NCBI GenBank assembly: GCA_001794215.1
Contig: MGJK01000012.1
Location: 80,818 to 144,817, forward strand
Reading direction: 5' to 3'
Source of the DNA: Candidatus Yanofskybacteria bacterium RIFCSPHIGHO2_01_FULL_44_24
GTDB lineage: Bacteria > Patescibacteriota > Minisyncoccia > 2-02-FULL-40-12 > GWA2-44-9
Length of the DNA: 64,000 bases
The position numbers and the translations under genes were made by a program. Shown piece after piece: positions 1 to 64,000 of the stretch. Below the pieces are notes generated by a model that was not told the DNA's origin, made no database searches, and worked only from the letters and a program-made list of their open reading frames with translations. Position 1 is the first letter of the stretch. Every line of letters starts with the position of its first letter.

Positions 1-237
1 GGGCGCCATCTTTACAATTAATGATTTAGAGCGAAAATACTATATAACAGGATCGGATATAACAAGATAGCCATTCAAAGAGCAGATAAATGAATGATAG
101 ATCTAGGGGCCGGTTGAATCGATAGGCAAAATAGTGATACAAGGTCATGAGTGATACAAGGTCAGGCGAGGCGGGGAAGGAGTAACTGTTTTATAAACTT
201 ATCGTAAGATAACTTTATAAAACATCATATTTACATC

Positions 238-759
238 ATGAGAGCAGATTTCATACCTCAATTCATAGGCGCCCTTATAGAAATCGGCAAAGAAATCCGG
301 GATATTTGGTCTTGGGAGTCTTTGTACTATAAGGGCATTAGGGTTAAGGGCTACGATCGTAGAAAGTTTTACAATGGTATTAAGAATTTAGAAAACCGCA
401 AATTGTTATATAAACATTCAAATGGCCGGTACGGACTTACAAAAAAAGGACACGGATGGTTTTCTGGTCGTTTACTAAAATTCCATAAAATCAGTCATAC
501 CCAATGGGACGGCAAGTGGCGGATTTTGATTTTTGATATTCCGCAGGAGCTACATAATAAAAGAAATTTACTGAGAGCCAAGCTTAAATCCCTCGGATTT
601 TATATGATTCAGAAGAGCGTATTTGCTTTTCCGTATCCTTGTGAAAAGGAGGTTTCAGCCTATGCCAATTACTTGGGTATCGCCGATTACTTAGATATTA
701 TTACCGCCTATAATTTAGGCATTGGGGAGCAAGCCGCTCGAAAGTTCTTTGCTTTATAA
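238..759 (+). CDS. PaaX-family-like regulator (winged-HTH N-terminus plus PaaX C-terminal-like domain)
   Basis: 173 aa. The C-terminal WDGKWRILIFDIPQ..R..LR..L..LGFYMIQKSVFAFP pattern is typical of the PaaX C-terminal domain. The N-terminal region is basic and wHTH-like. Confidence 0.5.
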   Translation: MRADFIPQFIGALIEIGKEIRDIWSWESLYYKGIRVKGYDRRKFYNGIKNLENRKLLYKHSNGRYGLTKKGHGWFSGRLLKFHKISHTQWDGKWRILIFDIPQELHNKRNLLRAKLKSLGFYMIQKSVFAFPYPCEKEVSAYANYLGIADYLDIITAYNLGIGEQAARKFFAL

Positions 760-847
760 TCTTATCGTACGCTATTTTATAAAGCATTAAATTTTTGATG
801 ATGTTTTGTATTTGATCTGGGGAATCCTTTTGGTATAATTGTAAAGT

Positions 848-1174
848 ATGAAAATTGATATGTATGCAAAAAATATGAGTTTAGACGGGCCGCTTAGGGT
901 CTTTATCGAAGATAGAATAGGCGGATTAGGAAAGTTTATCGGTAAAGGGCCGGTTGAGGCCCGGGTTGAGATAGGGCTTCCGTCAAAGCATCATCAGTCC
1001 GGCAAGATTTATTATGCCGAGGTTAATTTGAATATGGGCGGGAAACTGTTGCGGGCCACCTGTCAGCATGAAGATCTCCGCAACGCTATCGTTGATGTTA
1101 AGAATGAGCTGCAGAGACAGATCAAAAAGTTCAAAGACAAGAGGAAAGACTTATCAAGAACGCCCCATAAATGA
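848..1174 (+). CDS. hpf: Ribosome hibernation promoting factor / RaiA (short form)
   Basis: 108 aa. MKIDMYAKNMSL...VEIG...GKIYYAEVNLNMGG...LRNAIVDVKNELQRQIKKFKDK matches the HPF/YfiA sigma-54 modulation protein fold pattern. Confidence 0.8.
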   Translation: MKIDMYAKNMSLDGPLRVFIEDRIGGLGKFIGKGPVEARVEIGLPSKHHQSGKIYYAEVNLNMGGKLLRATCQHEDLRNAIVDVKNELQRQIKKFKDKRKDLSRTPHK

Positions 1175-3942
1175 TGGGGCTGTTTAATATTCGGACCATG
1201 TCGATATTAGGTAAAATATTCGGTGATGCTAATGAGCGATACATCAAATCGCTTCAGCCGACAGTCGATCGGATCAATGAACTCGAAAAAGAATACGAGA
1301 AGCTTTCAGACGAAGAGCTAAAAGCCGAAAGCCTAAAGTTTAAAGCCAGATTGGCCGAAGGAGAAACTCTTGATGACATTCTTCCTAAAGCGTTTACGGC
1401 GGTTCGGGAAGCTTCAAAAAGAACTTTGGGCCAGAGGCATTTCGATGTTCAGTTAATGGGAGGGATCTCTTTGCATCGGGGGAAGATAGCCGAGATGCGC
1501 ACCGGAGAAGGAAAGACCCTTGTAGCGACATTACCGGCGTATCTTAACGCTCTTACCGGAAAAGGAGTCCATTTGGTCACGGTTAATGATTATTTGGCTC
1601 GTCGTGATGGAGCCTGGATGGGTCAGATTTATAATGCCCTTGGCTTATCGGTAGGATGTATCAACCACGACTCGAGCTATCTCTATGACGAAAGCCATAC
1701 AAAAAATCCTAAATCCAAAATCCTAAATCCTAAATCCAAAACAGCTTCCAATTCAGAGAGTTCGGATTTAGATATTAGTGCTTTGGATTTGGACCACGAG
1801 CGTGATACGCTTGGGTCCTTCCATGTCGTTCATGAATTTTTAAGGCCGGTATCAAGACGCGAAGCCTATAGCGCGGATATTACTTACGGGACAAACAATG
1901 AGTACGGTTTTGATTATCTGAGAGATAATATGGTTCACAGTTCGGAGCAGATGGTTCAGCGCCAGGGAGGACATAATTTTGCCATTGTCGATGAAGTGGA
2001 CTCCATTTTAATTGATGAAGCCCGGACTCCTTTGATTATTTCCGCTCCCGATACAGATTCCACGAAATTGTACGAGACTTTTTCCAGGGTGGTGCCGAGA
2101 TTGGTTGAAAATCAGGATTATAACGTCGATGAAAAGTTAAAGGCAGTTTCCATAACCGAAAGCGGGATCGAAAAGGTTGAAAAGATGTTAAACCTCTCAA
2201 ATATCTATGAGGAAGGCGGCGTTCGCTATGTGCATCATTTAGAGCAAGCCCTAAAGGCCAATATATTATTTAAGCGTGACAAGGATTATGTGGTAAAGGA
2301 CGGTGAAATTATCATTGTCGACGAATTCACCGGACGGTTAATGCCCGGCCGGAGGTGGTCAGAGGGTCTTCATCAGGCTGTCGAAGCCAAAGAAGGCGTA
2401 AGCGTTCAGAAAGAATCCCGCACATTGGCTACTATCACATTTCAGAATTATTTTCGTTTATATAAAAAGCTTGGAGGTATGACCGGAACCGGGCAGACGT
2501 CGGCCGAGGAATTTCATAAAGTTTACAACATCGATGTGGTGACCATCCCGACCAATAAGCCGATGATGCGTCAGGACCATCCGGATATGATTTACAAGAA
2601 TGAAGTCGGAAAGTTCCGGGCTATTGTCAATGAAATTAAAGCGAGAAACCAAAAAGGCCAGCCTGTTCTTGTCGGCACCGTTTCCATAGATAAAAATGAA
2701 ACTCTTTCCATGATGTTAAGGCGGGAAGGAATTGAGCATAATATTCTGAATGCAAAGAATCACGAGAAAGAGGCAGAAATTATCGCTCAGGCCGGGCGAG
2801 CCGGAGGAGTAACCGTCGCTACAAACATGGCCGGCCGGGGAGTGGACATAATTTTAGGAGGCAATCCTTCTGATCCGGAAGAAGCTAAAAGGGTGCGTGA
2901 TCTTGGCGGTCTTCATGTCATTGGAACGGAGCGTCATGAGGCTCGAAGAATTGACGATCAGCTCAGGGGCAGGGCCGGCAGGCAGGGTGATCCCGGATCT
3001 TCCCAATTTTTCATTTCCACTGAAGACGAAGTCGCAAGGATATTCGGCGGAGACAGGATGAAGAACATCATGGAGACCCTGGGGGTGGGGGAGGATGATG
3101 TCATCCAGAATAGTTTTATTTCTCGGGCCATACAGCAGGCTCAGTCGAAAATTGAGGGGCACAATTTTGATATCAGAAAATATGTTCTTGAATACGATGA
3201 TGTGATGAATAAGCATCGGGAGACGATTTATGGGTTAAGGAAGAGCGTCTTGTTTTCGGAAGATAATCGGGAAGTTGTCAGGGGATATCTGCGCAATCAG
3301 ATCAATAACTTAGTGGATTTTCACTTGGCAGAATCACAGGTCAACTCTGATAACGGAATAAATGTTAAGGAAATAGCCGAGTCCGTTAAGTCGATGGCCG
3401 GAATTGAACTTTCTTCACAGCTAACTGAAGTCGTTGAAGAGAATGATCCTGAAAAAATAAAGGACCTGATAAATGAACAACTCGAAGCCGCGTACAATAC
3501 GAAAGAAAAAGAAGTCGGAGCCGATAATATGAGGCGCCTTGAGAAGCTGGTTCTCTTAAGAACCGCGGACGAACTATGGGTTGATCATATTGATGCCATG
3601 GAATATTTGCGGGACTCGGTAAGATTGAGAGCCTACGGTCAGCGCGATCCGTTAGTGGAGTATAAGATTGAAGGCCAGAAGATGTTTGAACAACTCACTC
3701 AATCGTTAGAGTCACAGGTTGCCAACCTCATATTTAAAGTCGGATTTATCGAGAAGCCTCGTGAGGTTAAGGTGGAAGAAAGAAGGCCCAATATTCTGAA
3801 TGATGAATTAAGAAGCAAGAATAATGATTCGGATAAACAAAATCATAGTTCTAAGACCCAATCTCATAATTCATCTTTAGGCCGGAATGATCCTTGTTTC
3901 TGTGGATCGGGGAAGAAGTATAAGAAATGCCATGGTAAGTAA
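1171..3942 (+). CDS. secA: Preprotein translocase ATPase SecA, with an about 60-aa low-complexity insertion and a C-terminal SEC-C zinc motif
   Basis: 923 aa. Canonical SecA motifs are present (GKIAEMRTGEGKTLVATLPAYLNAL, DEVDSILIDEARTPLIIS, the C-terminal CFCGSGKKYKKCHGK). The insertion KNPKSKILNPKSK...SALDLDHERDTL lies between the LSVGCINHD and AYSADITYGTNNEYGFDYLRDNM blocks. Confidence 0.95.
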   Translation: MMGLFNIRTMSILGKIFGDANERYIKSLQPTVDRINELEKEYEKLSDEELKAESLKFKARLAEGETLDDILPKAFTAVREASKRTLGQRHFDVQLMGGISLHRGKIAEMRTGEGKTLVATLPAYLNALTGKGVHLVTVNDYLARRDGAWMGQIYNALGLSVGCINHDSSYLYDESHTKNPKSKILNPKSKTASNSESSDLDISALDLDHERDTLGSFHVVHEFLRPVSRREAYSADITYGTNNEYGFDYLRDNMVHSSEQMVQRQGGHNFAIVDEVDSILIDEARTPLIISAPDTDSTKLYETFSRVVPRLVENQDYNVDEKLKAVSITESGIEKVEKMLNLSNIYEEGGVRYVHHLEQALKANILFKRDKDYVVKDGEIIIVDEFTGRLMPGRRWSEGLHQAVEAKEGVSVQKESRTLATITFQNYFRLYKKLGGMTGTGQTSAEEFHKVYNIDVVTIPTNKPMMRQDHPDMIYKNEVGKFRAIVNEIKARNQKGQPVLVGTVSIDKNETLSMMLRREGIEHNILNAKNHEKEAEIIAQAGRAGGVTVATNMAGRGVDIILGGNPSDPEEAKRVRDLGGLHVIGTERHEARRIDDQLRGRAGRQGDPGSSQFFISTEDEVARIFGGDRMKNIMETLGVGEDDVIQNSFISRAIQQAQSKIEGHNFDIRKYVLEYDDVMNKHRETIYGLRKSVLFSEDNREVVRGYLRNQINNLVDFHLAESQVNSDNGINVKEIAESVKSMAGIELSSQLTEVVEENDPEKIKDLINEQLEAAYNTKEKEVGADNMRRLEKLVLLRTADELWVDHIDAMEYLRDSVRLRAYGQRDPLVEYKIEGQKMFEQLTQSLESQVANLIFKVGFIEKPREVKVEERRPNILNDELRSKNNDSDKQNHSSKTQSHNSSLGRNDPCFCGSGKKYKKCHGK

Positions 3943-3948
3943 AATAGT

Positions 3949-4605
3949 ATGGTTAATAAAGAAAAATTAGGCGAGCCGATTGGGGTTGGCGGGGAGAAAA
4001 AAGTATACCAAGACCCGAAAAACCCTGATCGAGTAGTGGGAATTTTTAGAGAGCATATCGAAGAAACGCCCAATCAGATTAAAGCTCGATTTTATCTTAC
4101 AAAAATCCTGCACCTCTTATTTCCCAAAAATATCCCCGACATGCATTGGGCCGGAAGTGAGCCTAATGCATATCAGGCAGATAGAAAAGAGCACGACGAA
4201 AGGCATGCCACATTACGAGATTATGTGTTGTCCGGGGAGGGCGATAAATATATAGGTATGTCCGTTGAGGTCAAGAAAGACTTAGAAAGAAAAGCGGACG
4301 ACGCTTTCCAGGAGCATATAAAAGATAAGGATGTAAGAAGTTTCGTAGATAGGTTGGATGAATTAGGGATCAGGTCAACCGATATGGCATCAGTTAACTT
4401 TTCGAAAGACCCCGGGGGTAACGTCTTATATCTCGATACTTTTTATGTCTGGAAAAGGAACATGTATGACAGGCTCCAATTATTTTGTGATTTCGATAAA
4501 TTAGAGAACGCATTTGCGCAGTTGCCAGAGGCCGATCGGGCGAAGGCCAAGAATTATTTATCACGATTGAAAAAACTTTATGAGGAAGAAAGTAATTCCA
4601 AATAA
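3949..4605 (+). CDS. Hypothetical protein
   Basis: 218-aa ORF with no recognisable motif. It sits tightly packed between secA and the epimerase gene. Confidence 0.4.
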   Translation: MVNKEKLGEPIGVGGEKKVYQDPKNPDRVVGIFREHIEETPNQIKARFYLTKILHLLFPKNIPDMHWAGSEPNAYQADRKEHDERHATLRDYVLSGEGDKYIGMSVEVKKDLERKADDAFQEHIKDKDVRSFVDRLDELGIRSTDMASVNFSKDPGGNVLYLDTFYVWKRNMYDRLQLFCDFDKLENAFAQLPEADRAKAKNYLSRLKKLYEEESNSK

Positions 4606-5584
4606 TTTCTCTAATTATACAAAAGATGCCATGGGAAGTAATAAAATAAAAGTGGTTGTTACCGGCGGAGCCGGATTTATCGGCTCTAATTTAGTTGATG
4701 CCTTGGTAGGCGAAGGCTTTGATGTCCATGTGATTGATAATCTATCGAATGGAAAAAGGGGGAATGTAAATAAGAAGGCTCAACTGCATATTCAGGATAT
4801 TGCTGATATTAAAAACATCCAGCCGATAATAAACGGCGCCGAATATGTTTTTCATTTAGCGGCACTGCCTCGGGTTCAGTATTCCATCGAGAACCCCATC
4901 GAAAGCGATACGGCTAATGTAAGGGGGACGTTGAATGTCCTGGTTGCCTCTAAGAATGCCGGCGTAAAAAGAGTTATATATTCGGCCTCAAGCTCTGCCT
5001 ATGGCGACCAAAAGAAAATGCCACTCAAAGAGACAATGACCCCTTCTCCCAAAAGCCCCTACGGACTTCAAAAATATATTGGCGAATTATATTGTAAACT
5101 ATGGAGCGAAATTTATGGCTTACCGACTGTTTGTTTGCGCTACTTTAACGTTTACGGTCCTCGCCAGAATTCAGAAGGAGCCTATGCGCTTGTGATTGCT
5201 AAGTTTTTTAAGCAGTTATCCGGCGGTAAACCGATGACGATAACGGGCGACGGAAAACAAACCAGGGACTTCACGAGCGTCCATGATATTGTTCGGGCAA
5301 ATATTTTGGCTATGAAAAGCAATAAGGTGGGCAGGGGAGAGTCTATTAATATCGGGGCCGGCAGGAACCAGTCGATAGATGAAATAGCCCGGCTAATCGG
5401 CGGACCTAAGAAATATATTTCAGCCCGGCTGGAACCTCATGACACTTTAGCCGACAACTCTTTGGCCCAACAACTTTTAGGCTGGAGGCCGAAGGTTAGT
5501 ATTGAAGATGGGATAGAAGAATTAAAGAGCCACCCCTGTCTGTGCGGTTCTATGGAAAAGTTTAAAGAGTGTCATGGGATATAA
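4580..5584 (+). CDS. NAD-dependent epimerase/dehydratase (UDP-sugar 4-epimerase-like) with an appended C-terminal SEC-C metal-binding motif
   Basis: Rossmann motif VVVTGGAGFIGSNLVDAL and the YxxxK catalytic region (SPYGLQKYIGE). The final 17 residues, HPCLCGSMEKFKECHGI, match the SEC-C CxCGSxxK[FY]KxCHG motif. Confidence 0.85.
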   Translation: MRKKVIPNNFSNYTKDAMGSNKIKVVVTGGAGFIGSNLVDALVGEGFDVHVIDNLSNGKRGNVNKKAQLHIQDIADIKNIQPIINGAEYVFHLAALPRVQYSIENPIESDTANVRGTLNVLVASKNAGVKRVIYSASSSAYGDQKKMPLKETMTPSPKSPYGLQKYIGELYCKLWSEIYGLPTVCLRYFNVYGPRQNSEGAYALVIAKFFKQLSGGKPMTITGDGKQTRDFTSVHDIVRANILAMKSNKVGRGESINIGAGRNQSIDEIARLIGGPKKYISARLEPHDTLADNSLAQQLLGWRPKVSIEDGIEELKSHPCLCGSMEKFKECHGI

Positions 5585-6110
5585 AAACATGGTTGGATTA
5601 AAACGAGGAATGGTAAAATTAGTACCGCATAATCCCGAATGGGACGAGTTGTTTCAGTCGGAGAGGATGAAGTTACTTAAAGTATTTGGTGATCTTGTTG
5701 TGGATATCCAACACATAGGCAGTACCGCAATTCCCACCATACCAGCGAAGCCCATAATTGATATTGCCATTTTGGTGAAATTGCTTAAAGAAGTTAATAA
5801 TTATGTAGAAAAGATAGGGAGGTTAGGATATCAAAAAAAGCAGGAAAATAGACCAGAAAGATTGTTTTTTACGAAAGGGCCAGAAGACAATAGAATTGTT
5901 TACCTGCATGTTGGGGACGATAGTACGAATTACATTAAGGATATGATTCTATTTCGAGATTACCTGATACAGAATCCAAGGGAAGCTAAAAGATACGCAG
6001 ATTTTAAACAGGAATTGGCAGAAAAATTTGCAGATAATCGTGAACCATATACTGCCGCGAAAGAAAAGTTCGTTCAGGAAGCGATTGATAGGGCGAAGGC
6101 GTCAAGGTAA
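5574..6110 (+). CDS. GrpB/UPF0157 family nucleotidyltransferase-like protein
   Basis: 178 aa. LVPHNPEWDELFQ...IQHIGSTAIPTIPAKPIIDIAILV is the GrpB signature. Confidence 0.75.
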   Translation: MGYKNMVGLKRGMVKLVPHNPEWDELFQSERMKLLKVFGDLVVDIQHIGSTAIPTIPAKPIIDIAILVKLLKEVNNYVEKIGRLGYQKKQENRPERLFFTKGPEDNRIVYLHVGDDSTNYIKDMILFRDYLIQNPREAKRYADFKQELAEKFADNREPYTAAKEKFVQEAIDRAKASR

Positions 6111-6126
6111 ATAAAAAAGCCCGAAT

Positions 6127-6294
6127 TCATCGGTCTGGGAACAGGCGATCTTTGATGGGAGCAATGCGCTGGGCTCTTTCGCGTACGTCTTCTTCGTCCA
6201 GTTCATCGGTGGGCCGGCCATTCCATAATATTTCAATTTGTTGATCAGAATAATCGTATTCTTTCAGTATTTCTGCGAATCTTTCTCGAGTCAT
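6127..6294 (-). CDS. Small hypothetical ORF (55 aa), hand-called
   Basis: ATG...TGA ORF MTRERFAEILKEYDYSDQQIEILWNGRPTDELDEEDVRERAQRIAPIKDRLFPDR, convergent with grpB. Not in the ORF track (under 60 aa) and shows no homology signal. Confidence 0.2.
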   Translation of the reverse strand: MTRERFAEILKEYDYSDQQIEILWNGRPTDELDEEDVRERAQRIAPIKDRLFPDR

Positions 6295-6381
6295 TCCATG
6301 TCTCCAGAAAATCTAAATTCGCATGAGGATTCTATCAGATCAAGTTCGGACGGTCAATAAATACCGAAATTAATAAATGTC

Positions 6382-6876
6382 ATGGATTATCTAAAAGATC
6401 AAAAAGAAAAAGATGCCATCAAGTGGATGAATCAAGCGGCCAAGATGGCCGAGAAGGCTTTGTGTTTCAAGGCCAAGTGCGGAACGGTTATCGTGAAAGA
6501 CGGCGAGGTTATCGGCGAGGGGTACAATGCGCCGCCATTGGATAGGGAAGAAAATAGAACATGCGATAAGGAGTTCGGTTTTGGCAAGCCTAAGTATGAC
6601 CGAACTTGTTGTATGCATGCTGAGTGGAGAGCTATTATGGATGCCTTAAAGACTAATCCTGAGAAAATAATGGGATCGAAGCTTTACTTCACGAGAGTAG
6701 ACAACGGCGGGAAGCTTAAAAAGTCCGGCAAGCCTTATTGTACTGTCTGCAGTCGCATGGCTTTGGATGCGGGGATTGATAAATTTATTTTGTGGCATGA
6801 AAAGGGGATATGCGAATATGACACCGAGGAATATAACAGGCTTTCCTACGGTTATGTTCATGAAAATCGAATATAA
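6382..6876 (+). CDS. CMP/dCMP-type zinc deaminase family protein
   Basis: The CMHAEWRAI (H-A-E) and PYCTVCSRMALDAGI (PCxxC) motifs are characteristic of the cytidine/deoxycytidylate deaminase zinc site. Confidence 0.65.
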   Translation: MDYLKDQKEKDAIKWMNQAAKMAEKALCFKAKCGTVIVKDGEVIGEGYNAPPLDREENRTCDKEFGFGKPKYDRTCCMHAEWRAIMDALKTNPEKIMGSKLYFTRVDNGGKLKKSGKPYCTVCSRMALDAGIDKFILWHEKGICEYDTEEYNRLSYGYVHENRI

Positions 6877-6897
6877 AGGCTAAGAAAAAATTATCTT

Positions 6898-7110
6898 GAG
6901 GGCACGGTGTAAAAGTCACTCAGCCTTGGCTTATTCGAGGTACGCCATAAAGACGCTTTGCTTCAACCTATTCAGGGCACGGCATAGATTTTTGCTAAAA
7001 TCTTGCCTTTTACTCCCGCCAGTCGCGGTCCGTAAATCCCTTCATAGGTTGAAGCCTCGCTTAGGGTTTTAAATAAAGGTCAGCGCAAATCCTCTCATAA
7101 GCCAAGGCTT
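6898..7110. repeat. Modular intergenic repeat element, locus A (members of a dispersed family; see loci B-D)
   Basis: Segment 6971-7040 is 69/70 identical to the reverse complement of 48426-48495. Segment 6900-6940 is 39/41 identical to the reverse complement of 48526-48566. A ccgc-cagtc-gcgg hairpin is followed by tccgtaaatccc. Confidence 0.8.
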
Positions 7111-7183
7111 CGTTATTATTTTCCGCAAGTCCCTCTAAATAGCTCTTCTTTGCTATATAATAGTTGATATCAAGCCAATAAAT

Positions 7184-7381
7184 ATGAGGCCGATACTTTG
7201 GGGAATAATTGTTCTGGTTCTTAGCGCAATCGGATGGGTAATCTCCGTGGTTTTGAATGTGGTCACCTTGGGCAGTTTAAGGTGGGTCAGCAATATGTTC
7301 GGCATAATTGCTCTGTTCAGCATACCCGCGTCCGTAATATGGGAAATTATCAGAAAAAAGAGGGTTAGGCCGGGAGATTAG
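7184..7381 (+). CDS. Small hydrophobic membrane protein, hypothetical
   Basis: 65-aa ORF with two predicted transmembrane helices. Confidence 0.35.
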   Translation: MRPILWGIIVLVLSAIGWVISVVLNVVTLGSLRWVSNMFGIIALFSIPASVIWEIIRKKRVRPGD

Positions 7382-7447
7382 CCCGATGCATCAAGGCGTG
7401 GATAAGATCTTTGCCGTTAGCCGGCTCTTTTGATACAATGAGACCGT

Positions 7448-7864
7448 ATGAAATCCCTGTGGACAATCACCGCTCTTGCGGGTTTCCTGTCCCTCTCTAT
7501 TTTTGGGCTATGGTTAATGCCATATAGTCCGAACCACGATCATCGTTGTTTGGCGGCTTTTATTAATAACGCCAAGTCGCCATGTCCCGAGGAAGATCCT
7601 ATGGGATTTGCCAATTTTCACGGCGGTGCTCTCAAGAAGATAAGCTTAAGCATAGCCGGCGGATTAGAGGATCTGGGTGCGGCGTTCTTTGCCATAGTCC
7701 TGATGCTTGGTTATCTTTTCTGGGCTGATGGAAAGACCGGACTCAAGTTTGCGGGGCCATATTGTTATCAATCCGTATCGGCCAATCCTTCGCCCCCTGC
7801 GGCAGAGTTAGTTTGGTTAGCCCTTCATGAAAACAGCGGTCCAGGGCCTGCATATTTTAGATAG
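7448..7864 (+). CDS. Hypothetical membrane/secreted protein
   Basis: 138 aa with an N-terminal hydrophobic segment and no recognisable motif. Confidence 0.4.
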   Translation: MKSLWTITALAGFLSLSIFGLWLMPYSPNHDHRCLAAFINNAKSPCPEEDPMGFANFHGGALKKISLSIAGGLEDLGAAFFAIVLMLGYLFWADGKTGLKFAGPYCYQSVSANPSPPAAELVWLALHENSGPGPAYFR

Positions 7865-8053
7865 CTTTCGATGGAGACGCGATCATCATTCGTTGGCTAT
7901 CTAAAACTTGGAGGCCTTTTTGTTTTCAAAGACAGCCGTAAATGATCAAAAACATATTACAAAATCCGATAAAAACTCTTGCCCTTTCCGGAACTATAGT
8001 TGCCGGAATAGTGTTTTTGGCGGAGGTTATAATCATGTTCAGAAATCTATAAA

Positions 8054-8680
8054 ATGAATTACAAAACCAGGCAGTTACTAAAAAGGGGCGGGTTCTTAGT
8101 GGGTTTTGGCCTGCTGATCTTCGTAATCTATTGGACAAGCCAGAGCCTGTCTAAGCTTCAAGATTCTACGTCAGGCGGCCTTATACCCAAGGAATCTGTG
8201 GCTACTTTGGTGGAGTACAGCGATTTTCAGTGTCCGGCATGCGGACTTTATTATCCTTTCGTGAAACAGCTTAAAGAAGAAATGGGTGATAAGTTGGCCG
8301 TAGTTTATAAGCACTTTCCTTTGCGGACAATACACAAAAATGCTGATTTGGCTGCCCGGGCTTCGGAAGCGGCCCGATTGCAGGGTAGGTTTTGGGAGAT
8401 GCACAATATGATTTTTGAAAAACAAAAAGAATGGTCTGACTCCGATCAGGTTCTTTCCCTTATGACTGCTTATGCCGTTTCTTTGAGGATTGATCAGGAC
8501 AGATTCTTGGCCGATATTAATTCCAATACGGCCAGAGACAGGATTGACAACGATTATCAGGAGGGGATGCGCTTGGGAGTCAGGGGTACTCCGACGTTCT
8601 TTCTGAACGGCAAAAAAATAATTAATCCGAGAAGCTATGATGAATTTAAATCAATCGTTGAACAATCAATCCGGCGGTAA
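8054..8680 (+). CDS. DsbA-like thiol:disulfide oxidoreductase (thioredoxin fold)
   Basis: N-terminal transmembrane helix. CPAC active-site motif in the context YSDFQCPACGLYYP. The C-terminal GVRGTPTFFLNG is a cis-Pro loop pattern. Confidence 0.8.
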   Translation: MNYKTRQLLKRGGFLVGFGLLIFVIYWTSQSLSKLQDSTSGGLIPKESVATLVEYSDFQCPACGLYYPFVKQLKEEMGDKLAVVYKHFPLRTIHKNADLAARASEAARLQGRFWEMHNMIFEKQKEWSDSDQVLSLMTAYAVSLRIDQDRFLADINSNTARDRIDNDYQEGMRLGVRGTPTFFLNGKKIINPRSYDEFKSIVEQSIRR

Positions 8681-9134
8681 GCTATGGCTTAGAGTTATTA
8701 CCATTGTCGCGCTGATCGGGGTGGCCGATACGGTTTATCTAACCGCAGATCGTTACTTCGGGACAGGGGTTCAGTGTTTTCTTTTGGAGGGATGCGAGAT
8801 CGTGCTGAAGAGTCCGTATTCCGAGATGTTCAGCATACCGCTATCTGTTTTCGGCCTCTTATTCTACGGTGCGATTTTTATCTTGGCCAATATAGCCGAT
8901 ATATACCGCCAGCGGATCCTTGTTCAGCTGTTATTCGGAGCCGGTGTAGTCGGATTTATTTTCTCACTTTACTTTCTTTATCTGCAATTGTTCATTATTA
9001 AGGCCCTATGTCCGTATTGCCTTGCGTCTCTTGCCTCGTCGACTGTTATTTTTGTCTCTGCTTTTGTCTTATGGAAGAGGGGCTTTGGCGGCGGATCGGC
9101 CGGCGTTCATAACTCATACCAGATAACACCATGA
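8637..9134 (+). CDS. Vitamin K epoxide reductase (VKOR) family membrane protein
   Basis: Multi-transmembrane protein with loop cysteines (CFLLEGC) and a CPYC motif in a transmembrane helix. It overlaps and follows the dsbA-like gene, as in bacterial DsbA-VKOR pairs. Confidence 0.65.
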   Translation: MMNLNQSLNNQSGGKLWLRVITIVALIGVADTVYLTADRYFGTGVQCFLLEGCEIVLKSPYSEMFSIPLSVFGLLFYGAIFILANIADIYRQRILVQLLFGAGVVGFIFSLYFLYLQLFIIKALCPYCLASLASSTVIFVSAFVLWKRGFGGGSAGVHNSYQITP

Positions 9135-9385
9135 ACATCGTCTATCGCATATTTAGAATTTCATTCTTCGTTTTCTTGGATGTAAGCGGTATTTTACTCG
9201 GGATATTTCTGATTATGCTGGGGTCGGCTATGATATTAGGCTTGGAGGTCGCAGGTTGGATAGGCTGGGTCGTGCTGATACTCGGAATTTGCGCTTTTTT
9301 GCTGCATGTCGGTCATTACTTCAGCTTAAGATATATGCGCTGGACCTTCGGAGAAGATTACTTTGTTCAAAAAATTAAGAAATAA
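9131..9385 (+). CDS. Small membrane protein, hypothetical
   Basis: 84 aa with two or three transmembrane helices. Confidence 0.35.
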   Translation: MNIVYRIFRISFFVFLDVSGILLGIFLIMLGSAMILGLEVAGWIGWVVLILGICAFLLHVGHYFSLRYMRWTFGEDYFVQKIKK

Positions 9386-9450
9386 AAATTAATTGTTCTG
9401 GGTCGAGGAACAGGCGAAGTTAAATAAAACATTATTAAAATAAAAAACAA

Positions 9451-9843
9451 ATGAATAACAAATTGTTGGAATGGGTTTTGAGAATTTCCATTGCCGGTGA
9501 ATTCATCGGCCATGGCGTTTTTGCCATTCAGGGCAAAAAGGACTGGATAGGTTGGTTTGCCAAGTTTGGAGTGGGGGATCCGGAGATGGCAAAAAATTTG
9601 CTTTTCTGGATCGGTATCACGGATTTAGCAGTTGCTTTATTGGTATTAGTTCGTCCGATCAGAGTTGCACTTTTGTGGGCCTTGGTCTGGGGATTCTGGA
9701 CGGCATTGTTGAGACCGCTTGTCGGAATGCCGATTTGGGATTTTATCGAAAGGTGGGCTAATTGGGGAGCGCCCTTAGCGCTGCTACTTTACTACGGCTG
9801 GCCGAGGAGCTTGAAGAGCTGGTTCAAGGTTCGTGGCGAGTAG
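9451..9843 (+). CDS. Membrane protein, hypothetical
   Basis: 130 aa and hydrophobic. Confidence 0.4.
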   Translation: MNNKLLEWVLRISIAGEFIGHGVFAIQGKKDWIGWFAKFGVGDPEMAKNLLFWIGITDLAVALLVLVRPIRVALLWALVWGFWTALLRPLVGMPIWDFIERWANWGAPLALLLYYGWPRSLKSWFKVRGE

Positions 9844-9850
9844 GTAAATT

Positions 9851-10354
9851 TTGTCTCGCAAAGCTATGAGAGTATCATATTTCAGAAACTTTATATTCGG
9901 GGTAGAGGATGGTTTAGTTTCGACGGTTGGTCTTTTGTCGGGCATAGCAATTGCTGATGTCCCAAGCGGTACGATACTTTTGACCGGCATAGTCTTAGTA
10001 TTTGTGGAAGCTTTTTCAATGGCGGCCGGAAGCTTTTTATCTGAATATTCAGCCGAGGGATATGCGGAGAAGGTGGAGGAGCCCACAAAAAGGGATTTTG
10101 TCGCCGGGACGGTAATGTTTTTTTCCTATTTCATTTCGGGATTCATTCCTCTTTCGCCCTACATGATTATGTCTACAAATGACGCTCTCGGGCTTTCCGT
10201 AGTTTTATCGGTAGCGACTCTGTTCATTCTTGGCGTGGTCGGCGCCAAGATGTCTGGAACCGGTATAATGAGAAACGGTTTCAGGATGGCATTTGTCGGC
10301 GGTATAGCAATAACGGTTGGTATGATTGCGGGTAAATTCATTTCTAATTTATAA
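9851..10354 (+). CDS. VIT1/CCC1 family iron/manganese transporter-like membrane protein
   Basis: GVEDGLVSTVGLLSGIA...SMAAGSFLSEYS matches the VIT-family signature. Confidence 0.7.
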   Translation: MSRKAMRVSYFRNFIFGVEDGLVSTVGLLSGIAIADVPSGTILLTGIVLVFVEAFSMAAGSFLSEYSAEGYAEKVEEPTKRDFVAGTVMFFSYFISGFIPLSPYMIMSTNDALGLSVVLSVATLFILGVVGAKMSGTGIMRNGFRMAFVGGIAITVGMIAGKFISNL

Positions 10355-10357
10355 ATT

Positions 10358-11119
10358 ATGTTCGAACTTAAAGAGAAGGTCGCGGTAGTGACCGGTGGTC
10401 GAAGAGGTATGGGCAGGGCTCATGCCGTGGCTTTGGCCGCTCAAGGCGCTCATGTAGTCGTAACTGATGTCGATTCATCAGCGTGTCAGCCGGTAGTCGA
10501 TGAGATACGGCTGTCCGGAAGCAGGGCATCCTGTTTCAAGATGGATGTGTCTGATAAGCGCGAAGTCGATCGGGTCTTTGACGAGGTAATTAAGGAATAC
10601 GGGAAGATAGATATACTTGTAAATAATGCCGGAATTTTTGCCTCTAAGCCGGCGCTGGATATCAGCGAAGATGAGTGGGAGAAAATGATTCATATCAATT
10701 TGCGGGGCCAGTTTTTGTGCGCCCAAAGAGCCGCGAAAGAAATGGCGAAAAATAAGTGGGGGAGGATAATTAATATTTCTTCGATTGCCTCCGGCGGGGT
10801 TGGTGTCGGTTTTGCCGGCGCGGCTCATTACACTGCTTCCAAGGGGGGCATAATCGGCATGACCGAGACTCTGGCGGTGGAGCTGGCTTCATTGGGAATT
10901 AATGTCAATGCAATTGCTCCTGGAGCGATTGATACTCCGATGATCGATGCCGCTAAAATACCAAAGGAAGCGCTCGATGCCATGCTTCAGTCCATCCCTC
11001 TAAGAAGGATCGGCCGGCCCGAAGAGGTTTCAGCGGCGGTTATTTTCTTGGCATCGGAGGAAGTTAGCTATATTACTGGTGCTACTTTGTATGTTGACGG
11101 AGGCTGGTTAGCGGCTTAA
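10358..11119 (+). CDS. SDR-family oxidoreductase (FabG-like 3-oxoacyl reductase fold)
   Basis: TGGRRGMGRAHA (TGxxxGxG), NNAG, and the catalytic S...YxxxK (YTASKGG). Confidence 0.9.
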   Translation: MFELKEKVAVVTGGRRGMGRAHAVALAAQGAHVVVTDVDSSACQPVVDEIRLSGSRASCFKMDVSDKREVDRVFDEVIKEYGKIDILVNNAGIFASKPALDISEDEWEKMIHINLRGQFLCAQRAAKEMAKNKWGRIINISSIASGGVGVGFAGAAHYTASKGGIIGMTETLAVELASLGINVNAIAPGAIDTPMIDAAKIPKEALDAMLQSIPLRRIGRPEEVSAAVIFLASEEVSYITGATLYVDGGWLAA

Positions 11120-11142
11120 TCTGTGCTTAAATAAACAAACTT

Positions 11143-11598
11143 ATGACAAAATATCAAAAAATTTCGATGTTCTTTCTACGGTTATCTATCGGTTGGCTGA
11201 TGTTTTATGCTGGTATAACTAAGGTCATCAATCCCGATTGGTCGGCGGCCGGATATTTGAAGGGAGCCAAGATGCTCACGGGATTTTACGGATGGCTTAT
11301 CAGTCCCGGAATTCTTCCCGGTTTGAATTTTGTAAACGAATGGGGACTGACCTTGCTTGGTGTATCCCTGATTTTAGGAGTCGGAGTGCGTTTAAGTTCG
11401 GTTTTGGGCGCAATCCTGATGTTACTTTATTACTTGCCCCTTGGACTTCCTTATCCTAATCCCCATTCACTTATAGTCGACGAGCATATCATTTACATGT
11501 TTGTTTTACTCATGTTTGCTACCTATCGTGTCGGGCGAGTCTGGGGATTGGATAGTAAACTCTCGAATTATTCAAGCTTTTTTGCTAAGCTTGGATAG
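11143..11598 (+). CDS. DoxX-family membrane protein
   Basis: LRLSIGWLMFYAGITK plus hydrophobic helices. Confidence 0.55.
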   Translation: MTKYQKISMFFLRLSIGWLMFYAGITKVINPDWSAAGYLKGAKMLTGFYGWLISPGILPGLNFVNEWGLTLLGVSLILGVGVRLSSVLGAILMLLYYLPLGLPYPNPHSLIVDEHIIYMFVLLMFATYRVGRVWGLDSKLSNYSSFFAKLG

Positions 11599-12056
11599 TG
11601 AAAAAGAAAGTTTTAACACTCTGTCTGATTCATCAACATCCCAATCTTTTGCTTGGAATGAAGAAGAGGGGTTTTGGGGTGGGAAAATGGAATGGATTCG
11701 GGGGCAAAGTTGAGCCTGGCGAGGAGATAGAGGATGCCGTTTATAGGGAGGTCTGGGAAGAAGCCGGAGTGAAGATTGCCGGAGCCGAAAAGGTCGGTCA
11801 TATTAATTTTAAATTCGCAGGAGAGCCCGAAGCGCTTGAGGTACATATTTTTAAAGCCGGCAGTTTCAGCGGAGAGCCTCGGGAGAGCGACGAGATGAAG
11901 CCTCAGTGGTTTCATATTGACGAAATACCCCTTGATCAAATGTGGTCGGATGACAAGATTTGGCTGCCGTTATTTTTGGCCGGTAAAAAATTCAAAGGCG
12001 AGTTTTTCTTTGAAGGACATGATAAAATTTTAGAACATAAATTGGAGTTGATTTAG
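11598..12056 (+). CDS. NUDIX hydrolase, MTH1 (NUDT1)-like oxidised-purine nucleotide pyrophosphatase
   Basis: LLGMKKRGFGVGKWNGFGGKVEPGEEIEDAVYREVWEEAG is a NUDIX box. Whole-length similarity to MTH1-type enzymes, including the conserved DEMKPQWF and DDKIWLPLFL blocks. The true start is probably at the internal Met (MKKRGFG). Confidence 0.8.
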   Translation: MKKKVLTLCLIHQHPNLLLGMKKRGFGVGKWNGFGGKVEPGEEIEDAVYREVWEEAGVKIAGAEKVGHINFKFAGEPEALEVHIFKAGSFSGEPRESDEMKPQWFHIDEIPLDQMWSDDKIWLPLFLAGKKFKGEFFFEGHDKILEHKLELI

Positions 12057-13078
12057 TGAATAAGAATAAAAAGAAAATTGTTGTTGCTATATCCGGTGGG
12101 ATGGACCCTATTCATATCGGGCATATTAGGCTTATTCAGGAAGCGAGAAGGCTTGGCGATAAATTAGTGGTGATTTTAAATAACGATAATTGGCTTAAAA
12201 AAAAGAAAAGACATATTTTCATGCACCAGAAAGAGAGAAAAGAAGTCCTTGAGTCAATCGAGGGGGTCGATCAGGTCGTCTTGACCAGTCATCCCCGGAA
12301 CCCTAAGGATATGAGCGTGTCTCGGGAGCTACTGAAGATCAAACCGGATATTTTTGCCAATGGCGGAGACAGAAAGGGCGAGAACGATATACCGGAGGTC
12401 GGAGTATGCAACAGGATCGGCTGTACGATGGCTTTCAATGTTGGTCGGGGCGGGAAGATCCAGTCCAGTTCCTGGCTCTTAAGCAGGTACGTGAGCAAGC
12501 TTAAGCCGGTACGCAGGCTCAAGGTTAAAAAGATTCTTGAGGAACTGAAGATAGCTCTCGGTAAATCCAATGTAAAATTGTCATTAGTCCTGAAACTCAA
12601 AGCCGCCAAGATCATGCTTAAGCTTATGAATAAGAAAACTGGATTCGGCCTTTTTGTTATTTTGGGGTGGCAGAATAAGTGGCGAAGCCATACCGATTTG
12701 CCCGACTCGGTCCAGGATATTTACGTAGAACATCCGCATAATATTTTAAAAGCATATCGGACGGGCAAATATAATATAGAAACTACCATCAATTTTGACG
12801 GCGCTATTCTGATAGATGCAAGGGGGAATATCATTCATTCAGGGATAATCATCGAAGGTTTAAAGCCTCGGTCAGCGGCTGATAAAATAAATCCGGGAAA
12901 GTTCAAGGACTTATCTGAGCAGTTCGGTTTCAGAAAAAAGGTGCATTCACGCCACCTCTCGGCCATTACGGCCTCATATATTTTTAAAGGTACGACCGTT
13001 ATGACCGTTTCCGAAGAAACAAACTCTTTTCATGTATTTGAAAACGGGCGCATAGCGTATAGAATGTATGATGAATAA
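12056..13078 (+). CDS. Fusion protein: cytidylyltransferase-like (HxGH) nucleotidyltransferase domain plus diadenylate cyclase (DAC/DisA_N) domain
   Basis: N-terminus: VVAISGGMDPIHIGHIRLIQEA (HxGH) ... GGDRKG. C-terminus: FDGAILIDARGNIIHSGIII ... SRHLSAITAS ... TVMTVSEETNSFHVFENG, matching the DAC motifs DGA / (T)RHR / VSEETG. Confidence 0.65.
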   Translation: MNKNKKKIVVAISGGMDPIHIGHIRLIQEARRLGDKLVVILNNDNWLKKKKRHIFMHQKERKEVLESIEGVDQVVLTSHPRNPKDMSVSRELLKIKPDIFANGGDRKGENDIPEVGVCNRIGCTMAFNVGRGGKIQSSSWLLSRYVSKLKPVRRLKVKKILEELKIALGKSNVKLSLVLKLKAAKIMLKLMNKKTGFGLFVILGWQNKWRSHTDLPDSVQDIYVEHPHNILKAYRTGKYNIETTINFDGAILIDARGNIIHSGIIIEGLKPRSAADKINPGKFKDLSEQFGFRKKVHSRHLSAITASYIFKGTTVMTVSEETNSFHVFENGRIAYRMYDE

Positions 13079-13505
13079 ATCAACGGAACAGAACCAGCAA
13101 CCTAAGGTCGGCATCGGGGTAATGATATTCAAGGATGGCAAGGTGCTGTTGGGCAAAAGAAAAGGATCGCACGGAGCGGGGGAGTATTCTTTTCCCGGAG
13201 GGCATCTTGATTACATGGAATTTTTCGCCGAATGTGCAAGGCGGGAAACATTAGAGGAATGCGGGATAGAAATTCAAAATATCCGCTTTCAGTTTTTAGC
13301 GAATGAAAAACTTTATGCTCCCAAGCACTATACCCACATCGGCCTTACTGCCGATTGGAAAAGCGGCGAGCCGAAAGTCCTTGAGCCTAATAAGTGTGAA
13401 TCCTGGAGCTGGTATGAGGTAGAAAAACTGCCGAGCCCCCTTTTTGATACTTGCCGTTTGGCCATCGACAGTTATTTAAATAATAAAAATTATTACGATG
13501 AATAG
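13068..13505 (+). CDS. NUDIX hydrolase
   Basis: GHLDYMEFFAECARRETLEECGIE NUDIX box. It overlaps the neighbouring genes by a few nucleotides, indicating an operon. Confidence 0.8.
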   Translation: MMNKSTEQNQQPKVGIGVMIFKDGKVLLGKRKGSHGAGEYSFPGGHLDYMEFFAECARRETLEECGIEIQNIRFQFLANEKLYAPKHYTHIGLTADWKSGEPKVLEPNKCESWSWYEVEKLPSPLFDTCRLAIDSYLNNKNYYDE

Positions 13506-14469
13506 CCTATCTGAGGCCAAGAAAATAAAAATTGTTTGTTTTGGCGGAGGAACCGGGATGCCTTCGCTTCTTTCCGGCTTAAAACATAATCCATGGCTGG
13601 ATATTGCGGCGGTCGTAAATATGTTTGATACCGGCGGGAGTTCGGGGGAGTTAAGGGATCGATTCGGCATTCTTCCTCCCGGTGATATCCTGAAATGCCT
13701 TTTAGCTTTATCTGAGGACGATGCCGTCGCCCGGAAAATTCTGCTTAAACGGATCAGTCACAATTCTTATCCCGGCCACACCGGAGGCAATCTTCTTTTG
13801 CTTGGCTTAGAGAAGGTCTACGCCAACTATCAGGAGGCGGTGGACTCATTAGCCCAGATTCTTTCGGTGAAGGGCCGCGTGCTACCGGTTACATTGGCTG
13901 ATGCGACTTTGTGTGGAAAATTCAAGGACAAGACCGTCTATAAAGGCGAAACAAGTATTGATGTCGGGATATTCGAAGGCAGAGAGGTCGACGAGTTATT
14001 CTTAGAGCCTGCGGTGAAGGCATCGTCTCAGGCGTTGAAAGCAATACGCGACGCCGATGTTATGTGTATCGGGCCGGGCAGTTTCTATACCAGCGTCCTG
14101 CCGAATTTTCTTCCGGTCGGAATAAAAGAAGCCATCAAAAAATCTAAAGCGCCTATCATATTTACCTCTAATCTTTTGACCGAAGGCATGGGGATGCGCG
14201 GGTTTACATTGGACAAAATAGTCAAAGTCTTAGAACGGTATACGGGCCGGAGAATTAATGCGGCGATTGCAAACAAGAAATTGCCCAGCCGGGATGTGTT
14301 GGATAAATACGCCCAGGAAAGAAAGCATCCCATCGTCATTAAAAATAAAATTAAGGGTACGAAGCTTATTAGAGCCGACCTCTGGATTGATACGGCCATT
14401 GCCCGCCATGATTCTATGCGTTTGTCGAATCTGATATTCGGAACAATTCACCGGCTTCTCAAAAAATAA
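13498..14469 (+). CDS. YvcK/CofD-like (UPF0052) gluconeogenesis-factor family protein
   Basis: KIVCFGGGTGMPSLLSGLK ... VVNMFDTGGSSGELRDRFGILPPGDI signature. Confidence 0.85.
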   Translation: MNSLSEAKKIKIVCFGGGTGMPSLLSGLKHNPWLDIAAVVNMFDTGGSSGELRDRFGILPPGDILKCLLALSEDDAVARKILLKRISHNSYPGHTGGNLLLLGLEKVYANYQEAVDSLAQILSVKGRVLPVTLADATLCGKFKDKTVYKGETSIDVGIFEGREVDELFLEPAVKASSQALKAIRDADVMCIGPGSFYTSVLPNFLPVGIKEAIKKSKAPIIFTSNLLTEGMGMRGFTLDKIVKVLERYTGRRINAAIANKKLPSRDVLDKYAQERKHPIVIKNKIKGTKLIRADLWIDTAIARHDSMRLSNLIFGTIHRLLKK

Positions 14470-14494
14470 ACCGTATATTATAATAGTTAACAAT

Positions 14495-15136
14495 ATGGAT
14501 TCAGAAAATAACCAAAACCAACTCGACGCGGCAAAAGAAGCTTTTTCCCGCAGAGAACAGAAAAATAGGGAAGCCGCCGCCAGAAGGAGAAAGAAGACTT
14601 TGAAGAAAGCGGTTGTTTGGGCTGTTTTAATCTTAGCTATATTTCTGGTCGTCTTTATTTCTTCTAAGAATGAAACTACTCAAGAACCGACTAATTCCGC
14701 AGAGCAGTTTTTCGCGGCTCAAAATCGGGACCATATCAAGGTCGGGGAGTCTCATCCGGCATATAACTCCGATCCACCGACGGGCGGATGGCACTACGAT
14801 CAGCCGGTCCAGTCGGGGATATATGATAAGGAATTTCCAGACGAACAGCTTATACATAACTTAGAGCATGGACACGTTTGGATTTCCTATCGGGCAGATT
14901 TGGATCAGGAAAGCATAGAGAAGCTTGCCGATATTGCGAAGGATTTCGGATCCAAAATCGTTATGACCCTAAGATCAAAGAACGATACCAAAATAGCATT
15001 AGCATCATGGGAATATCTTCTCAAAATGGATACGGTAGACGAGGCCGCGACAAATGAATTCATCAAAGATCACCGCGGGCGCGGCCCGGAGAATATAGTG
15101 GATTTCGGATTTAAGGATTTCCGAACCACGAAGTAA
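14495..15136 (+). CDS. Membrane-anchored DUF3105-like protein
   Basis: N-terminal K/R-rich segment then a transmembrane helix. SHPAYNSDPPTGGWHYDQP...LIHNLEHGHVWISY resembles DUF3105. Confidence 0.45.
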   Translation: MDSENNQNQLDAAKEAFSRREQKNREAAARRRKKTLKKAVVWAVLILAIFLVVFISSKNETTQEPTNSAEQFFAAQNRDHIKVGESHPAYNSDPPTGGWHYDQPVQSGIYDKEFPDEQLIHNLEHGHVWISYRADLDQESIEKLADIAKDFGSKIVMTLRSKNDTKIALASWEYLLKMDTVDEAATNEFIKDHRGRGPENIVDFGFKDFRTTK

Positions 15137-15181
15137 TCGAGCTATCTCGGTGAACCTGTCAGACGCACCGTTTGACTAACG

Positions 15182-16501
15182 GTGCTTTTTGTAGTACCTT
15201 CTGGCCGAGAACCTTTACATTCGGGGTGGACAATGAAGAAGGTCAGTGTCGGTATCCTGAAGAACGGAATGCGTTTCTATACTCAGGGCGACCCCAGCTC
15301 AAACGTTTCGGGTATCGGCGTTAAGTGCGGTTCTATGCATGATCCGCCTGGCTGTGTCGGGCTTGCTCATCTTGTGGAACATATGCTCTGCAGAGAATCC
15401 AGGGATTTTCCGGGACTGTCAGTGGACTTAATGATGGAGAAATATATGGGCGGGCCCGATGCCGATATTAACGTCAGGATCGATCGTTCGAGCACTTTTT
15501 ACGGCCACGATTCGATTCTGTACCGCCAGCATATGCTGGAGTGCTTCAATATGTATGCCAGTCTTCTCAAGGACAAGACAACCAATATGGAAGCTCTTCA
15601 GTTGGAATCCGCGGCGGTCCATCAGGAATATTATCTTTACGGCATAGATTACATCCCCAACTTGGTGGATGATCTGATTCACGAGGTGATGTACGATCGA
15701 AATCCGGCAAGAAACAGAGTTGATTGCAGGCCGGAAGATCTGTCTGCCATAAATCTTCAGCGGGTTTCTTCCTTTGTCAGGAAGTATTATGTGCCGTCAA
15801 ATATGTTCATTGTGTTGCTCGGACCGAGCTTCCATGATTCCAAAAAGATGGTTGAACGGCTGTTCGGAAGATTGCCTCAAGTTGAAAGCCCCAAGCTTGA
15901 TCTCGATTTGAGCGAAAGATTCCCAAACCTTACGCACACTCGGTCTTTGGAGATTGAAAGGCCCGGGATTCACCAATACCATCTTGGGATCGGTTTTCCG
16001 ACCGAAACATACTTGAGTAAAGACGCTGAAGCGTTAGATACCTTATCCCGGATCCTTGCTTTCAGGGTAAAACTAAAGCTGCGCGAAGGTAATCGGGATT
16101 TCAATAAGGGTGTTTATCGAGCCCTCTCCTATACTCCAAGGACTTTTGCTCACGGCCTGATCTATGTGTCTGTCGCCACGACCAGCGCCGAATTTATCAG
16201 AGAAGCTGAAGAGACGATCATCTCTGAGTGTAAGAGATTAAGGGAAGAGCCTGTGAGCAGTGAAGAGCTCGAGGCTATGACCCGAAGCCTCCTGTACTCT
16301 TATCGCAACGCCTTTATTAAGTCTCCGGGAGTCTTGTCGGAACTTATTATCGAATCAGTTTGCAACGGCGATGAGGACCTGATTCACCTCCATTCTTTCA
16401 GGGATCGTTTGAGAAAAGTCACCCGAAGGAAAATCATGGAGGTTGCCAATAAATACTTCTGCCTGCCCAATTACGGCAGAGTATTGATAAAGCCCACATA
16501 G
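15182..16501 (+). CDS. M16 (pitrilysin/insulinase) family zinc peptidase
   Basis: The inverted zinc motif HxxEH (GLAHLVEHMLC) sits near the N-terminus, in a two-domain protein of about 420 aa. The likely start is the internal MKKVSVG around 15233. Confidence 0.7.
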   Translation: MLFVVPSGREPLHSGWTMKKVSVGILKNGMRFYTQGDPSSNVSGIGVKCGSMHDPPGCVGLAHLVEHMLCRESRDFPGLSVDLMMEKYMGGPDADINVRIDRSSTFYGHDSILYRQHMLECFNMYASLLKDKTTNMEALQLESAAVHQEYYLYGIDYIPNLVDDLIHEVMYDRNPARNRVDCRPEDLSAINLQRVSSFVRKYYVPSNMFIVLLGPSFHDSKKMVERLFGRLPQVESPKLDLDLSERFPNLTHTRSLEIERPGIHQYHLGIGFPTETYLSKDAEALDTLSRILAFRVKLKLREGNRDFNKGVYRALSYTPRTFAHGLIYVSVATTSAEFIREAEETIISECKRLREEPVSSEELEAMTRSLLYSYRNAFIKSPGVLSELIIESVCNGDEDLIHLHSFRDRLRKVTRRKIMEVANKYFCLPNYGRVLIKPT

Positions 16502-16541
16502 GGCTTTTTGTTTTGGTAAATTTTATTGTACTATATAACAG

Positions 16542-17276
16542 ATGCCTAAACTCCAAAATACTCTTAAAATCTCGCGGAGCGGGTTGAAATTGTTTCTTGA
16601 ATGTCCAAGATGTTTTTGGCTTGATGTAAGACACAAGATCAAACGGCCTCCCGGATATCCTTTCACACTTTCTATAGCCGTGGACTATTTGGTCAAAAAG
16701 GAATTCGACGTTTATCGAGAAAAGGGTCAGTTGCCTCCGGTTTTGAAAAAGTTCGGTATCAAAGATGCGGTACTTTATAATGGCGAGCACCTATCCGAGT
16801 GGCGCAATAATTTTAAGGGCGTTGCTTATTGGAACGAAGAACTGAACGCCATACTATACGGAGCGGTCGATGATGTCCTGGAGTTTTCGGATGGTTCTCT
16901 GGGTGTAATTGATTACAAATCTTCCGGGGCCCGGGAAATTACTATCTACGATGATTATCAGAAGCAGATGGATGTTTATAATTATATTTTGAATCAAAAA
17001 GGTTTTCAGACTTATCCTGAGGCATTCTTCGTTTTTTATAAAGTCATTAAGGAAGGGGAGTCCGGGTTTTACAACGCTCTCAAATTTACCGAGGAAGTCA
17101 GGCCGGTTAAGGTCAATTCCGGCTGGGTCGAGTCTGTTTTCGAACAGGCCGTTGCGACGGCCCGCTCTGAAACTTCTCCCGGGCCCGGCACGGGCGGGAA
17201 AAATGGCCACTGTGATCATTGTCATTTCGTAGAGATGGCCATGACGCACAAGATTAACCCTGATTCCAATGAGTAA
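16542..17276 (+). CDS. PD-(D/E)XK nuclease, Cas4/RecB-like, with Cys cluster
   Basis: N-terminal ECPRCFWL. Core motifs D...VIDYKSSG...QMDVYNY. C-terminal GHCDHCHF, a four-Cys arrangement like Cas4 Fe-S nucleases. Confidence 0.6.
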   Translation: MPKLQNTLKISRSGLKLFLECPRCFWLDVRHKIKRPPGYPFTLSIAVDYLVKKEFDVYREKGQLPPVLKKFGIKDAVLYNGEHLSEWRNNFKGVAYWNEELNAILYGAVDDVLEFSDGSLGVIDYKSSGAREITIYDDYQKQMDVYNYILNQKGFQTYPEAFFVFYKVIKEGESGFYNALKFTEEVRPVKVNSGWVESVFEQAVATARSETSPGPGTGGKNGHCDHCHFVEMAMTHKINPDSNE

Positions 17277-17288
17277 TCAAAAGACCGC

Positions 17289-17744
17289 CTAAGAGGCGGT
17301 CTGGTCTTTCTTTGCGTAAAGCCGGTCTATGGTTTCTTGGCTTATGTTTGTGAGCTTAAGGCGGTTGCTGAAGTTCATGATTGGCCGAGGAGCTATTATC
17401 GAGAGGATAGCGAGGGGTATTGAGAATAAGCCGACGAGCGTACAGATCGTGAAAATTGCCATAGCGGGAGCGAAATTCAGGAAGTCGGGAGAAACCTTGC
17501 CTATCAAGCCGGTTAAAATAAAAAATCCCATCATCGGCAAATAGCAGAGAAGTAGGTACGAAAGAAAGTTCCCAAAATAATTCAGGTCTTTCCTTACCCA
17601 GTCCCAACCGGGATTGCTCGGTCCTATCCATGTCGATAGTTCTGCCGCAACCAATTTGGGCAGGCGATTAGTTACGATTTTTCTCATCATCTGAATATAA
17701 AAAATTCCGATTATCAGGTATAGAACGTTCAGAAGGAATAGCAT
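17289..17744 (-). CDS. Polytopic membrane protein, hypothetical
   Basis: 151 aa with four predicted transmembrane helices. Confidence 0.45.
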   Translation of the reverse strand: MLFLLNVLYLIIGIFYIQMMRKIVTNRLPKLVAAELSTWIGPSNPGWDWVRKDLNYFGNFLSYLLLCYLPMMGFFILTGLIGKVSPDFLNFAPAMAIFTICTLVGLFSIPLAILSIIAPRPIMNFSNRLKLTNISQETIDRLYAKKDQTAS

Positions 17745-17821
17745 CCCGAGCCCTCGTTGTTAAAGAATCAATCTACCAGACTATATCAGATCATTCATGA
17801 TTGTCCAGAGATCCGGCTTAC

Positions 17822-18200
17822 GTTAGGGAGGGCTCGATCTATAGGGCACGGCATAAATTTCTGGTGAAATTTTGCCTTTTGCTCGCCTCGGCCAGTCTGC
17901 GCAAATCCCTATAAATCAGGCCCTCCCTAACGATCAGGTAGCCAAATCAATTATTATTTTAGGGATTTACGCAAAACTACATAGCGAGCCCCCTTGTCTA
18001 TCTGAGGCATTTGAGACCCCGCCCCTTGCATGGTTCTGAAGGGGCGGGGCGAACATAGCTGAGTCCCGTCGTTGGCGGGACGGAGGCGTGCTGAAGATAG
18101 ATAGGGGGTGAGTAAAATTTATGGCATGCCTCGAATAAGCCAAGGCTGAGAGGCTTTTATGTCGTGCTCGAAAGAGACTTGCTTATCGGCTTATTAGCAT
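17822..18200. repeat. Modular intergenic repeat element, locus B (about 108-nt unit bounded by 11-bp perfect inverted repeats)
   Basis: ttagggagggc (17823-17833) and gccctccctaa (17920-17930) flank a segment containing tatagggcacggcataaa and gcgcaaatccct. The locus also holds a GC-only 9-bp hairpin ccccgcccc/ggggcgggg (18017-18049), gcatttgagacccc, and cctcgaataagccaaggctgag (18129-18150). Confidence 0.75.
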
Positions 18201-18269
18201 GATGTGTCTTGATTTTTCGGTACAAATTGGTTAGTATAATAACGCTTTTATCCCACAAGGAGTGAAGGC

Positions 18270-19013
18270 ATGCGAAAGTCAGTTCTTTTACTGTCGTCTT
18301 TGTTTTTTGTTTTGTCGGTTTCCACTCTTGTTTATGCTAAGGCTCGAGATTATGAGTCTATTTTCTCTGCGGGATACGGCAGCGGTAATATTCAGGCTGT
18401 TCCGAGGCAGGATCCTCCTCCTCCTCCAAGAACGCTGCCTCCTTCAGGCGGATCATCCGGCGGTTCTGATCCCGATCGGGGTTCGGCCGGTAAGCGTACG
18501 GGCGAGAATAATAGAGGCAGGGATCGTGATAATTCACCCGTAAACGGCAGAGCGATTCCACGTTCTCAGCCGCCGCGAGTTTACATTCAGCGGGACCCGA
18601 TATATTTCGGATATGGACAAAACTTGTGTTGGCCTCGGAGTTACTATGACCGCAATTATTATGGTTACGATCCAAGGTGTGATCCTTACTTTTGGCGTCA
18701 TCCCCATAGTTCACCAAGAATCCGTTACGTCTATAGTCCCGGAAACAGCAGACCGGCCGTACCCGAAGCTCCTGTGATGGGTTCGATTCGTCTGAGGGTT
18801 AATCCCAAGACTGCTTCGGTCCTTATTAACGGAGTCCTTATGGGTATCGTCGATGAGTTTGACGGACTGACCAATCATTTGAAGCTTGAGCCGGGATTAT
18901 ATCAGCTTGAAATTCGAGCCGACGGCTATAAAGTTTTCAGCAAAGAGCTGAGAGTCGTTGGCGGAAAGACCGTCACTGAGCGCGCTACTCTCCAGAAGGT
19001 TCAGAAGAAATGA
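18270..19013 (+). CDS. Secreted Pro/Gly-rich protein with a C-terminal PEGA domain
   Basis: Signal-peptide-like N-terminus, a PPPPPRTLPPSGG low-complexity region, and the C-terminal GSIRLRVNPKTASVLINGVLMG...LEPGLYQLEIRADGYKVFSKELRV, which is PEGA-like. Confidence 0.55.
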   Translation: MRKSVLLLSSLFFVLSVSTLVYAKARDYESIFSAGYGSGNIQAVPRQDPPPPPRTLPPSGGSSGGSDPDRGSAGKRTGENNRGRDRDNSPVNGRAIPRSQPPRVYIQRDPIYFGYGQNLCWPRSYYDRNYYGYDPRCDPYFWRHPHSSPRIRYVYSPGNSRPAVPEAPVMGSIRLRVNPKTASVLINGVLMGIVDEFDGLTNHLKLEPGLYQLEIRADGYKVFSKELRVVGGKTVTERATLQKVQKK

Positions 19014-19072
19014 TTTTTGAAAAACCGTCTTAGGGGCGGTTTTGTTTTGAGGTTTTCCATATTTTCAAAAGT

Positions 19073-19639
19073 ATGATACTATACTGTAGCCTTTGCATCC
19101 ATAAACAAAGGAGGCAGGAAGTGAGGAAGACAGTTCTTTTTATCGTTGTCGCTTTAATCGTTAGTATTCCTAATATCATTTTTGCCCAGGAGCGTACCAA
19201 TCCGAATGATCAGAATCCTTCGTCCCAGGGCCAAGCCGTAAAGAGACCGCCCCAGAAACAGCCGGATAATCCTCCTCCGCCTCGGAGAGCAAATCCAAAT
19301 CAACCTTCTTCTCGCCAGCGAACGGTTCAGAATCCACCGCCTCGGCAACACGCCGTTCCGCGGCCGCCTCAGAGGCCGCAACCTCCTCAGAACCAGCAGA
19401 TTCGGCCTCAGCCTCAGCGCCGGGACAATCTGAGAGACAGTATTATGTGGGGATGGTACGGGGGCTGGAATCGGTACGATCCGCGCTACCGCAGACCATA
19501 TCCGCCGAGACCTTCAATTTGGATCTGTGTTCCGGGCCACTGGGTTCTTGATCGCTACGGATACAGGGTCTGGGTTCACGGCCGATGTAATATCCCGAAC
19601 CATCGGCACGATCTCTACTTTTATTACGGTTACCGCTAA
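19073..19639 (+). CDS. Secreted proline-rich protein, hypothetical
   Basis: Signal-peptide-like N-terminus, extensive PPxxP/QRPQPPQ low complexity, and an aromatic/Arg-rich C-terminus (YGYR). Confidence 0.4.
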   Translation: MILYCSLCIHKQRRQEVRKTVLFIVVALIVSIPNIIFAQERTNPNDQNPSSQGQAVKRPPQKQPDNPPPPRRANPNQPSSRQRTVQNPPPRQHAVPRPPQRPQPPQNQQIRPQPQRRDNLRDSIMWGWYGGWNRYDPRYRRPYPPRPSIWICVPGHWVLDRYGYRVWVHGRCNIPNHRHDLYFYYGYR

Positions 19640-19645
19640 AGTCCT

Positions 19646-21211
19646 ATGACGGGGCTTTTTATTTTTCAGGAAGTAAATTTCTCGGCGGCTTTAAAGCATC
19701 ATCTTCATCATCTTTCCAAGTGCAGAATTTTTATATACAATTGGCTTATGTCTAAACTTAAATTAACGGGTGACCATTTTTATAAATTTTTCCAGTGTCC
19801 TCATTGGATTTGGTACGATATCTACGGCGAAGCCAAAAAGAGGAGGGAAGCTCCGCCTCTGTTAGAGATGATTTATAAGGGCAAGGTTGCACAGGCTAAT
19901 CAAACTCTGGGCCAGCATAAAAAATTCGAAGAGGTTAAGCCGGAACTTTTGCGTGATTTGGACGAGGGTTTTTTGGCTACCTTAGAGCTTATGAAAAAGG
20001 GAAAAAATATATATCACGGAGTTTTGATGAGCGAAAATTGGGTCGGGATGCCGGATCTTCTTGAGGCAAGGCCCGGTAAGTCGGATCTTGGCGATTGGTA
20101 TTATGTTGTCTACGACGTTAAAAGCTCTCTCGATCTAAGCGATGAGTACAAGTTTCAGCTTATTTTTTACAGTTTGATACTTGAGCGTCTTCAGGGCGTG
20201 AGGCCGAAGGAGGCTTATGTCATAGATGCCGAAGGCACCGAAAGGGCGTTTGCGATTGATGATTATATCGATCAATTCCATCTGACTCGTCAGCAGATAG
20301 AGAAAATTCTTGACGGTGAAAAGCCCGCCCCATTTCTAAAGAGCGGCTGTAAAAGAACTCCTTGGTATTCTCTTTGTATTTCCGAGACTGAGGGCTGTGA
20401 CGACGTTTCGCTTATATACAAGATCAGCCAAGCCGATCAGAGGCGTCTTTATGAGGTGGGAGTCAAAACAGCTCACGATATGGCCGATGCCGATGTCAAC
20501 CAGCTTCAGGCTAAATTGGAAGACTGGCCTTTTGATAAAATTATCAGGTTCAGCAATCAGGCCAAGTGCCTGATAAGTCAGGAGCCCAAAATTTTAAGAA
20601 AGCCCAATTTTCCCGACGTAGCCCACGAAATTTATTTTGATATTGAGAGCGACCCCACTCGGGATATAGATTATTTGCTCGGTTTTGTTATAAAAAGTAA
20701 AACAAGCCCCGAGGAAGTTAAGTACGAGTATTTTTTTGCCAATGATAAAAGCGAAGAGCCGGAGATGTGGAGAAAGTTCTTAGATTTTTTGGCTGGCTTG
20801 GATAATTTCGTCATCTACCACTATGCGTTTTACGAAAGGCAGGTTTTCGATCGCTTAGCTCTTCGTTACGGTGCCCCCACTACATTAATAAATAAATTCA
20901 AAGATAATACGATCGACCTTCATCTCAAATTAGTTGATTCAGCCGTTCTGCCGCTGTACTTCTATGGTCTCAAAGATGTTGCCGGATACTTGGGGTATAA
21001 ATGGGATAATCCCGAGGCGGGAGGAGCGGAGTCTGTTGTCTGGTATAATGACTGGCTTGATAAAAAGGACCTGCCTGACCGGCAGGCAGGCGATGCGATC
21101 CTCAAGAAGATTTTAAAATACAACGAAGACGATGTCCGGGCCACCTTGCTGATTAAAGAATGGCTCTCTTCTCAAAAACCATCCAAGCATAAGGAGAGCT
21201 TAGACGAGTAG
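19646..21211 (+). CDS. TM0106-family RecB-like PD-(D/E)XK nuclease with a C-terminal RNase-H-like (exonuclease-like) domain
   Basis: N-terminal FFQCPHWIWYD Cys motif. VYDVKSSLDLSDEYKFQLIFYSLILE (D..K PD-(D/E)XK). C-terminal IYFDIESDP...DYLLGF. The likely start is the internal MSKLKLTGD. Confidence 0.65.
   Translation: MTGLFIFQEVNFSAALKHHLHHLSKCRIFIYNWLMSKLKLTGDHFYKFFQCPHWIWYDIYGEAKKRREAPPLLEMIYKGKVAQANQTLGQHKKFEEVKPELLRDLDEGFLATLELMKKGKNIYHGVLMSENWVGMPDLLEARPGKSDLGDWYYVVYDVKSSLDLSDEYKFQLIFYSLILERLQGVRPKEAYVIDAEGTERAFAIDDYIDQFHLTRQQIEKILDGEKPAPFLKSGCKRTPWYSLCISETEGCDDVSLIYKISQADQRRLYEVGVKTAHDMADADVNQLQAKLEDWPFDKIIRFSNQAKCLISQEPKILRKPNFPDVAHEIYFDIESDPTRDIDYLLGFVIKSKTSPEEVKYEYFFANDKSEEPEMWRKFLDFLAGLDNFVIYHYAFYERQVFDRLALRYGAPTTLINKFKDNTIDLHLKLVDSAVLPLYFYGLKDVAGYLGYKWDNPEAGGAESVVWYNDWLDKKDLPDRQAGDAILKKILKYNEDDVRATLLIKEWLSSQKPSKHKESLDE
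21070..21090. repeat. GC-rich near-palindrome cctgcctg(a)ccggcaggcagg, copy inside a coding region
   Basis: 21-nt in-frame copy encoding DLPDRQAG in the nuclease gene. 20-nt perfect-palindrome copies occur at 29631-29650 and 51709-51728. Confidence 0.8.
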
Positions 21212-21300
21212 CGTCTCAGGAATATTTTAAAACCCCTCGCCTATCGGGGTTTTAAAATACTTGAATTGATATTGGTGAATATGTTAAGCTCAATAACGTT

Positions 21301-22623
21301 GTGAAAAACAATCATTACCTACTTGCAGTTATAGCGCTGGCATCGATTTTTTTGTTTTGTTTCGTCTATCCCCAAGGAATCAATCGGGGGATAGATTTTT
21401 TGAATAATAAAACTAAGATAAGCATTCCTCATTGGCCCGGGTTTTTAGATATGCCATTCAGTCTGGGGCTTGATCTTTTGGGGGGCGCCCATCTTTTATA
21501 CGAGGCGGACCTTACGCAGGTACCCGGCAGTGATAGATCGGATGCCATGCAGGGCGTTCGCGATGTAATTGAAAGAAGGGTTAATTTTTTTGGCGTAGCC
21601 GAGCCGGTTGTTCAGGTAAGCGGAAGCGATCGTTTGATAGTCGAATTAGCAGGAATAAAAGACATCAATCAGGCTATTCAGATGATAGGGGAGACTCCGT
21701 TTTTAGAATTCATGGAAGAAAAGCCGAATTTCGACGATATAGTAAATAATAAAGCCCAGTTCGAGGATCCTTTTCAGAGTACCGGCCTTGACGGGCAGCA
21801 CCTGAAGAGAGCCCAACTGATCTTTGATCCTCAAACAGGCGTTCCCGAAGTCGGTTTGGAACTTAATGAAGAGGGTACAAGGCTTTTCGCAGAAATTACA
21901 AAGAGAAATTTGGGGAAGAGGGTGGCTATTTTCTTGGACGGCTTCCCGATCAGCATCCCCGTTGTTCAAACCGAAATTTCCGATGGCCAAGCGGTTATCA
22001 GCGGCAAATTTACTCCTCAGGAAGCAAAACTTTTAGTAACGCGGCTGAATTCAGGAGCCTTGCCGGTTCCCATCAGTTTAGTATCCCAGCAGACCATCGG
22101 CGCCTCTCTTGGCAGCGAGTCATTAGCCAAAAGCCTTAAAGCCGGCGTTTACGGGCTTGTTTTCGTAGCTTTATTCATGATTCTGTTTTATCGGTTGCCG
22201 GGAGCCGTTTCGGTCTTGGCTTTAGCCATATATACCCTGATCGTTCTCGGATTTTATAAGATCATACCCGTTACGTTGACCTTGGCCGGTATCGCGGGCT
22301 TTATTTTGTCTTTAGGCATGGCAGTAGACGCCAACGTTCTCATATTTGCCAGAATGAAAGAAGAACTGAAGCTCGGCCGTTCCGTTTCCCATGCTCTTAA
22401 AGAAGGATTTTCAAGGGCTTGGCTATCTATCAGAGACAGCCATGTGACTACGCTTATCGGTGCGGCGGTGTTATATATGTTTACAACCTCAATCGTTCGG
22501 GGGTTTGCCCTTACTTTGGGGATCGGAGTCTTAACGAGTTTACTTACCGCTATCGTGATTACGCGCTCATTCCTTACTTTATTTGCCGGTCCATTTTATG
22601 AAAAAAGAAAATGGCTGTTTTAA
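21301..22623 (+). CDS. secD: Protein translocase subunit SecD
   Basis: 440 aa with a periplasmic domain and C-terminal six transmembrane helices. Paired with secF immediately downstream. Confidence 0.9.
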   Translation: MKNNHYLLAVIALASIFLFCFVYPQGINRGIDFLNNKTKISIPHWPGFLDMPFSLGLDLLGGAHLLYEADLTQVPGSDRSDAMQGVRDVIERRVNFFGVAEPVVQVSGSDRLIVELAGIKDINQAIQMIGETPFLEFMEEKPNFDDIVNNKAQFEDPFQSTGLDGQHLKRAQLIFDPQTGVPEVGLELNEEGTRLFAEITKRNLGKRVAIFLDGFPISIPVVQTEISDGQAVISGKFTPQEAKLLVTRLNSGALPVPISLVSQQTIGASLGSESLAKSLKAGVYGLVFVALFMILFYRLPGAVSVLALAIYTLIVLGFYKIIPVTLTLAGIAGFILSLGMAVDANVLIFARMKEELKLGRSVSHALKEGFSRAWLSIRDSHVTTLIGAAVLYMFTTSIVRGFALTLGIGVLTSLLTAIVITRSFLTLFAGPFYEKRKWLF

Positions 22624-22644
22624 TAATAGTTCTAAATATAAAAA

Positions 22645-23538
22645 ATGCATCCGGTATATAAAATAATGTTCTTCTTATCTGCGGCGCTGACCCTCGCCGC
22701 TTTGGCCGTTGTTTTATTTTTCGGTCTGAATTTCGGAGTAGATTTCAGAGGCGGCAGCGTGATGGAGGTAGAGTTTGCGGGCGGCGCGCCCTCGATACGG
22801 TCATTTACCGATGCCGTGACTAAGGTAAGCGGAGGGGCCGAAATGAATATAAATTCAAGCGGTGACAGAGGATTTATTTTGAGAACCAAGGAGCTGAACG
22901 AAGCGGAACATCAGGATCTTTTCGGCAAAATAAAGGGTTCGTTTTCAGATAATGAACTTATCGAAAGAAGGTTCGACTCCGTGGGGCCGGTGATAGGCCA
23001 GGAGCTTAAGAGCAAAAGTATTACGGCGATTGTTTTAGTTCTTTTAGGCATAGTTTTGTATATTGCTTTAGTCTTCAGAAAACTTTCAAAAACTCTTTCA
23101 CCGTGGATCATGAGCTTTTCTGTTATTGCCGCCCTTCTTCACGACATCATTATTCCGATAGGAGTTTTTTCCCTGCTTGGCAAATTTTATAATGTTGAGA
23201 TAGGAGCCGTATTCGTTGCTGCGATTTTAACTATCCTTGGATATTCCGTATCGGATTCAGTCGTAATATTTGATCGCATCAGAGAAAATATCATAAGGGG
23301 CAGCGCGAAAGAAGGCTTCGTATCCACCGTTCATAAAAGTATCATGCAGACCCTGAGCCGTTCGCTGAATACCACCTTTACGACCCTGTTGTCGCTCGTA
23401 GCCATTTATTTATTCGGAGGGGAAAGCGTCAGATATTTTGCCTTGGCGCTTATAATCGGTATATTCTTGGGAGCCTACTCATCGATCTTTGTTGCATCGC
23501 CGTTGTTGGTATGGTTTAATAATAAGGCCAAGAAATAG
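22645..23538 (+). CDS. secF: Protein translocase subunit SecF
   Basis: 297 aa. GLNFGVDFRGGSVMEV at the N-terminus is typical of SecF, followed by six transmembrane helices. Confidence 0.9.
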   Translation: MHPVYKIMFFLSAALTLAALAVVLFFGLNFGVDFRGGSVMEVEFAGGAPSIRSFTDAVTKVSGGAEMNINSSGDRGFILRTKELNEAEHQDLFGKIKGSFSDNELIERRFDSVGPVIGQELKSKSITAIVLVLLGIVLYIALVFRKLSKTLSPWIMSFSVIAALLHDIIIPIGVFSLLGKFYNVEIGAVFVAAILTILGYSVSDSVVIFDRIRENIIRGSAKEGFVSTVHKSIMQTLSRSLNTTFTTLLSLVAIYLFGGESVRYFALALIIGIFLGAYSSIFVASPLLVWFNNKAKK

Positions 23539-23653
23539 ACCCATTTGACTAATTTAGACGGATTTATTAATATATTGAAGTCGCATTGACTAAAAACTAT
23601 TAAAATGCTATCGTATAAGGTGTAATTATTAGGAGGAATTACGCCTAAATAAC

Positions 23654-24715
23654 ATGCCCAACAACAACGCAGGCGCTATCGCCAAAACGGTCGTCGGTTT
23701 AGTTAAGAACCTGTCTACTCGAAACAGGGATATAATATCTCGTCGTTTTGGATTGAAAACAGGCAGAAAGGAGACTCTTGAGTCTATAGGCAAAAGCTAC
23801 GGGATTACCCGGGAAAGAGTCCGGCAGATAGAGGAGTTTTCCATGAATCAGCTTGCCAAAACCGCTAACGTCAATCCGGATGTTGCCCGGTATGTCTCTG
23901 CGGCCGAAGGCATTCTTCGGGATAACGGCGGCGCAGCCAAAGAAAGAGATCTGTTTAAGGCTTTCAGCGGAAACGATAAAGACAGCGTTGCCAATGCTTC
24001 GCTGGTCTTTTTGCTGACCCTGAATAACGAACCCGTTCGTTTTCATGAAAATGATGATTTCCACTCTTTTTGGGCGCTTAATTCTAAATTCGTAGATTAT
24101 CTCAGAAATACTTCCGCGTCGTTAGCTAACGCTATGAACAAGACCAAGAAGATAGTTCCGGCCGATCAATTCAAAGACTTTTTAAGATCAAACCATGTTT
24201 CAGGTCCTGATGGAGACGAGGTTTCCGATGGTCATGTTCAGATGCTTCTCTCTGTGAGTAAGAGCGTCTCCAAGAACATTTTCAACGAAGTCGGTCTGTC
24301 GGATTGGTCCGATATCAGGCCCAAGGGCGTCAGAGACAAGGCTTATTTGGTTTTAAAAAAAGAAAAATCACCCAAGCATTTCACCGATATCGCCAAGCTT
24401 ATAAATGTCGCCACTTTCTCAAGCAAGAAAGCCAACATTCAGACCGTCCACAACGAGCTTATTAAAGACCAGAGATTTGTTCTGGTCGGCCGAGGCATGT
24501 ATGGGTTGTCGGAATGGGGATACCAGCCGGGGACGGTTAAGGACGTTTTGGTTAGTGTTCTGAAAAATTCTTCCCAGCCTTTGCCCAGGGCCCAGCTCGT
24601 TTCCAGGGTTATGGATGCCAGGATGGTCAAAGAAAATACAGTGCTCTTAAATCTTCAAGATTCCAAAGTTTTCCTTAAAAAAGAAGACGGCACCTACGCT
24701 TTGCGTAAAGCGTAA
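23654..24715 (+). CDS. Sigma-70 region-4-like HTH domain protein (N-terminal) with an uncharacterised C-terminal domain
   Basis: ISRRFGLKTGRKETLESIGKSYGITRERVRQIEEFSMNQL matches the region 4.2 HTH pattern. The remaining roughly 280 aa have no recognised motif. Confidence 0.45.
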   Translation: MPNNNAGAIAKTVVGLVKNLSTRNRDIISRRFGLKTGRKETLESIGKSYGITRERVRQIEEFSMNQLAKTANVNPDVARYVSAAEGILRDNGGAAKERDLFKAFSGNDKDSVANASLVFLLTLNNEPVRFHENDDFHSFWALNSKFVDYLRNTSASLANAMNKTKKIVPADQFKDFLRSNHVSGPDGDEVSDGHVQMLLSVSKSVSKNIFNEVGLSDWSDIRPKGVRDKAYLVLKKEKSPKHFTDIAKLINVATFSSKKANIQTVHNELIKDQRFVLVGRGMYGLSEWGYQPGTVKDVLVSVLKNSSQPLPRAQLVSRVMDARMVKENTVLLNLQDSKVFLKKEDGTYALRKA

Positions 24716-24773
24716 TAAAAGGTTAAAAGTTAAAAAATAAAATTTAATTAAGCTACGCGTGTCGGCTACCTGA

Positions 24774-24808
24774 ATTTTTCATTTTTCATTTTTAATTTTT
24801 AATTTCTG
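24774..24808. repeat. Tandem 7-bp A/T-rich repeat (atttttc x2, attttta x2, atttctg)
   Basis: Five contiguous heptamers immediately upstream of the GTG start at 24811. Confidence 0.8.
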
Positions 24809-24810
24809 TT

Positions 24811-26055
24811 GTGGTTTTCTCTCTTACTCTCGATATTTTAAAAGCAGCTTTTTCTCTACTCGCCTATTTTTGGTGGCTTTATCTGCCGATTCTTTTGTTG
24901 CTGGCCGTAATCGGTGTTTTTGAATTTCATAATCAACTCAGATATTTTCAGGGACTAAAATGGGTTCTCCTGGAAATGAAATTTCCGAAGGACCTGCACC
25001 GAAGTCCCAAAGCTTTTGAGCAGGTCTTTGCCGGTCTTCACGCGATCACCATACCTATTAAATGGTGGGAGAAGATTTTTGTAGGGAAAATACCGGACTG
25101 GTTTTCTTTTGAGCTGGTCGGAGTAAGCGGAGAATCTCATTTTTATGTAAGGACTCTGGAGCAGTTTAAAAATTTGGTTGAGGCTCAGGTTTATGCCCAG
25201 TATCCCGAAGCCGAGATTGTGGTAGCTTCGGATTACATGGACGAACTGCCGACATATCTGCCGGATCATAAGTATGATCTTTGGGGTTCTGAATTGATTC
25301 TTGAGAAAGAAGATGCCTATCCGATAAGAACCTATCCTGAGTTTGAAGAAAAAGCGGTTGCGAAGGAAGATATCAGGCGCATCGACCCCTTGGCTTCGAT
25401 AGTGGAGCTAATGAGCATGCTCGAGTATGGCGAGAGGATTTTCGTTCAGTTTATCGTCCGGCCTTCCGGCGATGAGTGGGTAAAGAAGGCGGAGGCGGTA
25501 ATTGACAAGATCATGGGTAAAAAGCCCAAGGCCTCCAAGGAGAGTTTGGCCTCTAAGATAGTTTTTGGCATTGATCGAGCGATAACCGGACCGGGAGGGG
25601 GAACGGAAACTCCCAAGGAAGAGAGGCGGGCGGATCTTAGTCCCGGCAAGCAGGAGGCGCTTAAGGCGATCGAAAAGAGCATCGCCAAGATCGGTTATTA
25701 TACCGGTATCAGGTTTATGTATATAGCTCCCCGCGAATCTTATCATCGGGCTCATGTCGCGGGAATTTTGGGTACTTTCAAGCAGTTTTCTACTCATAAT
25801 TTAAACGGATTCAAGATGAACAAGCCCACCCGAACAATGACAAAGGGTTTATTCAAAAAAAGCAGAGAGTATAGAAAGAAAATGTTTTTATTCAGGAACT
25901 ATGCTACCAGGAAGAAGCCGCTCAAGGAGTTTGTTTTAAATATTGAAGAGTTAGCGACGATTTACCATTTTCCGGATGTTGGAGTGCGGGCGCCGTTATT
26001 GCCCCGCGTTGAAGCGAAAAAGGGAGAGCCGCCGGTTGGTTTGCCTACAATATAG
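24811..26055 (+). CDS. Membrane-anchored hypothetical protein (two N-terminal transmembrane helices plus a roughly 350-aa soluble domain). A possible membrane partner or split N-terminus of the downstream ATPase.
   Basis: Hydrophobic N-terminus LLAYFWWLYLPILLLLAVIGVF with no recognisable catalytic motif. Lies 83 nt upstream of the T4CP-like ATPase gene. Confidence 0.4.
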   Translation: MVFSLTLDILKAAFSLLAYFWWLYLPILLLLAVIGVFEFHNQLRYFQGLKWVLLEMKFPKDLHRSPKAFEQVFAGLHAITIPIKWWEKIFVGKIPDWFSFELVGVSGESHFYVRTLEQFKNLVEAQVYAQYPEAEIVVASDYMDELPTYLPDHKYDLWGSELILEKEDAYPIRTYPEFEEKAVAKEDIRRIDPLASIVELMSMLEYGERIFVQFIVRPSGDEWVKKAEAVIDKIMGKKPKASKESLASKIVFGIDRAITGPGGGTETPKEERRADLSPGKQEALKAIEKSIAKIGYYTGIRFMYIAPRESYHRAHVAGILGTFKQFSTHNLNGFKMNKPTRTMTKGLFKKSREYRKKMFLFRNYATRKKPLKEFVLNIEELATIYHFPDVGVRAPLLPRVEAKKGEPPVGLPTI

Positions 26056-26138
26056 GAAATGTAAAATGCAAAAATAAAAGTGCAAAATTAAGATTTTCGG
26101 AATTATTAATCTTAATCTTCGTACTTTTATGTTAACTT

Positions 26139-27929
26139 ATGCCAGACAATGACGAACAATTAATAGTACTTGGTGAAACCAACTTCAGAAACCACAGGTC
26201 TCGTTTCGGAATAAAGACCGACGATCGGAGGCGCCATATGTATGTCGTCGGTTCAACCGGCATGGGCAAGTCGGAATTTTTGAAGAATATGGCCATTCAG
26301 GACATTGAAGCCGGCCATGGCGTGGCGTTTATCGATCCTCACGGCGATCCGTCCAACGACCTTCTCGATCATATACCCGCCCATAGAATCAAAGACGTTA
26401 TTTATTTCGACCCCGGAGACTTAGAGTACCCGATTGCATTCAATGTGATGGAGGGCGTCGGTTTTGATTACCGTCATTTGGTAGCCAGCGGTTTGGTCGG
26501 AGTATTCAAAAAAATATGGGGAGTTGAGGCGTGGTCCGGAAGAATGGAATATATTCTTAACAATACCATCTTGGCTCTCTTGGAGTATCCGGATTCTACC
26601 TTATTAGGAATAAACCGGCTGATGTCGAATAAAGAATACCGCAAGAAAGTCGTTTCTTCGCTCAAGGACCCGATCGTAAAAGGGTTCTGGGTGGAGGAGT
26701 TCGCAAAGTATGCCGATAAGTTCGCCACAGAAGCTACGGCCGCCATTCAGAATAAAGTCGGTCAGTTCTCTTCCAACAATCTGATCAGGAACATCATTGG
26801 CCAGTCAAACTCCAAATTAGATATCAGGAAAATAATGGATGAGGGGAAAATCCTCATTGCCAACGTTTCGCGGGGTAAAATAGGAGAAGACGCCTCCCGT
26901 CTTTTAGGAGCCTTCTTGGTCACCAAGATCCAGTTAGCGGCTATGTCCCGGGTTGATATTCCTGAGAACAAAAGGCGCGACTTTTATCTTTATGTCGACG
27001 AATTTCAGCACTTTGCCACGGAATCATTCGCCAACATTCTTTCCGAGGCGAGAAAATTCCATTTAAGCCTGACCATGGCCCATCAGTATATCAAACAGAT
27101 GGAAGAGCCGGTCAGGGATGCCGTTTTCGGCAACGTCGGAACCATCGTGACATTCAGAGTCGGAGCGGAGGACGCTGAATTTTTAGAAAAATGGTTTGCT
27201 CCGGATTTTATGATGGCGGATATAGTGAATCTTGGAAAATACAATATATATCTCAAGCTGATGATAGACGGAATTTCATCAAAGGGTTTTTCGGCTGCCA
27301 CTCTGCCGCCTTTTCCCCCGATGGATAAGAGCAATCGGGAAGCAATCATTGATTATTCCCGAAAGAATTACGGAACGCCGCGGGCCGAGGTTGAGGCCGG
27401 TATCGCCGAATGGGCCGGGATGCTTGAGTCCAAAACCGAGCAGGCAAGAGACGACAGACCGCGCCAATTTCGCGACGACAACAGGTCGGCGCAGAGATTT
27501 GATGACAGACCGCGCGCTCCTCGCTCAAACTACGACGCAGGGAGCAGATATGATAATGGTCCCAGGGATTTTCGTCGCGACGACAGAAGCGGCGGAGGAC
27601 AGGTCCGCGATATAAACAGAGATTTTTCTATTCAACAGCGGGCGCCGGCACCTCAGAAATTTCCGGATAGGCCTCCGGTTCAGCCAAGGCAGCCTATTGC
27701 ACAGCCTATGCCCGAAAGAAAACCCGAGCCAAAATTAGAACTAAAACCGGATTTGCCCAAACCGAAACCATCCGGCCTCTCTTTGGACGAAACTTTAAAA
27801 TCCGGGCCGGTTAATTTCAGGGGCCAAAAAATAGAACCTCGACAGCCCAAAGAAAAGAAAGAGGTTGATACGGGGGAATTGAGGAAGATCTTAGAGGGAA
27901 TGGGCAAGAAGGAGGAACAGAGCGGATAA
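26139..27929 (+). CDS. Type IV coupling protein-like P-loop ATPase (TraD/TraG/VirD4 family-like) with a long disordered R/D- and P-rich C-terminal tail
   Basis: Walker A VVGSTGMGKSEF and Walker B FYLYVDEFQHFA. IYFDPGDLEYPIAFNVME resembles the DP...NPL block of coupling proteins. The C-terminal approximately 170 aa are RDD/RD repeats then PxP-rich. No transmembrane segment. Confidence 0.55.
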   Translation: MPDNDEQLIVLGETNFRNHRSRFGIKTDDRRRHMYVVGSTGMGKSEFLKNMAIQDIEAGHGVAFIDPHGDPSNDLLDHIPAHRIKDVIYFDPGDLEYPIAFNVMEGVGFDYRHLVASGLVGVFKKIWGVEAWSGRMEYILNNTILALLEYPDSTLLGINRLMSNKEYRKKVVSSLKDPIVKGFWVEEFAKYADKFATEATAAIQNKVGQFSSNNLIRNIIGQSNSKLDIRKIMDEGKILIANVSRGKIGEDASRLLGAFLVTKIQLAAMSRVDIPENKRRDFYLYVDEFQHFATESFANILSEARKFHLSLTMAHQYIKQMEEPVRDAVFGNVGTIVTFRVGAEDAEFLEKWFAPDFMMADIVNLGKYNIYLKLMIDGISSKGFSAATLPPFPPMDKSNREAIIDYSRKNYGTPRAEVEAGIAEWAGMLESKTEQARDDRPRQFRDDNRSAQRFDDRPRAPRSNYDAGSRYDNGPRDFRRDDRSGGGQVRDINRDFSIQQRAPAPQKFPDRPPVQPRQPIAQPMPERKPEPKLELKPDLPKPKPSGLSLDETLKSGPVNFRGQKIEPRQPKEKKEVDTGELRKILEGMGKKEEQSG

Positions 27930-27986
27930 TCCTTTCACCTTCGGCACGTCTCCGATTGCTCCTGCGGTAATCTCAACTATTTCTCA

Positions 27987-28023
27987 CCCTGCCATTTCAG
28001 ATCCGAGCAAATGGCAGGGTTTC
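27987..28023 (+). terminator. Rho-independent terminator-like hairpin
   Basis: ccctgccatttcagatccgagcaaatggcaggg is a perfect 11-bp stem followed by ttt. Confidence 0.5.
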
Positions 28024-28230
28024 GAATGTCTCAGGTAAAAAGATTATCCGCTTTGTGGCAAGGTAGAAGCTGAGAAGTTGACCATGGCATCGAAAAACTA
28101 TTGTCGGAAACGGCGGGTTTGCCGGGGAGTGAATTTTTGAACTGTCTTGCGTCTATTGCACCTTGGGAGCCTTTCAAAAATCTACTCCTCGGTTTTAATT
28201 TTTACGGAACTGTGTTAAGTTAGGCTTATA

Positions 28231-29502
28231 ATGCCGAGCAAATATTATAAAAAATATATAAGGATTCCGCCGGGCGACAGTATTGATATCAGGAATATTT
28301 TGCCGGTTATAAACCATCCGCTTTTCCAGCGGCTTTTGCATATATCACAGCTCGGGACGACGCTGATGGTTTTTCCGGGAGCGACCCATAACCGACTTGA
28401 GCATGCCTTGGGAGTTTACGCTAAGGCGACCCGATTTTGCCGTAAGATGGCCCGGGAAGGCTTTCTGACAAAGTTTGAATCAGTTAATGTCCCGTTATTC
28501 GGGTTGCTTCATGACATAGGCCATGGCCCGTTTTCTCATGTTATCGAAGAGCTTACGCCTTTGAGTGGAGATGAAAATGAGAACGGACTTAAAGTCGTCC
28601 AGTTTTTTAAAAAAGAAATTAAAAAGGCCGGCGGCGATTACGACTTTATAATTTCTCTGTTTAAGCATAAAAATCCTTTGTATAAGATAATAATGGATAA
28701 GAACGTCGGCATGGATAAGCTTGATTATCTGGAACGGGATACTTACCATACCGGTTTTGGCCAGAGACCCGACATCGAGAGTCTTTTTAACTATTTGATT
28801 TTCTTAAAGGGCAAATTGGTAATCGATAAGAAATCTCTTGAGGCGGCCAAACAGATGCAAAGGCTCTATATATACATGTACAAAGAAGTCTATCTTCATA
28901 AGTCGGCCCTGATAAGCCAGAGGTTTTTGCAGAAGATGATTTCTTTATTCATAAAATTAGAAAAGGTTAACCCAAGAGATCTTTGGCTGATGAATGATGA
29001 GGAGCTGATGGCCAAGATCTATATCCATAACGATAAGAGGATCCAATTTCTGTACCAGTCCTATAGAAACAGGAATCTCCCAAGAACAGGATTAGTTTTC
29101 AGGATGAAAACAAGAAAATTCAGCGAGCGGGTCGCGGGAAAATCCATTAAGGTCATGGAAGAAGATGGGTCGTTTTTCGGTAAATTTTTAGAGCATTCCG
29201 AACCGGAAGACCTTGAGAATCTGGAAGAATTAGTTGGGAAGGCGCTGAAAGTGCCGGTGCATAAGATAGTGATTGTCCCGACCCTCACCCCGTGGCGTTT
29301 TGCTCCGGAAGATATCTTGTATCATGACGACGGCAGTATTCTGTCTCTAAAGAAATATTATCCAGAATATTTTAATGCGTTAAAATCCGAGCTCGGAGAC
29401 TATATGGCGGTCAGGGTCTGTATCGTCGGGAACAGGAGAGTGATCTATAAAAATGCCGCTAAGGTCCGTTCAATTATCAGGAGCTACCTTAAATCTAAAT
29501 AG
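28231..29502 (+). CDS. HD-domain dNTP triphosphohydrolase-like protein (dGTPase/SAMHD1 family)
   Basis: HNRLEHALGV ... GLLHDIGHGPFSH HD motifs in a protein of about 420 aa. Confidence 0.75.
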   Translation: MPSKYYKKYIRIPPGDSIDIRNILPVINHPLFQRLLHISQLGTTLMVFPGATHNRLEHALGVYAKATRFCRKMAREGFLTKFESVNVPLFGLLHDIGHGPFSHVIEELTPLSGDENENGLKVVQFFKKEIKKAGGDYDFIISLFKHKNPLYKIIMDKNVGMDKLDYLERDTYHTGFGQRPDIESLFNYLIFLKGKLVIDKKSLEAAKQMQRLYIYMYKEVYLHKSALISQRFLQKMISLFIKLEKVNPRDLWLMNDEELMAKIYIHNDKRIQFLYQSYRNRNLPRTGLVFRMKTRKFSERVAGKSIKVMEEDGSFFGKFLEHSEPEDLENLEELVGKALKVPVHKIVIVPTLTPWRFAPEDILYHDDGSILSLKKYYPEYFNALKSELGDYMAVRVCIVGNRRVIYKNAAKVRSIIRSYLKSK

Positions 29503-29564
29503 TCGAGATCTAATTTGTCGATCGCTTGGTTTTGTGATATAATTTTTTTGAATTTTTACTGATT

Positions 29565-29663
29565 TATATCCGCCCTTAGCCCCGGCTTCCTGTCGGCTTC
29601 GGTAGGAAATCAAATATATCCGCCCTTAGCCCTGCCTGCCGGCAGGCAGGTCAGTTGGTAGAG
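29565..29663 (+). repeat. Two partial 5' copies of the tRNA-Lys gene; the second is interrupted by a 20-bp perfect palindrome
   Basis: tatatccgcccttagc occurs at 29565-29580, at 29615-29630, and again at the intact tRNA (29913-29928). The second copy reads ccgcccttagc + cctgcctgccggcaggcagg + tcagttggtagag, which is tRNA positions 1-11, the inserted palindrome, then positions 12-24. Confidence 0.8.
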
Positions 29664-29669
29664 ATCAAT

Positions 29670-29909
29670 ATGTATTTTGTATATATTTTAAAAAGCGGCA
29701 AAGACGGCAATTTGTACATAGGCCTTACTAATAACATAGAGAGAAGGTTGAACGAGCATAATCGGGGCAGAAATTTATCTACAAAACACAGGGTGCCGTT
29801 TAAGCTTTTGTATCAGGAGCGGGTAGGTAGTAGAATTGAAGCAAGAAAGCGAGAAAAGTATTTCAAATCAGGAACTGGTCGGGAATGGATCAAAAGTAGC
29901 TTAAGATAA
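29670..29909 (+). CDS. GIY-YIG nuclease superfamily protein (small, UPF0213-like)
   Basis: MYFVYILKSGKDGNLYIGLTNNIERRLNEHNRG... is a canonical GIY-YIG module. The track ORF begins at TTG 29655, inside the duplicated tRNA D-arm segment. Confidence 0.85.
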   Translation: MYFVYILKSGKDGNLYIGLTNNIERRLNEHNRGRNLSTKHRVPFKLLYQERVGSRIEARKREKYFKSGTGREWIKSSLR

Positions 29910-29918
29910 TTTGTATAT

Positions 29919-29991
29919 CCGCCCTTAGCTCAGTTGGTAGAGCAGCTCCCTTTTAAGGAGACGGTCGTAGGTTCGACTCCTACAGGGCGGA
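29919..29991 (+). tRNA. tRNA-Lys (anticodon UUU)
   Basis: Hand-folded: 7-bp acceptor stem ccgccct/agggcgg, D arm gctc-agttggta-gagc, anticodon loop cTTTTaa, T arm gtagg-ttcgact-cctac, discriminator A, and no encoded CCA. Very similar to the E. coli tRNA-Lys(UUU) backbone. Confidence 0.85.
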
Positions 29992-30595
29992 CAATATAAA
30001 AAGTCAGCATTTTTTGGAGTGTTGGCAATTCGGGAATATGCCTTTTTGTATTGTATTTCCTGAATCTCTTTGTTTTGGAACCAAACGTTCCAAAGTAGTG
30101 AATTTATCATTTGATACCTTTTTGAATCTTCGCCATTTAAAAAGTCATTTTTGGCGTTTTTAGCTTGTAAAAATACTTCTTTTGTCCGTTCCAAAGTAGA
30201 TAAGGCGGTTTCCGGATTATCCTTTTTAGTCCGGCTTAACTGATTTTCTAATTCAACCCTCTGATTATTGAGTTCCCTTATCTTATCGTCATATAACTCA
30301 ATTCTAAGGCTTCCAGAGGCCATAGCATCAGCCAGGCGGGATTCTCTTTCGTCTATCAGTTTCAATTCTTTTTGAATACCGGAAATGATAGTTTCAGACC
30401 TATCACTTGCCCCTATCTTCTGTTTGGCCGCCTCATACATGATTTCAATGGCCTCATCATCAAAAGCCAGATCGCCAAGCTTATCGGCAATCATCTTTGT
30501 AATAATTTCTTCCCGCATATATGCCTTGCCCTGTTCGCAAGAACCCTTTCCATTTGTGCAGTAATAATACCTATAACCCTTCTGCCACAGAGTGC
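29992..30595 (-). pseudogene. C-terminal fragment of a large serine recombinase (zinc-ribbon remnant plus coiled-coil region); N-terminal catalytic domain absent
   Basis: The minus-strand frame upstream of the track ORF start reads STLWQKGYRYYYCTNGKGSCEQGKAY-MREEIITKMIADKL... This is the YYxC...C half of the recombinase zinc beta-ribbon, followed by about 180 aa of coiled-coil. An in-frame stop lies just upstream, so there is no resolvase domain. The track ORF 29925-30518 runs antisense through the tRNA, so its last roughly 20 codons are artefactual. Confidence 0.45.
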
Positions 30596-30660
30596 TTTAC
30601 TTAGTTCAAAAACCGTGCTATCGTATAGTGCGGTTTTTAGTTCGTTGAAAAGGAAGCGAT

Positions 30661-31194
30661 ATGTTCACGGAAGATACGCCTAAACATAGCGACCCATCAG
30701 TAGAGCAATTGCTCGTCGATTTCAAAAAACTCAGAAAGATCATTAATGCCGTGAGATCCGGCTCGGTAACAAAGGCCCAGGCAATGGAGTACGAAGTCTC
30801 GGTCAATAAATTATTAAATCATGCCGGGACAGTAGATAGGGTATGCAAAGAAAGAGTCGAGCTATTAGACGGTGCCGACAAGGCCGTAAAAAAATTGGAA
30901 CAATTTGCAGAGAAGCGATTTCCGGCAGATGGAGAGTTCGGGTACCTTATGGTGGTCGAGCTGGACGAATCAATGCCTGGTGGCGAAAGAATATTCATCG
31001 GCGGGGGCAAGAGAAAGCCTGGAGAGGTCGGCGAGCCTTACGAGCCCGGGGTTTATGTGTATTGGGATGTGTATCTCTACGGTTATGCCGACGGCGGTCC
31101 GCACGACAGGCGGATCAATTCTTTGAGGGAAATCAAAGTTACAAATGAACAGTTAAGGAAATTTGTGGAGGCCGCAGAATCTTTGACGCGGTAG
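30661..31194 (+). CDS. Hypothetical protein (island cargo)
   Basis: 177 aa with no motif. Followed by the terminator at 31264-31296. Confidence 0.4.
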   Translation: MFTEDTPKHSDPSVEQLLVDFKKLRKIINAVRSGSVTKAQAMEYEVSVNKLLNHAGTVDRVCKERVELLDGADKAVKKLEQFAEKRFPADGEFGYLMVVELDESMPGGERIFIGGGKRKPGEVGEPYEPGVYVYWDVYLYGYADGGPHDRRINSLREIKVTNEQLRKFVEAAESLTR

Positions 31195-31263
31195 AGTTCT
31201 GAGCTATTCCCGGAGGAGAATCATAAGATTGTATCCAGCATTTTTTCTGATGGCTGAAAAGAC

Positions 31264-31296
31264 GCCGACTAATAAGTCGGCTTTTATTTTTTTTAA
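31264..31296 (+). terminator. Rho-independent terminator
   Basis: gccgactaataagtcggc hairpin followed by a T-run of 8 or more. Confidence 0.65.
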
Positions 31297-31308
31297 ATTC
31301 ATGGTAGC

Positions 31309-31596
31309 TTGTTAAGACAATTTAGTTTTTTAAAAAGGAGAGTCATGAAGATTCCGTATACCCGTATCGAAGCAGGCGAAACAGATATTCCAACCCACCA
31401 AATCGTTAAGCGGATCAGAGATGAGTACTTAGCCAAACTTGGCGGGGAGTTTGTAAGAGAGGTAGGCGGTAAGTACATGTTAATGGAGGAAACACGCACA
31501 TCTCATCGCTTTGAATTTGACGTGAGGGAACTGACCGAAGAAGAAGTAGCAAATTTTCAGGTTATTAATAGGCTCATTGTTTTCTTCATGAAATGA
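31309..31596 (+). CDS. Hypothetical protein (island cargo)
   Basis: Likely start at the internal MKIPYTRIEAG, preceded by a strong aaaaggagag RBS. Followed by the terminator gccggcagttagccggc+ttttt at about 31615-31637. Confidence 0.4.
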   Translation: MLRQFSFLKRRVMKIPYTRIEAGETDIPTHQIVKRIRDEYLAKLGGEFVREVGGKYMLMEETRTSHRFEFDVRELTEEEVANFQVINRLIVFFMK

Positions 31597-31614
31597 CCCT
31601 GACAACAGATTCGA

Positions 31615-31637
31615 GCCGGCAGTTAGCCGGCTTTTTA
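31615..31637 (+). terminator. Rho-independent terminator
   Basis: gccggcagttagccggc hairpin followed by ttttt. Confidence 0.6.
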
Positions 31638-31747
31638 TGAGAATATTTACGTGCAGCTTACTGCGCGTTCAAGTTTAAGTTTAAGTTGACAATATATCGT
31701 GAGGATGATATCCTATTTAAAAGTTCGTTTCACAATAAGGAATAAAA

Positions 31748-32122
31748 ATGTCCGGAAATCGCAAGACCCCCATTTACGTGACGGTAGGCAATTTTTGGAA
31801 AGAGGTCGAAGAGGCCGGACACAGGGTCGGAATGCCTCCGGAATTAATCAGCTGTCTCCGGGTTCTTATAGGATCGCACATCCATTCTCAAATGGGTCCT
31901 CGGGCGTCTCCTCATCTGATACGGCTGGCCAAAGAGTATGTTCTTGGCGGAGTTGTTATATCCGATTTTGTGAGAGAGGAAGAGCGTGTTCTTGAGGTGA
32001 TGGTTTTTATACCGAAGTTTAATCCTGATCCGGAAAAAGTCGGGCATCCGTTTTTCAAGCTCGTACCTACTTATTCAAACGGAGTGCTTCGGCGCCTTCA
32101 AGATATTTTGCCCGAAGATTAG
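31748..32122 (+). CDS. Hypothetical protein (island cargo)
   Basis: 124 aa. Preceded by an aaggaataaaaATG RBS. Followed by the terminator aaccgac...gtcggtt+tttt at about 32126-32156. Confidence 0.4.
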   Translation: MSGNRKTPIYVTVGNFWKEVEEAGHRVGMPPELISCLRVLIGSHIHSQMGPRASPHLIRLAKEYVLGGVVISDFVREEERVLEVMVFIPKFNPDPEKVGHPFFKLVPTYSNGVLRRLQDILPED

Positions 32123-32234
32123 CTTAACCGACCGAGATCAGAGTTAGTCGGTTTTTGATTGGAAAATACTTTACAAACTTTGTTGGAAGTGATACCTTGA
32201 CCCTGCCTTTTTAAGCAATCAAAACGAGGAGCCG

Positions 32235-32474
32235 ATGAGGATTTACTGGGACGCCAAGAGCCGAGGAACCAAAGCCGAGATCGTTCAGGATATGGAAAAT
32301 GATGCCGCCCGGCTGTTGGCGGAATCTGAGCCGGAATCGCACATTAGAGTAGGAGTTGAAAGGGTGTTCATTTATCCTTCCAGTTACGGCGTTAGCGGGT
32401 ACTCTTTGACCCTTGAAGATTTAGAAAGACTTGCTCAGGCGCTTAGGGCAAACAGCACAGACAGTTTTGCTTAA
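32235..32474 (+). CDS. Hypothetical small protein (island cargo)
   Basis: 79 aa. Followed by the terminator ccccacagaacgggg+ttttt at about 32475-32496. Confidence 0.35.
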   Translation: MRIYWDAKSRGTKAEIVQDMENDAARLLAESEPESHIRVGVERVFIYPSSYGVSGYSLTLEDLERLAQALRANSTDSFA

Positions 32475-32544
32475 CCCCACAGAACGGGGTTTTTGTTTAG
32501 GCATGCTCTAACCAAAAAGCGGGCAATGCCCGCCGAAACAACAG

Positions 32545-32994
32545 CTACCTTTTTCGAGGCTTCGAGAAGCAGATTCTTGTCGAAGCTTTTTTATTGGAAT
32601 TGACGTGAGGCGCAAATTCCGCGGCCGTATAGGTATCGACGTTAACGATTACGTGGCCGCGAGTCTCGTCTGAAACCAACGCGACAGCTCTGATCAGGTG
32701 CTCATCTCCAGAGATGGGTCGAAGAAAATGCGTAGTTAGGGTCTGAGCCGGAGTATGGAACTCTTCTTCCGAAACGGGGATGGTGCTCATCGCGGCATAG
32801 ACTCCGGCGAAGTCTGCGATTACGTCAATGACGCCTCCTTGGACGATTCGCTTGCCGGCAATAAGAAATTCTGGCCGGATCAGGGCGGTTAAGACCGCAT
32901 ATCCTTTTCCGATCTTTTCAAGCTTTATGTCCATAAAGATTACCAGGGGCTCCGTATCGAACCTTTGTCTCAGCTGATCAATCCGCTCGTTCAT
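32545..32994 (-). CDS. PaaI/4HBT-like hotdog-fold thioesterase
   Basis: 149 aa. Central GKRIVQGGVIDVIADFAGVYAA resembles the PaaI-type thioesterase helix. Followed on the minus strand by a gcgggcattgcccgc+tttttt terminator. Confidence 0.5.
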   Translation of the reverse strand: MNERIDQLRQRFDTEPLVIFMDIKLEKIGKGYAVLTALIRPEFLIAGKRIVQGGVIDVIADFAGVYAAMSTIPVSEEEFHTPAQTLTTHFLRPISGDEHLIRAVALVSDETRGHVIVNVDTYTAAEFAPHVNSNKKASTRICFSKPRKR

Positions 32995-33015
32995 GGACTT
33001 TCTCCTTTTTCGGCT

Positions 33016-33378
33016 TCAGCCTATGAGATCGTTGACCCGTAAGCTGATTTTATGTTCAACGGTGATTCCGCCGCAGTTAAGGAGCAAAACCCTTCTGAGG
33101 GAGGATTCTTTCGGGTCGGAGACTGAGATGCTGACTTCGTATCGAGGCTCGGGATAAAGTTTGGCGTAGGCATTTCTCAGTTCTTGGGCGAAGCCGTCTA
33201 CAGTTCCTCCGCGATGGGCGACGAGCTCCGTTTCGCTGGTTCTTCTCAAGAAATTACGGGAGCTGTACCGGACTTCAACCAGAATGGGTTTGTCGTTCAT
33301 TGTTTTCTCGGTTGTGTGAAAGAGCAAAGATAAATTACTATAACCATATCCGTCTGTCAACCCTTCAGTTGACACCAT
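33016..33378 (-). CDS. Hypothetical protein
   Basis: 120 aa. Likely start at the internal MNDKPILVEV. Confidence 0.3.
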   Translation of the reverse strand: MVSTEGLTDGYGYSNLSLLFHTTEKTMNDKPILVEVRYSSRNFLRRTSETELVAHRGGTVDGFAQELRNAYAKLYPEPRYEVSISVSDPKESSLRRVLLLNCGGITVEHKISLRVNDLIG

Positions 33379-33437
33379 GATAACTTTTATCTATAATATG
33401 CGGTAGTTTCATTTACATCTTTAGAATAGGAAAACGA

Positions 33438-33986
33438 ATGGATCAGACAGGTTTGGCTCTCAGTAACGACTTAGTCGGTCTGCTGGATAGTCTTAAGAAC
33501 GAGGCTCTCAAAGTGATAGAAGTGCCCAAGTTTCGTATACCGTTTTGGCCAAAAGGCCTTATGTGCATCTCGGATCTTGGAAAGAGAGGGTACCGCGTTC
33601 CTTCCGAGGATTCAAACGGCTTGCTCTCCTGGAAAAAAGGCAAGCACAAGATCTCCTTTGTCGTAGGAGTAGACGGCGAGATAAGATTCGAGTTCCGCGG
33701 GATGTTTAAACAATGGAGAAAATTCCCCGTCTTTTCTTCGGTGCAGGTTAGTGACGGTTACCGCGGATATTATGACTCCCCGGTTTACCAGGCTTCTTCC
33801 GACCACGATAGTAGTAATATCTCACGGTTGGGAGCGTTAGAGCTGTTTGATCAATTCAAGGTGGAAATTCTTTCTCTTGCGCTTGAGACAATCCGAACTT
33901 CTGAACATAAAGAAGTGGCCGAATCGGTCAAGAAAGCTTTCGAACCCTTTGTGCCGTTTGTTGTGGCGGATATGCTGTTGAAGTGA
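33438..33986 (+). CDS. Paralog 1 of a novel ~180-aa protein family, motifs EVPKFRIPFWPKG ... LFDQFKVEIL ... VKKAFEPFVPFVVADML
   Basis: Shares N-terminal, central and C-terminal blocks with the ORFs at 37075-37602 and 37599-38147. No transmembrane segment and no known domain. Confidence 0.5.
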   Translation: MDQTGLALSNDLVGLLDSLKNEALKVIEVPKFRIPFWPKGLMCISDLGKRGYRVPSEDSNGLLSWKKGKHKISFVVGVDGEIRFEFRGMFKQWRKFPVFSSVQVSDGYRGYYDSPVYQASSDHDSSNISRLGALELFDQFKVEILSLALETIRTSEHKEVAESVKKAFEPFVPFVVADMLLK

Positions 33987-33993
33987 GAATCAG

Positions 33994-34596
33994 ATGATCG
34001 GCGTTCTTACCCTTGATAATTTAAGAAGTTACGCTCGTTGGGGCAAATTAGGGAAGATAGATTTTTTTCAGCATAATTTGAGCCGTCGCGCATACCCCAG
34101 TCTGTCGGATTTACACAAGCTGATTGTTCAAATGGCGGATCAGTATGGTTTAAGAGAGGAAAATGTTTTAGCCGTTGTTGCCATCGGTTCGGCTATTCAT
34201 CCCTCGAAATTCAAGAACAGCTATAGTATAAGGCGGAGGTTCTTCCTGTTCGGGCCTCTACGGGCTAAGCATAGAATCGTCCAGATAGCCCCTAATGACT
34301 TTGATTTTTTGGTGTTAACGGACCGTGATTTAGAGGCGAAAGGGGCCTGGATGAGGAAAGGTAAAATCCACCTGATAAACCGGAGTATCGGACAGATTCT
34401 TAGGTGTCGCGAGAATGGAGATACGGTGAGTATCAATGCTCTGCGCCGGGGGGTTATGATTTTTCGGACTTTTCTTTTTGAAGATAATGATTGGGCCAAT
34501 CTCGGCATCCGGGCAGGCGTTAAACGGGATGCATCGAGACCTCGGGCTTACTATTATAAGGGTCCTCACAAATATCTGGAGATCAGCGTAGGTTGA
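33994..34596 (+). CDS. Hypothetical protein with a weak nucleotidyltransferase-like GS ... DxD pattern
   Basis: VVAIGSAIHPSKF ... NDFDFLVLTDRD. The GS-to-DxD spacing is longer than in canonical minimal NTases, so the assignment is tentative. Immediately downstream of paralog 1. Followed by the terminator gaggagttcagaacgaactcctc+tttatttt. Confidence 0.3.
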   Translation: MIGVLTLDNLRSYARWGKLGKIDFFQHNLSRRAYPSLSDLHKLIVQMADQYGLREENVLAVVAIGSAIHPSKFKNSYSIRRRFFLFGPLRAKHRIVQIAPNDFDFLVLTDRDLEAKGAWMRKGKIHLINRSIGQILRCRENGDTVSINALRRGVMIFRTFLFEDNDWANLGIRAGVKRDASRPRAYYYKGPHKYLEISVG

Positions 34597-34783
34597 GAAG
34601 ATCGAGGAGTTCAGAACGAACTCCTCTTTATTTTACTCCGTAATACGGCAAGATTGGCAAATCAGCCGTTCTGCCATAGCCTACACTCCATTCCCGGTAT
34701 CATCCATAAAGCTCTTGACTTTATTAGTATTTTAATTTAAAATATGGCCACAAGTTCATTGTCAATTCAAAGAGAAAACAAAC

Positions 34784-35773
34784 ATGAGACCGAAAGAAGT
34801 CAGCGCGTTTTTGAAGTCTCTCACGCACTATTCTAAGGCCCCCGCGGTCTTTATCTGGGGTCCTCCCGGAGTAGGGAAGTCGAGAGTATGCGAGCAGGTG
34901 GCCCGGGAGGAGAACATGGGCTTTGTCGATTTGAGATTGGCTTTGATGGATCCGACCGATCTTCGGGGCATTCCTGTTCCGGAAAACGGTAAGGCCCAAT
35001 GGTTGGCCCCCTCGGCATTACCCACGGAAGGCAGGTGGATCATCCTCCTGGATGAATTTAACCTTGCTCCTCCGCTTGTGCAGTCGTCCGCTTATCAGCT
35101 TGTGCTTGACCGTAAGCTTGGGGAATACACACTACCCAAGGAATGTCTTGTGATCGCCGCCGGGAACAAAACCGAACATGGCGCCAATACATTCAAGATG
35201 GCGATGCCTCTCCGCAACCGATTCGTCCACATTGATTTCGAAACCCATATTGACGACTGGAGAGAATGGGCGATCCGAAACGAAATAGAATCGGAAGTCG
35301 TAGAATTCATCAGTTTCCGGCCGGACCTTCTTTTTCAGTTTGATCCGCGAAGGCAAGAGAATGCTTTTCCTACGCCTCGAAGCTGGGAATTTACTTCGCA
35401 AATCATAAAGAGCAGAAATGGCTTGGGTGAAGAAATTGTCCAGAAAGTAATTGAAGGGACTGTCGGTGCGGGAGCGGCAACGGAGTTGAAAAGCTACCGT
35501 CAAATGAAGGCAAATCTGCCGTCCATCGACAGTATTCTTAAGGGTGAAGACTATGCTCCCGAACAGGCCGATCTCGCCTGTGCCGTTGCCACCGCTCTTG
35601 TTATCAGGGCCAATGCGGATCAATTCGACAGGGTACTGCGCTATTCCGAAAAGCTTCAGGCTGAAATCACCGTACTGATCGGCAAGCTTCTTGCCGTCAA
35701 AGACAAGCAATCTCTGATGAAGTGCTCCTACTGGGCTACCTGGTCTAAGAAGCATTACGGCCTTATAGGATAA
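34784..35773 (+). CDS. MoxR-family AAA+ ATPase (AAA_5 / CbbQ-NorQ-GvpN-like)
   Basis: Walker A GPPGVGKS, Walker B ILLDEFN, sensor-1 AAGN, and RNRF. About 330 aa, the MoxR size. Confidence 0.85.
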   Translation: MRPKEVSAFLKSLTHYSKAPAVFIWGPPGVGKSRVCEQVAREENMGFVDLRLALMDPTDLRGIPVPENGKAQWLAPSALPTEGRWIILLDEFNLAPPLVQSSAYQLVLDRKLGEYTLPKECLVIAAGNKTEHGANTFKMAMPLRNRFVHIDFETHIDDWREWAIRNEIESEVVEFISFRPDLLFQFDPRRQENAFPTPRSWEFTSQIIKSRNGLGEEIVQKVIEGTVGAGAATELKSYRQMKANLPSIDSILKGEDYAPEQADLACAVATALVIRANADQFDRVLRYSEKLQAEITVLIGKLLAVKDKQSLMKCSYWATWSKKHYGLIG

Positions 35774-35782
35774 GGGCTGATC

Positions 35783-37078
35783 ATGAGTGGAAATAAGGCG
35801 GTCAGAGAAAGGATAATCAGGGAAAGGGTTCAGCTCCTGCTTCATCGTCCCTTTTTCGGGTATCTCACTCTAAGTCTTGATCTGAAAGAAGAGCTTGGAA
35901 TACCTACTATGGCGACAGATGGAACTCGCCTTTACTATAATCCGGCTTTTGTGGATGGGCTTGATCCTAAAGTTCTTCAGATGATTCTTGCCCATGAAAC
36001 GCTTCATTGCGCCTTGGGCCATCTCTGGAGGCTTGAAAAACGTAATCGTGAAAAGTGGAATTATGCCACCGACTATGCGATCAATTTGATGCTGAAAAAA
36101 GAAGGATTCACGGTGCCGGCCAATTGTTTATGCGACGATAAATTTGACGGTATGTCGGCTGAAGAGATATATCACAGACTGCCTGATCAAAAACCCAAGG
36201 GGTCTTTAGTCAGCTCTCACGATAAATGGCCGGGTAAGAATAAGTGTAAGGATAAAGAGAACAAGAAGGCGTCTCAGACTCCGCAAGATAAAAGCGGTGA
36301 AGGGGGAGATAAAAAGCCTGAGAATCAGGGCCAGCAGAGTAAAGACGATTCTAAAGAGGATGGGAGCGGGGGCGACAATAAAGACAGGATTGAAGGCGAT
36401 CAGCCTCAGTCCGCCCCGCCCCAAATTTTAAGTGGCGACGATCAAGAGGAGCTTGTGAAAGAGTGGCAAGATAAACTGATCCGCGCCGCTAATGCGGCAA
36501 GAATGCAGGGTAAATTGCCCGGCAGGATGGGTCAGCTTATCCAGGATGTTCTTGAGCCTAAGCTCGACTGGAAGGTAATCCTGAAGGATTTAGTCACTTC
36601 TTTGGTCCGAAACGATTTTCGTTTATTTCCGGCCTCAAAGAAGCATCTTTGGCGTAATATCTATCTGCCTTCCCTTCACGGTGAGTTGATAGAATTAGCC
36701 GTAGGCATAGATACTTCCGGCTCAGTTTCTGATGAGCAATTCCAGGAGCTGATTGCCGAAGTGCGGGGCATTGCCGAGCAATTTGAGAATTTCACCCTTC
36801 ACTTGTTTTTCTGCGATACAGAGATCCACGACCGGATGACCATCTCATCTAACGACGTATGGCCGGATAAATTTACCAAAAATGGAGGCGGTACGAGTTT
36901 TGTTCCGGTGATAGAGCTGATCGACAAAGAGCTTCCGCATATTGCCGGACTGGTCTACCTTACTGACGGGGATGGAGCGTATCCTAAGAATCCGCCGGAC
37001 TATCCGGTGATCTGGGTGCTTAATAAAGATAAGGTCATGCCCTGGGGCGAGAGCATTAAGATGGAGGAGGCCCGATGA
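35783..37078 (+). CDS. VWA-domain protein with an N-terminal zincin-like HExxH domain (DUF2201-like) and an acidic/K-rich linker
   Basis: AHETLHCALGH contains an HExxH motif in the N-terminal domain. The C-terminal GIDTSGSVSDEQ is a MIDAS DxSxS motif in a VWA-like fold. Start is 10 nt after the AAA gene stop, the classical MoxR-VWA pairing. Confidence 0.8.
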   Translation: MSGNKAVRERIIRERVQLLLHRPFFGYLTLSLDLKEELGIPTMATDGTRLYYNPAFVDGLDPKVLQMILAHETLHCALGHLWRLEKRNREKWNYATDYAINLMLKKEGFTVPANCLCDDKFDGMSAEEIYHRLPDQKPKGSLVSSHDKWPGKNKCKDKENKKASQTPQDKSGEGGDKKPENQGQQSKDDSKEDGSGGDNKDRIEGDQPQSAPPQILSGDDQEELVKEWQDKLIRAANAARMQGKLPGRMGQLIQDVLEPKLDWKVILKDLVTSLVRNDFRLFPASKKHLWRNIYLPSLHGELIELAVGIDTSGSVSDEQFQELIAEVRGIAEQFENFTLHLFFCDTEIHDRMTISSNDVWPDKFTKNGGGTSFVPVIELIDKELPHIAGLVYLTDGDGAYPKNPPDYPVIWVLNKDKVMPWGESIKMEEAR

Positions 37079-37602
37079 CACCGACTCAAAATCTTTCCGA
37101 ACTCAAAACATACCTTGATCAGTTTAAAGAGGAGATGGCTCAAATTGATATCCGGAATCTTCAGGAAATTCCCAAATTTCGTATCCCTAATTGGCCGGAA
37201 GAAGCAGGGTCTGTGGCGGTTGACTTCTGGTTCAGAGAGCTAATGTATCCTTGCCGGGGCGAGGCATCTTCCATGCTGAACGTTCGAAGAAAAAGGGTGC
37301 GTCATATGAGGGTTGAAATATATCATGGACTTATCTACATAACCAAGATGCATTTGAATTCAAGCAACCAGGCTTTTCAATCCGACAATCTTACCGGGCT
37401 TAATCGCACCAATTGTTTCATTATTTTCCATCAGCTTATCGACCCGATTTGCAGGGCAATAATCAAAAAGCTTAAGAAGAGATATCGTAAGTTCAAGGAT
37501 GAAGCGGAGCAATATAACAGAGTCTGTGACGCCGTCAAAAAATCCTTCGAACCTCTGATCCCTTTCATTGTGGCGGATATTTTGGAAGGGGAGGAAGGAT
37601 GA
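37075..37602 (+). CDS. Paralog 2 of the novel ~180-aa family (EIPKFRIPNWPEE ... VKKSFEPLIPFIVADIL)
   Basis: Start overlaps the VWA gene stop (ATGA), suggesting translational coupling. Conserved terminal motifs are retained, the middle is divergent. Confidence 0.5.
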   Translation: MTPTQNLSELKTYLDQFKEEMAQIDIRNLQEIPKFRIPNWPEEAGSVAVDFWFRELMYPCRGEASSMLNVRRKRVRHMRVEIYHGLIYITKMHLNSSNQAFQSDNLTGLNRTNCFIIFHQLIDPICRAIIKKLKKRYRKFKDEAEQYNRVCDAVKKSFEPLIPFIVADILEGEEG

Positions 37603-38147
37603 CAAGTTCCATTTCGATAGTCCCGATGAGTAAGGCTAACATGGGCGAGGAATTTTCCGGGATTGAGTTTCAGGATATCAATGTTCCAAAGTTCAAAATT
37701 CCAAACTGGCCCAAAGGGGTAGGCATATCCCTTAAGTTAAGCAAGAGGCCGTATCATATTCCCGTGGAGTCTGACGGCAAGTACCTATGGTATAGGAATA
37801 AGCATAGGCTGTTCGTTGAGATAACGGGCGAGGGCTTCATCAGGTTTCAGTTCTTGCGCGCCGTCCTTGGATTAAGGCCGGCCCAATTTTGCGGTAGCTA
37901 CGCATCCAACGGCTATACGGTAAGTTGGTTAGATGTCGGCCATTACTGGGTTGATTCCGGTGCGGACGACTTACCGAGAAGGCTACCCGCCCTGATGTTG
38001 TTTGACCAGTTCAAGGTCAACATTCTTCTGGAGCTGGTTTCGAAGCTGAAGAACGATTCTGCGATACATAATCAGGTTGTTGAAGAAGTCAAGAAAGCCT
38101 TCGAACCCTTTGTGCCGTTTGTTGTTATGGATCAGTTACTGTCATAG
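37599..38147 (+). CDS. Paralog 3 of the novel ~180-aa family (NVPKFKIPNWPKG ... LFDQFKVNIL ... VKKAFEPFVPFVVMDQL)
   Basis: Overlaps paralog 2 by 4 nt. The paralog closest to paralog 1 across the full length. Confidence 0.5.
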   Translation: MTSSISIVPMSKANMGEEFSGIEFQDINVPKFKIPNWPKGVGISLKLSKRPYHIPVESDGKYLWYRNKHRLFVEITGEGFIRFQFLRAVLGLRPAQFCGSYASNGYTVSWLDVGHYWVDSGADDLPRRLPALMLFDQFKVNILLELVSKLKNDSAIHNQVVEEVKKAFEPFVPFVVMDQLLS

Positions 38148-38318
38148 GACGAGAGCAAGATAATTTCTTGCTCTTTTTGTTTAGCTAAAAGCCCAAAAGA
38201 AGGATAAAATATCAGAGTATTTATCATTTTTGTCAAATTTTTTGTTCCTTGTGGAGGTTCTGCGGGAGTGGTATTTTTAATGTATACTGGTTAACAAAAT
38301 CAAATCAGCCTGCTTACT

Positions 38319-39161
38319 ATGAGCAACTCCAACAAAAGATTGAAATACGCCAAACACCATGCCGAGACAGTCTATGTGGGCGAATATATAGATCTCAAGA
38401 AAGTTCAGGAGGGCATCAGGCACTATGTTTATCTTAATCGCGATCATCCGCTGGTCATCCGGGTTTTAAAAGAGCAATATGTGGTTTTGACCAAATTCGG
38501 AGCTGTTACATTTTGGAACGTTTCCCAGCGTTTAAGGAAGGAATTTTTAAAAGAAATCATACCCTTTGTCAAGAATAAAAAGACCAACTATCCTTACGAC
38601 GAAGAAACCAAGGTTTTTATAGGCGGCGAAGTTGAAAAAATAACTTTCGATACCGTCTATCTCACCAAACTCGAACCGAGCGAGATCAAGATCATCTCCT
38701 ACGTCCTATCCCAGTCAGTCGCATTGGAGCGCTACGAGGATGAGATAGAAGCTAATCTTTCCGAGATCGGAGTTATCGTGGAAAATCTGAAATCGACCGG
38801 ACGAGCCATGCTTAACGAACGAGGGCTCTTGAAGCAAATCGGCAATGTTCTGTCGGTAAAGCAAACGGCGGTTGCGCATTTGTCTCTGTTTGATAAGCCG
38901 GAAGAGGTTTGGGAGTCTCCCGGACTGGAGAGTCTCTACAACAGAATGAATTTCGAATATGAGCTACAAGATAGATTCGACATTCTTGATGAAAAAATTA
39001 AGTATCTTTCCGATATTTCCCAGATGCTTATGAATTTTTTGGCTGAAAAACGAAACGCTTTTTTGGAGACCATTATTATACTTTTATTTGTTGTTGATTT
39101 AGGCCTCTGGTTCTTGCCTCCTTTTCCGGAAGTATTGACCTACATTCGCTCGCTGTTTTAA
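38319..39161 (+). CDS. DUF155/RMD1-like protein with a C-terminal transmembrane helix
   Basis: 280 aa. Overall architecture is a soluble domain with ETIIILLFVVDLGLWFL at the C-terminus, resembling DUF155. Assignment made by pattern only. Confidence 0.4.
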   Translation: MSNSNKRLKYAKHHAETVYVGEYIDLKKVQEGIRHYVYLNRDHPLVIRVLKEQYVVLTKFGAVTFWNVSQRLRKEFLKEIIPFVKNKKTNYPYDEETKVFIGGEVEKITFDTVYLTKLEPSEIKIISYVLSQSVALERYEDEIEANLSEIGVIVENLKSTGRAMLNERGLLKQIGNVLSVKQTAVAHLSLFDKPEEVWESPGLESLYNRMNFEYELQDRFDILDEKIKYLSDISQMLMNFLAEKRNAFLETIIILLFVVDLGLWFLPPFPEVLTYIRSLF

Positions 39162-39323
39162 TCAGGATAAACTTGGGGGGTTGAATTGATAAAATCCCCC
39201 TTTGTGGTATAGTGGCTTTCGTGCCCAGTAATACAGCTTTTGGTCGGCTTCAGTTATTCCAGGGCAGTATAAGGATGCTGGGCTTTAATTCCTAAACAAA
39301 TTACCTTAACCTCGGCGTGCCGG

Positions 39324-40337
39324 ATGCATGAATATCCGGAAGCTGATATACTGGGCGTGCCCCGCAAGCTTCTAAAAATCGGCGTTTTAATGGGCGGGCC
39401 TTCGTCTGAGCACGAAGTCTCTTTGGCTACGGGAAAGAATATTATCGGCAACCTGGATAGTACGAAATACCAGCCGGTTGCGATAAAAATATCCAAAAAG
39501 GGGCAGTGGTCTTTAGGTGGTCAGATCGTTGATATGCCCGCGGCATTGAAATCGGTTGATATCGTCTTTAACGCTCTTCACGGTACTTTTGGCGAAGACG
39601 GAAGGGTCCAGGCTCTCATGGAATATTACAATACGCCGTATACAGGGTCAGGCATTACCGCTTCGGCTTTAGCCATGGATAAGCTAAGGAGCAGGGAGAT
39701 TTTTAAATTAGCCGGTTTTTGCGTTCCCAAAACATTGAAACTGAAACGGGGTGAAAATTACGAAGCAAGACTGAACCTCTTTGTCAATAAAGTAGTCAAG
39801 TTTCCGGTGGTAGTTAAGCCCTGCTCAAACGGGTCGTCGGTAGGAGTCAAAATAGTCGACAGTCCGGCCGATTTAGAGCCAGCCATTCAGGAAGGTTTTA
39901 AGTTAGACAAGAAAGTGCTGGTTGAGGAGTACATTAAGGGCAGGGAGCTGACCTGCGGCGTGCTCGATAATTTTAACAATCAGCCCGTTGCCGCTTTGCC
40001 GGTGACCGAAATCACTCCGGTAAACGGCCACAGATTTTTTAATTATGACTCCAAATACAAAGACGGGCAGGCAAAGGAGATAACGCCGGCTTTCGTCGAT
40101 AGTGTAATATATTCAAAAGCTCAGGAAATTGCTTTGACCGCGCATCAGATTTTAGGTTGCCGGGGATATTCAAGAACTGACATGATCTGGACCCCCGGAA
40201 ATAATGATGTTTATATTCTTGAAGTAAATACGCTTCCAGGCCTCACTCCCAACTCATTGCTTCCCAAGGCGGCTCAATCTTCGGGTCTGTCGCTTGCACG
40301 GCTTCTCGATGCCATAATCGAAAGTTCGAGGGACTAA
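39324..40337 (+). CDS. ddl: D-alanine--D-alanine ligase
   Basis: KIGVLMGGPSSEHEVSL ... HGTFGEDGRVQALMEYYNTPYTGSG ... ATP-grasp C-terminus ending LARLLDAII. The likely start lies a few codons downstream of the track start. Confidence 0.9.
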   Translation: MHEYPEADILGVPRKLLKIGVLMGGPSSEHEVSLATGKNIIGNLDSTKYQPVAIKISKKGQWSLGGQIVDMPAALKSVDIVFNALHGTFGEDGRVQALMEYYNTPYTGSGITASALAMDKLRSREIFKLAGFCVPKTLKLKRGENYEARLNLFVNKVVKFPVVVKPCSNGSSVGVKIVDSPADLEPAIQEGFKLDKKVLVEEYIKGRELTCGVLDNFNNQPVAALPVTEITPVNGHRFFNYDSKYKDGQAKEITPAFVDSVIYSKAQEIALTAHQILGCRGYSRTDMIWTPGNNDVYILEVNTLPGLTPNSLLPKAAQSSGLSLARLLDAIIESSRD

Positions 40338-40454
40338 GCCGGCATTTAAGTTTAGAGAAACGGTCCGAGCCTCCTTAAGGGCTTTTTTGTTTGACGATTA
40401 AATTTTTGTCTGATAAGATTCGAGGGGCAATAGTTATGTTTTGAAGAGGTATGA

Positions 40455-40628
40455 ATGATGGTGAAGCTACTCGCAGTCGGCTCAATTTTAATGGGAGTAT
40501 TCAGGTTTATTGATTATCTTTATTACGGAAATAGTCATTTTCAATATGCCCTAACAAAGGCCATCGTCTCGATAGCCATGGGTCTATTGCTTCTTTATGT
40601 GAAAAATCGAGAAAATAGGTCGAGGTAA
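40455..40628 (+). CDS. Small membrane peptide (57 aa), hand-called
   Basis: Strong RBS gaagaggt 5 nt upstream. Reads MMVKLLAVGSILMGVF...AIVSIAMGLLLLYVKNRENRSR. Not in the track (under 60 aa). Confidence 0.3.
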   Translation: MMVKLLAVGSILMGVFRFIDYLYYGNSHFQYALTKAIVSIAMGLLLLYVKNRENRSR

Positions 40629-40719
40629 GAAGTTCGGGCAGAAGAGGCCTCTTGTCTATCATTTAAAATCGGATATTTATCCGATTTTGTTTTAAGGGGT
40701 TTTATGATAATATCTGATT

Positions 40720-42108
40720 ATGACTCGGACAAATATCAGCGAAACAAAAGATCTTGTCGGAAAAGAGGTTGATCTCGCCGGTTGGATTAATGTACGACGA
40801 GACCACGGCAAAATAATTTTTATTGATTTACGGGACCGTTCGGGGATTGTCCAGATGGTTTTCGTGCCTTCGAATAAGGAGCTTTATGATAAGGCCAGCC
40901 AACTTCGCGCTGAATGGGTTGTACGCGTAAGAGGCAGGGTCAAGCAACGGCCTGATAGGATGGTAAATCCGGACATCGAAACCGGTAAAGTTGAGATCGA
41001 ACCGTTAGGATTAGAAATACTCAACGAATCATTGGCCTTGCCCTTTCCGATCGACAGCGACGGTCATGACATCGACGAAGAGATCCGTTTGAAGCATCGT
41101 TATCTTGATCTGCGTCGTCCCCGATTGGCTAAAAATATTAAATTACGCTCTGAACTCGTTGATCGCGTCAGGCAGTTTTTGTTTAATAAAGGATTTTTAG
41201 AGATAGAAACACCGATTCTTTCAGCTCCGACTCCGGAAGGTTCGAGGGATTTTGTCGTGCCGTCCCGTCTCAATCCGGGCAAGTTTTTTGCACTTCCTCA
41301 GAGCCCGCAGCAATATAAGCAGCTCCTGATGGTCGGCGGGTTTGAAAAGTACTTCCAAATTGCCCGCTGTCTCAGAGACGAAGATTTAAGAGCCGATAGA
41401 GGTTTCGAGCATACCCAAGTTGATATAGAAATGAGTTTTGTTGATCAGAAGAGTTTTGTGGCTCTTGATGAAGAAATGATTACTACGGTTGTCGAGGGTA
41501 TGGGATACAAGATCAAACAAAAACCCTTTCCGGTTTTTACATATCAAGAAGCTATGGATCGGTTTGGGGCGGATAAGCTTGACCTAAGAACCGAAGAAGA
41601 TAAGAAAAATGGTGTTCTTGCTTTTGCCTGGGTGAAAGATTTTCCGTTTTTTGAGAAAGACGAAGAAGGCAATTGGACCTTTACCCATAATCCTTTTTCG
41701 CATGCCAAACCGGAACATGTTCCCTGGCTTTTAAAGGGCGAGCATATCGAAAAGATCTTAACGACCCAGTATGATATGGTTTGCAACGGATTTGAAGTCG
41801 GCGGAGGAAGCATCCGCGCCCACAAGCCTGAAATGCTCAAGGCCGTCTTCAAGATAATGGGTTACGAAGATAGTCAAATCGAGGAGCAGTTCGGACATAT
41901 GCTCGAAGCGTTTAAATACGGAGCTCCGCCTCACGGAGGCATTGCCCATGGCATTGAGAGACTGATGATGACTCTGCTCGGCGAGGAGTATCTGAGGGAG
42001 ACCCAGGCTTTTCCTCAGACCAGCTCGGGACGGACTTCAGTTATGAATGCGCCCGGTGAATTAAGCAAAAAACAGCTCAAAGAGCTGCATCTAAAAATAG
42101 AAAAGTAA
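40720..42108 (+). CDS. aspS: Aspartyl-tRNA synthetase, short archaeal/eukaryal-type
   Basis: 462 aa. OB-fold N-terminus (GWINVRRDHGKIIFIDLRD), class II motifs FRDEDLRADR, and the C-terminal GGGSIRAH. Lacks the bacterial insertion domain. Confidence 0.9.
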   Translation: MTRTNISETKDLVGKEVDLAGWINVRRDHGKIIFIDLRDRSGIVQMVFVPSNKELYDKASQLRAEWVVRVRGRVKQRPDRMVNPDIETGKVEIEPLGLEILNESLALPFPIDSDGHDIDEEIRLKHRYLDLRRPRLAKNIKLRSELVDRVRQFLFNKGFLEIETPILSAPTPEGSRDFVVPSRLNPGKFFALPQSPQQYKQLLMVGGFEKYFQIARCLRDEDLRADRGFEHTQVDIEMSFVDQKSFVALDEEMITTVVEGMGYKIKQKPFPVFTYQEAMDRFGADKLDLRTEEDKKNGVLAFAWVKDFPFFEKDEEGNWTFTHNPFSHAKPEHVPWLLKGEHIEKILTTQYDMVCNGFEVGGGSIRAHKPEMLKAVFKIMGYEDSQIEEQFGHMLEAFKYGAPPHGGIAHGIERLMMTLLGEEYLRETQAFPQTSSGRTSVMNAPGELSKKQLKELHLKIEK

Positions 42109-42109
42109 G

Positions 42110-43042
42110 ATGAAATTCAGCCTAAATTTAATCATCGGAGCCTTATGTATTCTGCTTTCCCTTAACCTTTTTTTTATTTTCAGTTCATTCGGCAGTGTAA
42201 ATACGGAAAGCGGAACGGGAATAAATTTGCCCGATACCAAAGCCTATATTTTACCCGTTTCTCAGGCAAGCTACATACCCATTCTTGATTCGGATATCGT
42301 TAAGCCGGAAATAAGCGCCAAATCGGCTATTGTATACGATACGCGGTCGTCGAGGTTTTTATTCGAGAAAAATACCCAGCAGAAGCTTCCCGTAGCTTCT
42401 CTGACTAAGATTTTAAGCGCGGTGGTTGTATTGGAATCGATGAATTTGGATGACCTAGTTATTATTCCCAAAGAAGCTATCAGGGCGGACGGAGAAAAGC
42501 AAGATCTTTACTTGGGCGAAAGTTTGACTGTGGAAAACCTTTTAAAGCTGATGCTGATTCAGTCATCCAATGATGCCGCATACGCATTGGCCGCACATTC
42601 TAAAGATCAGGGCGTGGATTTCGTTTCGGCGATGAATCATAAAGCCGCGGTTCTTGGAATGAAAAATTCTTTCTTTCTTGATCCGGCCGGTCTGAATGAT
42701 AATGCCTACTCAAGCGTTGAAGATCTGATACTCTTAATAGAGTACTCTTTAAATTACAGCCAAATCTGGGATATTTCCGCCGAAAAAAGCATAATCGTAG
42801 AATCGAGCGACAAGAAAATAAAGCATTATTCCGTCAGCACTAATCAGCTTCTGGGGGTTTTGCCTGATATTCTTGGCGGTAAAACCGGATACACGGACGG
42901 AGCGTTGGAGTGTCTGATACTGATAATCCGGCTTCCGGATTATCCGAGCAAGATAGTCAGTATCGTTTTAGGATCTCGCGATCGGTTCGGCGATACTCAA
43001 AAGCTGGTTGACTGGACTCGCCAGGCCTATCGATGGAAATAG
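42110..43042 (+). CDS. D-alanyl-D-alanine carboxypeptidase (S11 / PBP5-like)
   Basis: SxxK (ASLTKIL), SxN (SSNDAA) and KTG (KTGYTDGA) motifs, plus an N-terminal transmembrane or signal segment. Confidence 0.8.
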   Translation: MKFSLNLIIGALCILLSLNLFFIFSSFGSVNTESGTGINLPDTKAYILPVSQASYIPILDSDIVKPEISAKSAIVYDTRSSRFLFEKNTQQKLPVASLTKILSAVVVLESMNLDDLVIIPKEAIRADGEKQDLYLGESLTVENLLKLMLIQSSNDAAYALAAHSKDQGVDFVSAMNHKAAVLGMKNSFFLDPAGLNDNAYSSVEDLILLIEYSLNYSQIWDISAEKSIIVESSDKKIKHYSVSTNQLLGVLPDILGGKTGYTDGALECLILIIRLPDYPSKIVSIVLGSRDRFGDTQKLVDWTRQAYRWK

Positions 43043-43064
43043 GGCAGATTGTTAATTCAAATTT

Positions 43065-44126
43065 ATGACCGAAGAAATTTTTACAATTTTTAATATAGTG
43101 CGCTTATTTACCGTGGCGACCTTGGCTTTTTTTGTTAACCTTATAATTACCTTTTTTTGGACAAAGGTTTTATATAAGTATTTCAGGCCGGGCAAGGAAA
43201 TCGAAAAGCAAAACGCGCCCGTTTTTAACGCTTTGCATAAGAAAAAAGAGGGGACACCGACTATGGGCGGCCTGCCTATCTGGATAACGACTGCCGGACT
43301 GACGGTTTTTTTCTGGCTTCTCTCCAATACGATTGACGGTTTCTGGTCTCGGGTTAATTTCTTGTCGCGGGGCCAGACCCTGCTGCCTCTGGGCATTTTG
43401 ATTTTTGCCGGTTTATTGGGTATGGCTGACGATATCTTGGGGATCTTTAAAAGGGGGGGGCTGAGGATGAATAAGCGCCTATTTCTTTATATTTTTGTAG
43501 CTATTGTCGGAGCCTGGTGGTTTTATTTTAAACTGGATAGAGACGTGATCAACATTCCTTTCTTGGGGGATTTTGTCATAGGCTGGTTATATATTCCCTA
43601 CTTTATATTTATTGTCGTTGCGACGGCTTTTTCGATGAATGAAACGGATGGCCTTGACGGACTTTCCGGCGGAGTATTCTTGATTATTTTTGGAGCCCTG
43701 ACCGTGATTGCCTTTGACCAGGGAAGGATGGATTTGGCCGTATTTTTAATGGCAATAATCGGAGCTCTTGTCGCATTTTTGTGGTTTAATATATATCCGG
43801 CACGCTTTTTCATGGGAGATACCGGCGTGATGTCTTTAGGCTTTACCGTCGGAGTCGTTTCATTGCTGACCAATACCGCTCTGCTCCTGCCCCTGATCGC
43901 GGTTATTCCGATGGTTGAGTCTTTGTCGGTAATAATCCAAATGGCATCCAAAAGACTTCGGGGCAAAAAAATATTTCTTTCCACTCCTATTCATCATCAT
44001 TTTGAAGCTTTGGGCTGGCACGAAACTCAGGTGACTATGCGTTTCTGGATGGTCAGCGCTATCGGAGCGGTGATCGGCTTGATTATATTCTTGGTCGACT
44101 CCAAGATCCCTCCCTTATTCCAATAA
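43065..44126 (+). CDS. mraY: Phospho-N-acetylmuramoyl-pentapeptide transferase MraY
   Basis: LGMADDILGI, NIYPARFFMGDTG, and the C-terminal PIHHHFEALGWHETQV signatures. Confidence 0.9.
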   Translation: MTEEIFTIFNIVRLFTVATLAFFVNLIITFFWTKVLYKYFRPGKEIEKQNAPVFNALHKKKEGTPTMGGLPIWITTAGLTVFFWLLSNTIDGFWSRVNFLSRGQTLLPLGILIFAGLLGMADDILGIFKRGGLRMNKRLFLYIFVAIVGAWWFYFKLDRDVINIPFLGDFVIGWLYIPYFIFIVVATAFSMNETDGLDGLSGGVFLIIFGALTVIAFDQGRMDLAVFLMAIIGALVAFLWFNIYPARFFMGDTGVMSLGFTVGVVSLLTNTALLLPLIAVIPMVESLSVIIQMASKRLRGKKIFLSTPIHHHFEALGWHETQVTMRFWMVSAIGAVIGLIIFLVDSKIPPLFQ

Positions 44127-44136
44127 AAAGGAGCCC

Positions 44137-45966
44137 CTATTGGACTCCGTCTATCTGCGCTATCTGGTGGTCAACTAATTTCTTATATGTCTCGCACGAG
44201 GCGTAGAGTTCTTTATGGGTTCCCTGGCCGACTATCCGGCCGTTATCCATTACGATAATTCTGTTGGCATATCGGATAGTCGAGAATCGATGAGCGATTA
44301 TGACCGTTGTTCTGCCGCGGGAGGCTTCACGAATGGCATCTCTAATCTCTGCTTCTACTGCCGCGTCCAAACTGCTCGTTGCTTCGTCAAAAATCAGAAT
44401 TGAGGGATTCTTGATCAGTGCCCGGGCTATACCGACTCTCTGGCGTTCTCCGCCGGAAAGCTTAATGCCTCTTTCCCCGATAAGGGTATCGAACCCGCTT
44501 TCTAATTTGTGAGTGAAGCGGTTGATCTGGGATATCTGGGCTATTTTTTCTATGTCCTGGTCGGATGCGCTGATTGATTCCTGGTCGATGCCGTAAAGTA
44601 TGTTATCGCGGATACTCCGGTCGAATAGCGGAACGTCTTGTTCGACTATTCCGATTTGGGATCGGTAGGAATGAAGGTCGAGACTTCGAAGATCATGACC
44701 GTCGATCAGGATTTGACCGCTGGTAGGGTCGTTTGCCCTGATGAGTAGGCCGGCAAGGGTTGTTTTCCCGGAGCCCGATTCTCCTACTATGGCTATCATT
44801 TCGCCCGGTTGAATCGTCAGAGAAACATCTTCAAGGGCCGATTGTTCGCCGGCTTCTCTTTCGATCGGAGCAGGATCATCTTCTGTGTCGTAAGATACGA
44901 GCATCCGGCTTTGGTATCTGAAGGAGACATTTTTCAGCTCTATCAGACCCTTGACCGGTGCGAGCACTATCGGATTGGCGGGAATCTTGATATCCGACTC
45001 TATATTCATGAATTCGCAATACCTGACTATCGATGTCCACATTTTCATGATTTGCCTGTGGAGTCCTCCGATATGCCAAAGTCCGTCAAGGGCCATGTTT
45101 GACCATGCCCAGAATATGACTATGGTTCCGATTGAGTATTGTCCGCCGTAAACGTAATGAGCGCCCAAACCGAGAATCAGAACCTTGGCTAAGGTGATTA
45201 TTGTTCCCTTTTCGTGGCCGAAAAGAATGAACTTGAGCCAGATGGGCTTGGCCATGGCGACTACTTCGCCGTACTTGGCGTCCGCCTCAGTCCTTGCCTT
45301 GTCTTCCTGGGCATTGGCCAAGACGTGGCTTACGTTGCAGAGTATCTCATTTCTGAATTTTGATTCCTGATTCCACATTCTTTCCGAGATTTTCAGCTTT
45401 TTTCTGGAAGCATGGTTGGTCAGGTAGGTCATTATCAGAAAAATCAGCAGAGCTCCGAGGACAATTAAACCGAGGGCCCGGATCAGCCAGATCATTGCTA
45501 TCGTCATCAGGATTATCCGGGTGAACGTCGGGATTATGTCGTAGATGAACATGAACACTAAAGCATTCAGAGAATGCTGACCCCTGTTGATTACGCTTTG
45601 TTTCAATCCGGAATGCTGGGCATTGTGCTGGCCGATTGAGAGGCTGAGCACCTGGCCCATTGTCCGGTCGCCGATTCTCGAGTCTATATCGAAATCGACC
45701 CTTTTAACCTCATGGCGTTCTCTCAGGTAGCCCGTCAGCCAAAGGCTTGTAAGCCATATGCCCGCCGTCCAGTAGATCAGAATCAGCACCTCATCAAAAC
45801 TTCTCTGCTGGGTCATTTTATCGATGATTTGGCCTTGGACGTAGGGGCCGACTAAGTTGAGGCCCTGATTAACGGCTATCAGTAAAAGCACTATGGCTAT
45901 TCTCCACTTCAAAGGCCAAAATATAGCCCAGATCTGCTTAAAAACCTGCTTTCTTGTTGATGACAA
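44137..45966 (-). CDS. ABC exporter, fused permease plus ATP-binding domains (MsbA-like)
   Basis: Six transmembrane helices at the N-terminus. Walker A GESGSGKTT, signature LSGGERQRVGIARAL, and Walker B ILIFDEATSSLD. TTG start. Confidence 0.9.
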   Translation of the reverse strand: MSSTRKQVFKQIWAIFWPLKWRIAIVLLLIAVNQGLNLVGPYVQGQIIDKMTQQRSFDEVLILIYWTAGIWLTSLWLTGYLRERHEVKRVDFDIDSRIGDRTMGQVLSLSIGQHNAQHSGLKQSVINRGQHSLNALVFMFIYDIIPTFTRIILMTIAMIWLIRALGLIVLGALLIFLIMTYLTNHASRKKLKISERMWNQESKFRNEILCNVSHVLANAQEDKARTEADAKYGEVVAMAKPIWLKFILFGHEKGTIITLAKVLILGLGAHYVYGGQYSIGTIVIFWAWSNMALDGLWHIGGLHRQIMKMWTSIVRYCEFMNIESDIKIPANPIVLAPVKGLIELKNVSFRYQSRMLVSYDTEDDPAPIEREAGEQSALEDVSLTIQPGEMIAIVGESGSGKTTLAGLLIRANDPTSGQILIDGHDLRSLDLHSYRSQIGIVEQDVPLFDRSIRDNILYGIDQESISASDQDIEKIAQISQINRFTHKLESGFDTLIGERGIKLSGGERQRVGIARALIKNPSILIFDEATSSLDAAVEAEIRDAIREASRGRTTVIIAHRFSTIRYANRIIVMDNGRIVGQGTHKELYASCETYKKLVDHQIAQIDGVQ

Positions 45967-46095
45967 GCGGTCCCTCCGCGCTGTAGGTTATTAAAGGACA
46001 ATCTTGCATACTATATCATAAGATATTTATATGTCAAACAGGTCCTATGGATCGACTACATTTCAGAATGCGGGAAAATATATTAGAATTCGTAT

Positions 46096-47172
46096 ATGGC
46101 CAAATCTTTATTGGCGGTTGTCATTGTTATTTTGGTCTTCGGGTTGGTTGTTTTATCTTCGGCCGGAATTGTCGACGGGCAAAAGAAATTCGGGTCGGCT
46201 TACTACTATCTAATCCATCAGCTCTTATACGGCGTTTTGCCGGGCCTATTATTCATGTTCGGTTTATCCAGGACGGATTATAGGCGTTGGAAAAAACTTG
46301 CTCTTCCGATATTGGCCGGCGCTCTTTTCCTGATGGTGCTGGTCTTTGTTCCCAGCGTCGGTCAGGGCCTCAAGGGGGCGACGCGCTGGCTTAATTTGGG
46401 CATCTTTTCTTTTCAACCCTCGGAAGTGTTAAAGTTATCCCTTATTTTGTATTTTGCGGCTTGGTTCGGAAATCGGGACGAAAGGATTAGGGGCTGGACT
46501 TACGGCATGGCCCCCTTTTTTGTTGTTTTAGGCTTGGCCGGAGGGCTTTTGTTATATCAGCCGGACGTAGGCACCCTTATTGTTGTTGCCGGCATAATAC
46601 TTTCAATGTATTTTTTCGGGGGAACAAATTTGAAAAGACTGGGAATAATTATTCTTGTGTTGATAGCTGTTATGGCGGCGGCTATTTACGCCGAGCCTTA
46701 CCGCTTTGATCGGGTGAAAACATTTTTCGATCCATCAATTGATCCCCGCGGGATATCTTATCAGGTTAATCAGTCCTTAATTGCGATAGGTTCGGGCGGG
46801 TTGTTCGGAGTCGGATACGGTAACAGCACTCAAAAATTCGGTTTTCTTCCTGAGGTGGTTAACGATTCTATTTTCTCGGTGATTGCGGAAGAATTGGGTC
46901 TGATCGGCGCCTCGGCGACCATCGGATTATTTCTGATCTTGGCTTTTTTTCTGACCCGGATAGCCAAGGAAGCTCCTGATAAATTCGGACGGTTGGTAGT
47001 GATGGGAATGGCGGTTTGGATAACGGGCCAGGCCTTCTTAAATATAGCTGCGGTTTCCGGATTGGTTCCCTTGACCGGCATTACTTTGCCGTTTATCAGT
47101 TACGGCGGAACGGCTATAGCCTCTCTTTTAGCCGGCATGGGGATTGTAATCAATATTGCCAAGAGGACTTAG
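46096..47172 (+). CDS. ftsW: SEDS-family peptidoglycan polymerase (FtsW/RodA)
   Basis: 358 aa and polytopic, with the conserved ...GATRWLNLG...FQPSE... and C-terminal GLVPLTGITLPFISYGGTA blocks. Confidence 0.85.
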   Translation: MAKSLLAVVIVILVFGLVVLSSAGIVDGQKKFGSAYYYLIHQLLYGVLPGLLFMFGLSRTDYRRWKKLALPILAGALFLMVLVFVPSVGQGLKGATRWLNLGIFSFQPSEVLKLSLILYFAAWFGNRDERIRGWTYGMAPFFVVLGLAGGLLLYQPDVGTLIVVAGIILSMYFFGGTNLKRLGIIILVLIAVMAAAIYAEPYRFDRVKTFFDPSIDPRGISYQVNQSLIAIGSGGLFGVGYGNSTQKFGFLPEVVNDSIFSVIAEELGLIGASATIGLFLILAFFLTRIAKEAPDKFGRLVVMGMAVWITGQAFLNIAAVSGLVPLTGITLPFISYGGTAIASLLAGMGIVINIAKRT

Positions 47173-47220
47173 CTCTCGTAAATTAAAAGTTTAAAACTAA
47201 AAGTGAAAAATTTAGGAAAT

Positions 47221-47250
47221 CAAAATCTGCCTTTTAGGCAGATTTTGATA
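47221..47250 (+). terminator. Rho-independent terminator after ftsW
   Basis: aaatctgccttttaggcagattt hairpin followed by tg. Confidence 0.55.
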
Positions 47251-47423
47251 ACAATTTTGCGGCGGTGTTACTTCGATGAAATGATGCCTTGAGACAATAG
47301 CCGTGCCGCTGCGGATTTTAACCGGGCGGCTTTGTTCCCCGCACTACAACGGGCATATGCCAACGCATGCTTCCGCATGTGGCATAGAGAAGAGATGCCT
47401 GTTGAGTGTCGGGGCAAGCAGTG

Positions 47424-47696
47424 TTATTTCAACGCATCAGATTTTTTAGACAGCAACCGTGCTGCCGCTGATTTGAGTCTCGAGGCCTTGTTCTTTTTGA
47501 TAACGCCGGTTTTGGCAGCCTTGTCTATCTTTTTATAAACCTTAGGAAGAAGTTTCTTGGCCGCTTCTTTGCCGGTGGCTGCAAGCTTCTTCAGTTCCTT
47601 CATTACGAGCTTGTAGGCGTTGCTTTTGGCTAAGTTACGGATTCGTCTGGTTTTCGATTGTCTTAGGGCCTTTTCGGCCGATTTTGTAATTGGCAT
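47424..47696 (-). CDS. rpsT: 30S ribosomal protein S20
   Basis: MPITKSAEKALRQSKTRRIRN... is a canonical bS20 N-terminus. The track ORF extends 7 codons further upstream to a TTG start. Confidence 0.85.
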   Translation of the reverse strand: MPITKSAEKALRQSKTRRIRNLAKSNAYKLVMKELKKLAATGKEAAKKLLPKVYKKIDKAAKTGVIKKNKASRLKSAAARLLSKKSDALK

Positions 47697-47707
47697 GTAG
47701 ATAAATT

Positions 47708-47740
47708 CAGAATGCAAATATCAAAATGCAAAGTGAAAGG
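47708..47740. repeat. Tandem 7-bp repeats (cagaatg caaatat caaaatg caaagtg) upstream of rpsT
   Basis: Four or five heptamers. The same caaaatg/caaagtg word recurs upstream of the ATPase gene (26061-26090) and of atpG (59389-59420). Confidence 0.7.
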
Positions 47741-47863
47741 TTAAGCGCTAAAATACCGTAATAGAATAACAAGTTTATTCTATTTACGCAATATATTGAC
47801 ACTTGTCAAATCCCGGTGTATTATTTGAAGGCCTTAGGAAAGTTCTTTCGGGCGGAGGGAGCA

Positions 47864-48007
47864 ATGGAATATCTACTGATCGTCGGAGGATTGACTGTCG
47901 CAATTGCGGGTTGTCTGCCGAGCGTCAGGAAAAGATCCCTCGGCACCCTACTCAGGGTTTCGGGTGGATTCATGTTCGGATGGGGTATCGGCAGGTTATT
48001 CTTATAA
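47864..48007 (+). CDS. Small hydrophobic peptide (47 aa), paralog a
   Basis: RBS ggaggga. MEYLLIVGGLTVAIAGCLPSVRKRSLGTLLRVSGGFMFGWGIGRLFL. Followed by the hairpin terminator agcggcgtttcgccgct+tttt at 48011-48031. Confidence 0.35.
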   Translation: MEYLLIVGGLTVAIAGCLPSVRKRSLGTLLRVSGGFMFGWGIGRLFL

Positions 48008-48103
48008 TTTAGCGGCGTTTCGCCGCTTTTTGTATTTCTGGCGCTTGACAGGATAGTAGTAAAAAGCTTATTATGCAAAAGCACCATTAGGGCGGGAGAA
48101 TTA

Positions 48104-48250
48104 TGTGATTGTATCGGCTTCATTGTTGATTGTTTGTGGTGTTTATTGGACGGTGCGTGGTGTTAAAAGTAATAGCTTGTGGTCATTTCCGATGCTTATG
48201 CTCGGCGGATATTGTTTAGGGTTTGGCATCAGGCTCCTGTTCTTCTCTTA
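48104..48250 (+). CDS. Small hydrophobic peptide (48 aa), paralog b, hand-called
   Basis: GTG start after a gggagaa RBS. Reads ...VKSNSLWSFPMLMLGGYCLGFGIRLLFFS, sharing the C-terminal GGxxxG[WF]GI[GR][RL]LF motif with paralog a. Followed by the hairpin agcgggatttatcccgct+ttt at 48251-48271. Confidence 0.3.
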
Positions 48251-48361
48251 AGCGGGATTTATCCCGCTTTTCGTTTTTCCGGAGCCTTGACTATTTATGT
48301 TCAGATTACTCAAGCGAAACCTTAACCCAACGAAGAGATTTACAAAAAGCTATATGGCGAA

Positions 48362-48612
48362 GCCCCTTGTCATTCTGCAGCATTTGAGACCCCGAAACCG
48401 CTCAAGCGAGGCCATAATCCATAAAGGGATTTACGGACCGCGACTGGCGGGAGTAAAAGGCAAGATTTTAGTAAAAATCTATGCCGTGCCCTGAATGGGT
48501 TATGGCCGAGCGTTTTTATGGTCTGCCTCGAATAAGCCAAGGCTGAGTAACTTTTACGCCGTGCCCTGAATGGGTTGAAGTAGAGCGTCTTTATGCCGTA
48601 CCCTGATTAACC
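48362..48612. repeat. Modular intergenic repeat element, locus C
   Basis: Contains gcatttgagacccc, the segment 48426-48495 (the inverted copy of 6971-7040), cctcgaataagccaaggctgag (48526-48547), and three degenerate copies of t[at]tgccgtgccctgaatgggtt at about 48480, 48555 and 48593. Confidence 0.8.
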
Positions 48613-48627
48613 AAGGCGGAGGCCTTT

Positions 48628-50643
48628 TTATATTGAATCATTCTTTATCTTCCGTATCTGTTCCCGCAGAACCATCGCCCGGTCATAGTCGAATTTGCGG
48701 GCGGCCTTTTCCATCATTTTAGTCAGCTGCATGACTGCCCGTCTTTTGCTTGAATCGCCGAATATTATTATTTCATTTTCTTGTTCTTCCCGTCCGTATC
48801 TCCTGGATTTCGTAATGCCGTTATTGGATACGGGCATATCAAAACTGCCTATGTCTTTCTTGATAGACTGCGGAATGATGCCGAATTTTTTGTTGTGTTC
48901 TTCCTGTTTCTTTCGGCGCCTTAAGGTTTCTTTGACGGCCGAATCGATCGATCCGGTTATCTTGTCGGCATACATAACCACATGGCCGTTAAGGTGCCGG
49001 GCCGCTCTCCCCATTGTTTGGATGAGGGTGGTCGTATTTCGCAGGAAGCCCTCTTTGTCTGCATCTAAAATAGCGATCAAAGATACTTCAGGCAGGTCAA
49101 GGCCTTCGCGTAATAAATTGACGCCTACTATAACGTCATGATGGCCCATCCGGAAATCTTTAAGAATCTTAATCCGGTCGAGCGTCTTTATTTCTGAATG
49201 AAGATAGTTCACCTTAATTCCGTTATCGGCCAAGTGTTCAGAAAGATCCTCGGCCATTCTCTTGGTCAGGGTTGTAACGATTACCCGTTCTTTTTTGGCG
49301 ATTCTTTCCTCGATTCTTTTTATTAGGTCGTCTATCTGGTTTTCGGTCGGATGCAGTTCTATCGTCGGATCAAGCAATCCGGTCGGGCGTATCAATTGTT
49401 CGGCTATACTATTTTTGCCGGCTTTTTCAATTTCATATTTTCCGGGCGTGGCGGAAACATAAACCATTTTTTGGATTCTCTTTTGAAACTCGGGAAATCT
49501 TAACGGCCTGTTATCTATAGCCGAAGGAAGCCGGAAGCCGTATTCGACCAGGGTGCTTTTTCTGGAAAAATCGCCGGTATACATGCTTCGAAGCTGGGGC
49601 AGAGAAATGTGGGATTCATCGATAATAGTAAGAAATTCTCCTTTCGAGATGAAGAAGTCGAGCAGGGTATAGGGCGGTTCGCCCGGTTTTCGAAAATCAA
49701 GGTGCCGGGAATAGTTCTCGATGCCGTGGCAGTATCCGGTTTGGCGCATCATCTCAATGTCTTGAAGCGTTTTTTCTTGGAGCCGAGCCGCTTCGCTGAA
49801 TTTTTTTTGTTTTTTGAGAACTTTAACATGCCGCTGCAGCTCGCTCTTTATATTTTCTATAGCCACGCCTATTTTATCATCCGAAGTTATCCAGTATTTG
49901 GCAGGCAGGACAGTAGTCTCAACTATCCGTTCAAAACGGGGATCTTTGGTATTAAGTTCATCGGGGTCGGAAATGACGGCCTTGGTTATTTTGACTATTT
50001 TGTCATCTACGAATGCAATTTTTAAAATATTCTGGCCGTCGGGTCCCATGATCTCAATTTCATTGCTCGTTTTCCTGAAGCAACCTCTTTTTAATTCTAT
50101 GTCCGGAGCGTACTGTAACCTTGAAAGGCTTCGGATTAGGTCGCCCGGTTTTATTTTCTGTTTTTCGAAAATATGGAGACCCATGCTCTTGTATTCTTCC
50201 GGAGATCCTAAGTTGTAGATGCACGAAACCGAAGCTACGATGATTACATCATCGCGCGACATCAGGGCCTGGGTCGTGGCGTGTCTTAAGCGATCGAGTT
50301 CCTCGTTTATCTTAGAGTCCTTTTCTATGTACGTATCAGTGTGGGGGATATATGCTTCCGGCTGGTAGTAATCGTAATAGCTGACGAAGTAATGGACGGC
50401 GTTTTTAGGGAAAAATTGCTTAAATTCTTTATACAGCTGGGCGGCCAGGGTTTTATTGTGAGAAATGATCAAAGTCGGTTTTTGGTAAGCCTCAATTACT
50501 TTGGCCATAGTGAAGGTTTTTCCGGAACCGGTTACGCCCAAAAGCACCTGGTGTTTTTTACCGGATTTCAGTCCTCGGGTCAGCTTTTCTATCGCCTCAG
50601 GTTGATCGCCCGTGGGCTTATATTTTGATGTTAGTTTAAACAT
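48628..50643 (-). CDS. uvrB: Excinuclease ABC subunit B
   Basis: 671 aa. GVTGSGKTFTMAKVIE Walker A, the helicase motifs, and a C-terminal UVR-like region. Confidence 0.95.
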   Translation of the reverse strand: MFKLTSKYKPTGDQPEAIEKLTRGLKSGKKHQVLLGVTGSGKTFTMAKVIEAYQKPTLIISHNKTLAAQLYKEFKQFFPKNAVHYFVSYYDYYQPEAYIPHTDTYIEKDSKINEELDRLRHATTQALMSRDDVIIVASVSCIYNLGSPEEYKSMGLHIFEKQKIKPGDLIRSLSRLQYAPDIELKRGCFRKTSNEIEIMGPDGQNILKIAFVDDKIVKITKAVISDPDELNTKDPRFERIVETTVLPAKYWITSDDKIGVAIENIKSELQRHVKVLKKQKKFSEAARLQEKTLQDIEMMRQTGYCHGIENYSRHLDFRKPGEPPYTLLDFFISKGEFLTIIDESHISLPQLRSMYTGDFSRKSTLVEYGFRLPSAIDNRPLRFPEFQKRIQKMVYVSATPGKYEIEKAGKNSIAEQLIRPTGLLDPTIELHPTENQIDDLIKRIEERIAKKERVIVTTLTKRMAEDLSEHLADNGIKVNYLHSEIKTLDRIKILKDFRMGHHDVIVGVNLLREGLDLPEVSLIAILDADKEGFLRNTTTLIQTMGRAARHLNGHVVMYADKITGSIDSAVKETLRRRKKQEEHNKKFGIIPQSIKKDIGSFDMPVSNNGITKSRRYGREEQENEIIIFGDSSKRRAVMQLTKMMEKAARKFDYDRAMVLREQIRKIKNDSI

Positions 50644-51015
50644 TATATTTGACTAATTGGTTGGCTACTGTTACTATATTTTAACCATACTTCGATTGAT
50701 AAAAGGGCGACGGATGAGAATAGTTCAGAACCAGTTCTTCCGTATTTTCTTTAGCGTTTTATCCGGTCTGTTCGTTAGATATTTTTTGGGATTTGGTTGG
50801 GGTCTGGTGGCTGCGTTAATAGTCGTTATGTTTCTCAACGTCCTTGCCGGGATTGACCGGGCTCGAGGCCGCTCTTAGCGGCCTTTTTTATTTCTTTTTT
50901 CAGTGGTAAGCTTAGATAGAAGTACCCGCCTATGCCCTTCAGGCTTCGGCGAGGTGCTGAATTTTCTAACAACTCGGCTTCGCAAGCATTCGCTTGCCTC
51001 GTTGAGGAAATTCGC

Positions 51016-51630
51016 ATGATCTCATTCCTCGAAGGAACAATTGAACATTTGGGCGAAAAACATGCAATTTTGAATGCCGGCGGCATAGGCTATAAGGTGA
51101 CTATGGTCCCTAAATTGATTAATATTCTATCAAAGTCAACATCCTCTGTCAAGGATCAGAAGGGCGGTTCTTCGGATAGGGTGAGGTTATTCGTGCATTC
51201 CCAGCTAAATCTTCGCGAAGGTACATTTGATATGTATGGGTTTGATAAGAGAGAGGATCTTGAATTGTTCAATCTGCTGACCTCCGTATCGGGCATAGGA
51301 CCCAAGGGGGCAATGAATGTTCTGTCGGTAGTGGATCCGAAGCACCTAAAAGCCGCCGTGGTTAACGAAGATGCCGATTATCTTAAAAAAGTTTCCGGTT
51401 TAGGACCCAAAACTGCATCAAGGCTGATTCTTGAACTGAAAAATAAATTGGATCATATCGATATGGGAGATTTGGCCGGAGTCGATTTGGGCCAGGAGGG
51501 CCAGGCCATCGAGGCGTTGATGGCCTTGGGCTACAGCCAGTATCAGGCCAAAGAAACTCTTAAAGAGACTAAAGGAAAAACTCTCGAGGAGAGAGTTCGT
51601 GAAGCACTCAAAAGTTTAGGGAAAAAGTAG
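51016..51630 (+). CDS. ruvA: Holliday junction DNA helicase subunit RuvA
   Basis: MISFLEGTIEH ... GIGYKV ... two HhH motifs (LLTSVSGIGPKGAMNVLS; LKKVSGLGPKTASRLILEL). The track ORF starts 28 codons upstream. The ATG at 51016 fits the RuvA N-terminus. Confidence 0.9.
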   Translation: MISFLEGTIEHLGEKHAILNAGGIGYKVTMVPKLINILSKSTSSVKDQKGGSSDRVRLFVHSQLNLREGTFDMYGFDKREDLELFNLLTSVSGIGPKGAMNVLSVVDPKHLKAAVVNEDADYLKKVSGLGPKTASRLILELKNKLDHIDMGDLAGVDLGQEGQAIEALMALGYSQYQAKETLKETKGKTLEERVREALKSLGKK

Positions 51631-51639
51631 GCGCTCGGC

Positions 51640-52055
51640 TTTCAATCTACTAACGGCACGCCATAAAATGTTACTCGGGTTTAACCAATGAAGGGCACGA
51701 TGTAAATTCCTGCCTGCCGGCAGGCAGGTCTACTGAAATTTCATCTTTTACTCGCTCCAGTCGAGCTCCGTAAATCCCTTCATTGGCTAAACCCTCGCCC
51801 TGAGCTTGGTCAGCCTGCACAAATCCCTTAAGAGATTAAAAGCCTCGCTTGAAAAGCTCGGGGTCTCAAATGCTTCAGATGGACAAGGGGCTTCACCTTA
51901 GTTTTTTCGTAAATCCCTTCATGGGTTAAGGATTCGCTTGATGCTTGAACAAACAACCTGCGCAAAGATATTGTGGCTCTGGTTTTCGAACGGCCCTGAT
52001 GGGTCTTGACAAAAATTTTGGTTAGGTGTATTGTATCGTAAATCCATGAAGCAAC
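51640..52055. repeat. Modular intergenic repeat element, locus D
   Basis: Contains ggcacgccataaaatg, the palindrome cctgcctgccggcaggcagg (51709-51728), the hairpin gctc-cagtc-gagc then tccgtaaatccc (51754-51778), and three copies of the cgtaaatccc(t)tcatNGGNTAA word. Also has ggggtctcaaatgc, the reverse complement of gcatttgagacccc. Confidence 0.75.
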
Positions 52056-52068
52056 GGTAGGTGGTAAG

Positions 52069-52356
52069 ATGCCTGGGAAAATTCTGTGTGTCCTAGGTTT
52101 TCATAAGTTTGGCAAGGTGGAAGAGAGCTATTTCAAAGATACCGGTAAATATGGAGGCCCTTGGGGCAACGATGGCGTTTGGATTGTCCAGAAAGGCGTG
52201 AAGAGATGTACGAGAGAAGGCTGTAATTATGATAAGCTGGTTTGGCGTCAGGGGTGGCATAATCTCCCTAATCCTGAATTCGGGCGTTGGCGCCGATTAA
52301 GCCAGAAAAGAGAATCTTCTATTGATGCTTTGCCGGACTTTTATCTGATGGGTTGA
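52069..52356 (+). CDS. Small Cys/Trp-rich hypothetical protein
   Basis: 95 aa. C..(x)..CTREGC pattern. No homology recognised. Confidence 0.3.
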   Translation: MPGKILCVLGFHKFGKVEESYFKDTGKYGGPWGNDGVWIVQKGVKRCTREGCNYDKLVWRQGWHNLPNPEFGRWRRLSQKRESSIDALPDFYLMG

Positions 52357-52449
52357 TAGGGTCCTTCGGGACCTTTTTGTTTTGGATTGACCTGTTCCGT
52401 TTAAAGTACTAATAATATAAGAGGCCGATCCTTAAAAGGAGAGTTTTGC

Positions 52450-52773
52450 TTGGAAGAGGCGGCGGTTTATGCGTCTTTGACGTTCATGATCTTGGCCGGG
52501 ATTTTTTTCTTTAAATCCATGATATGCGCCCTCAGGGCATCTAAGGTTTCTTTTCCAAGCCGTGATCATGCCTGGTCCAGCATGTTTATGAGTCTCGGGT
52601 TGTTGTCTTTATACTCTTCAGGCATGGTCCTGTCTCTGTTCTACGGAGATCCGATTTGGTCAAAGCTAAGATGGACCATGTTTTTCTTCCTGATACTGGC
52701 TACGTTGTTTTACTTGGCTTTCAGGTTTACTCATGCCAAGTTAAGAGAAGACGAAGAAGATAAACAGGACTAA
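52450..52773 (+). CDS. Small membrane protein, hypothetical
   Basis: 107 aa with three transmembrane helices and an acidic C-terminus. Confidence 0.35.
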   Translation: MEEAAVYASLTFMILAGIFFFKSMICALRASKVSFPSRDHAWSSMFMSLGLLSLYSSGMVLSLFYGDPIWSKLRWTMFFFLILATLFYLAFRFTHAKLREDEEDKQD

Positions 52774-54194
52774 GAAGATTTTTTAGTAAGCAGAGAACCG
52801 TATATGGTGTCTTCGATTTCATAGCCCAGATTTTGTATCTGGGTTCTTATTTTGTCTGATTCTTTAAAATTCTTTTCTTCGCGGAATTTTTCGCGTTTTT
52901 CGACTAAAACTTCTATTGCGGGAGGGATTTCATCCTGAGTGTCCGGAACAATTCCGAGTATTGAGTTAATGTAGCTAAGCATCTGCGACGCTTCTTCTGC
53001 CCCTTTTTGTCCTATTGAATCGCTGGTCAGATCGGTGTTCATTCTTTTTATGAATTCAAATATAGCACCAAAGGCCTTGGGAGTATTAAAATCATCGGTC
53101 AAAGCTTCATCGAAGGCTTCTCTAAGGGCATAAGCAACGATTCCGTCGTTTTTGTTCCTTTCAATGTTCTCAAGTTTTTTTGTCAGCTCTTTTATTCTTT
53201 GAATACCTGCCCGCGCCTGTTTGAGCGCTTTATCGCTGAATTCAAGAGGCTGGCGGTAATGACCGCTCAAAAGATAAAATCGCAGAACCTCTTTCGGGTA
53301 TTGTTTCAACAATTCGTGAACTGTCGTGAAGTTACCCTTGGATTTAGACATTTTCTCCTCTTTGTTTATCAGAAATGCCACGTGCATCCAGTATTTAACA
53401 AAAGGTTTTTTGCCCGAGGCTGATTCTTGCTGGGTGATCTCGGCTTCATGGTGAGGGAATATCAAATCTTGTCCGCCGCCGTGGATATCATACTGCGGAC
53501 CGAAATAGTGCTCAGTGATGGCCGTATCCTCTATGTGCCAACCCGGCCGTCCCCAACCCAACGGTGTGGCCCAGGCAGGCTCACCGTCAGCAATTTCCAA
53601 TTTCCAATTTCCAATTTCCAATTCTTTACCAACTTTTACTAATTTCCAAAGGCAGAAGTCGCCCTTATTTCTTTTTTTGTCATTTTCATCTATCCGGCTG
53701 ACTGCATCGTCGGCCATCTGGGCTTTTCGTCCAGATAATTTCCCATAATCTTTGAATGTAGAAAGATCGAAATACCATCCGTCGCCTTCGATCAAGTAAG
53801 CATGTTTCCGGTCGATTAATGCTTTGACCTGTTTAACGACTTGCCCGATATGCTCCGTCGCCGGAACGTATTTGGGAGAGTCTATTCCGAGAGCCTTCAT
53901 GTCTTCTTCGAATTTTTGGCGGTATTCTTTTGCCCACATTAGAGGGTCTTTTTTATTTTCCTTGGCTCGCTGGATGATCTTGTCGTCTATATCTGTAATA
54001 TTCTGTATGTAATCAACTTGATAGCCTCGATATTTTAGATATTTGGCGACAACATCAAAAAAAACAAAAGTCCGGGCATTGCCGATATGAATATAGTCAT
54101 AAACCGTCGGTCCGCAGACAAACATTTGTATTTTTTTATTCTCGCGCGGAACTATTTTTTCTTTAGTTTTAGTAAGGGTGTTGTGGATGATCAT
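52770..54194 (-). CDS. cysS: Cysteinyl-tRNA synthetase (contains an in-frame insertion encoded by a 7-nt tandem repeat)
   Basis: Class I HIGH (HIGNARTF) and KMSKS (KMSKSKGN). GEPAWATPLGWGRPGWHIEDTAI is a CysRS zinc and anticodon region. The insert KELEIGNWKLEIAD is encoded by caatttc x5 at 53591-53625. Confidence 0.9.
   Translation of the reverse strand: MIIHNTLTKTKEKIVPRENKKIQMFVCGPTVYDYIHIGNARTFVFFDVVAKYLKYRGYQVDYIQNITDIDDKIIQRAKENKKDPLMWAKEYRQKFEEDMKALGIDSPKYVPATEHIGQVVKQVKALIDRKHAYLIEGDGWYFDLSTFKDYGKLSGRKAQMADDAVSRIDENDKKRNKGDFCLWKLVKVGKELEIGNWKLEIADGEPAWATPLGWGRPGWHIEDTAITEHYFGPQYDIHGGGQDLIFPHHEAEITQQESASGKKPFVKYWMHVAFLINKEEKMSKSKGNFTTVHELLKQYPKEVLRFYLLSGHYRQPLEFSDKALKQARAGIQRIKELTKKLENIERNKNDGIVAYALREAFDEALTDDFNTPKAFGAIFEFIKRMNTDLTSDSIGQKGAEEASQMLSYINSILGIVPDTQDEIPPAIEVLVEKREKFREEKNFKESDKIRTQIQNLGYEIEDTIYGSLLTKKSS
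53591..53625. repeat. Tandem heptanucleotide repeat (caatttc x4 plus caattct) inside the cysS coding sequence
   Basis: Read directly. 35 nt of 7-mer repeats, translated on the minus strand as (E)LEIGNWKLEIA. Confidence 0.85.
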
Positions 54195-54199
54195 ATCAA

Positions 54200-55507
54200 T
54201 TAAAACCAGGAGCCGATGAGGGCTCCGGCTTTATCGGCGGGGAATTCGGTTATAAACAATACTACTATCGCCGCTATCATTACCACAAGAGTAGTATAGC
54301 CGAGGATATTTGATGTTCGGCCGTTTACATTGGGGCCGACGATGGCGGGATTATTGGACATATGCAGGATTATGGATATCAGAAATGGAGCAACGATGCC
54401 ATGGATAATGGCCGTAAAGAATAAAGCTTGTATCGGGCTGATACCGGTATAGGTGATCATTAAACCGACAAGGGTTGAGAATATGATTACCATATAAAAA
54501 GCCTTAGCCTTAGAGAAGGGTCGGTCTAATCCGCCCTTCCAGTTGAATATCTCAGCCAAAACATAGGCTGATGATCCGGCTAATATCGGTATGGCAAGGA
54601 GTCCGGCGCCTATTACACCCAGAGAAAATAATATATACGCATAATCGCCGGCCAAGGGGCGTAAAGCTTCGGCTGCGTCTTTGACCGTTTCTATGTTGTG
54701 TATTCCGGCATTAAACAAAACGGAACTGGTGAGGGCGATTATAAAAAAACCGATTAGGTTCGAGAAAAACATTCCAAGCTTAGTATCTTTTGCGGCTCTT
54801 CTCAACTCGCTTCGTGTTACTATTTTGTATTCACAGATATAAGGACCGTCTTCGGACTTGTCTTTTATTCTTTTTTCTTCTGCCTCTTCACTGGCCTGCC
54901 AGAAAGCTAAGTAAGGAGAGATGGTAGTTCCGAACAGCGCTACTACGATAAGAAAGTTGTCTCTATTGATTTGAAACGAAGGAGCGATCATTTGCCAGGC
55001 CAATTTCGGCCATTCTTCGACAACTATGAAACCGGCCGCAATATATGCCAAAAGGGTCATCGAGAGCCACTTGAATATGACGACTATTTTTCTGTAGGGT
55101 AAAACTACGGTCAGGAAAAGAATTGCCACTACTATTATCCACGATAATAGTTGAGCTGACCCCGGCATTAAGAGCTCTATAGCTGAAGCCATACCGAAAA
55201 TATCCGCGCCTATGTTAAAGGTATTAGCCAGTATAATCAGAGAAGATATTAGTATCAGGGTGATCTTGGAATAATGTTTTTTGATGTTTCCGGCCAATCC
55301 GCACTGAGAAGCCAGTCCTATTTTAGCGCTCATCTCTTGCACCACGGTCATCAGGGGCAGGGTATAAAGCATAGACCAAAGGGCGTGAGGCCCCATTTTT
55401 GCTCCTGCAACCGAATAAGTGATGATTCCCGAGGGGTCATCGTCCGAAGCCCCGGTAATTAAGCCGGGCCCAAGCGATTTCCATAGATTTTTTATTTTCT
55501 GCAGCAT
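54200..55507 (-). CDS. mntH: NRAMP-family divalent metal (Mn2+/Fe2+) transporter
   Basis: GPGLITGASDDDPSGIITYSVAGAKMG ... MTVVQEMSAKIG is the NRAMP consensus. About 11 transmembrane helices. Confidence 0.85.
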   Translation of the reverse strand: MLQKIKNLWKSLGPGLITGASDDDPSGIITYSVAGAKMGPHALWSMLYTLPLMTVVQEMSAKIGLASQCGLAGNIKKHYSKITLILISSLIILANTFNIGADIFGMASAIELLMPGSAQLLSWIIVVAILFLTVVLPYRKIVVIFKWLSMTLLAYIAAGFIVVEEWPKLAWQMIAPSFQINRDNFLIVVALFGTTISPYLAFWQASEEAEEKRIKDKSEDGPYICEYKIVTRSELRRAAKDTKLGMFFSNLIGFFIIALTSSVLFNAGIHNIETVKDAAEALRPLAGDYAYILFSLGVIGAGLLAIPILAGSSAYVLAEIFNWKGGLDRPFSKAKAFYMVIIFSTLVGLMITYTGISPIQALFFTAIIHGIVAPFLISIILHMSNNPAIVGPNVNGRTSNILGYTTLVVMIAAIVVLFITEFPADKAGALIGSWF

Positions 55508-55570
55508 TATTGTGATTATATCATAAATTGAGCAATCGGCTTATCTGGCTGTTTGAATTTTTAGTATTTT

Positions 55571-56374
55571 ATGCTATTATTTTGTTTTCGCATCACTATG
55601 GCTGAAATATCCATCAAGGCGGAACCTATTTTTCATATCGGTTCTTTTGTTTTCACCAATTCCTACCTTTTATCCGTAATCGTGGTAGGAATTTTTGTTT
55701 GTTTATCTTTGTGGTTGAAAGATCATTTGAAAACCATTCCCGGCAAGCTTCAAAGCGTATTCGAGCTTTTAACTGAAGAAATTTTCAAGATGATGGATAC
55801 CGTATTGGGCTCTCGGAGCCTTTCTGAAAAGTATTTCCCGATCGTAACTACGGTTTTCCTTTTTGTATTACTGTCAAACTGGCTGGGCCTCCTCCCCGGA
55901 GCGGGTTCCCTGGGTATTCTGCATGAGATCCAGCATGAGGGAGAGTACCGGACTATCCTGGTGCCTTTTCTGAGGGCTCCTTCAGCCGACTTGAATTTTA
56001 CCGTTGCCCTTGCCCTGGCAGTTATGTTTGCTATTAACTTCTTTGGCTTGACCGCCCTGGGCATCAAGCGCTATGCCGGAAAATTCTTCAACTTTAAAAA
56101 CCCTATTTATACTTTTGTCGGCCTGCTTGAATTAATTTCAGAATTTGTTAAAATAATCTCGTTTTCGTTTCGTTTATTCGGTAATATATTTGCAGGCGAG
56201 GTACTGCTTATCATCATAGGATTCCTTGGCCCTTATTTTTTGCCGCTACCGTTCCTTTTTTTGGAAGTATTTGTAGGGTTTATTCAGGCGTTTATTTTCG
56301 CTATGCTCACGCTGGTATTCATAGGAATGTCCGTGAGTCATCACCCTGACACCCACCAAGCAGATATTTCTTAG
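55571..56374 (+). CDS. atpB: F0F1 ATP synthase subunit a
   Basis: LSNWLGLLPG ... FRLFGNIFAGEVLL, including the conserved Arg in the RLFGN motif. The likely start is the internal MAEISIK. Confidence 0.9.
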   Translation: MLLFCFRITMAEISIKAEPIFHIGSFVFTNSYLLSVIVVGIFVCLSLWLKDHLKTIPGKLQSVFELLTEEIFKMMDTVLGSRSLSEKYFPIVTTVFLFVLLSNWLGLLPGAGSLGILHEIQHEGEYRTILVPFLRAPSADLNFTVALALAVMFAINFFGLTALGIKRYAGKFFNFKNPIYTFVGLLELISEFVKIISFSFRLFGNIFAGEVLLIIIGFLGPYFLPLPFLFLEVFVGFIQAFIFAMLTLVFIGMSVSHHPDTHQADIS

Positions 56375-56510
56375 CAGCTGTCGCATAGACGCGAATTTAT
56401 TAAGTTCTTGCCAATAGCCTGATGAGTCCCGTCTGAACGCGGGAATAAAAGAAGCAACTGCTTGGTGGGTGTGAGGGATCGCGAAGAGGTCGAGCAACAT
56501 TAAATAACTA

Positions 56511-56845
<335 letters not shown>

Positions 56846-56961
56846 TTGATCTAATTTCTGATTAACCTAAAAAATATCTAATTTCTGAATTTTAGACATG
56901 GGTAGTTGTGAATTATTTAGAGCAATTAGGCTGATCGGATTCATTAGGTCAATTTCCGGTA

Positions 56962-57456
56962 TTGTCCGAACTCTTCTCCCAATTGGGGATAGAATGGAAG
57001 CTCCTCTTGGCTCAGGGGGTGAATTTTTTGATTTTGTTGGTTGTTTTAACCAAGCTTGTTTACAAGCCCTTGATGAGGATGGTGGAGGAGCGGAGGAAGA
57101 AGATAGAGCTTGGAGTTAAGGGAGGCGAGATGGCACAAAAGATCATCGAACGAGCCGAAGAAGAAAAGTCCGGGATAATTAGGGGAGCCGACAGTCGGGC
57201 AGTTGCTATTATTTCCGAAGCCGAGAAGGCAGCTAATAAAAAAGCGCAAGAGATTGCCCTCCAAGCCGATAAAAAAGCCCAGCAGACCCTGCGGGAAGTC
57301 CTCCTTTTGGCTGACAGGAAGCAGAAAGAAGAGATGGAAAAGGTTTCGGCCGAGGCTAAGAAGTTGGTTAAAGAGGCAATTATTAAAACCGTTGAATTAA
57401 AACCCGAACAGATTGATGATAAATTAATTGAGGATGCTATTAAGGGATTAGTGTAG
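56962..57456 (+). CDS. atpF: F0F1 ATP synthase subunit b
   Basis: N-terminal transmembrane helix (LLLAQGVNFLILLVVLTKLVY), then a long charged helix KPLMRMVEERRKKIE... The precise non-ATG start is uncertain. Confidence 0.75.
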   Translation: MSELFSQLGIEWKLLLAQGVNFLILLVVLTKLVYKPLMRMVEERRKKIELGVKGGEMAQKIIERAEEEKSGIIRGADSRAVAIISEAEKAANKKAQEIALQADKKAQQTLREVLLLADRKQKEEMEKVSAEAKKLVKEAIIKTVELKPEQIDDKLIEDAIKGLV

Positions 57457-57464
57457 AAAATAAT

Positions 57465-57833
57465 ATGCGCTATCCGTTAAACAATTATGTGGATGCGTTT
57501 ATGGAGGCTTTGGAAAAGGCATCCCAGGAAAAGGCCATCAGCGGTTTCGTCAGACTACTTAAAAAAACTGGCGACATAAAGGCAGCCGACAAAATATTTA
57601 CAGCCATCCATAAGAAAATGATTAATCTCGACGGAGGCAGATGGGTAAAGGTAGAAACGGCCAGAGAGATTTCAGAAAAGAAGCTCGAAGCACTGGAACA
57701 TAAGTTTTCAAAAAAAGATCATGCTGTTTTCAGTATAAATCCTGATTTGGTGGCTGGGCTGAGGGTTACAGTTAACGGGGAAGAGGAGTTGGATAATTCT
57801 CTGCAGAATAAACTAAATAAGTTATTTAAATGA
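57465..57833 (+). CDS. atpH: F0F1 ATP synthase subunit delta (OSCP), shortened
   Basis: 122 aa. The C-terminal [26 protein letters not shown] matches the OSCP C-terminus. The position between atpF and atpA fits. Confidence 0.65.
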
Positions 57834-59356
57834 GCTACGAAATAATAGAAAAACTGAAGAAAGAGATCGCCGGCTATAAAGATGAAACGAAATTTGAAAC
57901 AGTCGGTATCGTTACCGAGGTTGGTGATGGTATCGCCAAAATTTCTGGCTTATCCAAGGCGTTGAGCCAGGAATTATTAACCGTCGAGACTAATAGCGGT
58001 AATGTTTCTTCGATTGCTTTTAACCTTGAAGAGAATTTCGTCGGGGCCGTTATCTTAGGAGACGCCCAGACAGTCAAAGTAGGCGATAGAGTCCATCAGA
58101 CGGGTAAAGTCGTTTCTATTCCCGTAGGAGATGAATTGATCGGCCGAGTCGTTGATCCTTTGGGCAATCCGCTGGACAATAAGGGAGTAATTTTTACTAA
58201 ACCGGAAAAGGCTAAAAATTATCCTCTTGAACGTTCAGCTCCGTCGGTTGTGGCCCGCGAATCGGTAAATACCCCGGTTCATACGGGAATTAAGGCTATT
58301 GACGCCATGATTCCGATCGGCCGAGGCCAACGAGAGCTTATTATCGGGGATAGGCAGACCGGTAAAACCGCTATTGTTTTAGATACAATTTTAAATCAGG
58401 GACAAGATGCCGGCCGTCGACAAATGATTTGTATCTATGTTGCCGTTGGTCAGAAGAATTCCAAAGTTGCCAAAATCGTGAAAACCCTCGAGGAAAAAGG
58501 CGCCCTCAAATACACTATTGTCGTTTCAGCCCCGGCTTCTTCTCCGGCTTCAGTTCAGTATCTTGCTCCTTTCGCCGGGTGTGCAATCGGAGAGTATTTT
58601 ATGGACAACGGACAGGATGCCCTTGTCATATATGATGATTTATCAAAGCACGCCGATTCCTACAGGCAACTGTCTTTGTTGCTGAGGAGGCCGCCGGGCC
58701 GGGAGGCTTATCCGGGAGATGTATTTTATCTTCATGCCCGGTTGCTTGAAAGAGCCGCTAAATTAAATCAAGAACTCGGCGGAGGTTCTCTTACGGCCTT
58801 GCCCATTATCGAGACCCAGCTTGGCGATGTTTCCGCTTATATTCCCACCAATGTTATTTCTATTACCGACGGTCAGATATATCTTGAATCCGACCTTTTC
58901 TACAAGGGGTTGAGGCCGGCGGTTAATGCCGGACTATCCGTCTCCCGTGTCGGATCTTCGGCTCAGACCAAAGCCATGAAAAAGGTTGCCGGTAAGTTAA
59001 GATTAGAGCTTGCTCAGTTCAGAGAATTGCAGGCATTCGTTCAGTTTGCTTCGGACTTGGATGAGAATACGAAAAAGCAGATTGCCCGTGGACAGCGTCT
59101 CACTGAGATCTTAAAGCAGGTTGACAGCGCGCCCATCTCATTTGAGAAAGAGGTCTTAGCTATATATATGGCGACGAATGGATACCTGGATGATGTAAAA
59201 GTTGAAGAGGTTCGGTCGGTTGCCGAAAAAATGATAGATAATCTTGAAAAACTGCACGGAGACATTCTGAAAAAAATCAGAGAGACCAATCAGATGGATG
59301 ATAGTACCGAAACACAGATGAAGTCGGCGTTCGATGAATTGAAAAATGTTGGTTAG
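57830..59356 (+). CDS. atpA: F0F1 ATP synthase subunit alpha
   Basis: 508 aa. [10 protein letters not shown] Walker A, and [43 protein letters not shown]. Confidence 0.95.
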
Positions 59357-59388
59357 CAGTTTCTTGAGATAGTATAAAATTAAAAAAT

Positions 59389-59463
59389 CAAAGTTCAAAA
59401 TGACAATGCAAAATGAAAAGTTTTCCGATCATTTTAAATCCTAAACTGTCATTTTCCACTTTG
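59389..59463. repeat. Imperfect inverted repeat (caaagttcaaaatgaca ... tgtcattttccactttg) enclosing a caaaatg heptamer word, in the atpA-atpG spacer
   Basis: Read directly. The 17-nt arms have 14-15 complementary positions. The loop contains aatgcaaaatgaaaag. Confidence 0.6.
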
Positions 59464-59517
59464 ATGTTTACATTTTAAATCAAAAAGCCCTTCTCGAATG
59501 AGTCGGGCCGTAGGAGA

Positions 59518-59709
59518 TTAGTTTGATGAATCTTTTGTAAAAATAGTGCCTAATTTCAGAAACTGTAGAGATATAATGAGGGTGCCTAACATTATCAGAG
59601 AGGCACTGGTAAGATTGTTACACCATCCTAACGTCAGACTGAGACCCCCGATTACGGATACCGGGACCATCAGCAAAAAGAAATATCCCAGAACTTTAGT
59701 CTTTTTCAT
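59518..59709 (-). CDS. Small membrane protein encoded antisense within the atp operon spacer, hypothetical
   Basis: 63 aa with two hydrophobic helices. No homology. May be spurious. Confidence 0.2.
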   Translation of the reverse strand: MKKTKVLGYFFLLMVPVSVIGGLSLTLGWCNNLTSASLIMLGTLIISLQFLKLGTIFTKDSSN

Positions 59710-59768
59710 CCTAACCTCGTATTGTTAAATTTAAGCAGCTGGTCAGATAGTAGTTTATAAAATTAGCC

Positions 59769-60737
59769 ATGTCAATAATTGAAGTCAAAAATAGAATAAA
59801 AGCCGTTAAGAATATCGGACAAATCACGAAAGCGATGGAAGTTGTGGCGGCGACGAAGATGAGAAAGAGCCAGGAAGTGGCTCTGCATTCGCGTCCCTAC
59901 GCTTTTAAGGCGCTTTATTTGCTTTCGACCTTAGCTAAGCACGCAGAAGTTAAGACAAAACTGATGGAGGTTCGCCATATAAAAAAGACTCTCTTGGTTA
60001 TCGTTACCTCCGACAGGGGACTTGCCGGTTCTTTTAATTCCCAGGTTTTCAGGATGGCCGATTCCTTTTTGAAATCATATCAGGATATCGGAAATGACGG
60101 ACTGAAGGTTATCGCGGTTGGCAAGAAGGCTATTTCTTATGCCGGGAAAAAGAAACTCAACATGGTTGACGGTTTTTCGGGATTCGGAGATTTTGTAGAG
60201 CCGGCAGAGACCTATCATTTGTCGGATAAAATCACCTCAGCTTTTCTTTCGGGCGAGTGGGACAGAGTTATAACCATTTCGACTCATTTCCGTACGACTC
60301 TCAAGCAGGAGGTTTTAATGAGGCAGATTTTACCGGTTGATTTGGAAAAAATTCAGAAAACAATCGACGAAATTATTCCAGAATCAGGCCGATTTGCCGG
60401 ATTGAGAGTAGAAAGTAGAAAGTTGAAGGTAGGAAATTCAGATTCAGAGCCACTTTCCACGCCCCACCTTTCACACTCTCCGGATTACATTTTTGAACCA
60501 AGTCCGGCGGAGTTAATTGAATCCCTCGTCGATCACTTGGTTAAAATGGAGGTTTATCATCTTGTTTTAGAGGCCAATGCCTCGGAACATTCGGCGCGGA
60601 TGGTGGCAATGAAAACAGCCTCCGATAATGCCCAAGAACTTTCCGAAAATCTAAATTTAGAGTATAATAAGGCGCGTCAGGCTGGAATCACGAAAGAGTT
60701 AATTGAGATCACGTCTGCAGTGAATACACTGCAGTAA
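59769..60737 (+). CDS. atpG: F0F1 ATP synthase subunit gamma (with an internal insertion of about 30 aa)
   Basis: IKAVKNIGQITKAMEVVAATKMRKSQ at the N-terminus and ITKELIEITSAVNTLQ at the C-terminus. The extra segment GNSDSEPLSTPHLSHSPDY lies in the middle. Confidence 0.9.
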   Translation: MSIIEVKNRIKAVKNIGQITKAMEVVAATKMRKSQEVALHSRPYAFKALYLLSTLAKHAEVKTKLMEVRHIKKTLLVIVTSDRGLAGSFNSQVFRMADSFLKSYQDIGNDGLKVIAVGKKAISYAGKKKLNMVDGFSGFGDFVEPAETYHLSDKITSAFLSGEWDRVITISTHFRTTLKQEVLMRQILPVDLEKIQKTIDEIIPESGRFAGLRVESRKLKVGNSDSEPLSTPHLSHSPDYIFEPSPAELIESLVDHLVKMEVYHLVLEANASEHSARMVAMKTASDNAQELSENLNLEYNKARQAGITKELIEITSAVNTLQ

Positions 60738-60744
60738 ATCCGAA

Positions 60745-62214
<1,470 letters not shown>

Positions 62215-62230
62215 TAGGTAGAACGTAGCT

Positions 62231-62587
62231 ATGGCTAAAAATTATGAAAACTTAAATATTTGGAAGAAGAGCATAGACTTTGCCTCTTTCATATATAGGA
62301 CCACAAAGAACTTTCCCAGAGAAGAATTCTATGGACTCGTTTCCCAGATTAGGAGAGCCGTTGTATCGATATCTTCTAACATAGCAGAGGGCGCAGGGAG
62401 AGGTTCTAAGAAAGAATTCTCAAGATTTATTTCGATAGCATCCGGATCCCTCAATGAGGTTGAGGGTCAGCTCCATATAGCTAGTAATCTAGATTATATA
62501 AAGAAAGAAGACTTTGAGAAAGTCCTGGAACTTATTAAAGATCGGGGCAGTATGTTAGGTGGTTTTCAAAAATTTCTTAAGAAATAA
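62231..62587 (+). CDS. Four-helix-bundle protein (TIGR02436 / so-called 23S rRNA intervening-sequence protein family)
   Basis: RRAVVSISSNIAEGAGRGSKKEFSRFISIASGSLNEVEGQLHIA is the family signature. Inserted between atpD and atpC. Confidence 0.8.
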   Translation: MAKNYENLNIWKKSIDFASFIYRTTKNFPREEFYGLVSQIRRAVVSISSNIAEGAGRGSKKEFSRFISIASGSLNEVEGQLHIASNLDYIKKEDFEKVLELIKDRGSMLGGFQKFLKK

Positions 62588-62619
62588 ACCACTTACTACA
62601 TTCTACCTTCTACGCTCCA

Positions 62620-62859
62620 ATGCGCTTAAGCATTATTTCATTGAAGGGTATTCAATTTGAAGGAGATGCCGCTTCGCTGAACCTAAAGACAAGAAGCGGA
62701 GAGATTACCGTTCTCGATCACCATCGTCCTTTGGTTGCTCAGTTATCTTCGGGGCAAGCCATAGTTACGAAGCCAGACGGTAATAAAATGGAATTTTATA
62801 TCGCCTCCGGATTTTTAGAAGTAGGAGGAAATAATCAGGTCACCATACTTGCAGGGTAG
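62620..62859 (+). CDS. atpC: F0F1 ATP synthase subunit epsilon, N-terminal beta-sandwich domain only (C-terminal helices absent)
   Basis: 79 aa. MRLSIISLKGIQFEGDAASLNLKTRSGEITVLDHHRPLVAQLSSGQAIV matches the epsilon N-terminus. Stop comes right after the beta-domain. Confidence 0.75.
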   Translation: MRLSIISLKGIQFEGDAASLNLKTRSGEITVLDHHRPLVAQLSSGQAIVTKPDGNKMEFYIASGFLEVGGNNQVTILAG

Positions 62860-63382
62860 TTCTTGTGGTGGTATAATATATCTCGGCACATTAAACCAAA
62901 AGGCGGGCATGAAAAAGACACAAACAAAAAAAGCGAAGAGGGAGTATGTCTACAGGGGCAAATCCCGCTTAGAGCACTATAAGGCAGGTGCTTTCGTTGT
63001 TCGATGTCTTGATAGCCGCTTTTGGAAGATCGCCAAGCGGTTTATAAAGAGCTTGGGCCTAAAGCATATTGATCCGGCTTTTCCTGCCGGCGGGTCCAAA
63101 GTTTTCTCTTCGCCGTTTGACGAGCATGAGACCGAACATTATCTGGGCCAGATAGCCAAATCAATCGGGCTACATCATACGGAAAGAGTAATGCTTTTTT
63201 CCCATCACGATTGCGGAGCGTATGGAGGATTTGTTCATTTTGGAAATGATCCGGCGAAGGAATTAGAGTTTCACCGGGGGGAGCACAGGAAAGCCGTCGC
63301 GGCAATCAAGAAAAGATTCCCTCGATTGAAGGTAGAGACCTACTTTATTGATCCGGACGGGATTATTGAGACAACGAGTTAA
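62849..63382 (+). CDS. Beta-class carbonic anhydrase-like protein
   Basis: CLDSRF (CxDSR) and HHDCGAYGG (HxxCG) zinc-ligand motifs. The likely start is the internal MKKTQTKK around 62909. Followed by the terminator gccgagcttagctcggc+gttttctttt. Confidence 0.5.
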   Translation: MQGSSCGGIIYLGTLNQKAGMKKTQTKKAKREYVYRGKSRLEHYKAGAFVVRCLDSRFWKIAKRFIKSLGLKHIDPAFPAGGSKVFSSPFDEHETEHYLGQIAKSIGLHHTERVMLFSHHDCGAYGGFVHFGNDPAKELEFHRGEHRKAVAAIKKRFPRLKVETYFIDPDGIIETTS

Positions 63383-63428
63383 TGATGAGGCCGAGCTTAG
63401 CTCGGCGTTTTCTTTTCGGGGCGGTTGA

Positions 63429-63455
63429 TTAGCACTCTTGACTTGGGAGTGCTAA
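63429..63455 (+). promoter_or_regulatory. CIRCE operator (HrcA binding site)
   Basis: ttagcactc-N9-gagtgctaa is a perfect match to the CIRCE consensus TTAGCACTC-N9-GAGTGCTAA. It lies about 150 nt upstream of hrcA. Confidence 0.85.
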
Positions 63456-63606
63456 TTTAATAAAATGTCCCTATGCTCGGTAACACAGCCTCCAAAGGTT
63501 TTTAGCCGATCGAATTGTAATACCGGGTAGATAGTATAACTTATTCAGTCTTTAGTTGTCTGGTTTTTCACAAAACCTTAAGGTGATTGGAGTCTGATAT
63601 GCCGGG

Positions 63607-64000
63607 ATGCTTACCGATAGACAGGAAAAACTGCTTAATATTCTGATCGACCGGTATATCAAAACAGCTGAGCCGGTCAGCTCAAAGTCCTTAGTCAATT
63701 CGAGGTTTTTTAACCTAAGTTCGGCCACTCTGAGAAACGAGATGAATGACCTTGAAAGCAGGGGCTATTTAACTCAGCTTCATACTTCGGGCGGGAGAAT
63801 TCCGACTGACAGGGCCTATCGTTTCTATGTGGATAACTTGATAAGCTCTGAAGATTTAGATATTTATCCCAATTGTCAGAAAAGGATTGACGCCACTCTG
63901 TCCGGTGTCGGCGACGATCCTCGTGAAATCAATAAAATAATGGCACAGCTTTTATCGGATCTTTCCGACAACGTTGTTATTGCGGGCATAGCCGAAGAGG
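63607..64000 (+). CDS. hrcA: Heat-inducible transcription repressor HrcA (N-terminal part; runs off the window end)
   Basis: MLTDRQEKLLNILIDRYIKTAEPVSSKSL ... LRNEMNDLESRGYLTQLHTSGGRIPTDRAYRFYVD is a canonical HrcA wHTH N-terminus. Confidence 0.9.
   Translation, partial: MLTDRQEKLLNILIDRYIKTAEPVSSKSLVNSRFFNLSSATLRNEMNDLESRGYLTQLHTSGGRIPTDRAYRFYVDNLISSEDLDIYPNCQKRIDATLSGVGDDPREINKIMAQLLSDLSDNVVIAGIAEE

Follow-up and report, generated by a model that had tools for sequence, protein, structure and literature searches.

The repeats flagged between the genes of this stretch of DNA are real: they make up a well-defined and previously undescribed family, in which two modules have folds supported by covariation. 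Their host is Candidatus Yanofskybacteria, a member of the Parcubacteria (CPR) from Rifle groundwater. Exact protein matches assign the window to a contig of 153 kb of Candidatus Yanofskybacteria bacterium GW2011_GWA2_44_9 and to its RIFCSP sister assemblies. We examined about 140 kb of its genome, i.e., the window (the whole stretch of 64,000 nt that was analysed), neighbouring DNA and other contigs of the same genome, using two covariance models built here, R1 for module Y and R2 for module Z. This portion holds seven full copies of Y, four full copies of Z and three 5' fragments of Z, distributed over 10 intergenic regions; every copy sits between genes, and all the family members found belong to one organism. 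The family is therefore seen well beyond the four loci (A to D) of the initial annotation, with a fifth locus in the window (E, 27923-28056) and more copies outside it in the same genome (including those of contig L011 and of loci F, G and H). Searches of the window with R1 and R2, filters off, added no further copy.

Inventory and architecture of the repeat loci

When the four intergenic spacers were compared to the window by self-BLAST, loci A and B matched each other at E = 2e-57, and the other locus pairs, with links to 17.8-18.2 kb and 51.6-52.1 kb, at E values of 1e-8 to 1e-23. Moreover, the words quoted in the initial annotation were all found again in these two regions by motif scans, with 0 matches expected in shuffles, so that chance is excluded. 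The identities first reported between A and the reverse complement of B were recomputed with the same outcome: 69/70 for 6971-7040 and 48426-48495, 39/41 for 6900-6940 and 48526-48566, and a match of 31/35 for 6941-6975 and 48566-48600. The elements of the window are as follows:

6900..6940, + strand: locus A, M1, a hairpin-type unit carrying the invariant 22-mer CTCAGCCTTGGCTTATTCGAGG at 6919-6940; 39/41 to B.
6947..7069, + strand (R1 orientation): locus A, Y, a three-way junction (R1 142 bits, E 1e-36) with outer stem P1 GCTTCAACCTAT/ATAGGTTGAAGC, P2 AGGG/CCCT, hairpin P3 with loop TGCT, and hairpin P4 TTTAC..CCGC-CAGTC-GCGG..GTAAA.
7091..7120, - strand: locus A, degenerate inverted M1-like copy with the core AAGCCAAGGCT, also in direct family D11.
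17818..17936, + strand: locus C, Y with a 26-bp outer stem (inverted repeat I16) and the P4 variant TTTGC/GCAAA; R1 109.7 bits.
17980..18112, + strand: locus C, full Z (R2 142.8 bits), made of an outer stem containing an internal loop of tandem G-A, then CUGAGGCAUUUGAGA, hairpin 1 (11 bp, loop GCAUGGUUCUG), CGAACAUAGCUGAG, hairpin 2 and GGAGGCGUGCUGAAG.
18118..18175, - strand: locus C, inverted M1, 81% to A (inverted repeat I4), with the exact 22-mer at 18129-18150; on the + strand it reads GCCTC...GAGGC, then TTTTAT.
27923..28056, - strand: locus E, full Z (R2 138.4 bits), 83% identical to the Z copy of L011; inverted repeat I22 is its outer stem, and its 3' end shares 7 nt with the convergent gene 26139-27929, on the side of the stop codon.
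48310..48395, + strand: locus B, where the 5' third of Y, read on the opposite strand and finishing in GAGATTTAC, makes up a half-unit H, followed by a Z 5' fragment (48353-48395, ...GCATTTGAGACCCCG); BLAST aligns it with D (125 nt, 80.8%) and with C at 17961-18021; inverted repeats I6 and I9.
48397..48519, - strand: locus B, Y (R1 135.8 bits), core 71/72 to A, with different P1 arms (GGCCATAACCCAT/ATGGATTATGGCC).
48526..48627, - strand: locus B, tandem array upstream of Y, with M1 (48526-48566), one additional M2 (48567-48600) and, directly against the stop codon of uvrB, a degenerate M1; period 75 nt (direct families D4 and D5).
51665..51807, + strand: locus D, Y (R1 116.4 bits), with a 20-nt GC-rich palindrome, CCTGCCTGCCGGCAGGCAGG (51709-51728), inserted in P3.
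51808..51941: locus D, composed of a degenerate half-unit, of a 5' fragment of Z whose Z-sense strand is the - strand (51858-51900), and of a half-unit H (51908-51941); BLAST match to B (80.8% over 125 nt); inverted repeats I6, I7 and I9.

The M1 unit is a hairpin of roughly 40 nt, whose 22-mer is identical in 4/4 copies, i.e., three exact ones in the window, where 0 are expected by chance, and a fourth in L011. With 6911-6940 and 7091-7120 forming an inverted repeat (I14, 77%), locus A as a whole is a unit of roughly 210 bp bounded by inverted M1 copies.

Two architectural statements of the initial annotation had to be revised. First, the modules of A and B do not differ in order: the two loci are colinear and form an ungapped inverted pair over 167 nt (6896-7062 vs 48404-48570, 88% according to the repeat finder). 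The order only seemed different because B has an extra tandem copy of the 75-nt M2+M1 unit (48480-48535 and 48555-48610, spacing 75), M2 of locus A being closer to the distal copy. Second, the word ggcacgg/ccgtgcc, described as lying at the junctions of shuffled modules, is in fact the conserved three-way-junction strand of module Y; ggcacgg is also the start of each ~37-nt unit. The remaining words are parts of Y, Z and M1, among which cgtaaatcccttcat is the 3' side of P4 and P2 of Y, and gcatttgagacccc the 5' joining strand of Z.

The loci are mosaics in which the relative orientation and order of the modules vary. Half-units of Y (H) are also found alone, Z is cut off after GAGACCCCG in B, D and F, and truncated Y and truncated Z adjoin full copies in these same three loci. 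The Y pattern M4 matches locus D at 51769 and 51908. Insertions occur as well: that of locus D is visible as 20 columns in the Y alignment, and copy G has 49 additional nt in hairpin 2 of Z.

The palindrome of locus D is perfect and G+C-rich, and has a second copy at 29631-29650, near tRNA-Lys, as well as a related sequence in L023 (about 4174-4224); it may be a second, tiny dispersed repeat. In the same region, the tRNA-Lys leader and the first roughly 12 nt of the gene (TATATCCGCCCTTAGC...) have two partial direct copies (29565-29647 and 29914-29946), placed 270-350 nt upstream of the tRNA gene (29919-29992). Downstream of it, from 29.9 to 33.4 kb, lie small ORFs without family match, and the region may be the remnant of an integrated element. 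Other repeated sequences of the window include a 67-nt segment with 67-81% identity between copies (33905-33971, 37512-37578, 38066-38132), each copy lying in the 3' end of an ORF of ~180 aa (33438-33986, 37075-37602, 37599-38147), and the three ORFs form a small paralogous family; Pfam gave no match for the last two, and the gene table lists no Pfam family for the first. Runs of the heptamer AAATCCT/AAATCCG are found at 1690-1748, inside the secA reading frame, and at 60736-60800.

Folds of modules Y and Z

The initial annotation considered the repeats as possibly structured; two modules indeed have strongly covarying folds, their stems varying between copies yet staying complementary. Module Y, of ~120 nt, is a three-way junction composed of an outer stem P1 (12-26 bp), a stem P2 (AGGG/CCCT), a hairpin P3 with loop TGCT or TACT, and a hairpin P4 (TTTAC, 4-bp stem, loop CAGTC, GTAAA). 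Over the seven copies, its 36 pairs correspond to 252 pair cells, of which 96.8% are standard, and 21 of these pairs have changed on both sides (double compensatory changes). None of 500 shuffles reached the observed pairing, compensatory changes or covariation score, although the count of further pair types is unexceptional (118/500 shuffles); in controls with slid partners, pairing falls to 32-55%, and the minimum free energy (MFE) z-scores of the copies range from -2.9 to -5.8. The 4-bp stem of P4 is illustrative, as it exists in five versions among seven copies (CCGC/GCGG, GCTC/GAGC, AATC/GATT, AGCT/AGCT and GCCT/AGTC). Likewise, it is in both arms of P1 that the mismatches of A with B are concentrated; there, 13 of about 24 positions differ and are still complementary, for a core identity of 71/72. 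The segments ATTCAGGGCACGG and CCGTAAATCCCTTCAT are conserved imperfect inverted repeats that pair through AGGG/CCCT and enclose two extra hairpins, the variable complementary part lying outside them. The invariant short motifs of Y are GGGCACGG, CTTTTAC/GTAAATCCC and the loop CAGTC. With 3 G-U vs 6 A-C cells, the count of non-canonical pairs decides for neither strand of Y.

Module Z, of ~135 nt, has a branched fold: its outer stem is interrupted by a tandem G-A loop, which is symmetric and conserved, it also has two hairpins, and its joining strands are invariant. Across four copies, 96.9% of the cells of its 41 pairs are paired and 22 pairs show double changes; 0/500 shuffles reach the observed values, for all five measures. 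Its invariant motifs are GCAUUUGAGACC, the loop GCAUGGUUCUG, ACAUAG and GUGCUGAAG. In Z, G-U cells (18) largely exceed A-C cells (2), and RNAalifold yields -50 kcal/mol on the Z-sense strand vs -37 on the opposite one; this asymmetry of pairs and energies implies that Z has been selected as a single strand of defined polarity, and it is as such a strand that Z folds. A further long hairpin, at 56344-56477, has 29-nt arms that are 86% complementary and separated by 76 nt. It partly overlaps the gene 55571-56374 at its 3' end, and its sequence is not related to that of Y or Z.

These properties bring in the main rival to a repeat of mobile nature, which we hold to be less likely but still a serious alternative, above all for Z: Y and/or Z would be structured non-coding RNAs present in several copies, encoded by small RNA genes or acting in cis, with conserved loops that bind a protein or another RNA, so that the repeats would be paralogous RNA genes and not selfish DNA. 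Several features speak in its favour, namely the proportions of G-U and A-C pairs in Z (11% vs about 1%), the tandem G-A loop and the loop and junction sequences of Z, which are invariant in four copies with covarying stems, and the junction and loop nucleotides of Y, which are invariant while all helices covary. However, G-T wobble is also tolerated in folded single-stranded DNA (ssDNA), and the asymmetry of Z is therefore no proof of RNA. Moreover, broken and scrambled copies are as common as intact ones. Further evidence on this reading comes from the neighbourhood of the elements.

Genomic context, relatives and known element classes

According to the initial annotation, the spacers all lie between convergent or divergent genes, which is incorrect: among the four loci, only C is divergent, whereas A, B and D are co-directional, their upstream genes being dCMP-deaminase-like, uvrB and ruvA, respectively. 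Over the whole set, elements directly follow the stop codons of the dCMP-deaminase-like gene, uvrB, ruvA, dnaK, relA, parB and Sua5, or lie between divergent genes. In 8/10 loci (A, B, D, E, G, H, L011-Y and L011-Z), the copy starts at a distance of a few to about 30 nt from the stop codon of a gene, while C and F are flanked by divergent genes and precede both. Relative to the gene upstream, Y has the same direction in 4/5 co-directional cases and Z the opposite one in 3/3 (E, G and L011), numbers too few for an orientation rule and amounting at most to a trend.

This placement would suit elements acting within the mRNA of the upstream gene, as 3'-end hairpins that terminate transcription or block 3' exonucleases, a role that some enterobacterial REP and ERIC copies have been shown to play by terminating or protecting mRNA 3' ends. 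Besides the proximity to stop codons, all copies have very stable folds on either strand, and a weak 5-bp hairpin with a T-run exists at 48613-48626. We nevertheless regard this explanation as very unlikely: that hairpin is the only site returned by a consensus scan of five loci for Rho-independent terminators (a G+C-rich stem leading directly into a T-tract), with nothing at Y or Z; on the sense strand of the gene, neither module is followed by a T-tract of the terminator type; in E, G and L011, the strand on which Z folds better is antisense to the gene upstream; C and F lie upstream of both of their neighbours; and relatives do without elements at the same genes. A separate A+T-rich structured stretch, at 47089-47271 between a convergent ftsW-like gene and rpsT, has sub-threshold Rfam matches only (AbsR25, 28 bits; MicA, 26 bits) and is probably a bidirectional terminator.

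The same context bears on the non-coding RNA reading. On the + strand of locus C, Z is followed by a hairpin with TTTTAT on the same strand (the reversed M1), then by the promoter-like site of the next gene (TTGATT-N17-TAGTAT, with an overlapping TATAAT 3 nt further on, by reading of the sequence), an arrangement that would be compatible with an RNA gene. In contrast, no conserved promoter or terminator consistently flanks Y or Z; copy G occupies the whole 205-nt dnaK-acetyltransferase spacer and leaves only 24 nt for a promoter; and in E, G and L011, Z runs against the gene that it follows.

The family is also absent from the sampled regions of close relatives. In three related species (RuvA 76-81% identical), the DNA that follows uvrB and ruvA is either compact or has other contents, ruvA directly adjoining the next gene in 2/3 of them, and R1 and R2 detected no copy of Y or Z in 50 kb of their DNA. 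A 20-base Y pattern (M4) was scanned against one genome per species for 185,579 species; the sole match, in Ca. Fredericiella (Chloroflexota), comes without other features of the family and is attributed to chance. Similarly, the only match of the M1 22-mer in a metagenome scan was L011, which exact protein matches identify as another contig of the same metagenome-assembled genome (MAG).

Regarding known classes, the Rfam and IS-end matches that would identify the repeats as something else were both lacking: at gathering thresholds, only tRNA-Lys matches in the whole window; at E <= 10, nothing in it falls on the repeat loci; and short segments searched at E <= 10 reach at best 14-19 bits, vs thresholds of 48-100. 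Phage and plasmid BLAST searches and viral-contig scans with Y, Z and M1 patterns gave no match. A hammerhead or another small ribozyme was rejected, as junction strands are of 1-3 nt, conserved cores are absent and Rfam returned no match; a sigma-54 promoter (GGCACG...TTGC) was rejected on spacing, by reading of the sequence.

A coding origin fares no better, and the initial description of a repetitive element family not explained by any coding feature holds: ORFs across the repeats reach at most 65 aa and have no significant protein-family match, two Pfam listings (ORFs of at least 20 aa, E <= 10) having E values of 0.13-0.18, far below curated cut-offs. Nevertheless, a decayed multi-copy protein gene, or else a guide-RNA array (CRISPR or TIGR), could be evoked because M1, M2 and the 3' part of Y form a head-to-tail series of units of ~37-38 nt, because public annotations call ORFs of 46-65 aa across locus B, and because translations of different copies share GIYG..L..VK. 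Both versions are effectively refuted, the former since stop codons occur in all frames, A/B mismatches are distributed 9/3/8 by codon phase, tracking helices and paired arms and not third positions, and the 65-aa ORF of locus B has no homologues beyond its own cluster among 5.8 billion proteins. As for arrays, units abut without spacers, cas and tas genes are absent, and the neighbouring genes encode neither a Nop-domain nor a Cas protein. TIGR arrays, with alternating repeats of 8-12 nt, 9-nt spacers and an adjacent Nop-domain gene, have a layout unlike that seen here (PMC12045711).

The repeats are not classical MITEs (miniature inverted-repeat transposable elements) either, given that neither the sequence nor the length (12-26 bp) of the outer stem is constant from copy to copy; by eye, no target-site duplication is evident at the ends of Y or Z. 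MITEs have conserved terminal inverted repeats and target-site duplications, and depend on a transposase. Integron attC sites, for their part, are defined by R''/R' boxes (RYYYAAC/GTTRRRY) at the base of the hairpin, a cassette context and the IntI integrase. The repeats resemble attC sites and Vibrio cholerae repeats in their strand-specific folded single strand, in their branched variable terminal structure and in following stop codons directly, with a folding strand antisense to the gene (Z in E, G and L011). Yet copy D alone has a 7/7 match to RYYYAAC, and no copy a full one to GTTRRRY; the inner core is conserved and the outer stem variable, the reverse of attC; and the flanks are syntenic housekeeping genes (uvrB, ruvA, dnaK, parB) instead of cassettes, with no integron integrase in the window.

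A link to the diversity-generating retroelement (DGR) of the genome was dismissed as well, its template/variable (TR/VR) pair being unrelated in sequence to the repeats. This retroelement (L025, 17040-19471) encodes an RVT_1 reverse transcriptase of 348 aa and has a template/variable pair of 139 nt (18456-18594 and 18837-18975, 86% identical), with the second copy at the 3' end of a 211-aa gene. In the window, a gene at 62231-62587 (+) encodes a 118-aa four-helix-bundle protein of the 23S rRNA IVS/bAvd family (TIGR02436, E 5e-37; DGR Avd model, E 3e-10) and is inserted between atpD (ATP synthase beta) and atpC (epsilon).

Probable mobility and comparison with known repeats

The reading that we rate most likely, at slightly better than even confidence, is that of a lineage-specific, structure-dependent and probably mobile family of non-coding repeats, of the REPIN/BIME/ERIC type. 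It is preferred because high density, lineage restriction, mosaic and truncated forms, invariant motifs and covarying stems are combined here as in REPINs. Under this reading, the invariant motifs would be recognition sites for a trans-acting nuclease or transposase, or for an RNA-binding protein; the element would be recognised when folded as a single strand, which for Z would be a defined one, as ssDNA or RNA; and copies would have multiplied and recombined within the lineage. The mosaic and nested forms (truncations of Z, lone half-units of Y, the 75-nt tandem in B, the 20-nt palindrome in D) are consistent with such a history, whereas the lack of conservation of the outer stems, unlike the terminal inverted repeats of classical MITEs, counts against it.

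Neither the window nor its flanks encode a transposase, a RAYT/IS200-type Y1 enzyme or an integrase, and according to Pfam tables, no RAYT gene is found among the genes called in ~140 kb; in REP systems, the gene of this IS200-like Y1 transposase usually has REPs on its flanks. The sole recombinase seen is a large serine recombinase and the sole reverse transcriptase is of the DGR type, both on another contig. Among nine places from different samples, all the assemblies that cover locus B or D have it in identical form (locus A lies outside these places), hence no insertion polymorphism or recent movement is documented. As no transposase, target duplication or insertion polymorphism was found, we infer mobility rather than observe it, and the same applies to the trans-acting factor and to any effect on neighbouring genes. 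Some segments of the window are missing from single public assemblies (L003, L006, L005), i.e., 50818-50868, 47380-47501, 54194-54300, 57232-57262 and 59960-60109; none touches the repeat loci, and since several are inside genes, they look like assembly differences and not like mobile-element polymorphisms.

The closest systems are the REPIN/REP-RAYT elements of Pseudomonas and E. coli, in which REPINs associate conserved REP ends with a variable hairpin and common compensatory changes (Bertels & Rainey 2011, PMC3116915). Like these, the present repeats are short non-coding sequences, dense and extragenic only, with many copies (10 intergenic regions in ~140 kb), conserved end or core motifs, and a variable yet complementary hairpin with frequent compensatory changes (Y 21/36, Z 22/41); both have a predicted folding in ssDNA or mRNA, and both leave singlets or fragments as remnants and form tandem clusters. 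They differ by the absence of a RAYT gene in ~140 kb, by folds that are branched (three-way junction; multi-branch with G-A loop) instead of simple doublet hairpins, by their host, a CPR bacterium with a very small genome, and by the absence of observed excision intermediates or polymorphism.

With BIMEs and the pneumococcal BOX elements, our family shares mosaic intergenic loci built from few modules in variable number, order and orientation, some of which are sequence-invariant (here the M1 22-mer), but there is no sequence similarity and the present modules are longer and individually structured. More generally, BIME, BOX and ERIC elements share the combination of density, mosaicism, invariant motifs and covarying stems; BIMEs bind IHF or gyrase, and BOX elements affect transcripts. 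ERIC (or IRU) elements are imperfect palindromes of about 127 bp, common to several genera of enterobacteria, and are comparable in several respects: a size of ~120-135 nt, a long imperfect palindrome with internal branches, an intergenic position in either orientation, in regions that are transcribed for ERIC, and internal insertions at fixed sites (here 20 nt in P3 of D and 49 nt in hairpin 2 of G). Again, there is no sequence similarity, and the present family was detected in a single species-level lineage.

The association of Y with Z deserves attention. They are directly adjacent in locus C, unlike in L011, where an orphan gene of 127 aa (10909-11292, -; L021 11971-12354) sits exactly between the Y and Z copies, on the same strand. 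Given these two arrangements, Y and Z could conceivably represent opposite ends of a single parent element. The 127-aa product was rejected as a transposase, having neither a Pfam nor a PHROG match and an unusable AlphaFold model (pLDDT 40); its gene has promoter-like and terminator-like signals of its own. A shared cassette gene was likewise discarded, as no homology links the small ORFs beside A, B, C, D and L011.

A functional RNA would explain equally well why Z is so asymmetric between strands and why its tandem G-A loop is conserved and its loops invariant. It is conceivable, if improbable, that Z, and perhaps Y, belongs to a new class of structured RNA, or of strand-specific ssDNA element, in CPR, with invariant loops and tandem G-A pairs recruiting a dedicated protein; Z and Y could then be the RNA or DNA part of an undescribed mobile or genome-maintenance system targeting gene 3' ends.

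In practical terms, the repeats explain spurious calls of hypothetical proteins, such as the ORFs of 46-65 aa over locus B, and the covariation-supported structures of Y and Z could seed new covariance models. CPR (or Patescibacteria) genomes are tiny and tightly packed, and are thought to hold few repeats. In the present one, about one intergenic spacer per 14 kb is filled with folded repeats, which implies either active structure-dependent propagation or use of the folds by the host, in a genome of the episymbiont type.

Follow-up and report, generated by a model that had tools for sequence, protein, structure and literature searches.

A nucleotidyltransferase fused to a divergent diadenylate cyclase-like domain is conserved in Yanofskybacteria-type Parcubacteria

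Signalling by c-di-AMP is essential in many bacteria but has hardly been studied in the candidate phyla radiation (CPR); in the literature searched we found no paper linking diadenylate cyclases (DAC) to Parcubacteria or CPR. A scheme of 22 DAC families, with five new N-terminal domains, is said to have been given by Galperin (2023; J Bacteriol 205:e00023-23); the comparison presented here is with the five classical classes. These five are told apart by their accessory domains, namely HhH in DisA, three transmembrane segments in CdaA, two helices in CdaS, one transmembrane segment in CdaM and a PK_C-like domain in DacZ/CdaZ. Mutagenesis has established that the DGA, RHR and serine motifs are required for cyclase activity (PMC3328451; PMC13022847; bioRxiv 10.1101/2022.03.11.483894), the first arginine of RHR being essential by itself (bioRxiv 10.1101/2022.03.11.483894), and the RHR-to-AAA triple mutant of M. 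tuberculosis DisA is inactive and does not bind ATP (PMC3328451). Conceptually similar to the protein described below is the CdaA-GlmM (and CdaR) system of Firmicutes, in which a DAC is physically coupled to an envelope/nucleotide-sugar precursor enzyme (PMC8573169, PMC6368335). A further related system is CdaS (YojJ/DacB; PDB 2fb5), the sporulation-specific DAC of Bacillus.

The window analysed here is a stretch of 64,000 nt from Candidatus Yanofskybacteria bacterium RIFCSPHIGHO2_01_FULL_44_24 (GCA_001794215.1 MGJK01000012.1:80818-144817), the relevant features of which are listed in Table 1. Genes 1–4 overlap or abut as originally predicted, with junction overlaps of 1, 11 and 8 nt. The DoxX stop and the start of gene 1 overlap by 1 nt as well, hence the tight block begins at least one gene upstream. 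Of the 56 same-strand junctions in the whole window 12 are overlaps, and the + strand carries 59 of the 69 genes; thus four successive overlaps exceed the average tightness, but in a compact, strand-biased genome where overlapping junctions are common. The fusion probably shares a transcript with the NUDIX and YvcK genes around it, and the DUF3105 gene is probably the final member of the transcription unit, the hairpin behind it being the first good terminator candidate 3' of the block in a consensus scan. In the scans of the window, neither terminator-like nor promoter-like sites were more numerous than in shuffled sequences.

Two further gene assignments of the original prediction held. Gene 1 resembles MTH1/NUDT1 over its whole length, with 59% identity to zebrafish NUDT1 (5otn) over 148 ungapped residues (E 2.5e-58) and a match to human MTH1 at about 1e-52, and gene 4 surpasses the TIGR01826 cut-off for YvcK (254.9 vs. 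196 bits; Pfam CofD 3.4e-68). The 4186 homologues of gene 1 across Patescibacteria are named 8-oxo-dGTP diphosphatase, and its product is a probable oxidised purine NTP diphosphatase encoded by a Patescibacteria housekeeping gene. Gene 3 is NUDX1/NUDT15-like according to its PDB matches (6dby, 1.8e-27; NUDT15, 3e-24). From their sequences, both NUDIX proteins look like nucleotide-pool sanitisers, for which 8-oxo-dGTP and 2-OH-dATP would be the expected substrates. YvcK/GlmR, a regulator of the UDP-GlcNAc pathway, adjoins the DAC-like fusion in the window.

Table 1. Position of the fusion gene, its domains and motifs, and its neighbours in the window (aa, residues of the encoded protein).
Feature	Position	Strand	Evidence or remark
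DoxX-family membrane protein gene	11143..11598	+	Pfam DoxX 3.1e-07; heads tightly packed block
MTH1/NUDT1-type NUDIX hydrolase (gene 1), 152 aa	11598..12056	+	Pfam NUDIX 1.7e-15
Fusion gene (gene 2), 340 aa	12056..13078	+	CTP_transf_like 2.1e-13; DAC 20.6 bits
N-terminal domain, HldC/RfaE-II/TagD-class HxGH nucleotidyltransferase, aa 1-150	12056..12505	+	catalytic motifs intact
N-domain motif HIGH, aa 20-23	12113-12124	+	
N-domain motif NNDNWLKKKK	12179-12208	+	
N-domain motif NGGDR, aa 102-106	12359-12373	+	
N-domain motif IQSSSW	12458-12475	+	
Helical linker, aa 151-193	12506..12634	+	predicted helices 157-169, 177-193 (AF2 secondary structure)
Divergent DAC-fold domain, aa 194-340	12635..13078	+	DAC motifs
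DAC-like domain, GFGLF	12641-12655	+	
DAC-like domain, FDGAIL (DGA), aa 247-252	12794-12811	+	
DAC-like domain, family-specific insert + DLSEQFGF	12908-12931	+	
DAC-like domain, HSRHLSA (RHR -> RHL), aa 297-303	12944-12964	+	
DAC-like domain, VSEE (catalytic Ser), aa 318-321	13007-13018	+	
Second NUDIX hydrolase (gene 3, NUDIX-2), 145 aa	13068..13505	+	Pfam NUDIX 1.2e-17
YvcK/GlmR-family (CofD-related) UDP-GlcNAc-binding protein (gene 4), 323 aa	13498..14469	+	TIGR01826 254.9 bits
DUF3105 protein gene, N-terminal hydrophobic stretch	14495..15136	+	Pfam DUF3105 5.7e-31
Terminator-like hairpin then T-run	15165..15185	+	8 pairs, 5 GC, TTTTTG tail; consensus scan

The N-terminal domain of the fusion belongs to the cytidylyltransferase-like HxGH nucleotidyltransferases (PF01467/TIGR00125) by its score, by the HxGH and C-terminal ISxT/SSS motifs and by its Rossmann-like fold, in agreement with what had been predicted. 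Residues H20 and H23 (HxGH), D44, K50, R61 and S138/S139 are invariant in 30 homologues, which argues against a non-catalytic N-terminal half; the first five align with H14/H17, D38, K44 and R55 of TagD, and the two serines with the SSS motif of 3glv. Described relatives of this domain are HldC/RfaE domain II (D-glycero-beta-D-manno-heptose-1-phosphate adenylyltransferase; PDB 5x9q) and TagD (glycerol-3-phosphate cytidylyltransferase; 1coz, 2b7l), from both of which the fusion differs by its DAC-like module. Since it scores far under both NCBIfam equivalog cut-offs (68.8 vs. 181.5 bits for rfaE_dom_II, 58 vs. 165.4 bits for TagD), the domain represents a distinct subfamily.

The helical linker always accompanies the DAC-like domain: the split-gene and stand-alone forms described below have it as their N-terminus, the stand-alone proteins beginning about 35–60 residues ahead of the domain. 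Linker and DAC-like domain together have a CdaS-like layout, the alignment of 2fb5 with the C-terminal module spanning 147 residues at about 16% sequence identity. CdaS carries the canonical RHR, and its Pfam score exceeds the threshold; the clade has RH-x and an additional conserved insert of about 15 residues ahead of the RH motif, and in the window protein the module is fused to a nucleotidyltransferase. Apart from the stalk of two helices, none of the class-specific accessory domains is present; the N-terminal partner, PF01467 (CTP_transf_like), occurs in none of the five classes, and the fusion is thus set apart from them, as had been proposed. It differs from DisA, CdaA, CdaM and DacZ (Pfam PF02457) also by the loss of the second RHR arginine and by a sub-threshold Pfam score. 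Indeed, the fusion attains 20.6 bits at full length (E 3.5e-4, profile positions 46–118 of 119) and the isolated domain 23.8 bits, where the gathering score is 27 bits; some other clade members exceed it (37.5, 30.6, 29.4 and 30.9 bits), and DAC is by far the strongest family matched in all 19 of the scanned C-domains. Among PDB sequences, a narrow full-length profile found no DAC and a narrow C-domain profile reached 8ofg only at E 0.89; the profile of 35 diverse relatives retrieved diadenylate cyclases only (best 8.2e-5). Together with the alpha/beta fold of PF02457, which the C-domain shares, this places the C-terminal half inside the DAC family.

All three predicted motifs (DGA, RHL(S) and VSEE) are present. 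F-D248-G-A-I-L and T-V-S319-E-E are unchanged across 30 homologues, and the latter aligns with VVSEETG of CdaA-type structures. In place of GTRHRxA the protein has HS-R299-H300-L301-SA, the leucine being invariant in the fused clade; of 103 relatives, 102 have a residue other than arginine at the third RHR position (L, I, T, S, C, H, Y or another). The preceding Thr/Ser, the first arginine and the histidine are retained, and the invariant K295 and H297 are candidates for taking the place of the second arginine. A precedent for RHL is provided by the DisA of Ca. Acetothermum, which contains GTRHLTA (PMC10086821). In the alignment of 35 clade members, of 24% mean identity, the columns conserved to at least 90% include those of D, G and A (each), R-H and the VSEE serine, a pattern to be expected of a conserved active site and not of a scaffold. 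The RH motif is preceded by about 15 inserted residues (INPGKF.DLSEQFGF) that are highly conserved and specific to the clade, and that could alter the substrate or the chemistry. The adenine-stacking tyrosine of the CdaA type is absent, as it is from DisA and CdaS (PMC6368335).

Homologues of the fusion, 62–77% identical, were found in at least 120 proteins. Since at least 120 full-length homologues (NCBI, JGI, ENA, Logan) accompany an identical protein on 13 contigs, the assembly chimera that the original prediction had kept in mind is ruled out. The fused form is present in 20 species and the stand-alone form, of about 187–235 residues, in 25 of 47 species loci. The latter, two helices plus the DAC-like domain, is the commonest architecture, suggesting that the module has a function of its own. 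In two genomes (L032 and L038) the halves are encoded by separate adjacent genes, with the break at one and the same point of the linker; a frameshift artefact is ruled out by a clean stop and an ATG start in both. The halves are thus fused or adjacent in 22 species, which argues that they are functionally linked. Three sequences contain the same DAC-like module fused to a NUDIX domain, of a subfamily apart from the NUDIX genes of the window (BLASTP E 0.013 and 2e-4). Among DAC proteins, the DAC-like module falls into a small and divergent clade from CPR and DPANN organisms, and its conserved fusion to the nucleotidyltransferase is specific to Yanofskybacteria-type Parcubacteria. In public databases the fused protein is described as "hypothetical" or "adenylyltransferase/cytidyltransferase family protein", so that its DAC-like half goes unannotated and is effectively invisible.

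The data show the folds, the conserved motifs, the distribution and the three forms (fused, split, stand-alone) of the module; catalysis by either half, the product and the coupling between the halves are inferred. The best explanation, the chances of which we judge to be even, is that the product of gene 2 is a nucleotide enzyme, bifunctional or coupled, that would link a nucleotidyltransferase to a c-di-AMP-type cyclase. The N-terminal half would most likely be an active HldC/TagD-class enzyme (NTP + X-phosphate -> NMP-X + PPi), with X-phosphate probably derived from a sugar or polyol and serving the cell envelope. The C-terminal half, two-helix stalk and DAC-fold domain, would most likely bind a purine NTP and act as a face-to-face dimer, most likely yielding a 3'-5' linked (cyclic) dinucleotide, with c-di-AMP as the default candidate. 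The fusion would follow the usual DAC logic of an N-terminal domain controlling the C-terminal cyclase, and messenger output would be tied to the state of the nucleotide-activated precursor pool. This would be analogous to CdaA-GlmM of Firmicutes, there as a non-covalent complex with phosphoglucosamine mutase, here as a covalent fusion or an adjacent nucleotidyltransferase gene. Against this explanation stand the invariant leucine at the second arginine of RHR (arginine in 1 of 103 clade proteins), the sub-threshold Pfam score, solved DACs being reached only at E of about 1e-4, the conserved insert ahead of the RH motif and the low equivalog scores of the N-terminal domain. No c-di-AMP riboswitch was found in the 64-kb window at the Rfam gathering threshold (the sole match is one tRNA), which is uninformative for the whole genome, and no c-di-AMP receptor or phosphodiesterase was identified in the visible part of the genome. 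Gut Patescibacteria are reported to be without DACs (PMC12901056). Activity would mean a second messenger for CPR and DPANN organisms, a dispensable second arginine in the textbook RHR motif, and a natural covalent coupling of a cyclase to nucleotide-sugar-type metabolism. More broadly, and tentatively, the stand-alone, nucleotidyltransferase-fused and NUDIX-fused proteins may constitute an unrecognised CPR/DPANN-specific DAC branch with RH-x and an extra loop, acting as c-di-AMP synthase or as a cyclase/ligase with a new product. Such a branch would bring second-messenger signalling to Parcubacteria together with a sixth, enzyme-fused DAC architecture; if its product were c-di-AMP, it would supply the missing synthase of ultra-small symbionts, wired to nucleotide-activated envelope precursor metabolism.

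It appears rather unlikely that the DAC-like domain is instead catalytically dead, or repurposed as a nucleotide-binding or oligomerisation module serving the nucleotidyltransferase (rarely the NUDIX) and making no messenger, in which case the DAC fold would have been recruited for regulation. The degradation of RHR to RH-x throughout the clade, set beside the inactive AAA mutant of DisA, and the weak Pfam score agree with this, as do the joining of the module to two nucleotide enzymes, expected of a regulatory domain, and the defined oligomers formed by DAC domains (PMC8573169). However, the commonest architecture has just two helices and hence often no target in cis, and the residues kept at 24% identity are the catalytic DGA, RH and Ser and not a surface patch. 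Moreover, published inactivating mutations replaced either the entire RHR motif or its first arginine, which is intact here; in the papers examined the second arginine was not found mutated singly, and PMC10167629 gives no roles of residues. Alternatively, an active DAC-fold domain might make or process something other than c-di-AMP, for example a linear or mixed-base dinucleotide, or the NMP-X product of the fused transferase by 3'-adenylylation; the halves would then be two steps of a pathway acting on a nucleoside-diphosphate-X compound. The conserved insert, the lost second arginine and the absent stacking tyrosine would suit such a change, and so would the linkage of the halves in 22 species, the occasional MTH1-type neighbour (3 of 20 species and the window) and the alternative NUDIX partner, whose family cleaves NDP-X, the compound class the nucleotidyltransferase would make. 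We nevertheless hold this idea to be speculative and improbable: we know of no DAC-fold enzyme with a product other than c-di-AMP, stand-alone loci have no adjacent nucleotidyltransferase, and the NUDIX subfamily of the rare fusion differs from both NUDIX genes of the window.

The original prediction went further and suggested that the genes may form a second-messenger synthesis and degradation module. Spelt out for the four genes, the DAC would make a signal, the two NUDIX enzymes would destroy it and YvcK would be the effector. The tight overlaps without a good terminator before 15165, the NUDIX fusion found elsewhere and the involvement of both YvcK/GlmR and c-di-AMP in UDP-GlcNAc metabolism of Firmicutes (for CdaA-GlmM, see the work cited above) lend it some appeal, and the MTH1-like NUDIX and/or YvcK adjoin the fusion in 4 of 8 close loci (70–73% identity) besides the window. 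This arrangement is not conserved, however. Among the 20 fused species the MTH1-like NUDIX adjoins the fusion in three (L009, L012, L015) and YvcK in two (L010, L015), with neither in 16 of the 20 nor in any of the 27 stand-alone or split loci; a NUDIX-2-type neighbour is confined to the window, being absent from all 55 loci and thus from all 20 fused species. The MTH1-like gene is ubiquitous in Patescibacteria, with 4186 matches vs. about 1100 for the fusion protein, and overlapping junctions are frequent in this genome. Nudix hydrolases cleave the pyrophosphate links of NDP-X compounds; as c-di-AMP and pApA contain no such bond, the NUDIX enzymes cannot be the degradation arm, and the recognised c-di-AMP phosphodiesterases are of other types (DHH-DHHA1, HD and AtaC). 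We therefore consider the four-gene operon very improbable; in the NUDIX and YvcK genes the fusion has lineage-specific neighbours rather than obligatory partners.

At the stand-alone loci, neighbourhood clustering revealed no partner in more than 4 of 27, leaving the genomic context there without a functional clue. A defence-system reading was rejected, as neither the fusion nor YvcK nor DUF3105 had a PADLOC match, and the NUDIX pair matched nothing more specific than a generic NUDIX candidate model. The sole recurrent neighbours of the fusion belong to a SecA...PDDEXK...RNase_H_2...SecDF synteny backbone, and a DoxX gene lies upstream of the fusion in L010 as well.

The 340-residue product of gene 2, 100% identical to a database protein present on 13 contigs, consists of two enzyme-like halves joined by a helical stalk. 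Residues 1–150 form a cytidylyltransferase-like HxGH nucleotidyltransferase (NTase) domain (Pfam PF01467, 2.1e-13; TIGR00125 over cut-off). The best specific models, rfaE_dom_II (68.8 bits) and TagD (58 bits), are both far under their equivalog cut-offs, and the sequence matches the solved structures of TagD (1coz, 2e-10) and 3glv (3e-10). Residues H20/H23, D44, K50, R61 and S138/S139 are invariant in 30 homologues; in the printed alignments they coincide with H14/H17, D38, K44 and R55 of TagD, which are catalytic in that enzyme, and with the SSS motif of 3glv. The N-domain thus looks catalytically competent.

In the C-terminal half, the Pfam diadenylate cyclase (DAC) model matches residues 241–332 with 20.6 bits (E 3.5e-4), the gathering score of 27 bits not being reached. 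DAC was found in 19 of the 19 homologous C-domains scanned (best 1.5e-7) and is by far the strongest family. Solved DACs are barely reached by narrow profiles; when the profile was built from 35 diverse members of the clade, its top 16 matches were all diadenylate cyclases (best E 8.2e-5), and the clade pattern LS..FGF..VGTRHlSAI...TLSEETG aligns with L(S/T)E..GISKEFGTRHRAAIGLS...VVSEETG in the solved enzymes. The fusion keeps D248-G-A, R299 and H300 of the RH motif and the VSEE serine S319, and the position preceding the RH motif is Ser, being Thr in most relatives. The RHR motif is altered, as originally predicted, its second Arg being replaced by Leu301, which is invariant across the fused clade. 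Columns conserved to at least 90% in the 35-member alignment (24% mean identity) include D-G-A, R-H and the serine. The stalk always accompanies the DAC module, a layout like that of CdaS, and the closest functional parallel to the whole protein would be a CdaS-type DAC attached to an HldC/TagD-type transferase. The fold, the DGA motif, the serine and a partial RH motif speak for membership of the DAC superfamily; because the Pfam threshold is not reached and the full RHR motif is lacking, we file the C-terminal half as a divergent DAC-fold relative and not a demonstrated diadenylate cyclase. It falls outside the five classical classes (DisA, CdaA, CdaS, CdaM, DacZ), as had been noted. Public annotations of the fused form ("hypothetical" or "adenylyltransferase/cytidyltransferase family protein"), together with the sub-threshold Pfam scores, suggest that it has been overlooked so far, and a literature search found no paper tying DACs to Parcubacteria or CPR.

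At least 120 full-length homologues of the fusion (62–77% identity, 324–352 aa) were recovered from NCBI, JGI, ENA and Logan assemblies. Scanning one genome per GTDB species gave 47 loci: the fusion is present in 20 (Yanofskybacteria and their kin), the C-module alone in 25 (~187–235 aa; Azambacteria, Wolfebacteria, Paceibacterota and others), and in two (L032 and L038) the halves are adjacent genes, cleanly split at the shared linker position, apparently the gene pair in unfused form. An exhaustive hmmsearch of 1.84 billion representatives with the C-domain profile yielded only 103 proteins at E ≤1e-3 (50 at ≤1e-10), nearly all of 180–260 aa. Among these, DGA is largely retained and the RH motif reads (G/H)(T/S)RH-x, where x is L, I, T, S, C, H, Y or others, canonical RHR occurring in a single case. 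Several clade members exceed the Pfam DAC threshold, and some are labelled "DisA with diadenylate cyclase activity" by JGI. Proteins labelled Woesearchaeota or "archaeon" occur among the distant members; since the RH-x relatives P0161 and P0171 come from Woesearchaeota/other archaeal MAGs (all annotated hypothetical), the clade takes in both CPR bacteria and DPANN archaea, two lineages of ultra-small episymbionts. That it represents a CPR/DPANN-specific DAC branch, either the missing c-di-AMP synthase or the maker of a new nucleotide, is possible but less likely than not. In a rare alternative architecture, seen in three proteins of ~335 aa from independent assemblies (P0131, P0349, P0350), a NUDIX domain, whose motif resembles that of Ap4A-hydrolase/NUDT2-type enzymes, is fused to the same stalk-plus-DAC module, 42% identical to the window's C-half. 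Several contigs with the stand-alone CPR-type gene (L030, L036, L037, L040, L043, L051) bear the labels Gammaproteobacteria, Acutalibacteraceae, Vicinamibacterales or Methylomirabilis, and many Yanofskybacteria-like contigs are titled "uncultured Candidatus Saccharibacteria"; such labels probably reflect mistakes in the binning or naming of public MAGs.

The fusion chain contains two nucleotide-enzyme folds, both intact-looking, and belongs to a series of fused, split and stand-alone forms with conservation centred on the catalytic motifs. We propose that the C-module would bind a purine NTP and dimerise head to head to form a 3'-5' dinucleotide, most simply c-di-AMP, that the N-domain would be an active sugar- or polyol-phosphate nucleotidyltransferase, and that its occupancy or activity would gate the cyclase; the models for such gating are the N-terminal control of other DACs and CdaA–GlmM coupling (PMC8573169, PMC6368335). 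Taken jointly, these steps stand at roughly an even chance. A C-module yielding a different product, or taking part in a two-step pathway with the NTase, appears unlikely. A non-catalytic regulatory or oligomerisation domain we consider rather doubtful. DGA and RHR are important as blocks (PMC3328451, PMC13022847) and the first Arg of RHR by itself (bioRxiv 10.1101/2022.03.11.483894); a literature search for single mutants of the second Arg found no data, and a DisA with GTRHLTA has been called "partially conserved" (PMC10086821). DisA and CdaS, too, lack the adenine-stacking Tyr of CdaA (PMC6368335), so that its absence from the fusion is not disqualifying, and the conservation at D-G-A, R-H and the serine is the pattern expected of a conserved active site, not of a scaffold.

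The original prediction went further and suggested that NUDIX-1, the fusion, NUDIX-2 and YvcK may form an operon for synthesis and degradation of a second messenger. The four ORFs and their 1-, 11- and 8-nt overlaps match the description exactly, and the transcription unit likely runs from DoxX through these genes to DUF3105, given the DoxX overlap and the position of the first convincing hairpin. The source genome (Candidatus Yanofskybacteria; CPR/Patescibacteria, Parcubacteria) is compact and strand-biased: of the window's 69 genes, 59 are in + orientation, and overlaps occur at 12 of 56 same-strand junctions, so that overlap alone is modest evidence for a functional operon. GC skew is positive throughout the 64 kb and its cumulative curve climbs monotonically; with the strand bias, this places the window inside one replichore, its genes co-oriented with replication.

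NUDIX-1 is indeed strikingly similar to MTH1 (59% identity over 148 ungapped residues and E 2.5e-58 with zebrafish NUDT1; ~1e-52 with human MTH1). Its 4186 homologues at E ≤1e-10 throughout Patescibacteria, named 8-oxo-dGTP/2-OH-dATP diphosphatase, mark it as a housekeeping gene of the whole lineage. NUDIX-2 is similar to Arabidopsis NUDX1 (1.8e-27) and NUDT15 (~3e-24), and YvcK is a true member of TIGR01826. In the 20 species loci with the fusion, NUDIX-1 adjoins it in three (L009, L012, L015), YvcK in two (L010, L015) and NUDIX-2 in none, every NUDIX-1 or YvcK adjacency falling in the closest clade (70–73% identity). The recurring neighbours form a synteny backbone also found in the window: SecA, HPF; DsbA, VKOR; M16 peptidase, PDDEXK_1; RNase_H_2, SecDF. 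Nudix hydrolases act on the pyrophosphate bonds of NDP-X compounds, which c-di-AMP and pApA do not contain, and known c-di-AMP phosphodiesterases are of other types, namely DHH-DHHA1, HD and AtaC (PMC7132281 for the last). The synthesis and degradation module is thus unsupported and very improbable. A looser tie of the DAC-like module to NDP-X metabolism is possible, since the NTase would make NDP-X, Nudix enzymes break it and a NUDIX fusion exists. The earlier observation stands, its interpretation in part.

Coordinates of the fusion locus, its relatives and other features (window unless a locus is named)
Feature	Position	Remarks
Small protein, PaaX central, Cas2-like domain (1.4e-22)	238-759	Upstream of SecA; same gene and position in L007
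NAD-dependent sugar epimerase/dehydratase, GDP-mannose dehydratase-like (2.7e-61)	4580-5584	SecA just upstream
DoxX gene	11143-11598	Upstream of NUDIX-1, 1-nt overlap with it
NUDIX-1	11598-12056	MTH1/NUDT1-like
Fusion	12056-13078 (+)	
Terminator-like hairpin	15165-15185	3' of DUF3105 gene; first convincing one after block
PD-(D/E)XK nuclease gene	16542-17276 (+)	Downstream of fusion locus; kept in 17/47 loci
Perfect 9-bp GC-rich hairpin, T-runs on both strands	17282-17302	Between convergent 16542-17276 (+) and 17289-17744 (-)
RNase_H_2-superfamily protein, weak Cas4-like N-region	19646-21211	Downstream of fusion locus; kept in 8/47 loci
Unannotated ORF, 414 aa	24811-26055	Adjoins HerA/TrwB-like ATPase
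HerA/TrwB-like ATPase, DUF87	26139-27929	Weak type IV coupling-protein matches
Split gene pair	L032 662-1114 / 1114-1671	Clean stop and start
Split gene pair	L038 4147-4608 / 4620-5183	Clean stop and start
NUDIX-DAC-like fusion (P0131, P0349, P0350)	L056 61-1068	Sigma-70 family gene next in L056

Elsewhere in the window, the PD-(D/E)XK and RNase_H_2 genes are members of the SecA...SecDF synteny block, and the epimerase has an apparent, weak terminal SEC-C zinc-binding motif (E 5e-4), as in SecA. The HerA/TrwB-like ATPase and the adjoining ORF may be left over from an apparatus for DNA transfer or uptake, and the hairpin between the convergent genes looks like a bidirectional terminator.

Follow-up and report, generated by a model that had tools for sequence, protein, structure and literature searches.

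Canonical type IV coupling proteins (T4CPs) have a two-helix membrane domain of their own, in the same chain as the motor, and lack a 350-aa N-domain. In the window analysed here (the whole 64,000-nucleotide stretch of Candidatus Yanofskybacteria DNA), in contrast, a gene for a membrane-anchored protein of 414 aa (the anchor) is followed by a gene for a 596-aa ATPase (Table 1), and a first-pass annotation had raised the possibility of a split T4CP. The question posed by this locus is whether the two proteins are halves of one coupling-protein-type machine and, if so, what such a machine might do in a CPR/Patescibacteria cell.

Table 1. Features of the anchor-ATPase locus (positions are those of the window).
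Feature	Position	Strand	Basis
Upstream neighbour, 353 aa, sigma-70 region 4 HTH and HARE-HTH; candidate member of the system	23654..24715	+	Pfam; NCBIfam
Anchor subunit gene, 414 aa, GTG start; N-terminal span and cytoplasmic alpha/beta domain	24811..26055	+	ORF; PF26449
Single membrane span, aa ~12-37, conserved WW...P	24844..24921	+	hydropathy; 77 homologues
Soluble alpha/beta domain, aa ~50-395	24958..25995	+	AF2 secondary structure and confidence
Conserved C-terminal peptide of anchor, aa 376-414, LNIEELATIYHFPD...LLPRVEAKKGEPPVGLP	25936..26052	+	conservation; AF2
Anchor-ATPase spacer, 83 bp	26056..26138	.	sequence
ATPase gene, 596 aa	26139-27929	+	ORF
ATPase core, aa 1-431, VirD4/TrwB-type P-loop domain with all-alpha insert	26139..27431	+	Pfam; PDB; Foldseek
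Walker A GSTGMGKS, aa 38-45	26250..26273	+	aligned with TrwB P-loop
Helical insert between Walker A and B strands, aa ~109-235	26463..26843	+	AF2
Walker B YLYVDE, aa 283-288	26985..27002	+	aligned with TrwB LWLFIDE
Disordered tail, aa 432-548, R/D-rich then P/K-rich	27432..27782	+	composition; AF2
Conserved C-terminal module, aa 549-596, LDETLKSGPVNFRGQKIE...KEVDTGELRKILEGM...	27783..27929 (stop codon included)	+	consensus of close homologues; AF2

The ATPase and its family

The Walker A and B motifs first read from the translation are both present, and most of their residues were invariant among 35 homologues (G38, S39, T40, G41, M42, G43, and K44 in Walker A; D281, F282, L284, V286, D287, and E288 in the Walker B region). 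The DP...NVME block described at the same time is also real (FIDPHGD and AFNVME) and aligns with VIVDPNGD of TrwB, and the reported lack of transmembrane helices agrees with a maximum 19-residue Kyte-Doolittle mean of 1.14. Pfam searches yielded matches to TrwB_AAD_bind (30 bits; cut-off, 20.5), TraG-D_C (20.3 bits), and DUF87, a generic family (31.5 bits, above its cut-off). In the PDB, the only relatives found by sequence were TrwB and DotL (5.6e-5 and 9.7e-5, respectively, by phmmer; 2.5e-5 and 6.6e-6 by profile search). When the AF2 model was compared with the PDB by Foldseek, TrwB, DotL, and Cag-beta were recovered at E values of 5.6e-7 to 1e-3, the best ten matches being TrwB or DotL chains; lower ranks went to the C-terminal domain of VirB4 (3e-3) and to HerA (1.4e-2 or weaker), and no FtsK structure was among the fold matches. 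This ranking leans mainly on aa 30-300, given that the model has a pLDDT of only 59.9 and is poor at aa 304-389; its mediocre quality is counted against the split-T4CP reading. Between strands E87-90 and E238-242, AF2 also predicted eight helices, which by their secondary structure are a candidate for the all-alpha domain of T4CPs as seen in TrwB. The ATPase thus resembles canonical VirD4-type proteins (TrwB of R388, DotL/IcmO, Cag-beta, and TraD) in its P-loop core with a helical insert, in the common TrwB_AAD_bind and TraG-D_C signatures, and in the DPxGD motif after Walker A. These combined data support the view that the protein is closest, in sequence and in fold, to coupling proteins; an assignment to HerA or FtsK was not favoured by the sequence, Pfam, or Foldseek searches.

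However, the ATPase differs from canonical T4CPs in that it fell far under the cut-off of every curated T4CP family (best, SXT_TraD, 46 bits versus 366) and has no relaxase or T4SS context. Moreover, when the profile of the CPR ATPase was run on TrsK of pSK41, a canonical Gram-positive VirD4, the score was a mere 5.9 bits; the clade is remote from canonical VirD4. Both the missed cut-offs and the bare match to TrsK limit the split-T4CP reading. A PADLOC profile for the defence protein mad8 also matched the ATPase (E 1.2e-13, 49 bits), as HerA profiles did weakly. Given that conjugative-plasmid members of the same clade matched mad8 equally well (58-62 bits), this match reflects clade membership rather than a role in defence; it is nonetheless counted against a split T4CP. 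ATPase relatives were found in 654 plasmid records, and those among the matches listed were annotated as T4SS DNA-binding, TraM-recognition, or DUF87 proteins. The closest plasmid relative among the matches listed was a stand-alone 395-aa Sulfitobacter protein without an anchor, also counted against the split.

The C-terminal tail comprises 165 aa (aa 432-596; R 23, P 22, D 17). The earlier description of an RD-rich tail of about 170 residues with a proline-rich stretch was borne out (R/D-rich, then P/K-rich), but the supposed RDD/RFD repeats were not; the region is degenerate low-complexity sequence of biased composition, and Tandem Repeats Finder detected no tandem repeat in its DNA. The pLDDT at aa 432-548 was mostly <50, and in homologues the tail varied in sequence and in length (59-397 aa). 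At its terminus, however, lies an amphipathic motif, short and conserved (...K.VD..L[RK]..L.E.L...), that had been overlooked; VD..L[RK]..L.E.L was found in most of 70 ATPase tails, and a helix was predicted at aa 579-589. In TraD and DotL, a C-terminal extension serves partner binding, and the module is a candidate partner-binding motif here. No winged helix resembling FtsK gamma was seen in the tail of the AF2 model.

The anchor and its fused plasmid counterparts

The anchor belongs to Pfam family PF26449 (precomputed assignment on the identical protein P0001), and its AF2 model was of better quality (pLDDT 82.3, pTM 0.78). Hydropathy and AF2 showed an N-terminal hydrophobic segment followed by a soluble domain of ~350 aa, as the first-pass annotation had proposed, but only one hydrophobic stretch was found in place of the two transmembrane helices claimed. 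Within this segment, W21, W22, and P26 were invariant among homologues. The longest uncharged run in 77 homologues had a median of 18 residues, with a K+R count of 0.8 before it and 3.0 after it, from which an N-out/C-in topology is predicted. The soluble domain contains a K/E-rich loop (aa 243-272) that AF2 predicted to be disordered. The C-terminal peptide of the anchor is also conserved, with L376, E379-A382, H386, P388, D389, P395, P398, K403, G405, P408, and G410-P412 invariant, and is predicted to be disordered from about aa 396 (pLDDT <50 at aa 396-414).

The anchor was found to be homologous to the N-terminal domain of plasmid proteins of 812-913 aa, in which the same ATPase is fused behind it in colinear order; homology and colinearity are here direct observations. 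Fused forms occur on plasmids of Bacillaceae, Embleya, Priestia, and Halorubrum (that is, in Bacillaceae, Actinomycetota, and haloarchaea), examples being WP_144625398.1 of B. subtilis (913 aa), WP_003349917.1 of pBM69 (833 aa), WP_331738717.1 of Embleya (812 aa), and WP_173230956.1 of Halorubrum (2407 aa). In the databases, such proteins bear the label 'DUF87 domain-containing' or 'type IV secretion system DNA-binding domain-containing'. When the pair was aligned with WP_144625398.1, aa 76-414 of the anchor corresponded to aa 41-315, and aa 5-408 of the ATPase to aa 324-759 (E 4e-35). The N-domain of this Bacillus protein was matched by the anchor in BLASTP (E 7e-10), in hhalign (probability 97.4%, E 9e-12), and with local HMMs (E 1e-23 to 9e-16); HMMs built from ~70 CPR pairs matched fused proteins along their full length. 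The CPR gene boundary coincides with the inter-domain linker of the fused proteins. Judged by its alignment with aa 272-315 of the Bacillus protein, the C-terminal peptide of the anchor corresponds to the stretch in which the N-domain ends and this linker begins. An anchor-type N-terminal domain was present in 18 Bacillaceae plasmids, the match lying mostly inside a CDS whose annotation is that of a DUF87 protein. In the Embleya protein, a transmembrane segment at 34-56 and the N-domain at 78-395 precede a Walker A motif at 428. Walker A is at 428 in the Priestia form as well, against 414 + 38 for the two CPR proteins, and both of these fused forms share with the CPR pair the N-terminal membrane span, whereas the Bacillus forms have no span at all, and several fused proteins carry long, biased C-terminal tails like that of the CPR ATPase. 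Identity between fused and CPR proteins was low, at 19-25% in the N-domain and 27-32% in the ATPase. The anchor is not a mere membrane stub but includes a conserved domain of the same T4CP clade.

Unlike the CPR pair, the fused proteins are single polypeptides borne on plasmids, and those of Bacillaceae and Embleya adjoin both a relaxase-type gene and the genes of a T4SS that includes a VirB4. In both groups the fused gene lies directly upstream of a 'replication-relaxation family' gene, and a separate VirB4 is encoded in the same cluster (AAA_10, E 8e-85, in the Bacillus plasmid; CD1110-family VirB4, E 5e-79, in Embleya); TcpC/TcpE-like or PrgI-like genes also occur near fused forms. Given the adjacent relaxase-type gene and the separate VirB4, the fused protein holds the coupling-protein position in these plasmids. 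We found no experimental study of any fused protein in the literature.

Genomic context and conservation of the pair

The gene order SecD-SecF-HTH-anchor-ATPase is conserved and constitutes a housekeeping context; the secD-secF neighbourhood was constant in most of 80 loci from many Patescibacteria lineages. The anchor gene lay immediately 5' of the ATPase gene in 77 of these 80 loci, an adjacency that answers the call for a synteny comparison and, together with the fused homologues, speaks against an unrelated upstream protein. In all 80, an HTH gene was immediately 5' of the anchor gene. In the window, the product of this gene had been described as sigma-region-4-like, which is consistent with its Pfam matches (Sigma70_r4, E 6.6e-12; HARE-HTH, E 1.4e-9). 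In the 77 related loci the anchor-ATPase gap was mostly 3-40 bp; the genes overlapped in three loci (by 4 bp in two, and by 68 bp, through ORF extension, in the third). In two loci, GIY-YIG genes were inserted between anchor and ATPase genes. No convincing terminator was found in the spacer of the window. The anchor is carried by at least 580 GTDB species genomes. Of the five genes in the block, the ATPase gene ranked first in conservation at every one of 49 loci, with a median identity of 62.5% where SecD reached 53.8%; adjacency and strong conservation are likewise matters of observation.

The annotators' statement that the window contains no VirB4 or relaxase held when its ten largest other ORFs were profiled, and neither was found by tblastn in the window or in the 80 related loci when three relaxases and three VirB4s served as queries. 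No T4SS, relaxase, or oriT-related gene was detected in the window or the 80 loci, which is counted against a split T4CP, and no relaxase, integrase, VirB4, or other defence gene adjoined the pair. Among viral contigs, 0 of 56 candidate stretches were confirmed as relatives. The CPR copy is chromosomal and vertically inherited, with no relaxase nearby. Given this setting, the conserved housekeeping block, and the rank of the ATPase as its most conserved gene, it is not a mobile-element gene and has most likely been domesticated.

Weighing the alternatives

The split T4CP architecture is supported by the family of the ATPase, the fused homologues, the linker position of the split, and the adjacency of the pair, and we consider it fairly probable that the two proteins are halves of one VirD4/TrwB-like coupling-protein-type ATPase machine. 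A mobile-element remnant or cargo (an integrated conjugative element), or an anti-phage component of the mad8-like MADS or HerA type, would fit the abundance of plasmid relatives, the mad8 and HerA profile matches, the DUF87 match, and the GIY-YIG genes within two pairs. Such an origin is nevertheless very improbable, considering the constant secD-secF position, the conservation of the ATPase, the absence of adjoining mobility or defence genes, the empty viral-contig scan, the equally good mad8 scores of conjugative-plasmid members, and the ranking of HerA structures below T4CPs; synteny and conservation had already largely refuted it. Somewhat less improbable, though still unlikely, is a split VirB4, with the anchor as the VirB3/VirB4 N-terminal part and the 596-aa protein as the VirB4 ATPase domain of a T4SS assembly ATPase. 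The top 14 Foldseek matches of the anchor were all TrwK/VirB4 chains (E 2.5e-5 to 5e-3), its sole confident fold matches. No P-loop protein (4ag5, TrwB) was in this list, so that what is matched is probably the N-terminal region of VirB4, which the soluble domain resembles by Foldseek. An arrangement of this kind is known from pSK41/pGO1, where TrsD, in passages of PMC12102498 a remote homologue of the N-terminal portion of VirB4, is encoded directly upstream of the VirB4 homologue TrsE. However, TM-scores were low (0.32-0.38), profile and sequence searches detected no link between the anchor and TrsD or any VirB4 N-terminal region, and the ATPase is T4CP-like rather than VirB4-like as TrsE is (TrwB, 5.6e-7, versus the VirB4 C-terminal domain, 3e-3, in Foldseek), with no AAA_10, CagE, or VirB4-family match in Pfam or NCBIfam. 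Moreover, the fused homologues share an operon with a bona fide VirB4 and adjoin a relaxase-type gene, and Patescibacteria genomes have their own monophyletic VirB4 elsewhere.

The main alternative concerns cellular role and leaves the split T4CP-clade identity unchanged: the pair could be a domesticated translocase independent of any T4SS, either an FtsK-like chromosome/DNA pump at the membrane or septum or a nucleic-acid import motor. This is possible but rather doubtful. It would be in keeping with the housekeeping context devoid of T4SS-related genes, with an ATPase more conserved than SecD and SecF in 49/49 loci, with the label 'DNA segregation ATPase FtsK/SpoIIIE-like' given to a homologue by one source (JGI), and with a weak FtsK_SpoIIIE Pfam match in the fused Bacillus protein. 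Yet the window ATPase has no such Pfam match, and neither FtsK among the fold matches nor a gamma-like winged helix was found. To our knowledge, all characterised relatives of this fold class function together with a T4SS. The route of host RNA import in Patescibacteria, for which such a motor might serve, is explicitly unresolved (bioRxiv 10.64898/2026.06.21.733656). Passages of Quinonero-Coronel et al. 2025 (PMC12102498) report T4CP homologues in 2,918 genomes versus VirB4 in 2,417, which is compatible with a T4SS-independent role, and a t4cp homologue of Southlakia epibionticum that is non-essential although T4SS genes are essential; both observations favour this alternative and are counted against the split T4CP.

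Both parts of the picture have precedents. The same passages of PMC12102498 describe 5,713 VirD4-like homologues in 2,918 of 3,035 Patescibacteria genomes, with 148 near virB4 and 'exaptation' raised as a possibility; our ATPase is almost certainly one of these orphan T4CP homologues. In the passages searched, the term 'transmembrane' is absent and the lack of a membrane domain goes unmentioned, as do the conserved anchor gene upstream, the fused proteins of plasmids, and the exceptional conservation. A two-partner T4CP has also been proposed, in pIP501, where TraI would be the membrane anchor of the coupling protein TraJ (PMC13037476). The likeness to the CPR pair is one of arrangement, a coupling protein tethered by a separate membrane protein; the CPR anchor differs in bearing a large soluble domain that is conserved and belongs to the ancestral protein, and pIP501 differs in being a conjugative plasmid with a relaxase.

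In the split coupling protein that we favour, the single-pass anchor would contribute the N-terminal domain of the T4CP clade on the cytoplasmic side, and the 596-aa protein the P-loop motor with its T4CP-typical helical insert. Two conserved segments, the C-terminal peptide of the anchor and the N-terminus of the ATPase, would join the two halves. The complex would be a ring at the membrane, with six subunits if it follows TrwB, and ATP hydrolysis would drive a polymer substrate to a membrane channel, while the disordered tail and terminal motif may recruit a partner or substrate, like the C-terminal tails of TraD and DotL. We infer that the two proteins assemble physically, that they translocate a substrate (DNA, RNA, or protein), and that they are linked to a T4SS; their most probable role would be as substrate receptor or motor of the chromosomal Patescibacteria T4SS, encoded elsewhere. 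Taken together, a motor that is a single protein in the conjugative plasmids of other microbes is encoded by two adjacent genes in an ultra-small CPR/Patescibacteria bacterium, where it has probably been co-opted for a core cellular job.

Properties of the ATPase and the anchor protein

The anchor and ATPase genes lie on the same strand, separated by an 83-bp spacer, in a region of housekeeping genes encoding SecA, SecD, SecF, UvrB, and the Cys-tRNA and class-II tRNA synthetases; ATP synthase subunits and an ABC transporter are also encoded in the window. Where close homologues of the two proteins had a named source, most belonged to Candidatus Yanofskybacteria or to other Patescibacteria of the Paceibacteria type. 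The promoter scan returned a count of promoter-like sites equal to the shuffle expectation, and the terminator scan gave weak terminator-like sites overall and none in the spacer of the pair. In public data the ATPase gene call (database protein P0121, 563 aa) is shorter than the ORF used here, and its length implies a start near residue 34. Because residues 12-33 are invariant among homologues, the longer form is the correct one.

Coordinates of the gene pair, its neighbors, and features of related loci (L-numbers denote related loci)
Feature	Position	Strand	Description
RNase H-like protein gene	window 19646-21211	+	521 aa; upstream of secD
HTH protein gene	window 23654-24715	+	353 aa
Anchor ORF	window 24811-26055	+	414 aa, GTG start
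ATPase ORF	window 26139-27929	+	596 aa, from ATG 26139
ATPase segment outside gene call P0121	window 26139-26237		33 residues
GIY-YIG ORF	window 29655-29909		
tRNA-Lys(ttt) gene	window 29919-29992		abuts the GIY-YIG ORF
tRNA-Lys(ttt) gene with small unannotated ORFs	window 29919-32500	both	ORFs over about 2.5 kb, after tRNA-Lys(ttt)
GIY-YIG nuclease-like ORF	L041:7330-8090		between anchor and ATPase genes
GIY-YIG nuclease-like ORF	L053:3815-4775		between anchor and ATPase genes
Fused gene, Priestia megaterium pFDU301A	L082:7887-11543		apparently disrupted
Fused gene, Halorubrum salinarum pHAR01	L083:7776-14999		2,407 aa

In the neighboring HTH protein, a sigma-70 region 4 occupies the extreme N-terminus and is accompanied by an RNAP delta-like HARE-HTH domain; the gene could belong to the RNAP-associated core set or encode a DNA-binding partner of the ATPase. 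Farther upstream, the 521-aa protein contains an RNase H-like domain (E 4.8e-29) with a weak Cas4/DUF83 match, and the position of its gene is kept in a few close relatives. Downstream of the pair, the GIY-YIG ORF resembles the nuclease-like ORFs found between the anchor and ATPase genes of two other loci, and the region made up of the tRNA gene and the small ORFs after it could represent a variable island or an integrated element.

The first-pass annotation had described the downstream protein as a coupling-protein-like ATPase with Walker A and B motifs and no membrane segment, and this description was borne out. Both motifs are intact (Walker A, GSTGMGKS, aa 38-45; Walker B, YLYVDE, aa 283-288), with most positions invariant in 35 homologues, and they align with the P-loop and Walker B of TrwB; the protein has a P-loop domain of the FtsK/HerA/VirD4 superfamily. 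No hydrophobic segment was found in its 596 aa, the membrane span being on the separate upstream protein. Pfam searches returned DUF87 (31.5 bits, a generic match) and TrwB_AAD_bind (30 bits, above its cut-off of 20.5), with TraG-D_C just under its cut-off at 20.3 bits. The best NCBIfam matches were TraD-type coupling proteins, confined to the P-loop region and far below cut-offs; the ATPase falls below the curated cut-off of the named T4CP families (best SXT_TraD, 46.2 bits vs 366; conju_CD1115, 24.5 bits vs 250). When the PDB was searched by sequence, with the single sequence and with the family profile, TrwB and DotL were the only relatives found.

The AlphaFold2 model of the ATPase was mediocre (mean pLDDT 59.9; aa 30-300 acceptable, 304-389 poor, tail disordered). 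Its top 11 Foldseek matches were TrwB, DotL, and Cag-beta (TrwB and DotL at 5.6e-7 to 3e-6, Cag-beta at 1e-3), followed by the VirB4 C-terminal domain (3e-3) and then HerA (1.4e-2 or weaker). FtsK was absent from the Foldseek list, no FtsK_SpoIIIE Pfam match was obtained, and NCBIfam HerA scored 15.5 bits vs 800; the profile and structure searches thus did not reassign the ATPase to either family. The VirB4 models AAA_10, CagE_TrbE_VirB, and TIGR00929 gave no matches to the ATPase, and TrsE matched the patescibacterial ATPase HMM only around Walker A (19.9 bits). The stretch separating the Walker A strand from the Walker B strand (aa 109-235) is modeled as eight helices, which probably represent the all-alpha insert typical of coupling proteins.

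The ATPase ends in a tail (aa 432-596) with a high content of R, D, P, and K that is predicted to be disordered. The RD-rich character noted initially stands, but no tandem repeat was found in the DNA underlying the RDD/RFD repeats. Across 70 homologues the tail ranges from 59 to 397 aa, and a short amphipathic motif, K.VD..L[RK]..L.E.L, lies near the end of most. In some lineages (L016, L018, L041, L053, L058, L061, L063, L067, L068, L074, and others) the amphipathic helix motif is replaced at the tail end by VL[KR]PGE.[IV].F, which looks like an alternative C-terminal module.

Whereas two N-terminal transmembrane helices had been proposed for the upstream protein, it contains one hydrophobic stretch (aa ~12-37, with a conserved WW...P), and 77 homologues likewise have a single uncharged run with a median of 18 residues. 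Because basic residues are enriched after this span (3.0, vs 0.8 before it, in the 77 homologues), the C-terminal domain is predicted to be cytoplasmic. PF26449.1 is precomputed on P0001, a database protein identical to the anchor, and on all 120 homologues among the matches listed. The local Pfam copy, which lacks the PF26449 model, and NCBIfam gave 0 matches to the anchor, and a literature search found no mention of PF26449. The family comprises 2,012 clusters at 50% identity.

The AlphaFold2 model of the anchor was good (pLDDT 82.3, pTM 0.78), with an N-terminal helical segment, an alpha/beta domain, a disordered loop at aa 243-272, and a C-terminal peptide that is predicted to be disordered yet is highly conserved. 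When this model was compared with the PDB by Foldseek, the top 14 matches were all TrwK/VirB4 chains of the R388 T4SS (E 2.5e-5 to 5e-3, TM 0.32-0.38). Given that no P-loop structures were listed and that the fold is not Rossmann-like, the match would be to the VirB4 N-terminal region. We treat this predicted resemblance as a lead, short of demonstrated homology. A sequence link to VirB4 or TrsD was negative in every search: the diverse (A2) and broadened (A5) family profiles against the PDB, Pfam at E<=10 on 36 family members, hhalign against a Bacillus VirB4-like protein and pSK41 TrsD, and the local anchor HMM against five VirB4/TrsD sequences.

Conservation of the pair across Patescibacteria

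The anchor was detected in at least 580 species genomes, and synteny was counted in 80 loci from different species genomes. A sigma-region-4/HARE-HTH gene lies immediately before the anchor in all 80, and the ATPase gene comes next after the anchor in 77; in the remaining three, either the contig stops there (one locus) or different genes follow (two loci). The gap between the two genes is mostly 3-40 bp, with overlapping genes in three loci, and SecD-SecF precede the block in most. Conservation was expressed as median identity to the window proteins. In 49 of 49 loci the ATPase (62.5%) ranked first among the five genes of the block by this measure, compared with 53.8% for SecD, 46.3% for SecF, 40.2% for the anchor, and 39.2% for the HTH protein. 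As had been stated for the window, no relaxase or VirB4 was found there, and none was found in the 80 patescibacterial loci; no relatives of the pair were found in viral contigs. These combined data show that the pair is chromosomal, vertically inherited, and under very strong constraint. A remnant of a mobile element is contradicted by this synteny and conservation and was rejected.

One MAG (JBDRMC01) carries the SecD-SecF-HTH-anchor-ATPase block on each of two contigs (L032 and L034), reflecting either a strain mixture or a duplication.

Fused counterparts on plasmids

When plasmids were searched by tblastn, 654 records contained relatives of the ATPase and 25 contained relatives of the anchor. 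In the B. subtilis plasmid NZ_OX419581.1, both relatives reside in one 913-aa CDS: anchor aa 76-414 aligned with residues 41-315 (E 7e-10; hhalign probability 97.4%), and ATPase aa 5-408 with residues 324-759 (E 4e-35). Both patescibacterial halves are therefore colinear with a single fused polypeptide, and the gene boundary falls in a linker of about 20 residues, nothing having been lost at the split. In the broadened family alignment (A5), D192, P218, and P408 are invariant throughout. When HMMs were made from about 70 patescibacterial pairs, they matched the fused proteins over their full length (ATPase part, 139-260 bits; N-terminal domain [N-domain], 19-74 bits). The canonical VirD4 TrsK scored 5.9 bits against the patescibacterial HMM, VirB4 proteins and TrsD were essentially unmatched, and a 708-aa Bradyrhizobium relative had an N-terminus without similarity to the anchor.

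The N-domain was found in 18 Bacillaceae plasmids, most matches being inside a CDS annotated as a DUF87 protein. Three of these plasmids were examined, and in each a "replication-relaxation family" gene comes after the fused gene, with TcpC- and TcpD/E-like genes and one for a VirB4-like AAA_10 ATPase further on. The order on an Embleya plasmid is PrgI-like gene, XF1762-family gene, VirB4-like gene (CD1110 family, E 5e-79), 812-aa protein, replication-relaxation gene, and NlpC/P60; this 812-aa protein combines a membrane span (residues 34-56), the N-domain (78-395), and a Walker A motif at 428. T4CP genes typically adjoin relaxase genes (T4SS review, PMC12857230), and a relaxase/T4SS (VirB4) context is present for the fused plasmid homologues, unlike for the patescibacterial pair. 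On the basis of these neighborhoods, the fused Bacillaceae and Embleya proteins occupy the coupling-protein slot of monoderm-type conjugation modules.

Two further plasmids carry fused versions. In the unannotated record of pFDU301A, the gene encodes a membrane span, the N-domain, and an ATPase part spread over three ORF pieces (~2.4 kb), so that it is either a pseudogene or interrupted by an insertion or intein. In the haloarchaeal protein of pHAR01 the N-domain spans aa 76-363 and Walker A is at 707, and some 1,300 unassigned residues come in addition.

At the level of sequence, these comparisons demonstrate that the pair corresponds to a fission form of one protein of a T4CP clade. The possible split T4CP of the first-pass annotation is thus supported, the two halves being colinear with one polypeptide, the ATPase remaining with the coupling proteins, and the membrane protein being linked to the ATPase elsewhere, by adjacency in Patescibacteria and by fusion on plasmids.

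Role of the pair and significance

A canonical T4CP has its N-terminal transmembrane domain in the same polypeptide, and the ATPase here has none. A separately encoded membrane anchor for a T4CP has been proposed for pIP501 TraI/TraJ (PMC13037476); the patescibacterial architecture and adjacency fit that type, with the upstream protein as the candidate anchor. Contact between the two halves might be made by the conserved C-terminus of the anchor and the N-terminus of the ATPase. The assembled pair would form a membrane-bound ring that uses ATP to feed a polymer to a channel, and the ATPase tail may recruit partners.

We slightly favor a role for the pair as a receptor or motor for a chromosomal T4SS; a translocase acting independently of any T4SS is a live alternative. 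According to PMC12102498, VirB4 occurs in 2,417 Patescibacteria genomes and T4SS genes were essential in the one case tested. The same paper counts 5,713 VirD4-like homologues, only 148 of them near virB4, across 2,918 of 3,035 Patescibacteria genomes, and describes a t4cp homologue that was non-essential in S. epibionticum; its authors suggested possible exaptation of the orphan T4CP homologues. A cultured Patescibacterium was reported to take up host RNA, with T4SS-like tubes at the contact site (bioRxiv 10.64898/2026.06.21.733656), and a role in nucleic-acid import is therefore conceivable as a candidate.

Two other identities were rejected. A split VirB4 does not agree with the T4CP-like ATPase or with the coexistence of fused relatives and true VirB4. 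A defense system (MADS) was considered, as PADLOC mad8 matched the window ATPase at 49 bits. Across the ATPase clade, however, the profile scored 49-73 bits (the window ATPase; L084, L088, L081, L089), matching conjugative-plasmid members as well or better, and no other defense genes flank the pair. The mad models did not match the two neighbors tested (anchor and HTH protein), nor did mad8 match the canonical VirD4 TrsK; mad8 appears to belong to this ATPase clade.

A bolder reading, which we regard as improbable, is that these proteins form an unrecognized coupling-protein clade that has kept a VirB4-like N-domain and would thereby connect the two T4SS ATPase families structurally. Its patescibacterial form would then have been divided in two, become part of the core genome for good, and come under tighter constraint than SecD as the motor that draws host RNA/DNA or other polymers into these epibionts, which are auxotrophic for nucleotides, the disordered tail serving as a "fishing line" for substrates or adaptors.

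Orphan T4CP homologues in Patescibacteria (2025) and a Pfam entry for the anchor family are already known, as are the TraI/TraJ separate-anchor proposal and TrsD as a separately encoded VirB4-N-like protein (PMC12102498). We found no paper describing the patescibacterial T4CP homologue as one part of a conserved two-gene unit, its counterpart as the N-domain of a T4CP clade fused on Bacillaceae, actinomycete, and haloarchaeal plasmids, the predicted VirB4-like fold of that domain, or the greater conservation of the ATPase relative to the neighboring Sec genes; these points are apparently new.

Patescibacteria represent a large share of bacterial diversity and need hosts for nucleotides and lipids, and the wider question behind the pair is the route by which material crosses their membrane. 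About 96% of Patescibacteria genomes have orphan T4CP homologues; for one of these, an architecture and a partner, the conserved and uncharacterized membrane protein PF26449, are now described. If the VirB4-like fold of the N-domain holds, it would bear on the divergence of VirB4 and VirD4. The link of the pair to the fused proteins of Bacillus and actinomycete plasmids, which are unstudied, makes genetics possible in tractable hosts, and the conservation of the ATPase above that of Sec components makes the pair a concrete candidate for a key membrane translocation step in these bacteria.
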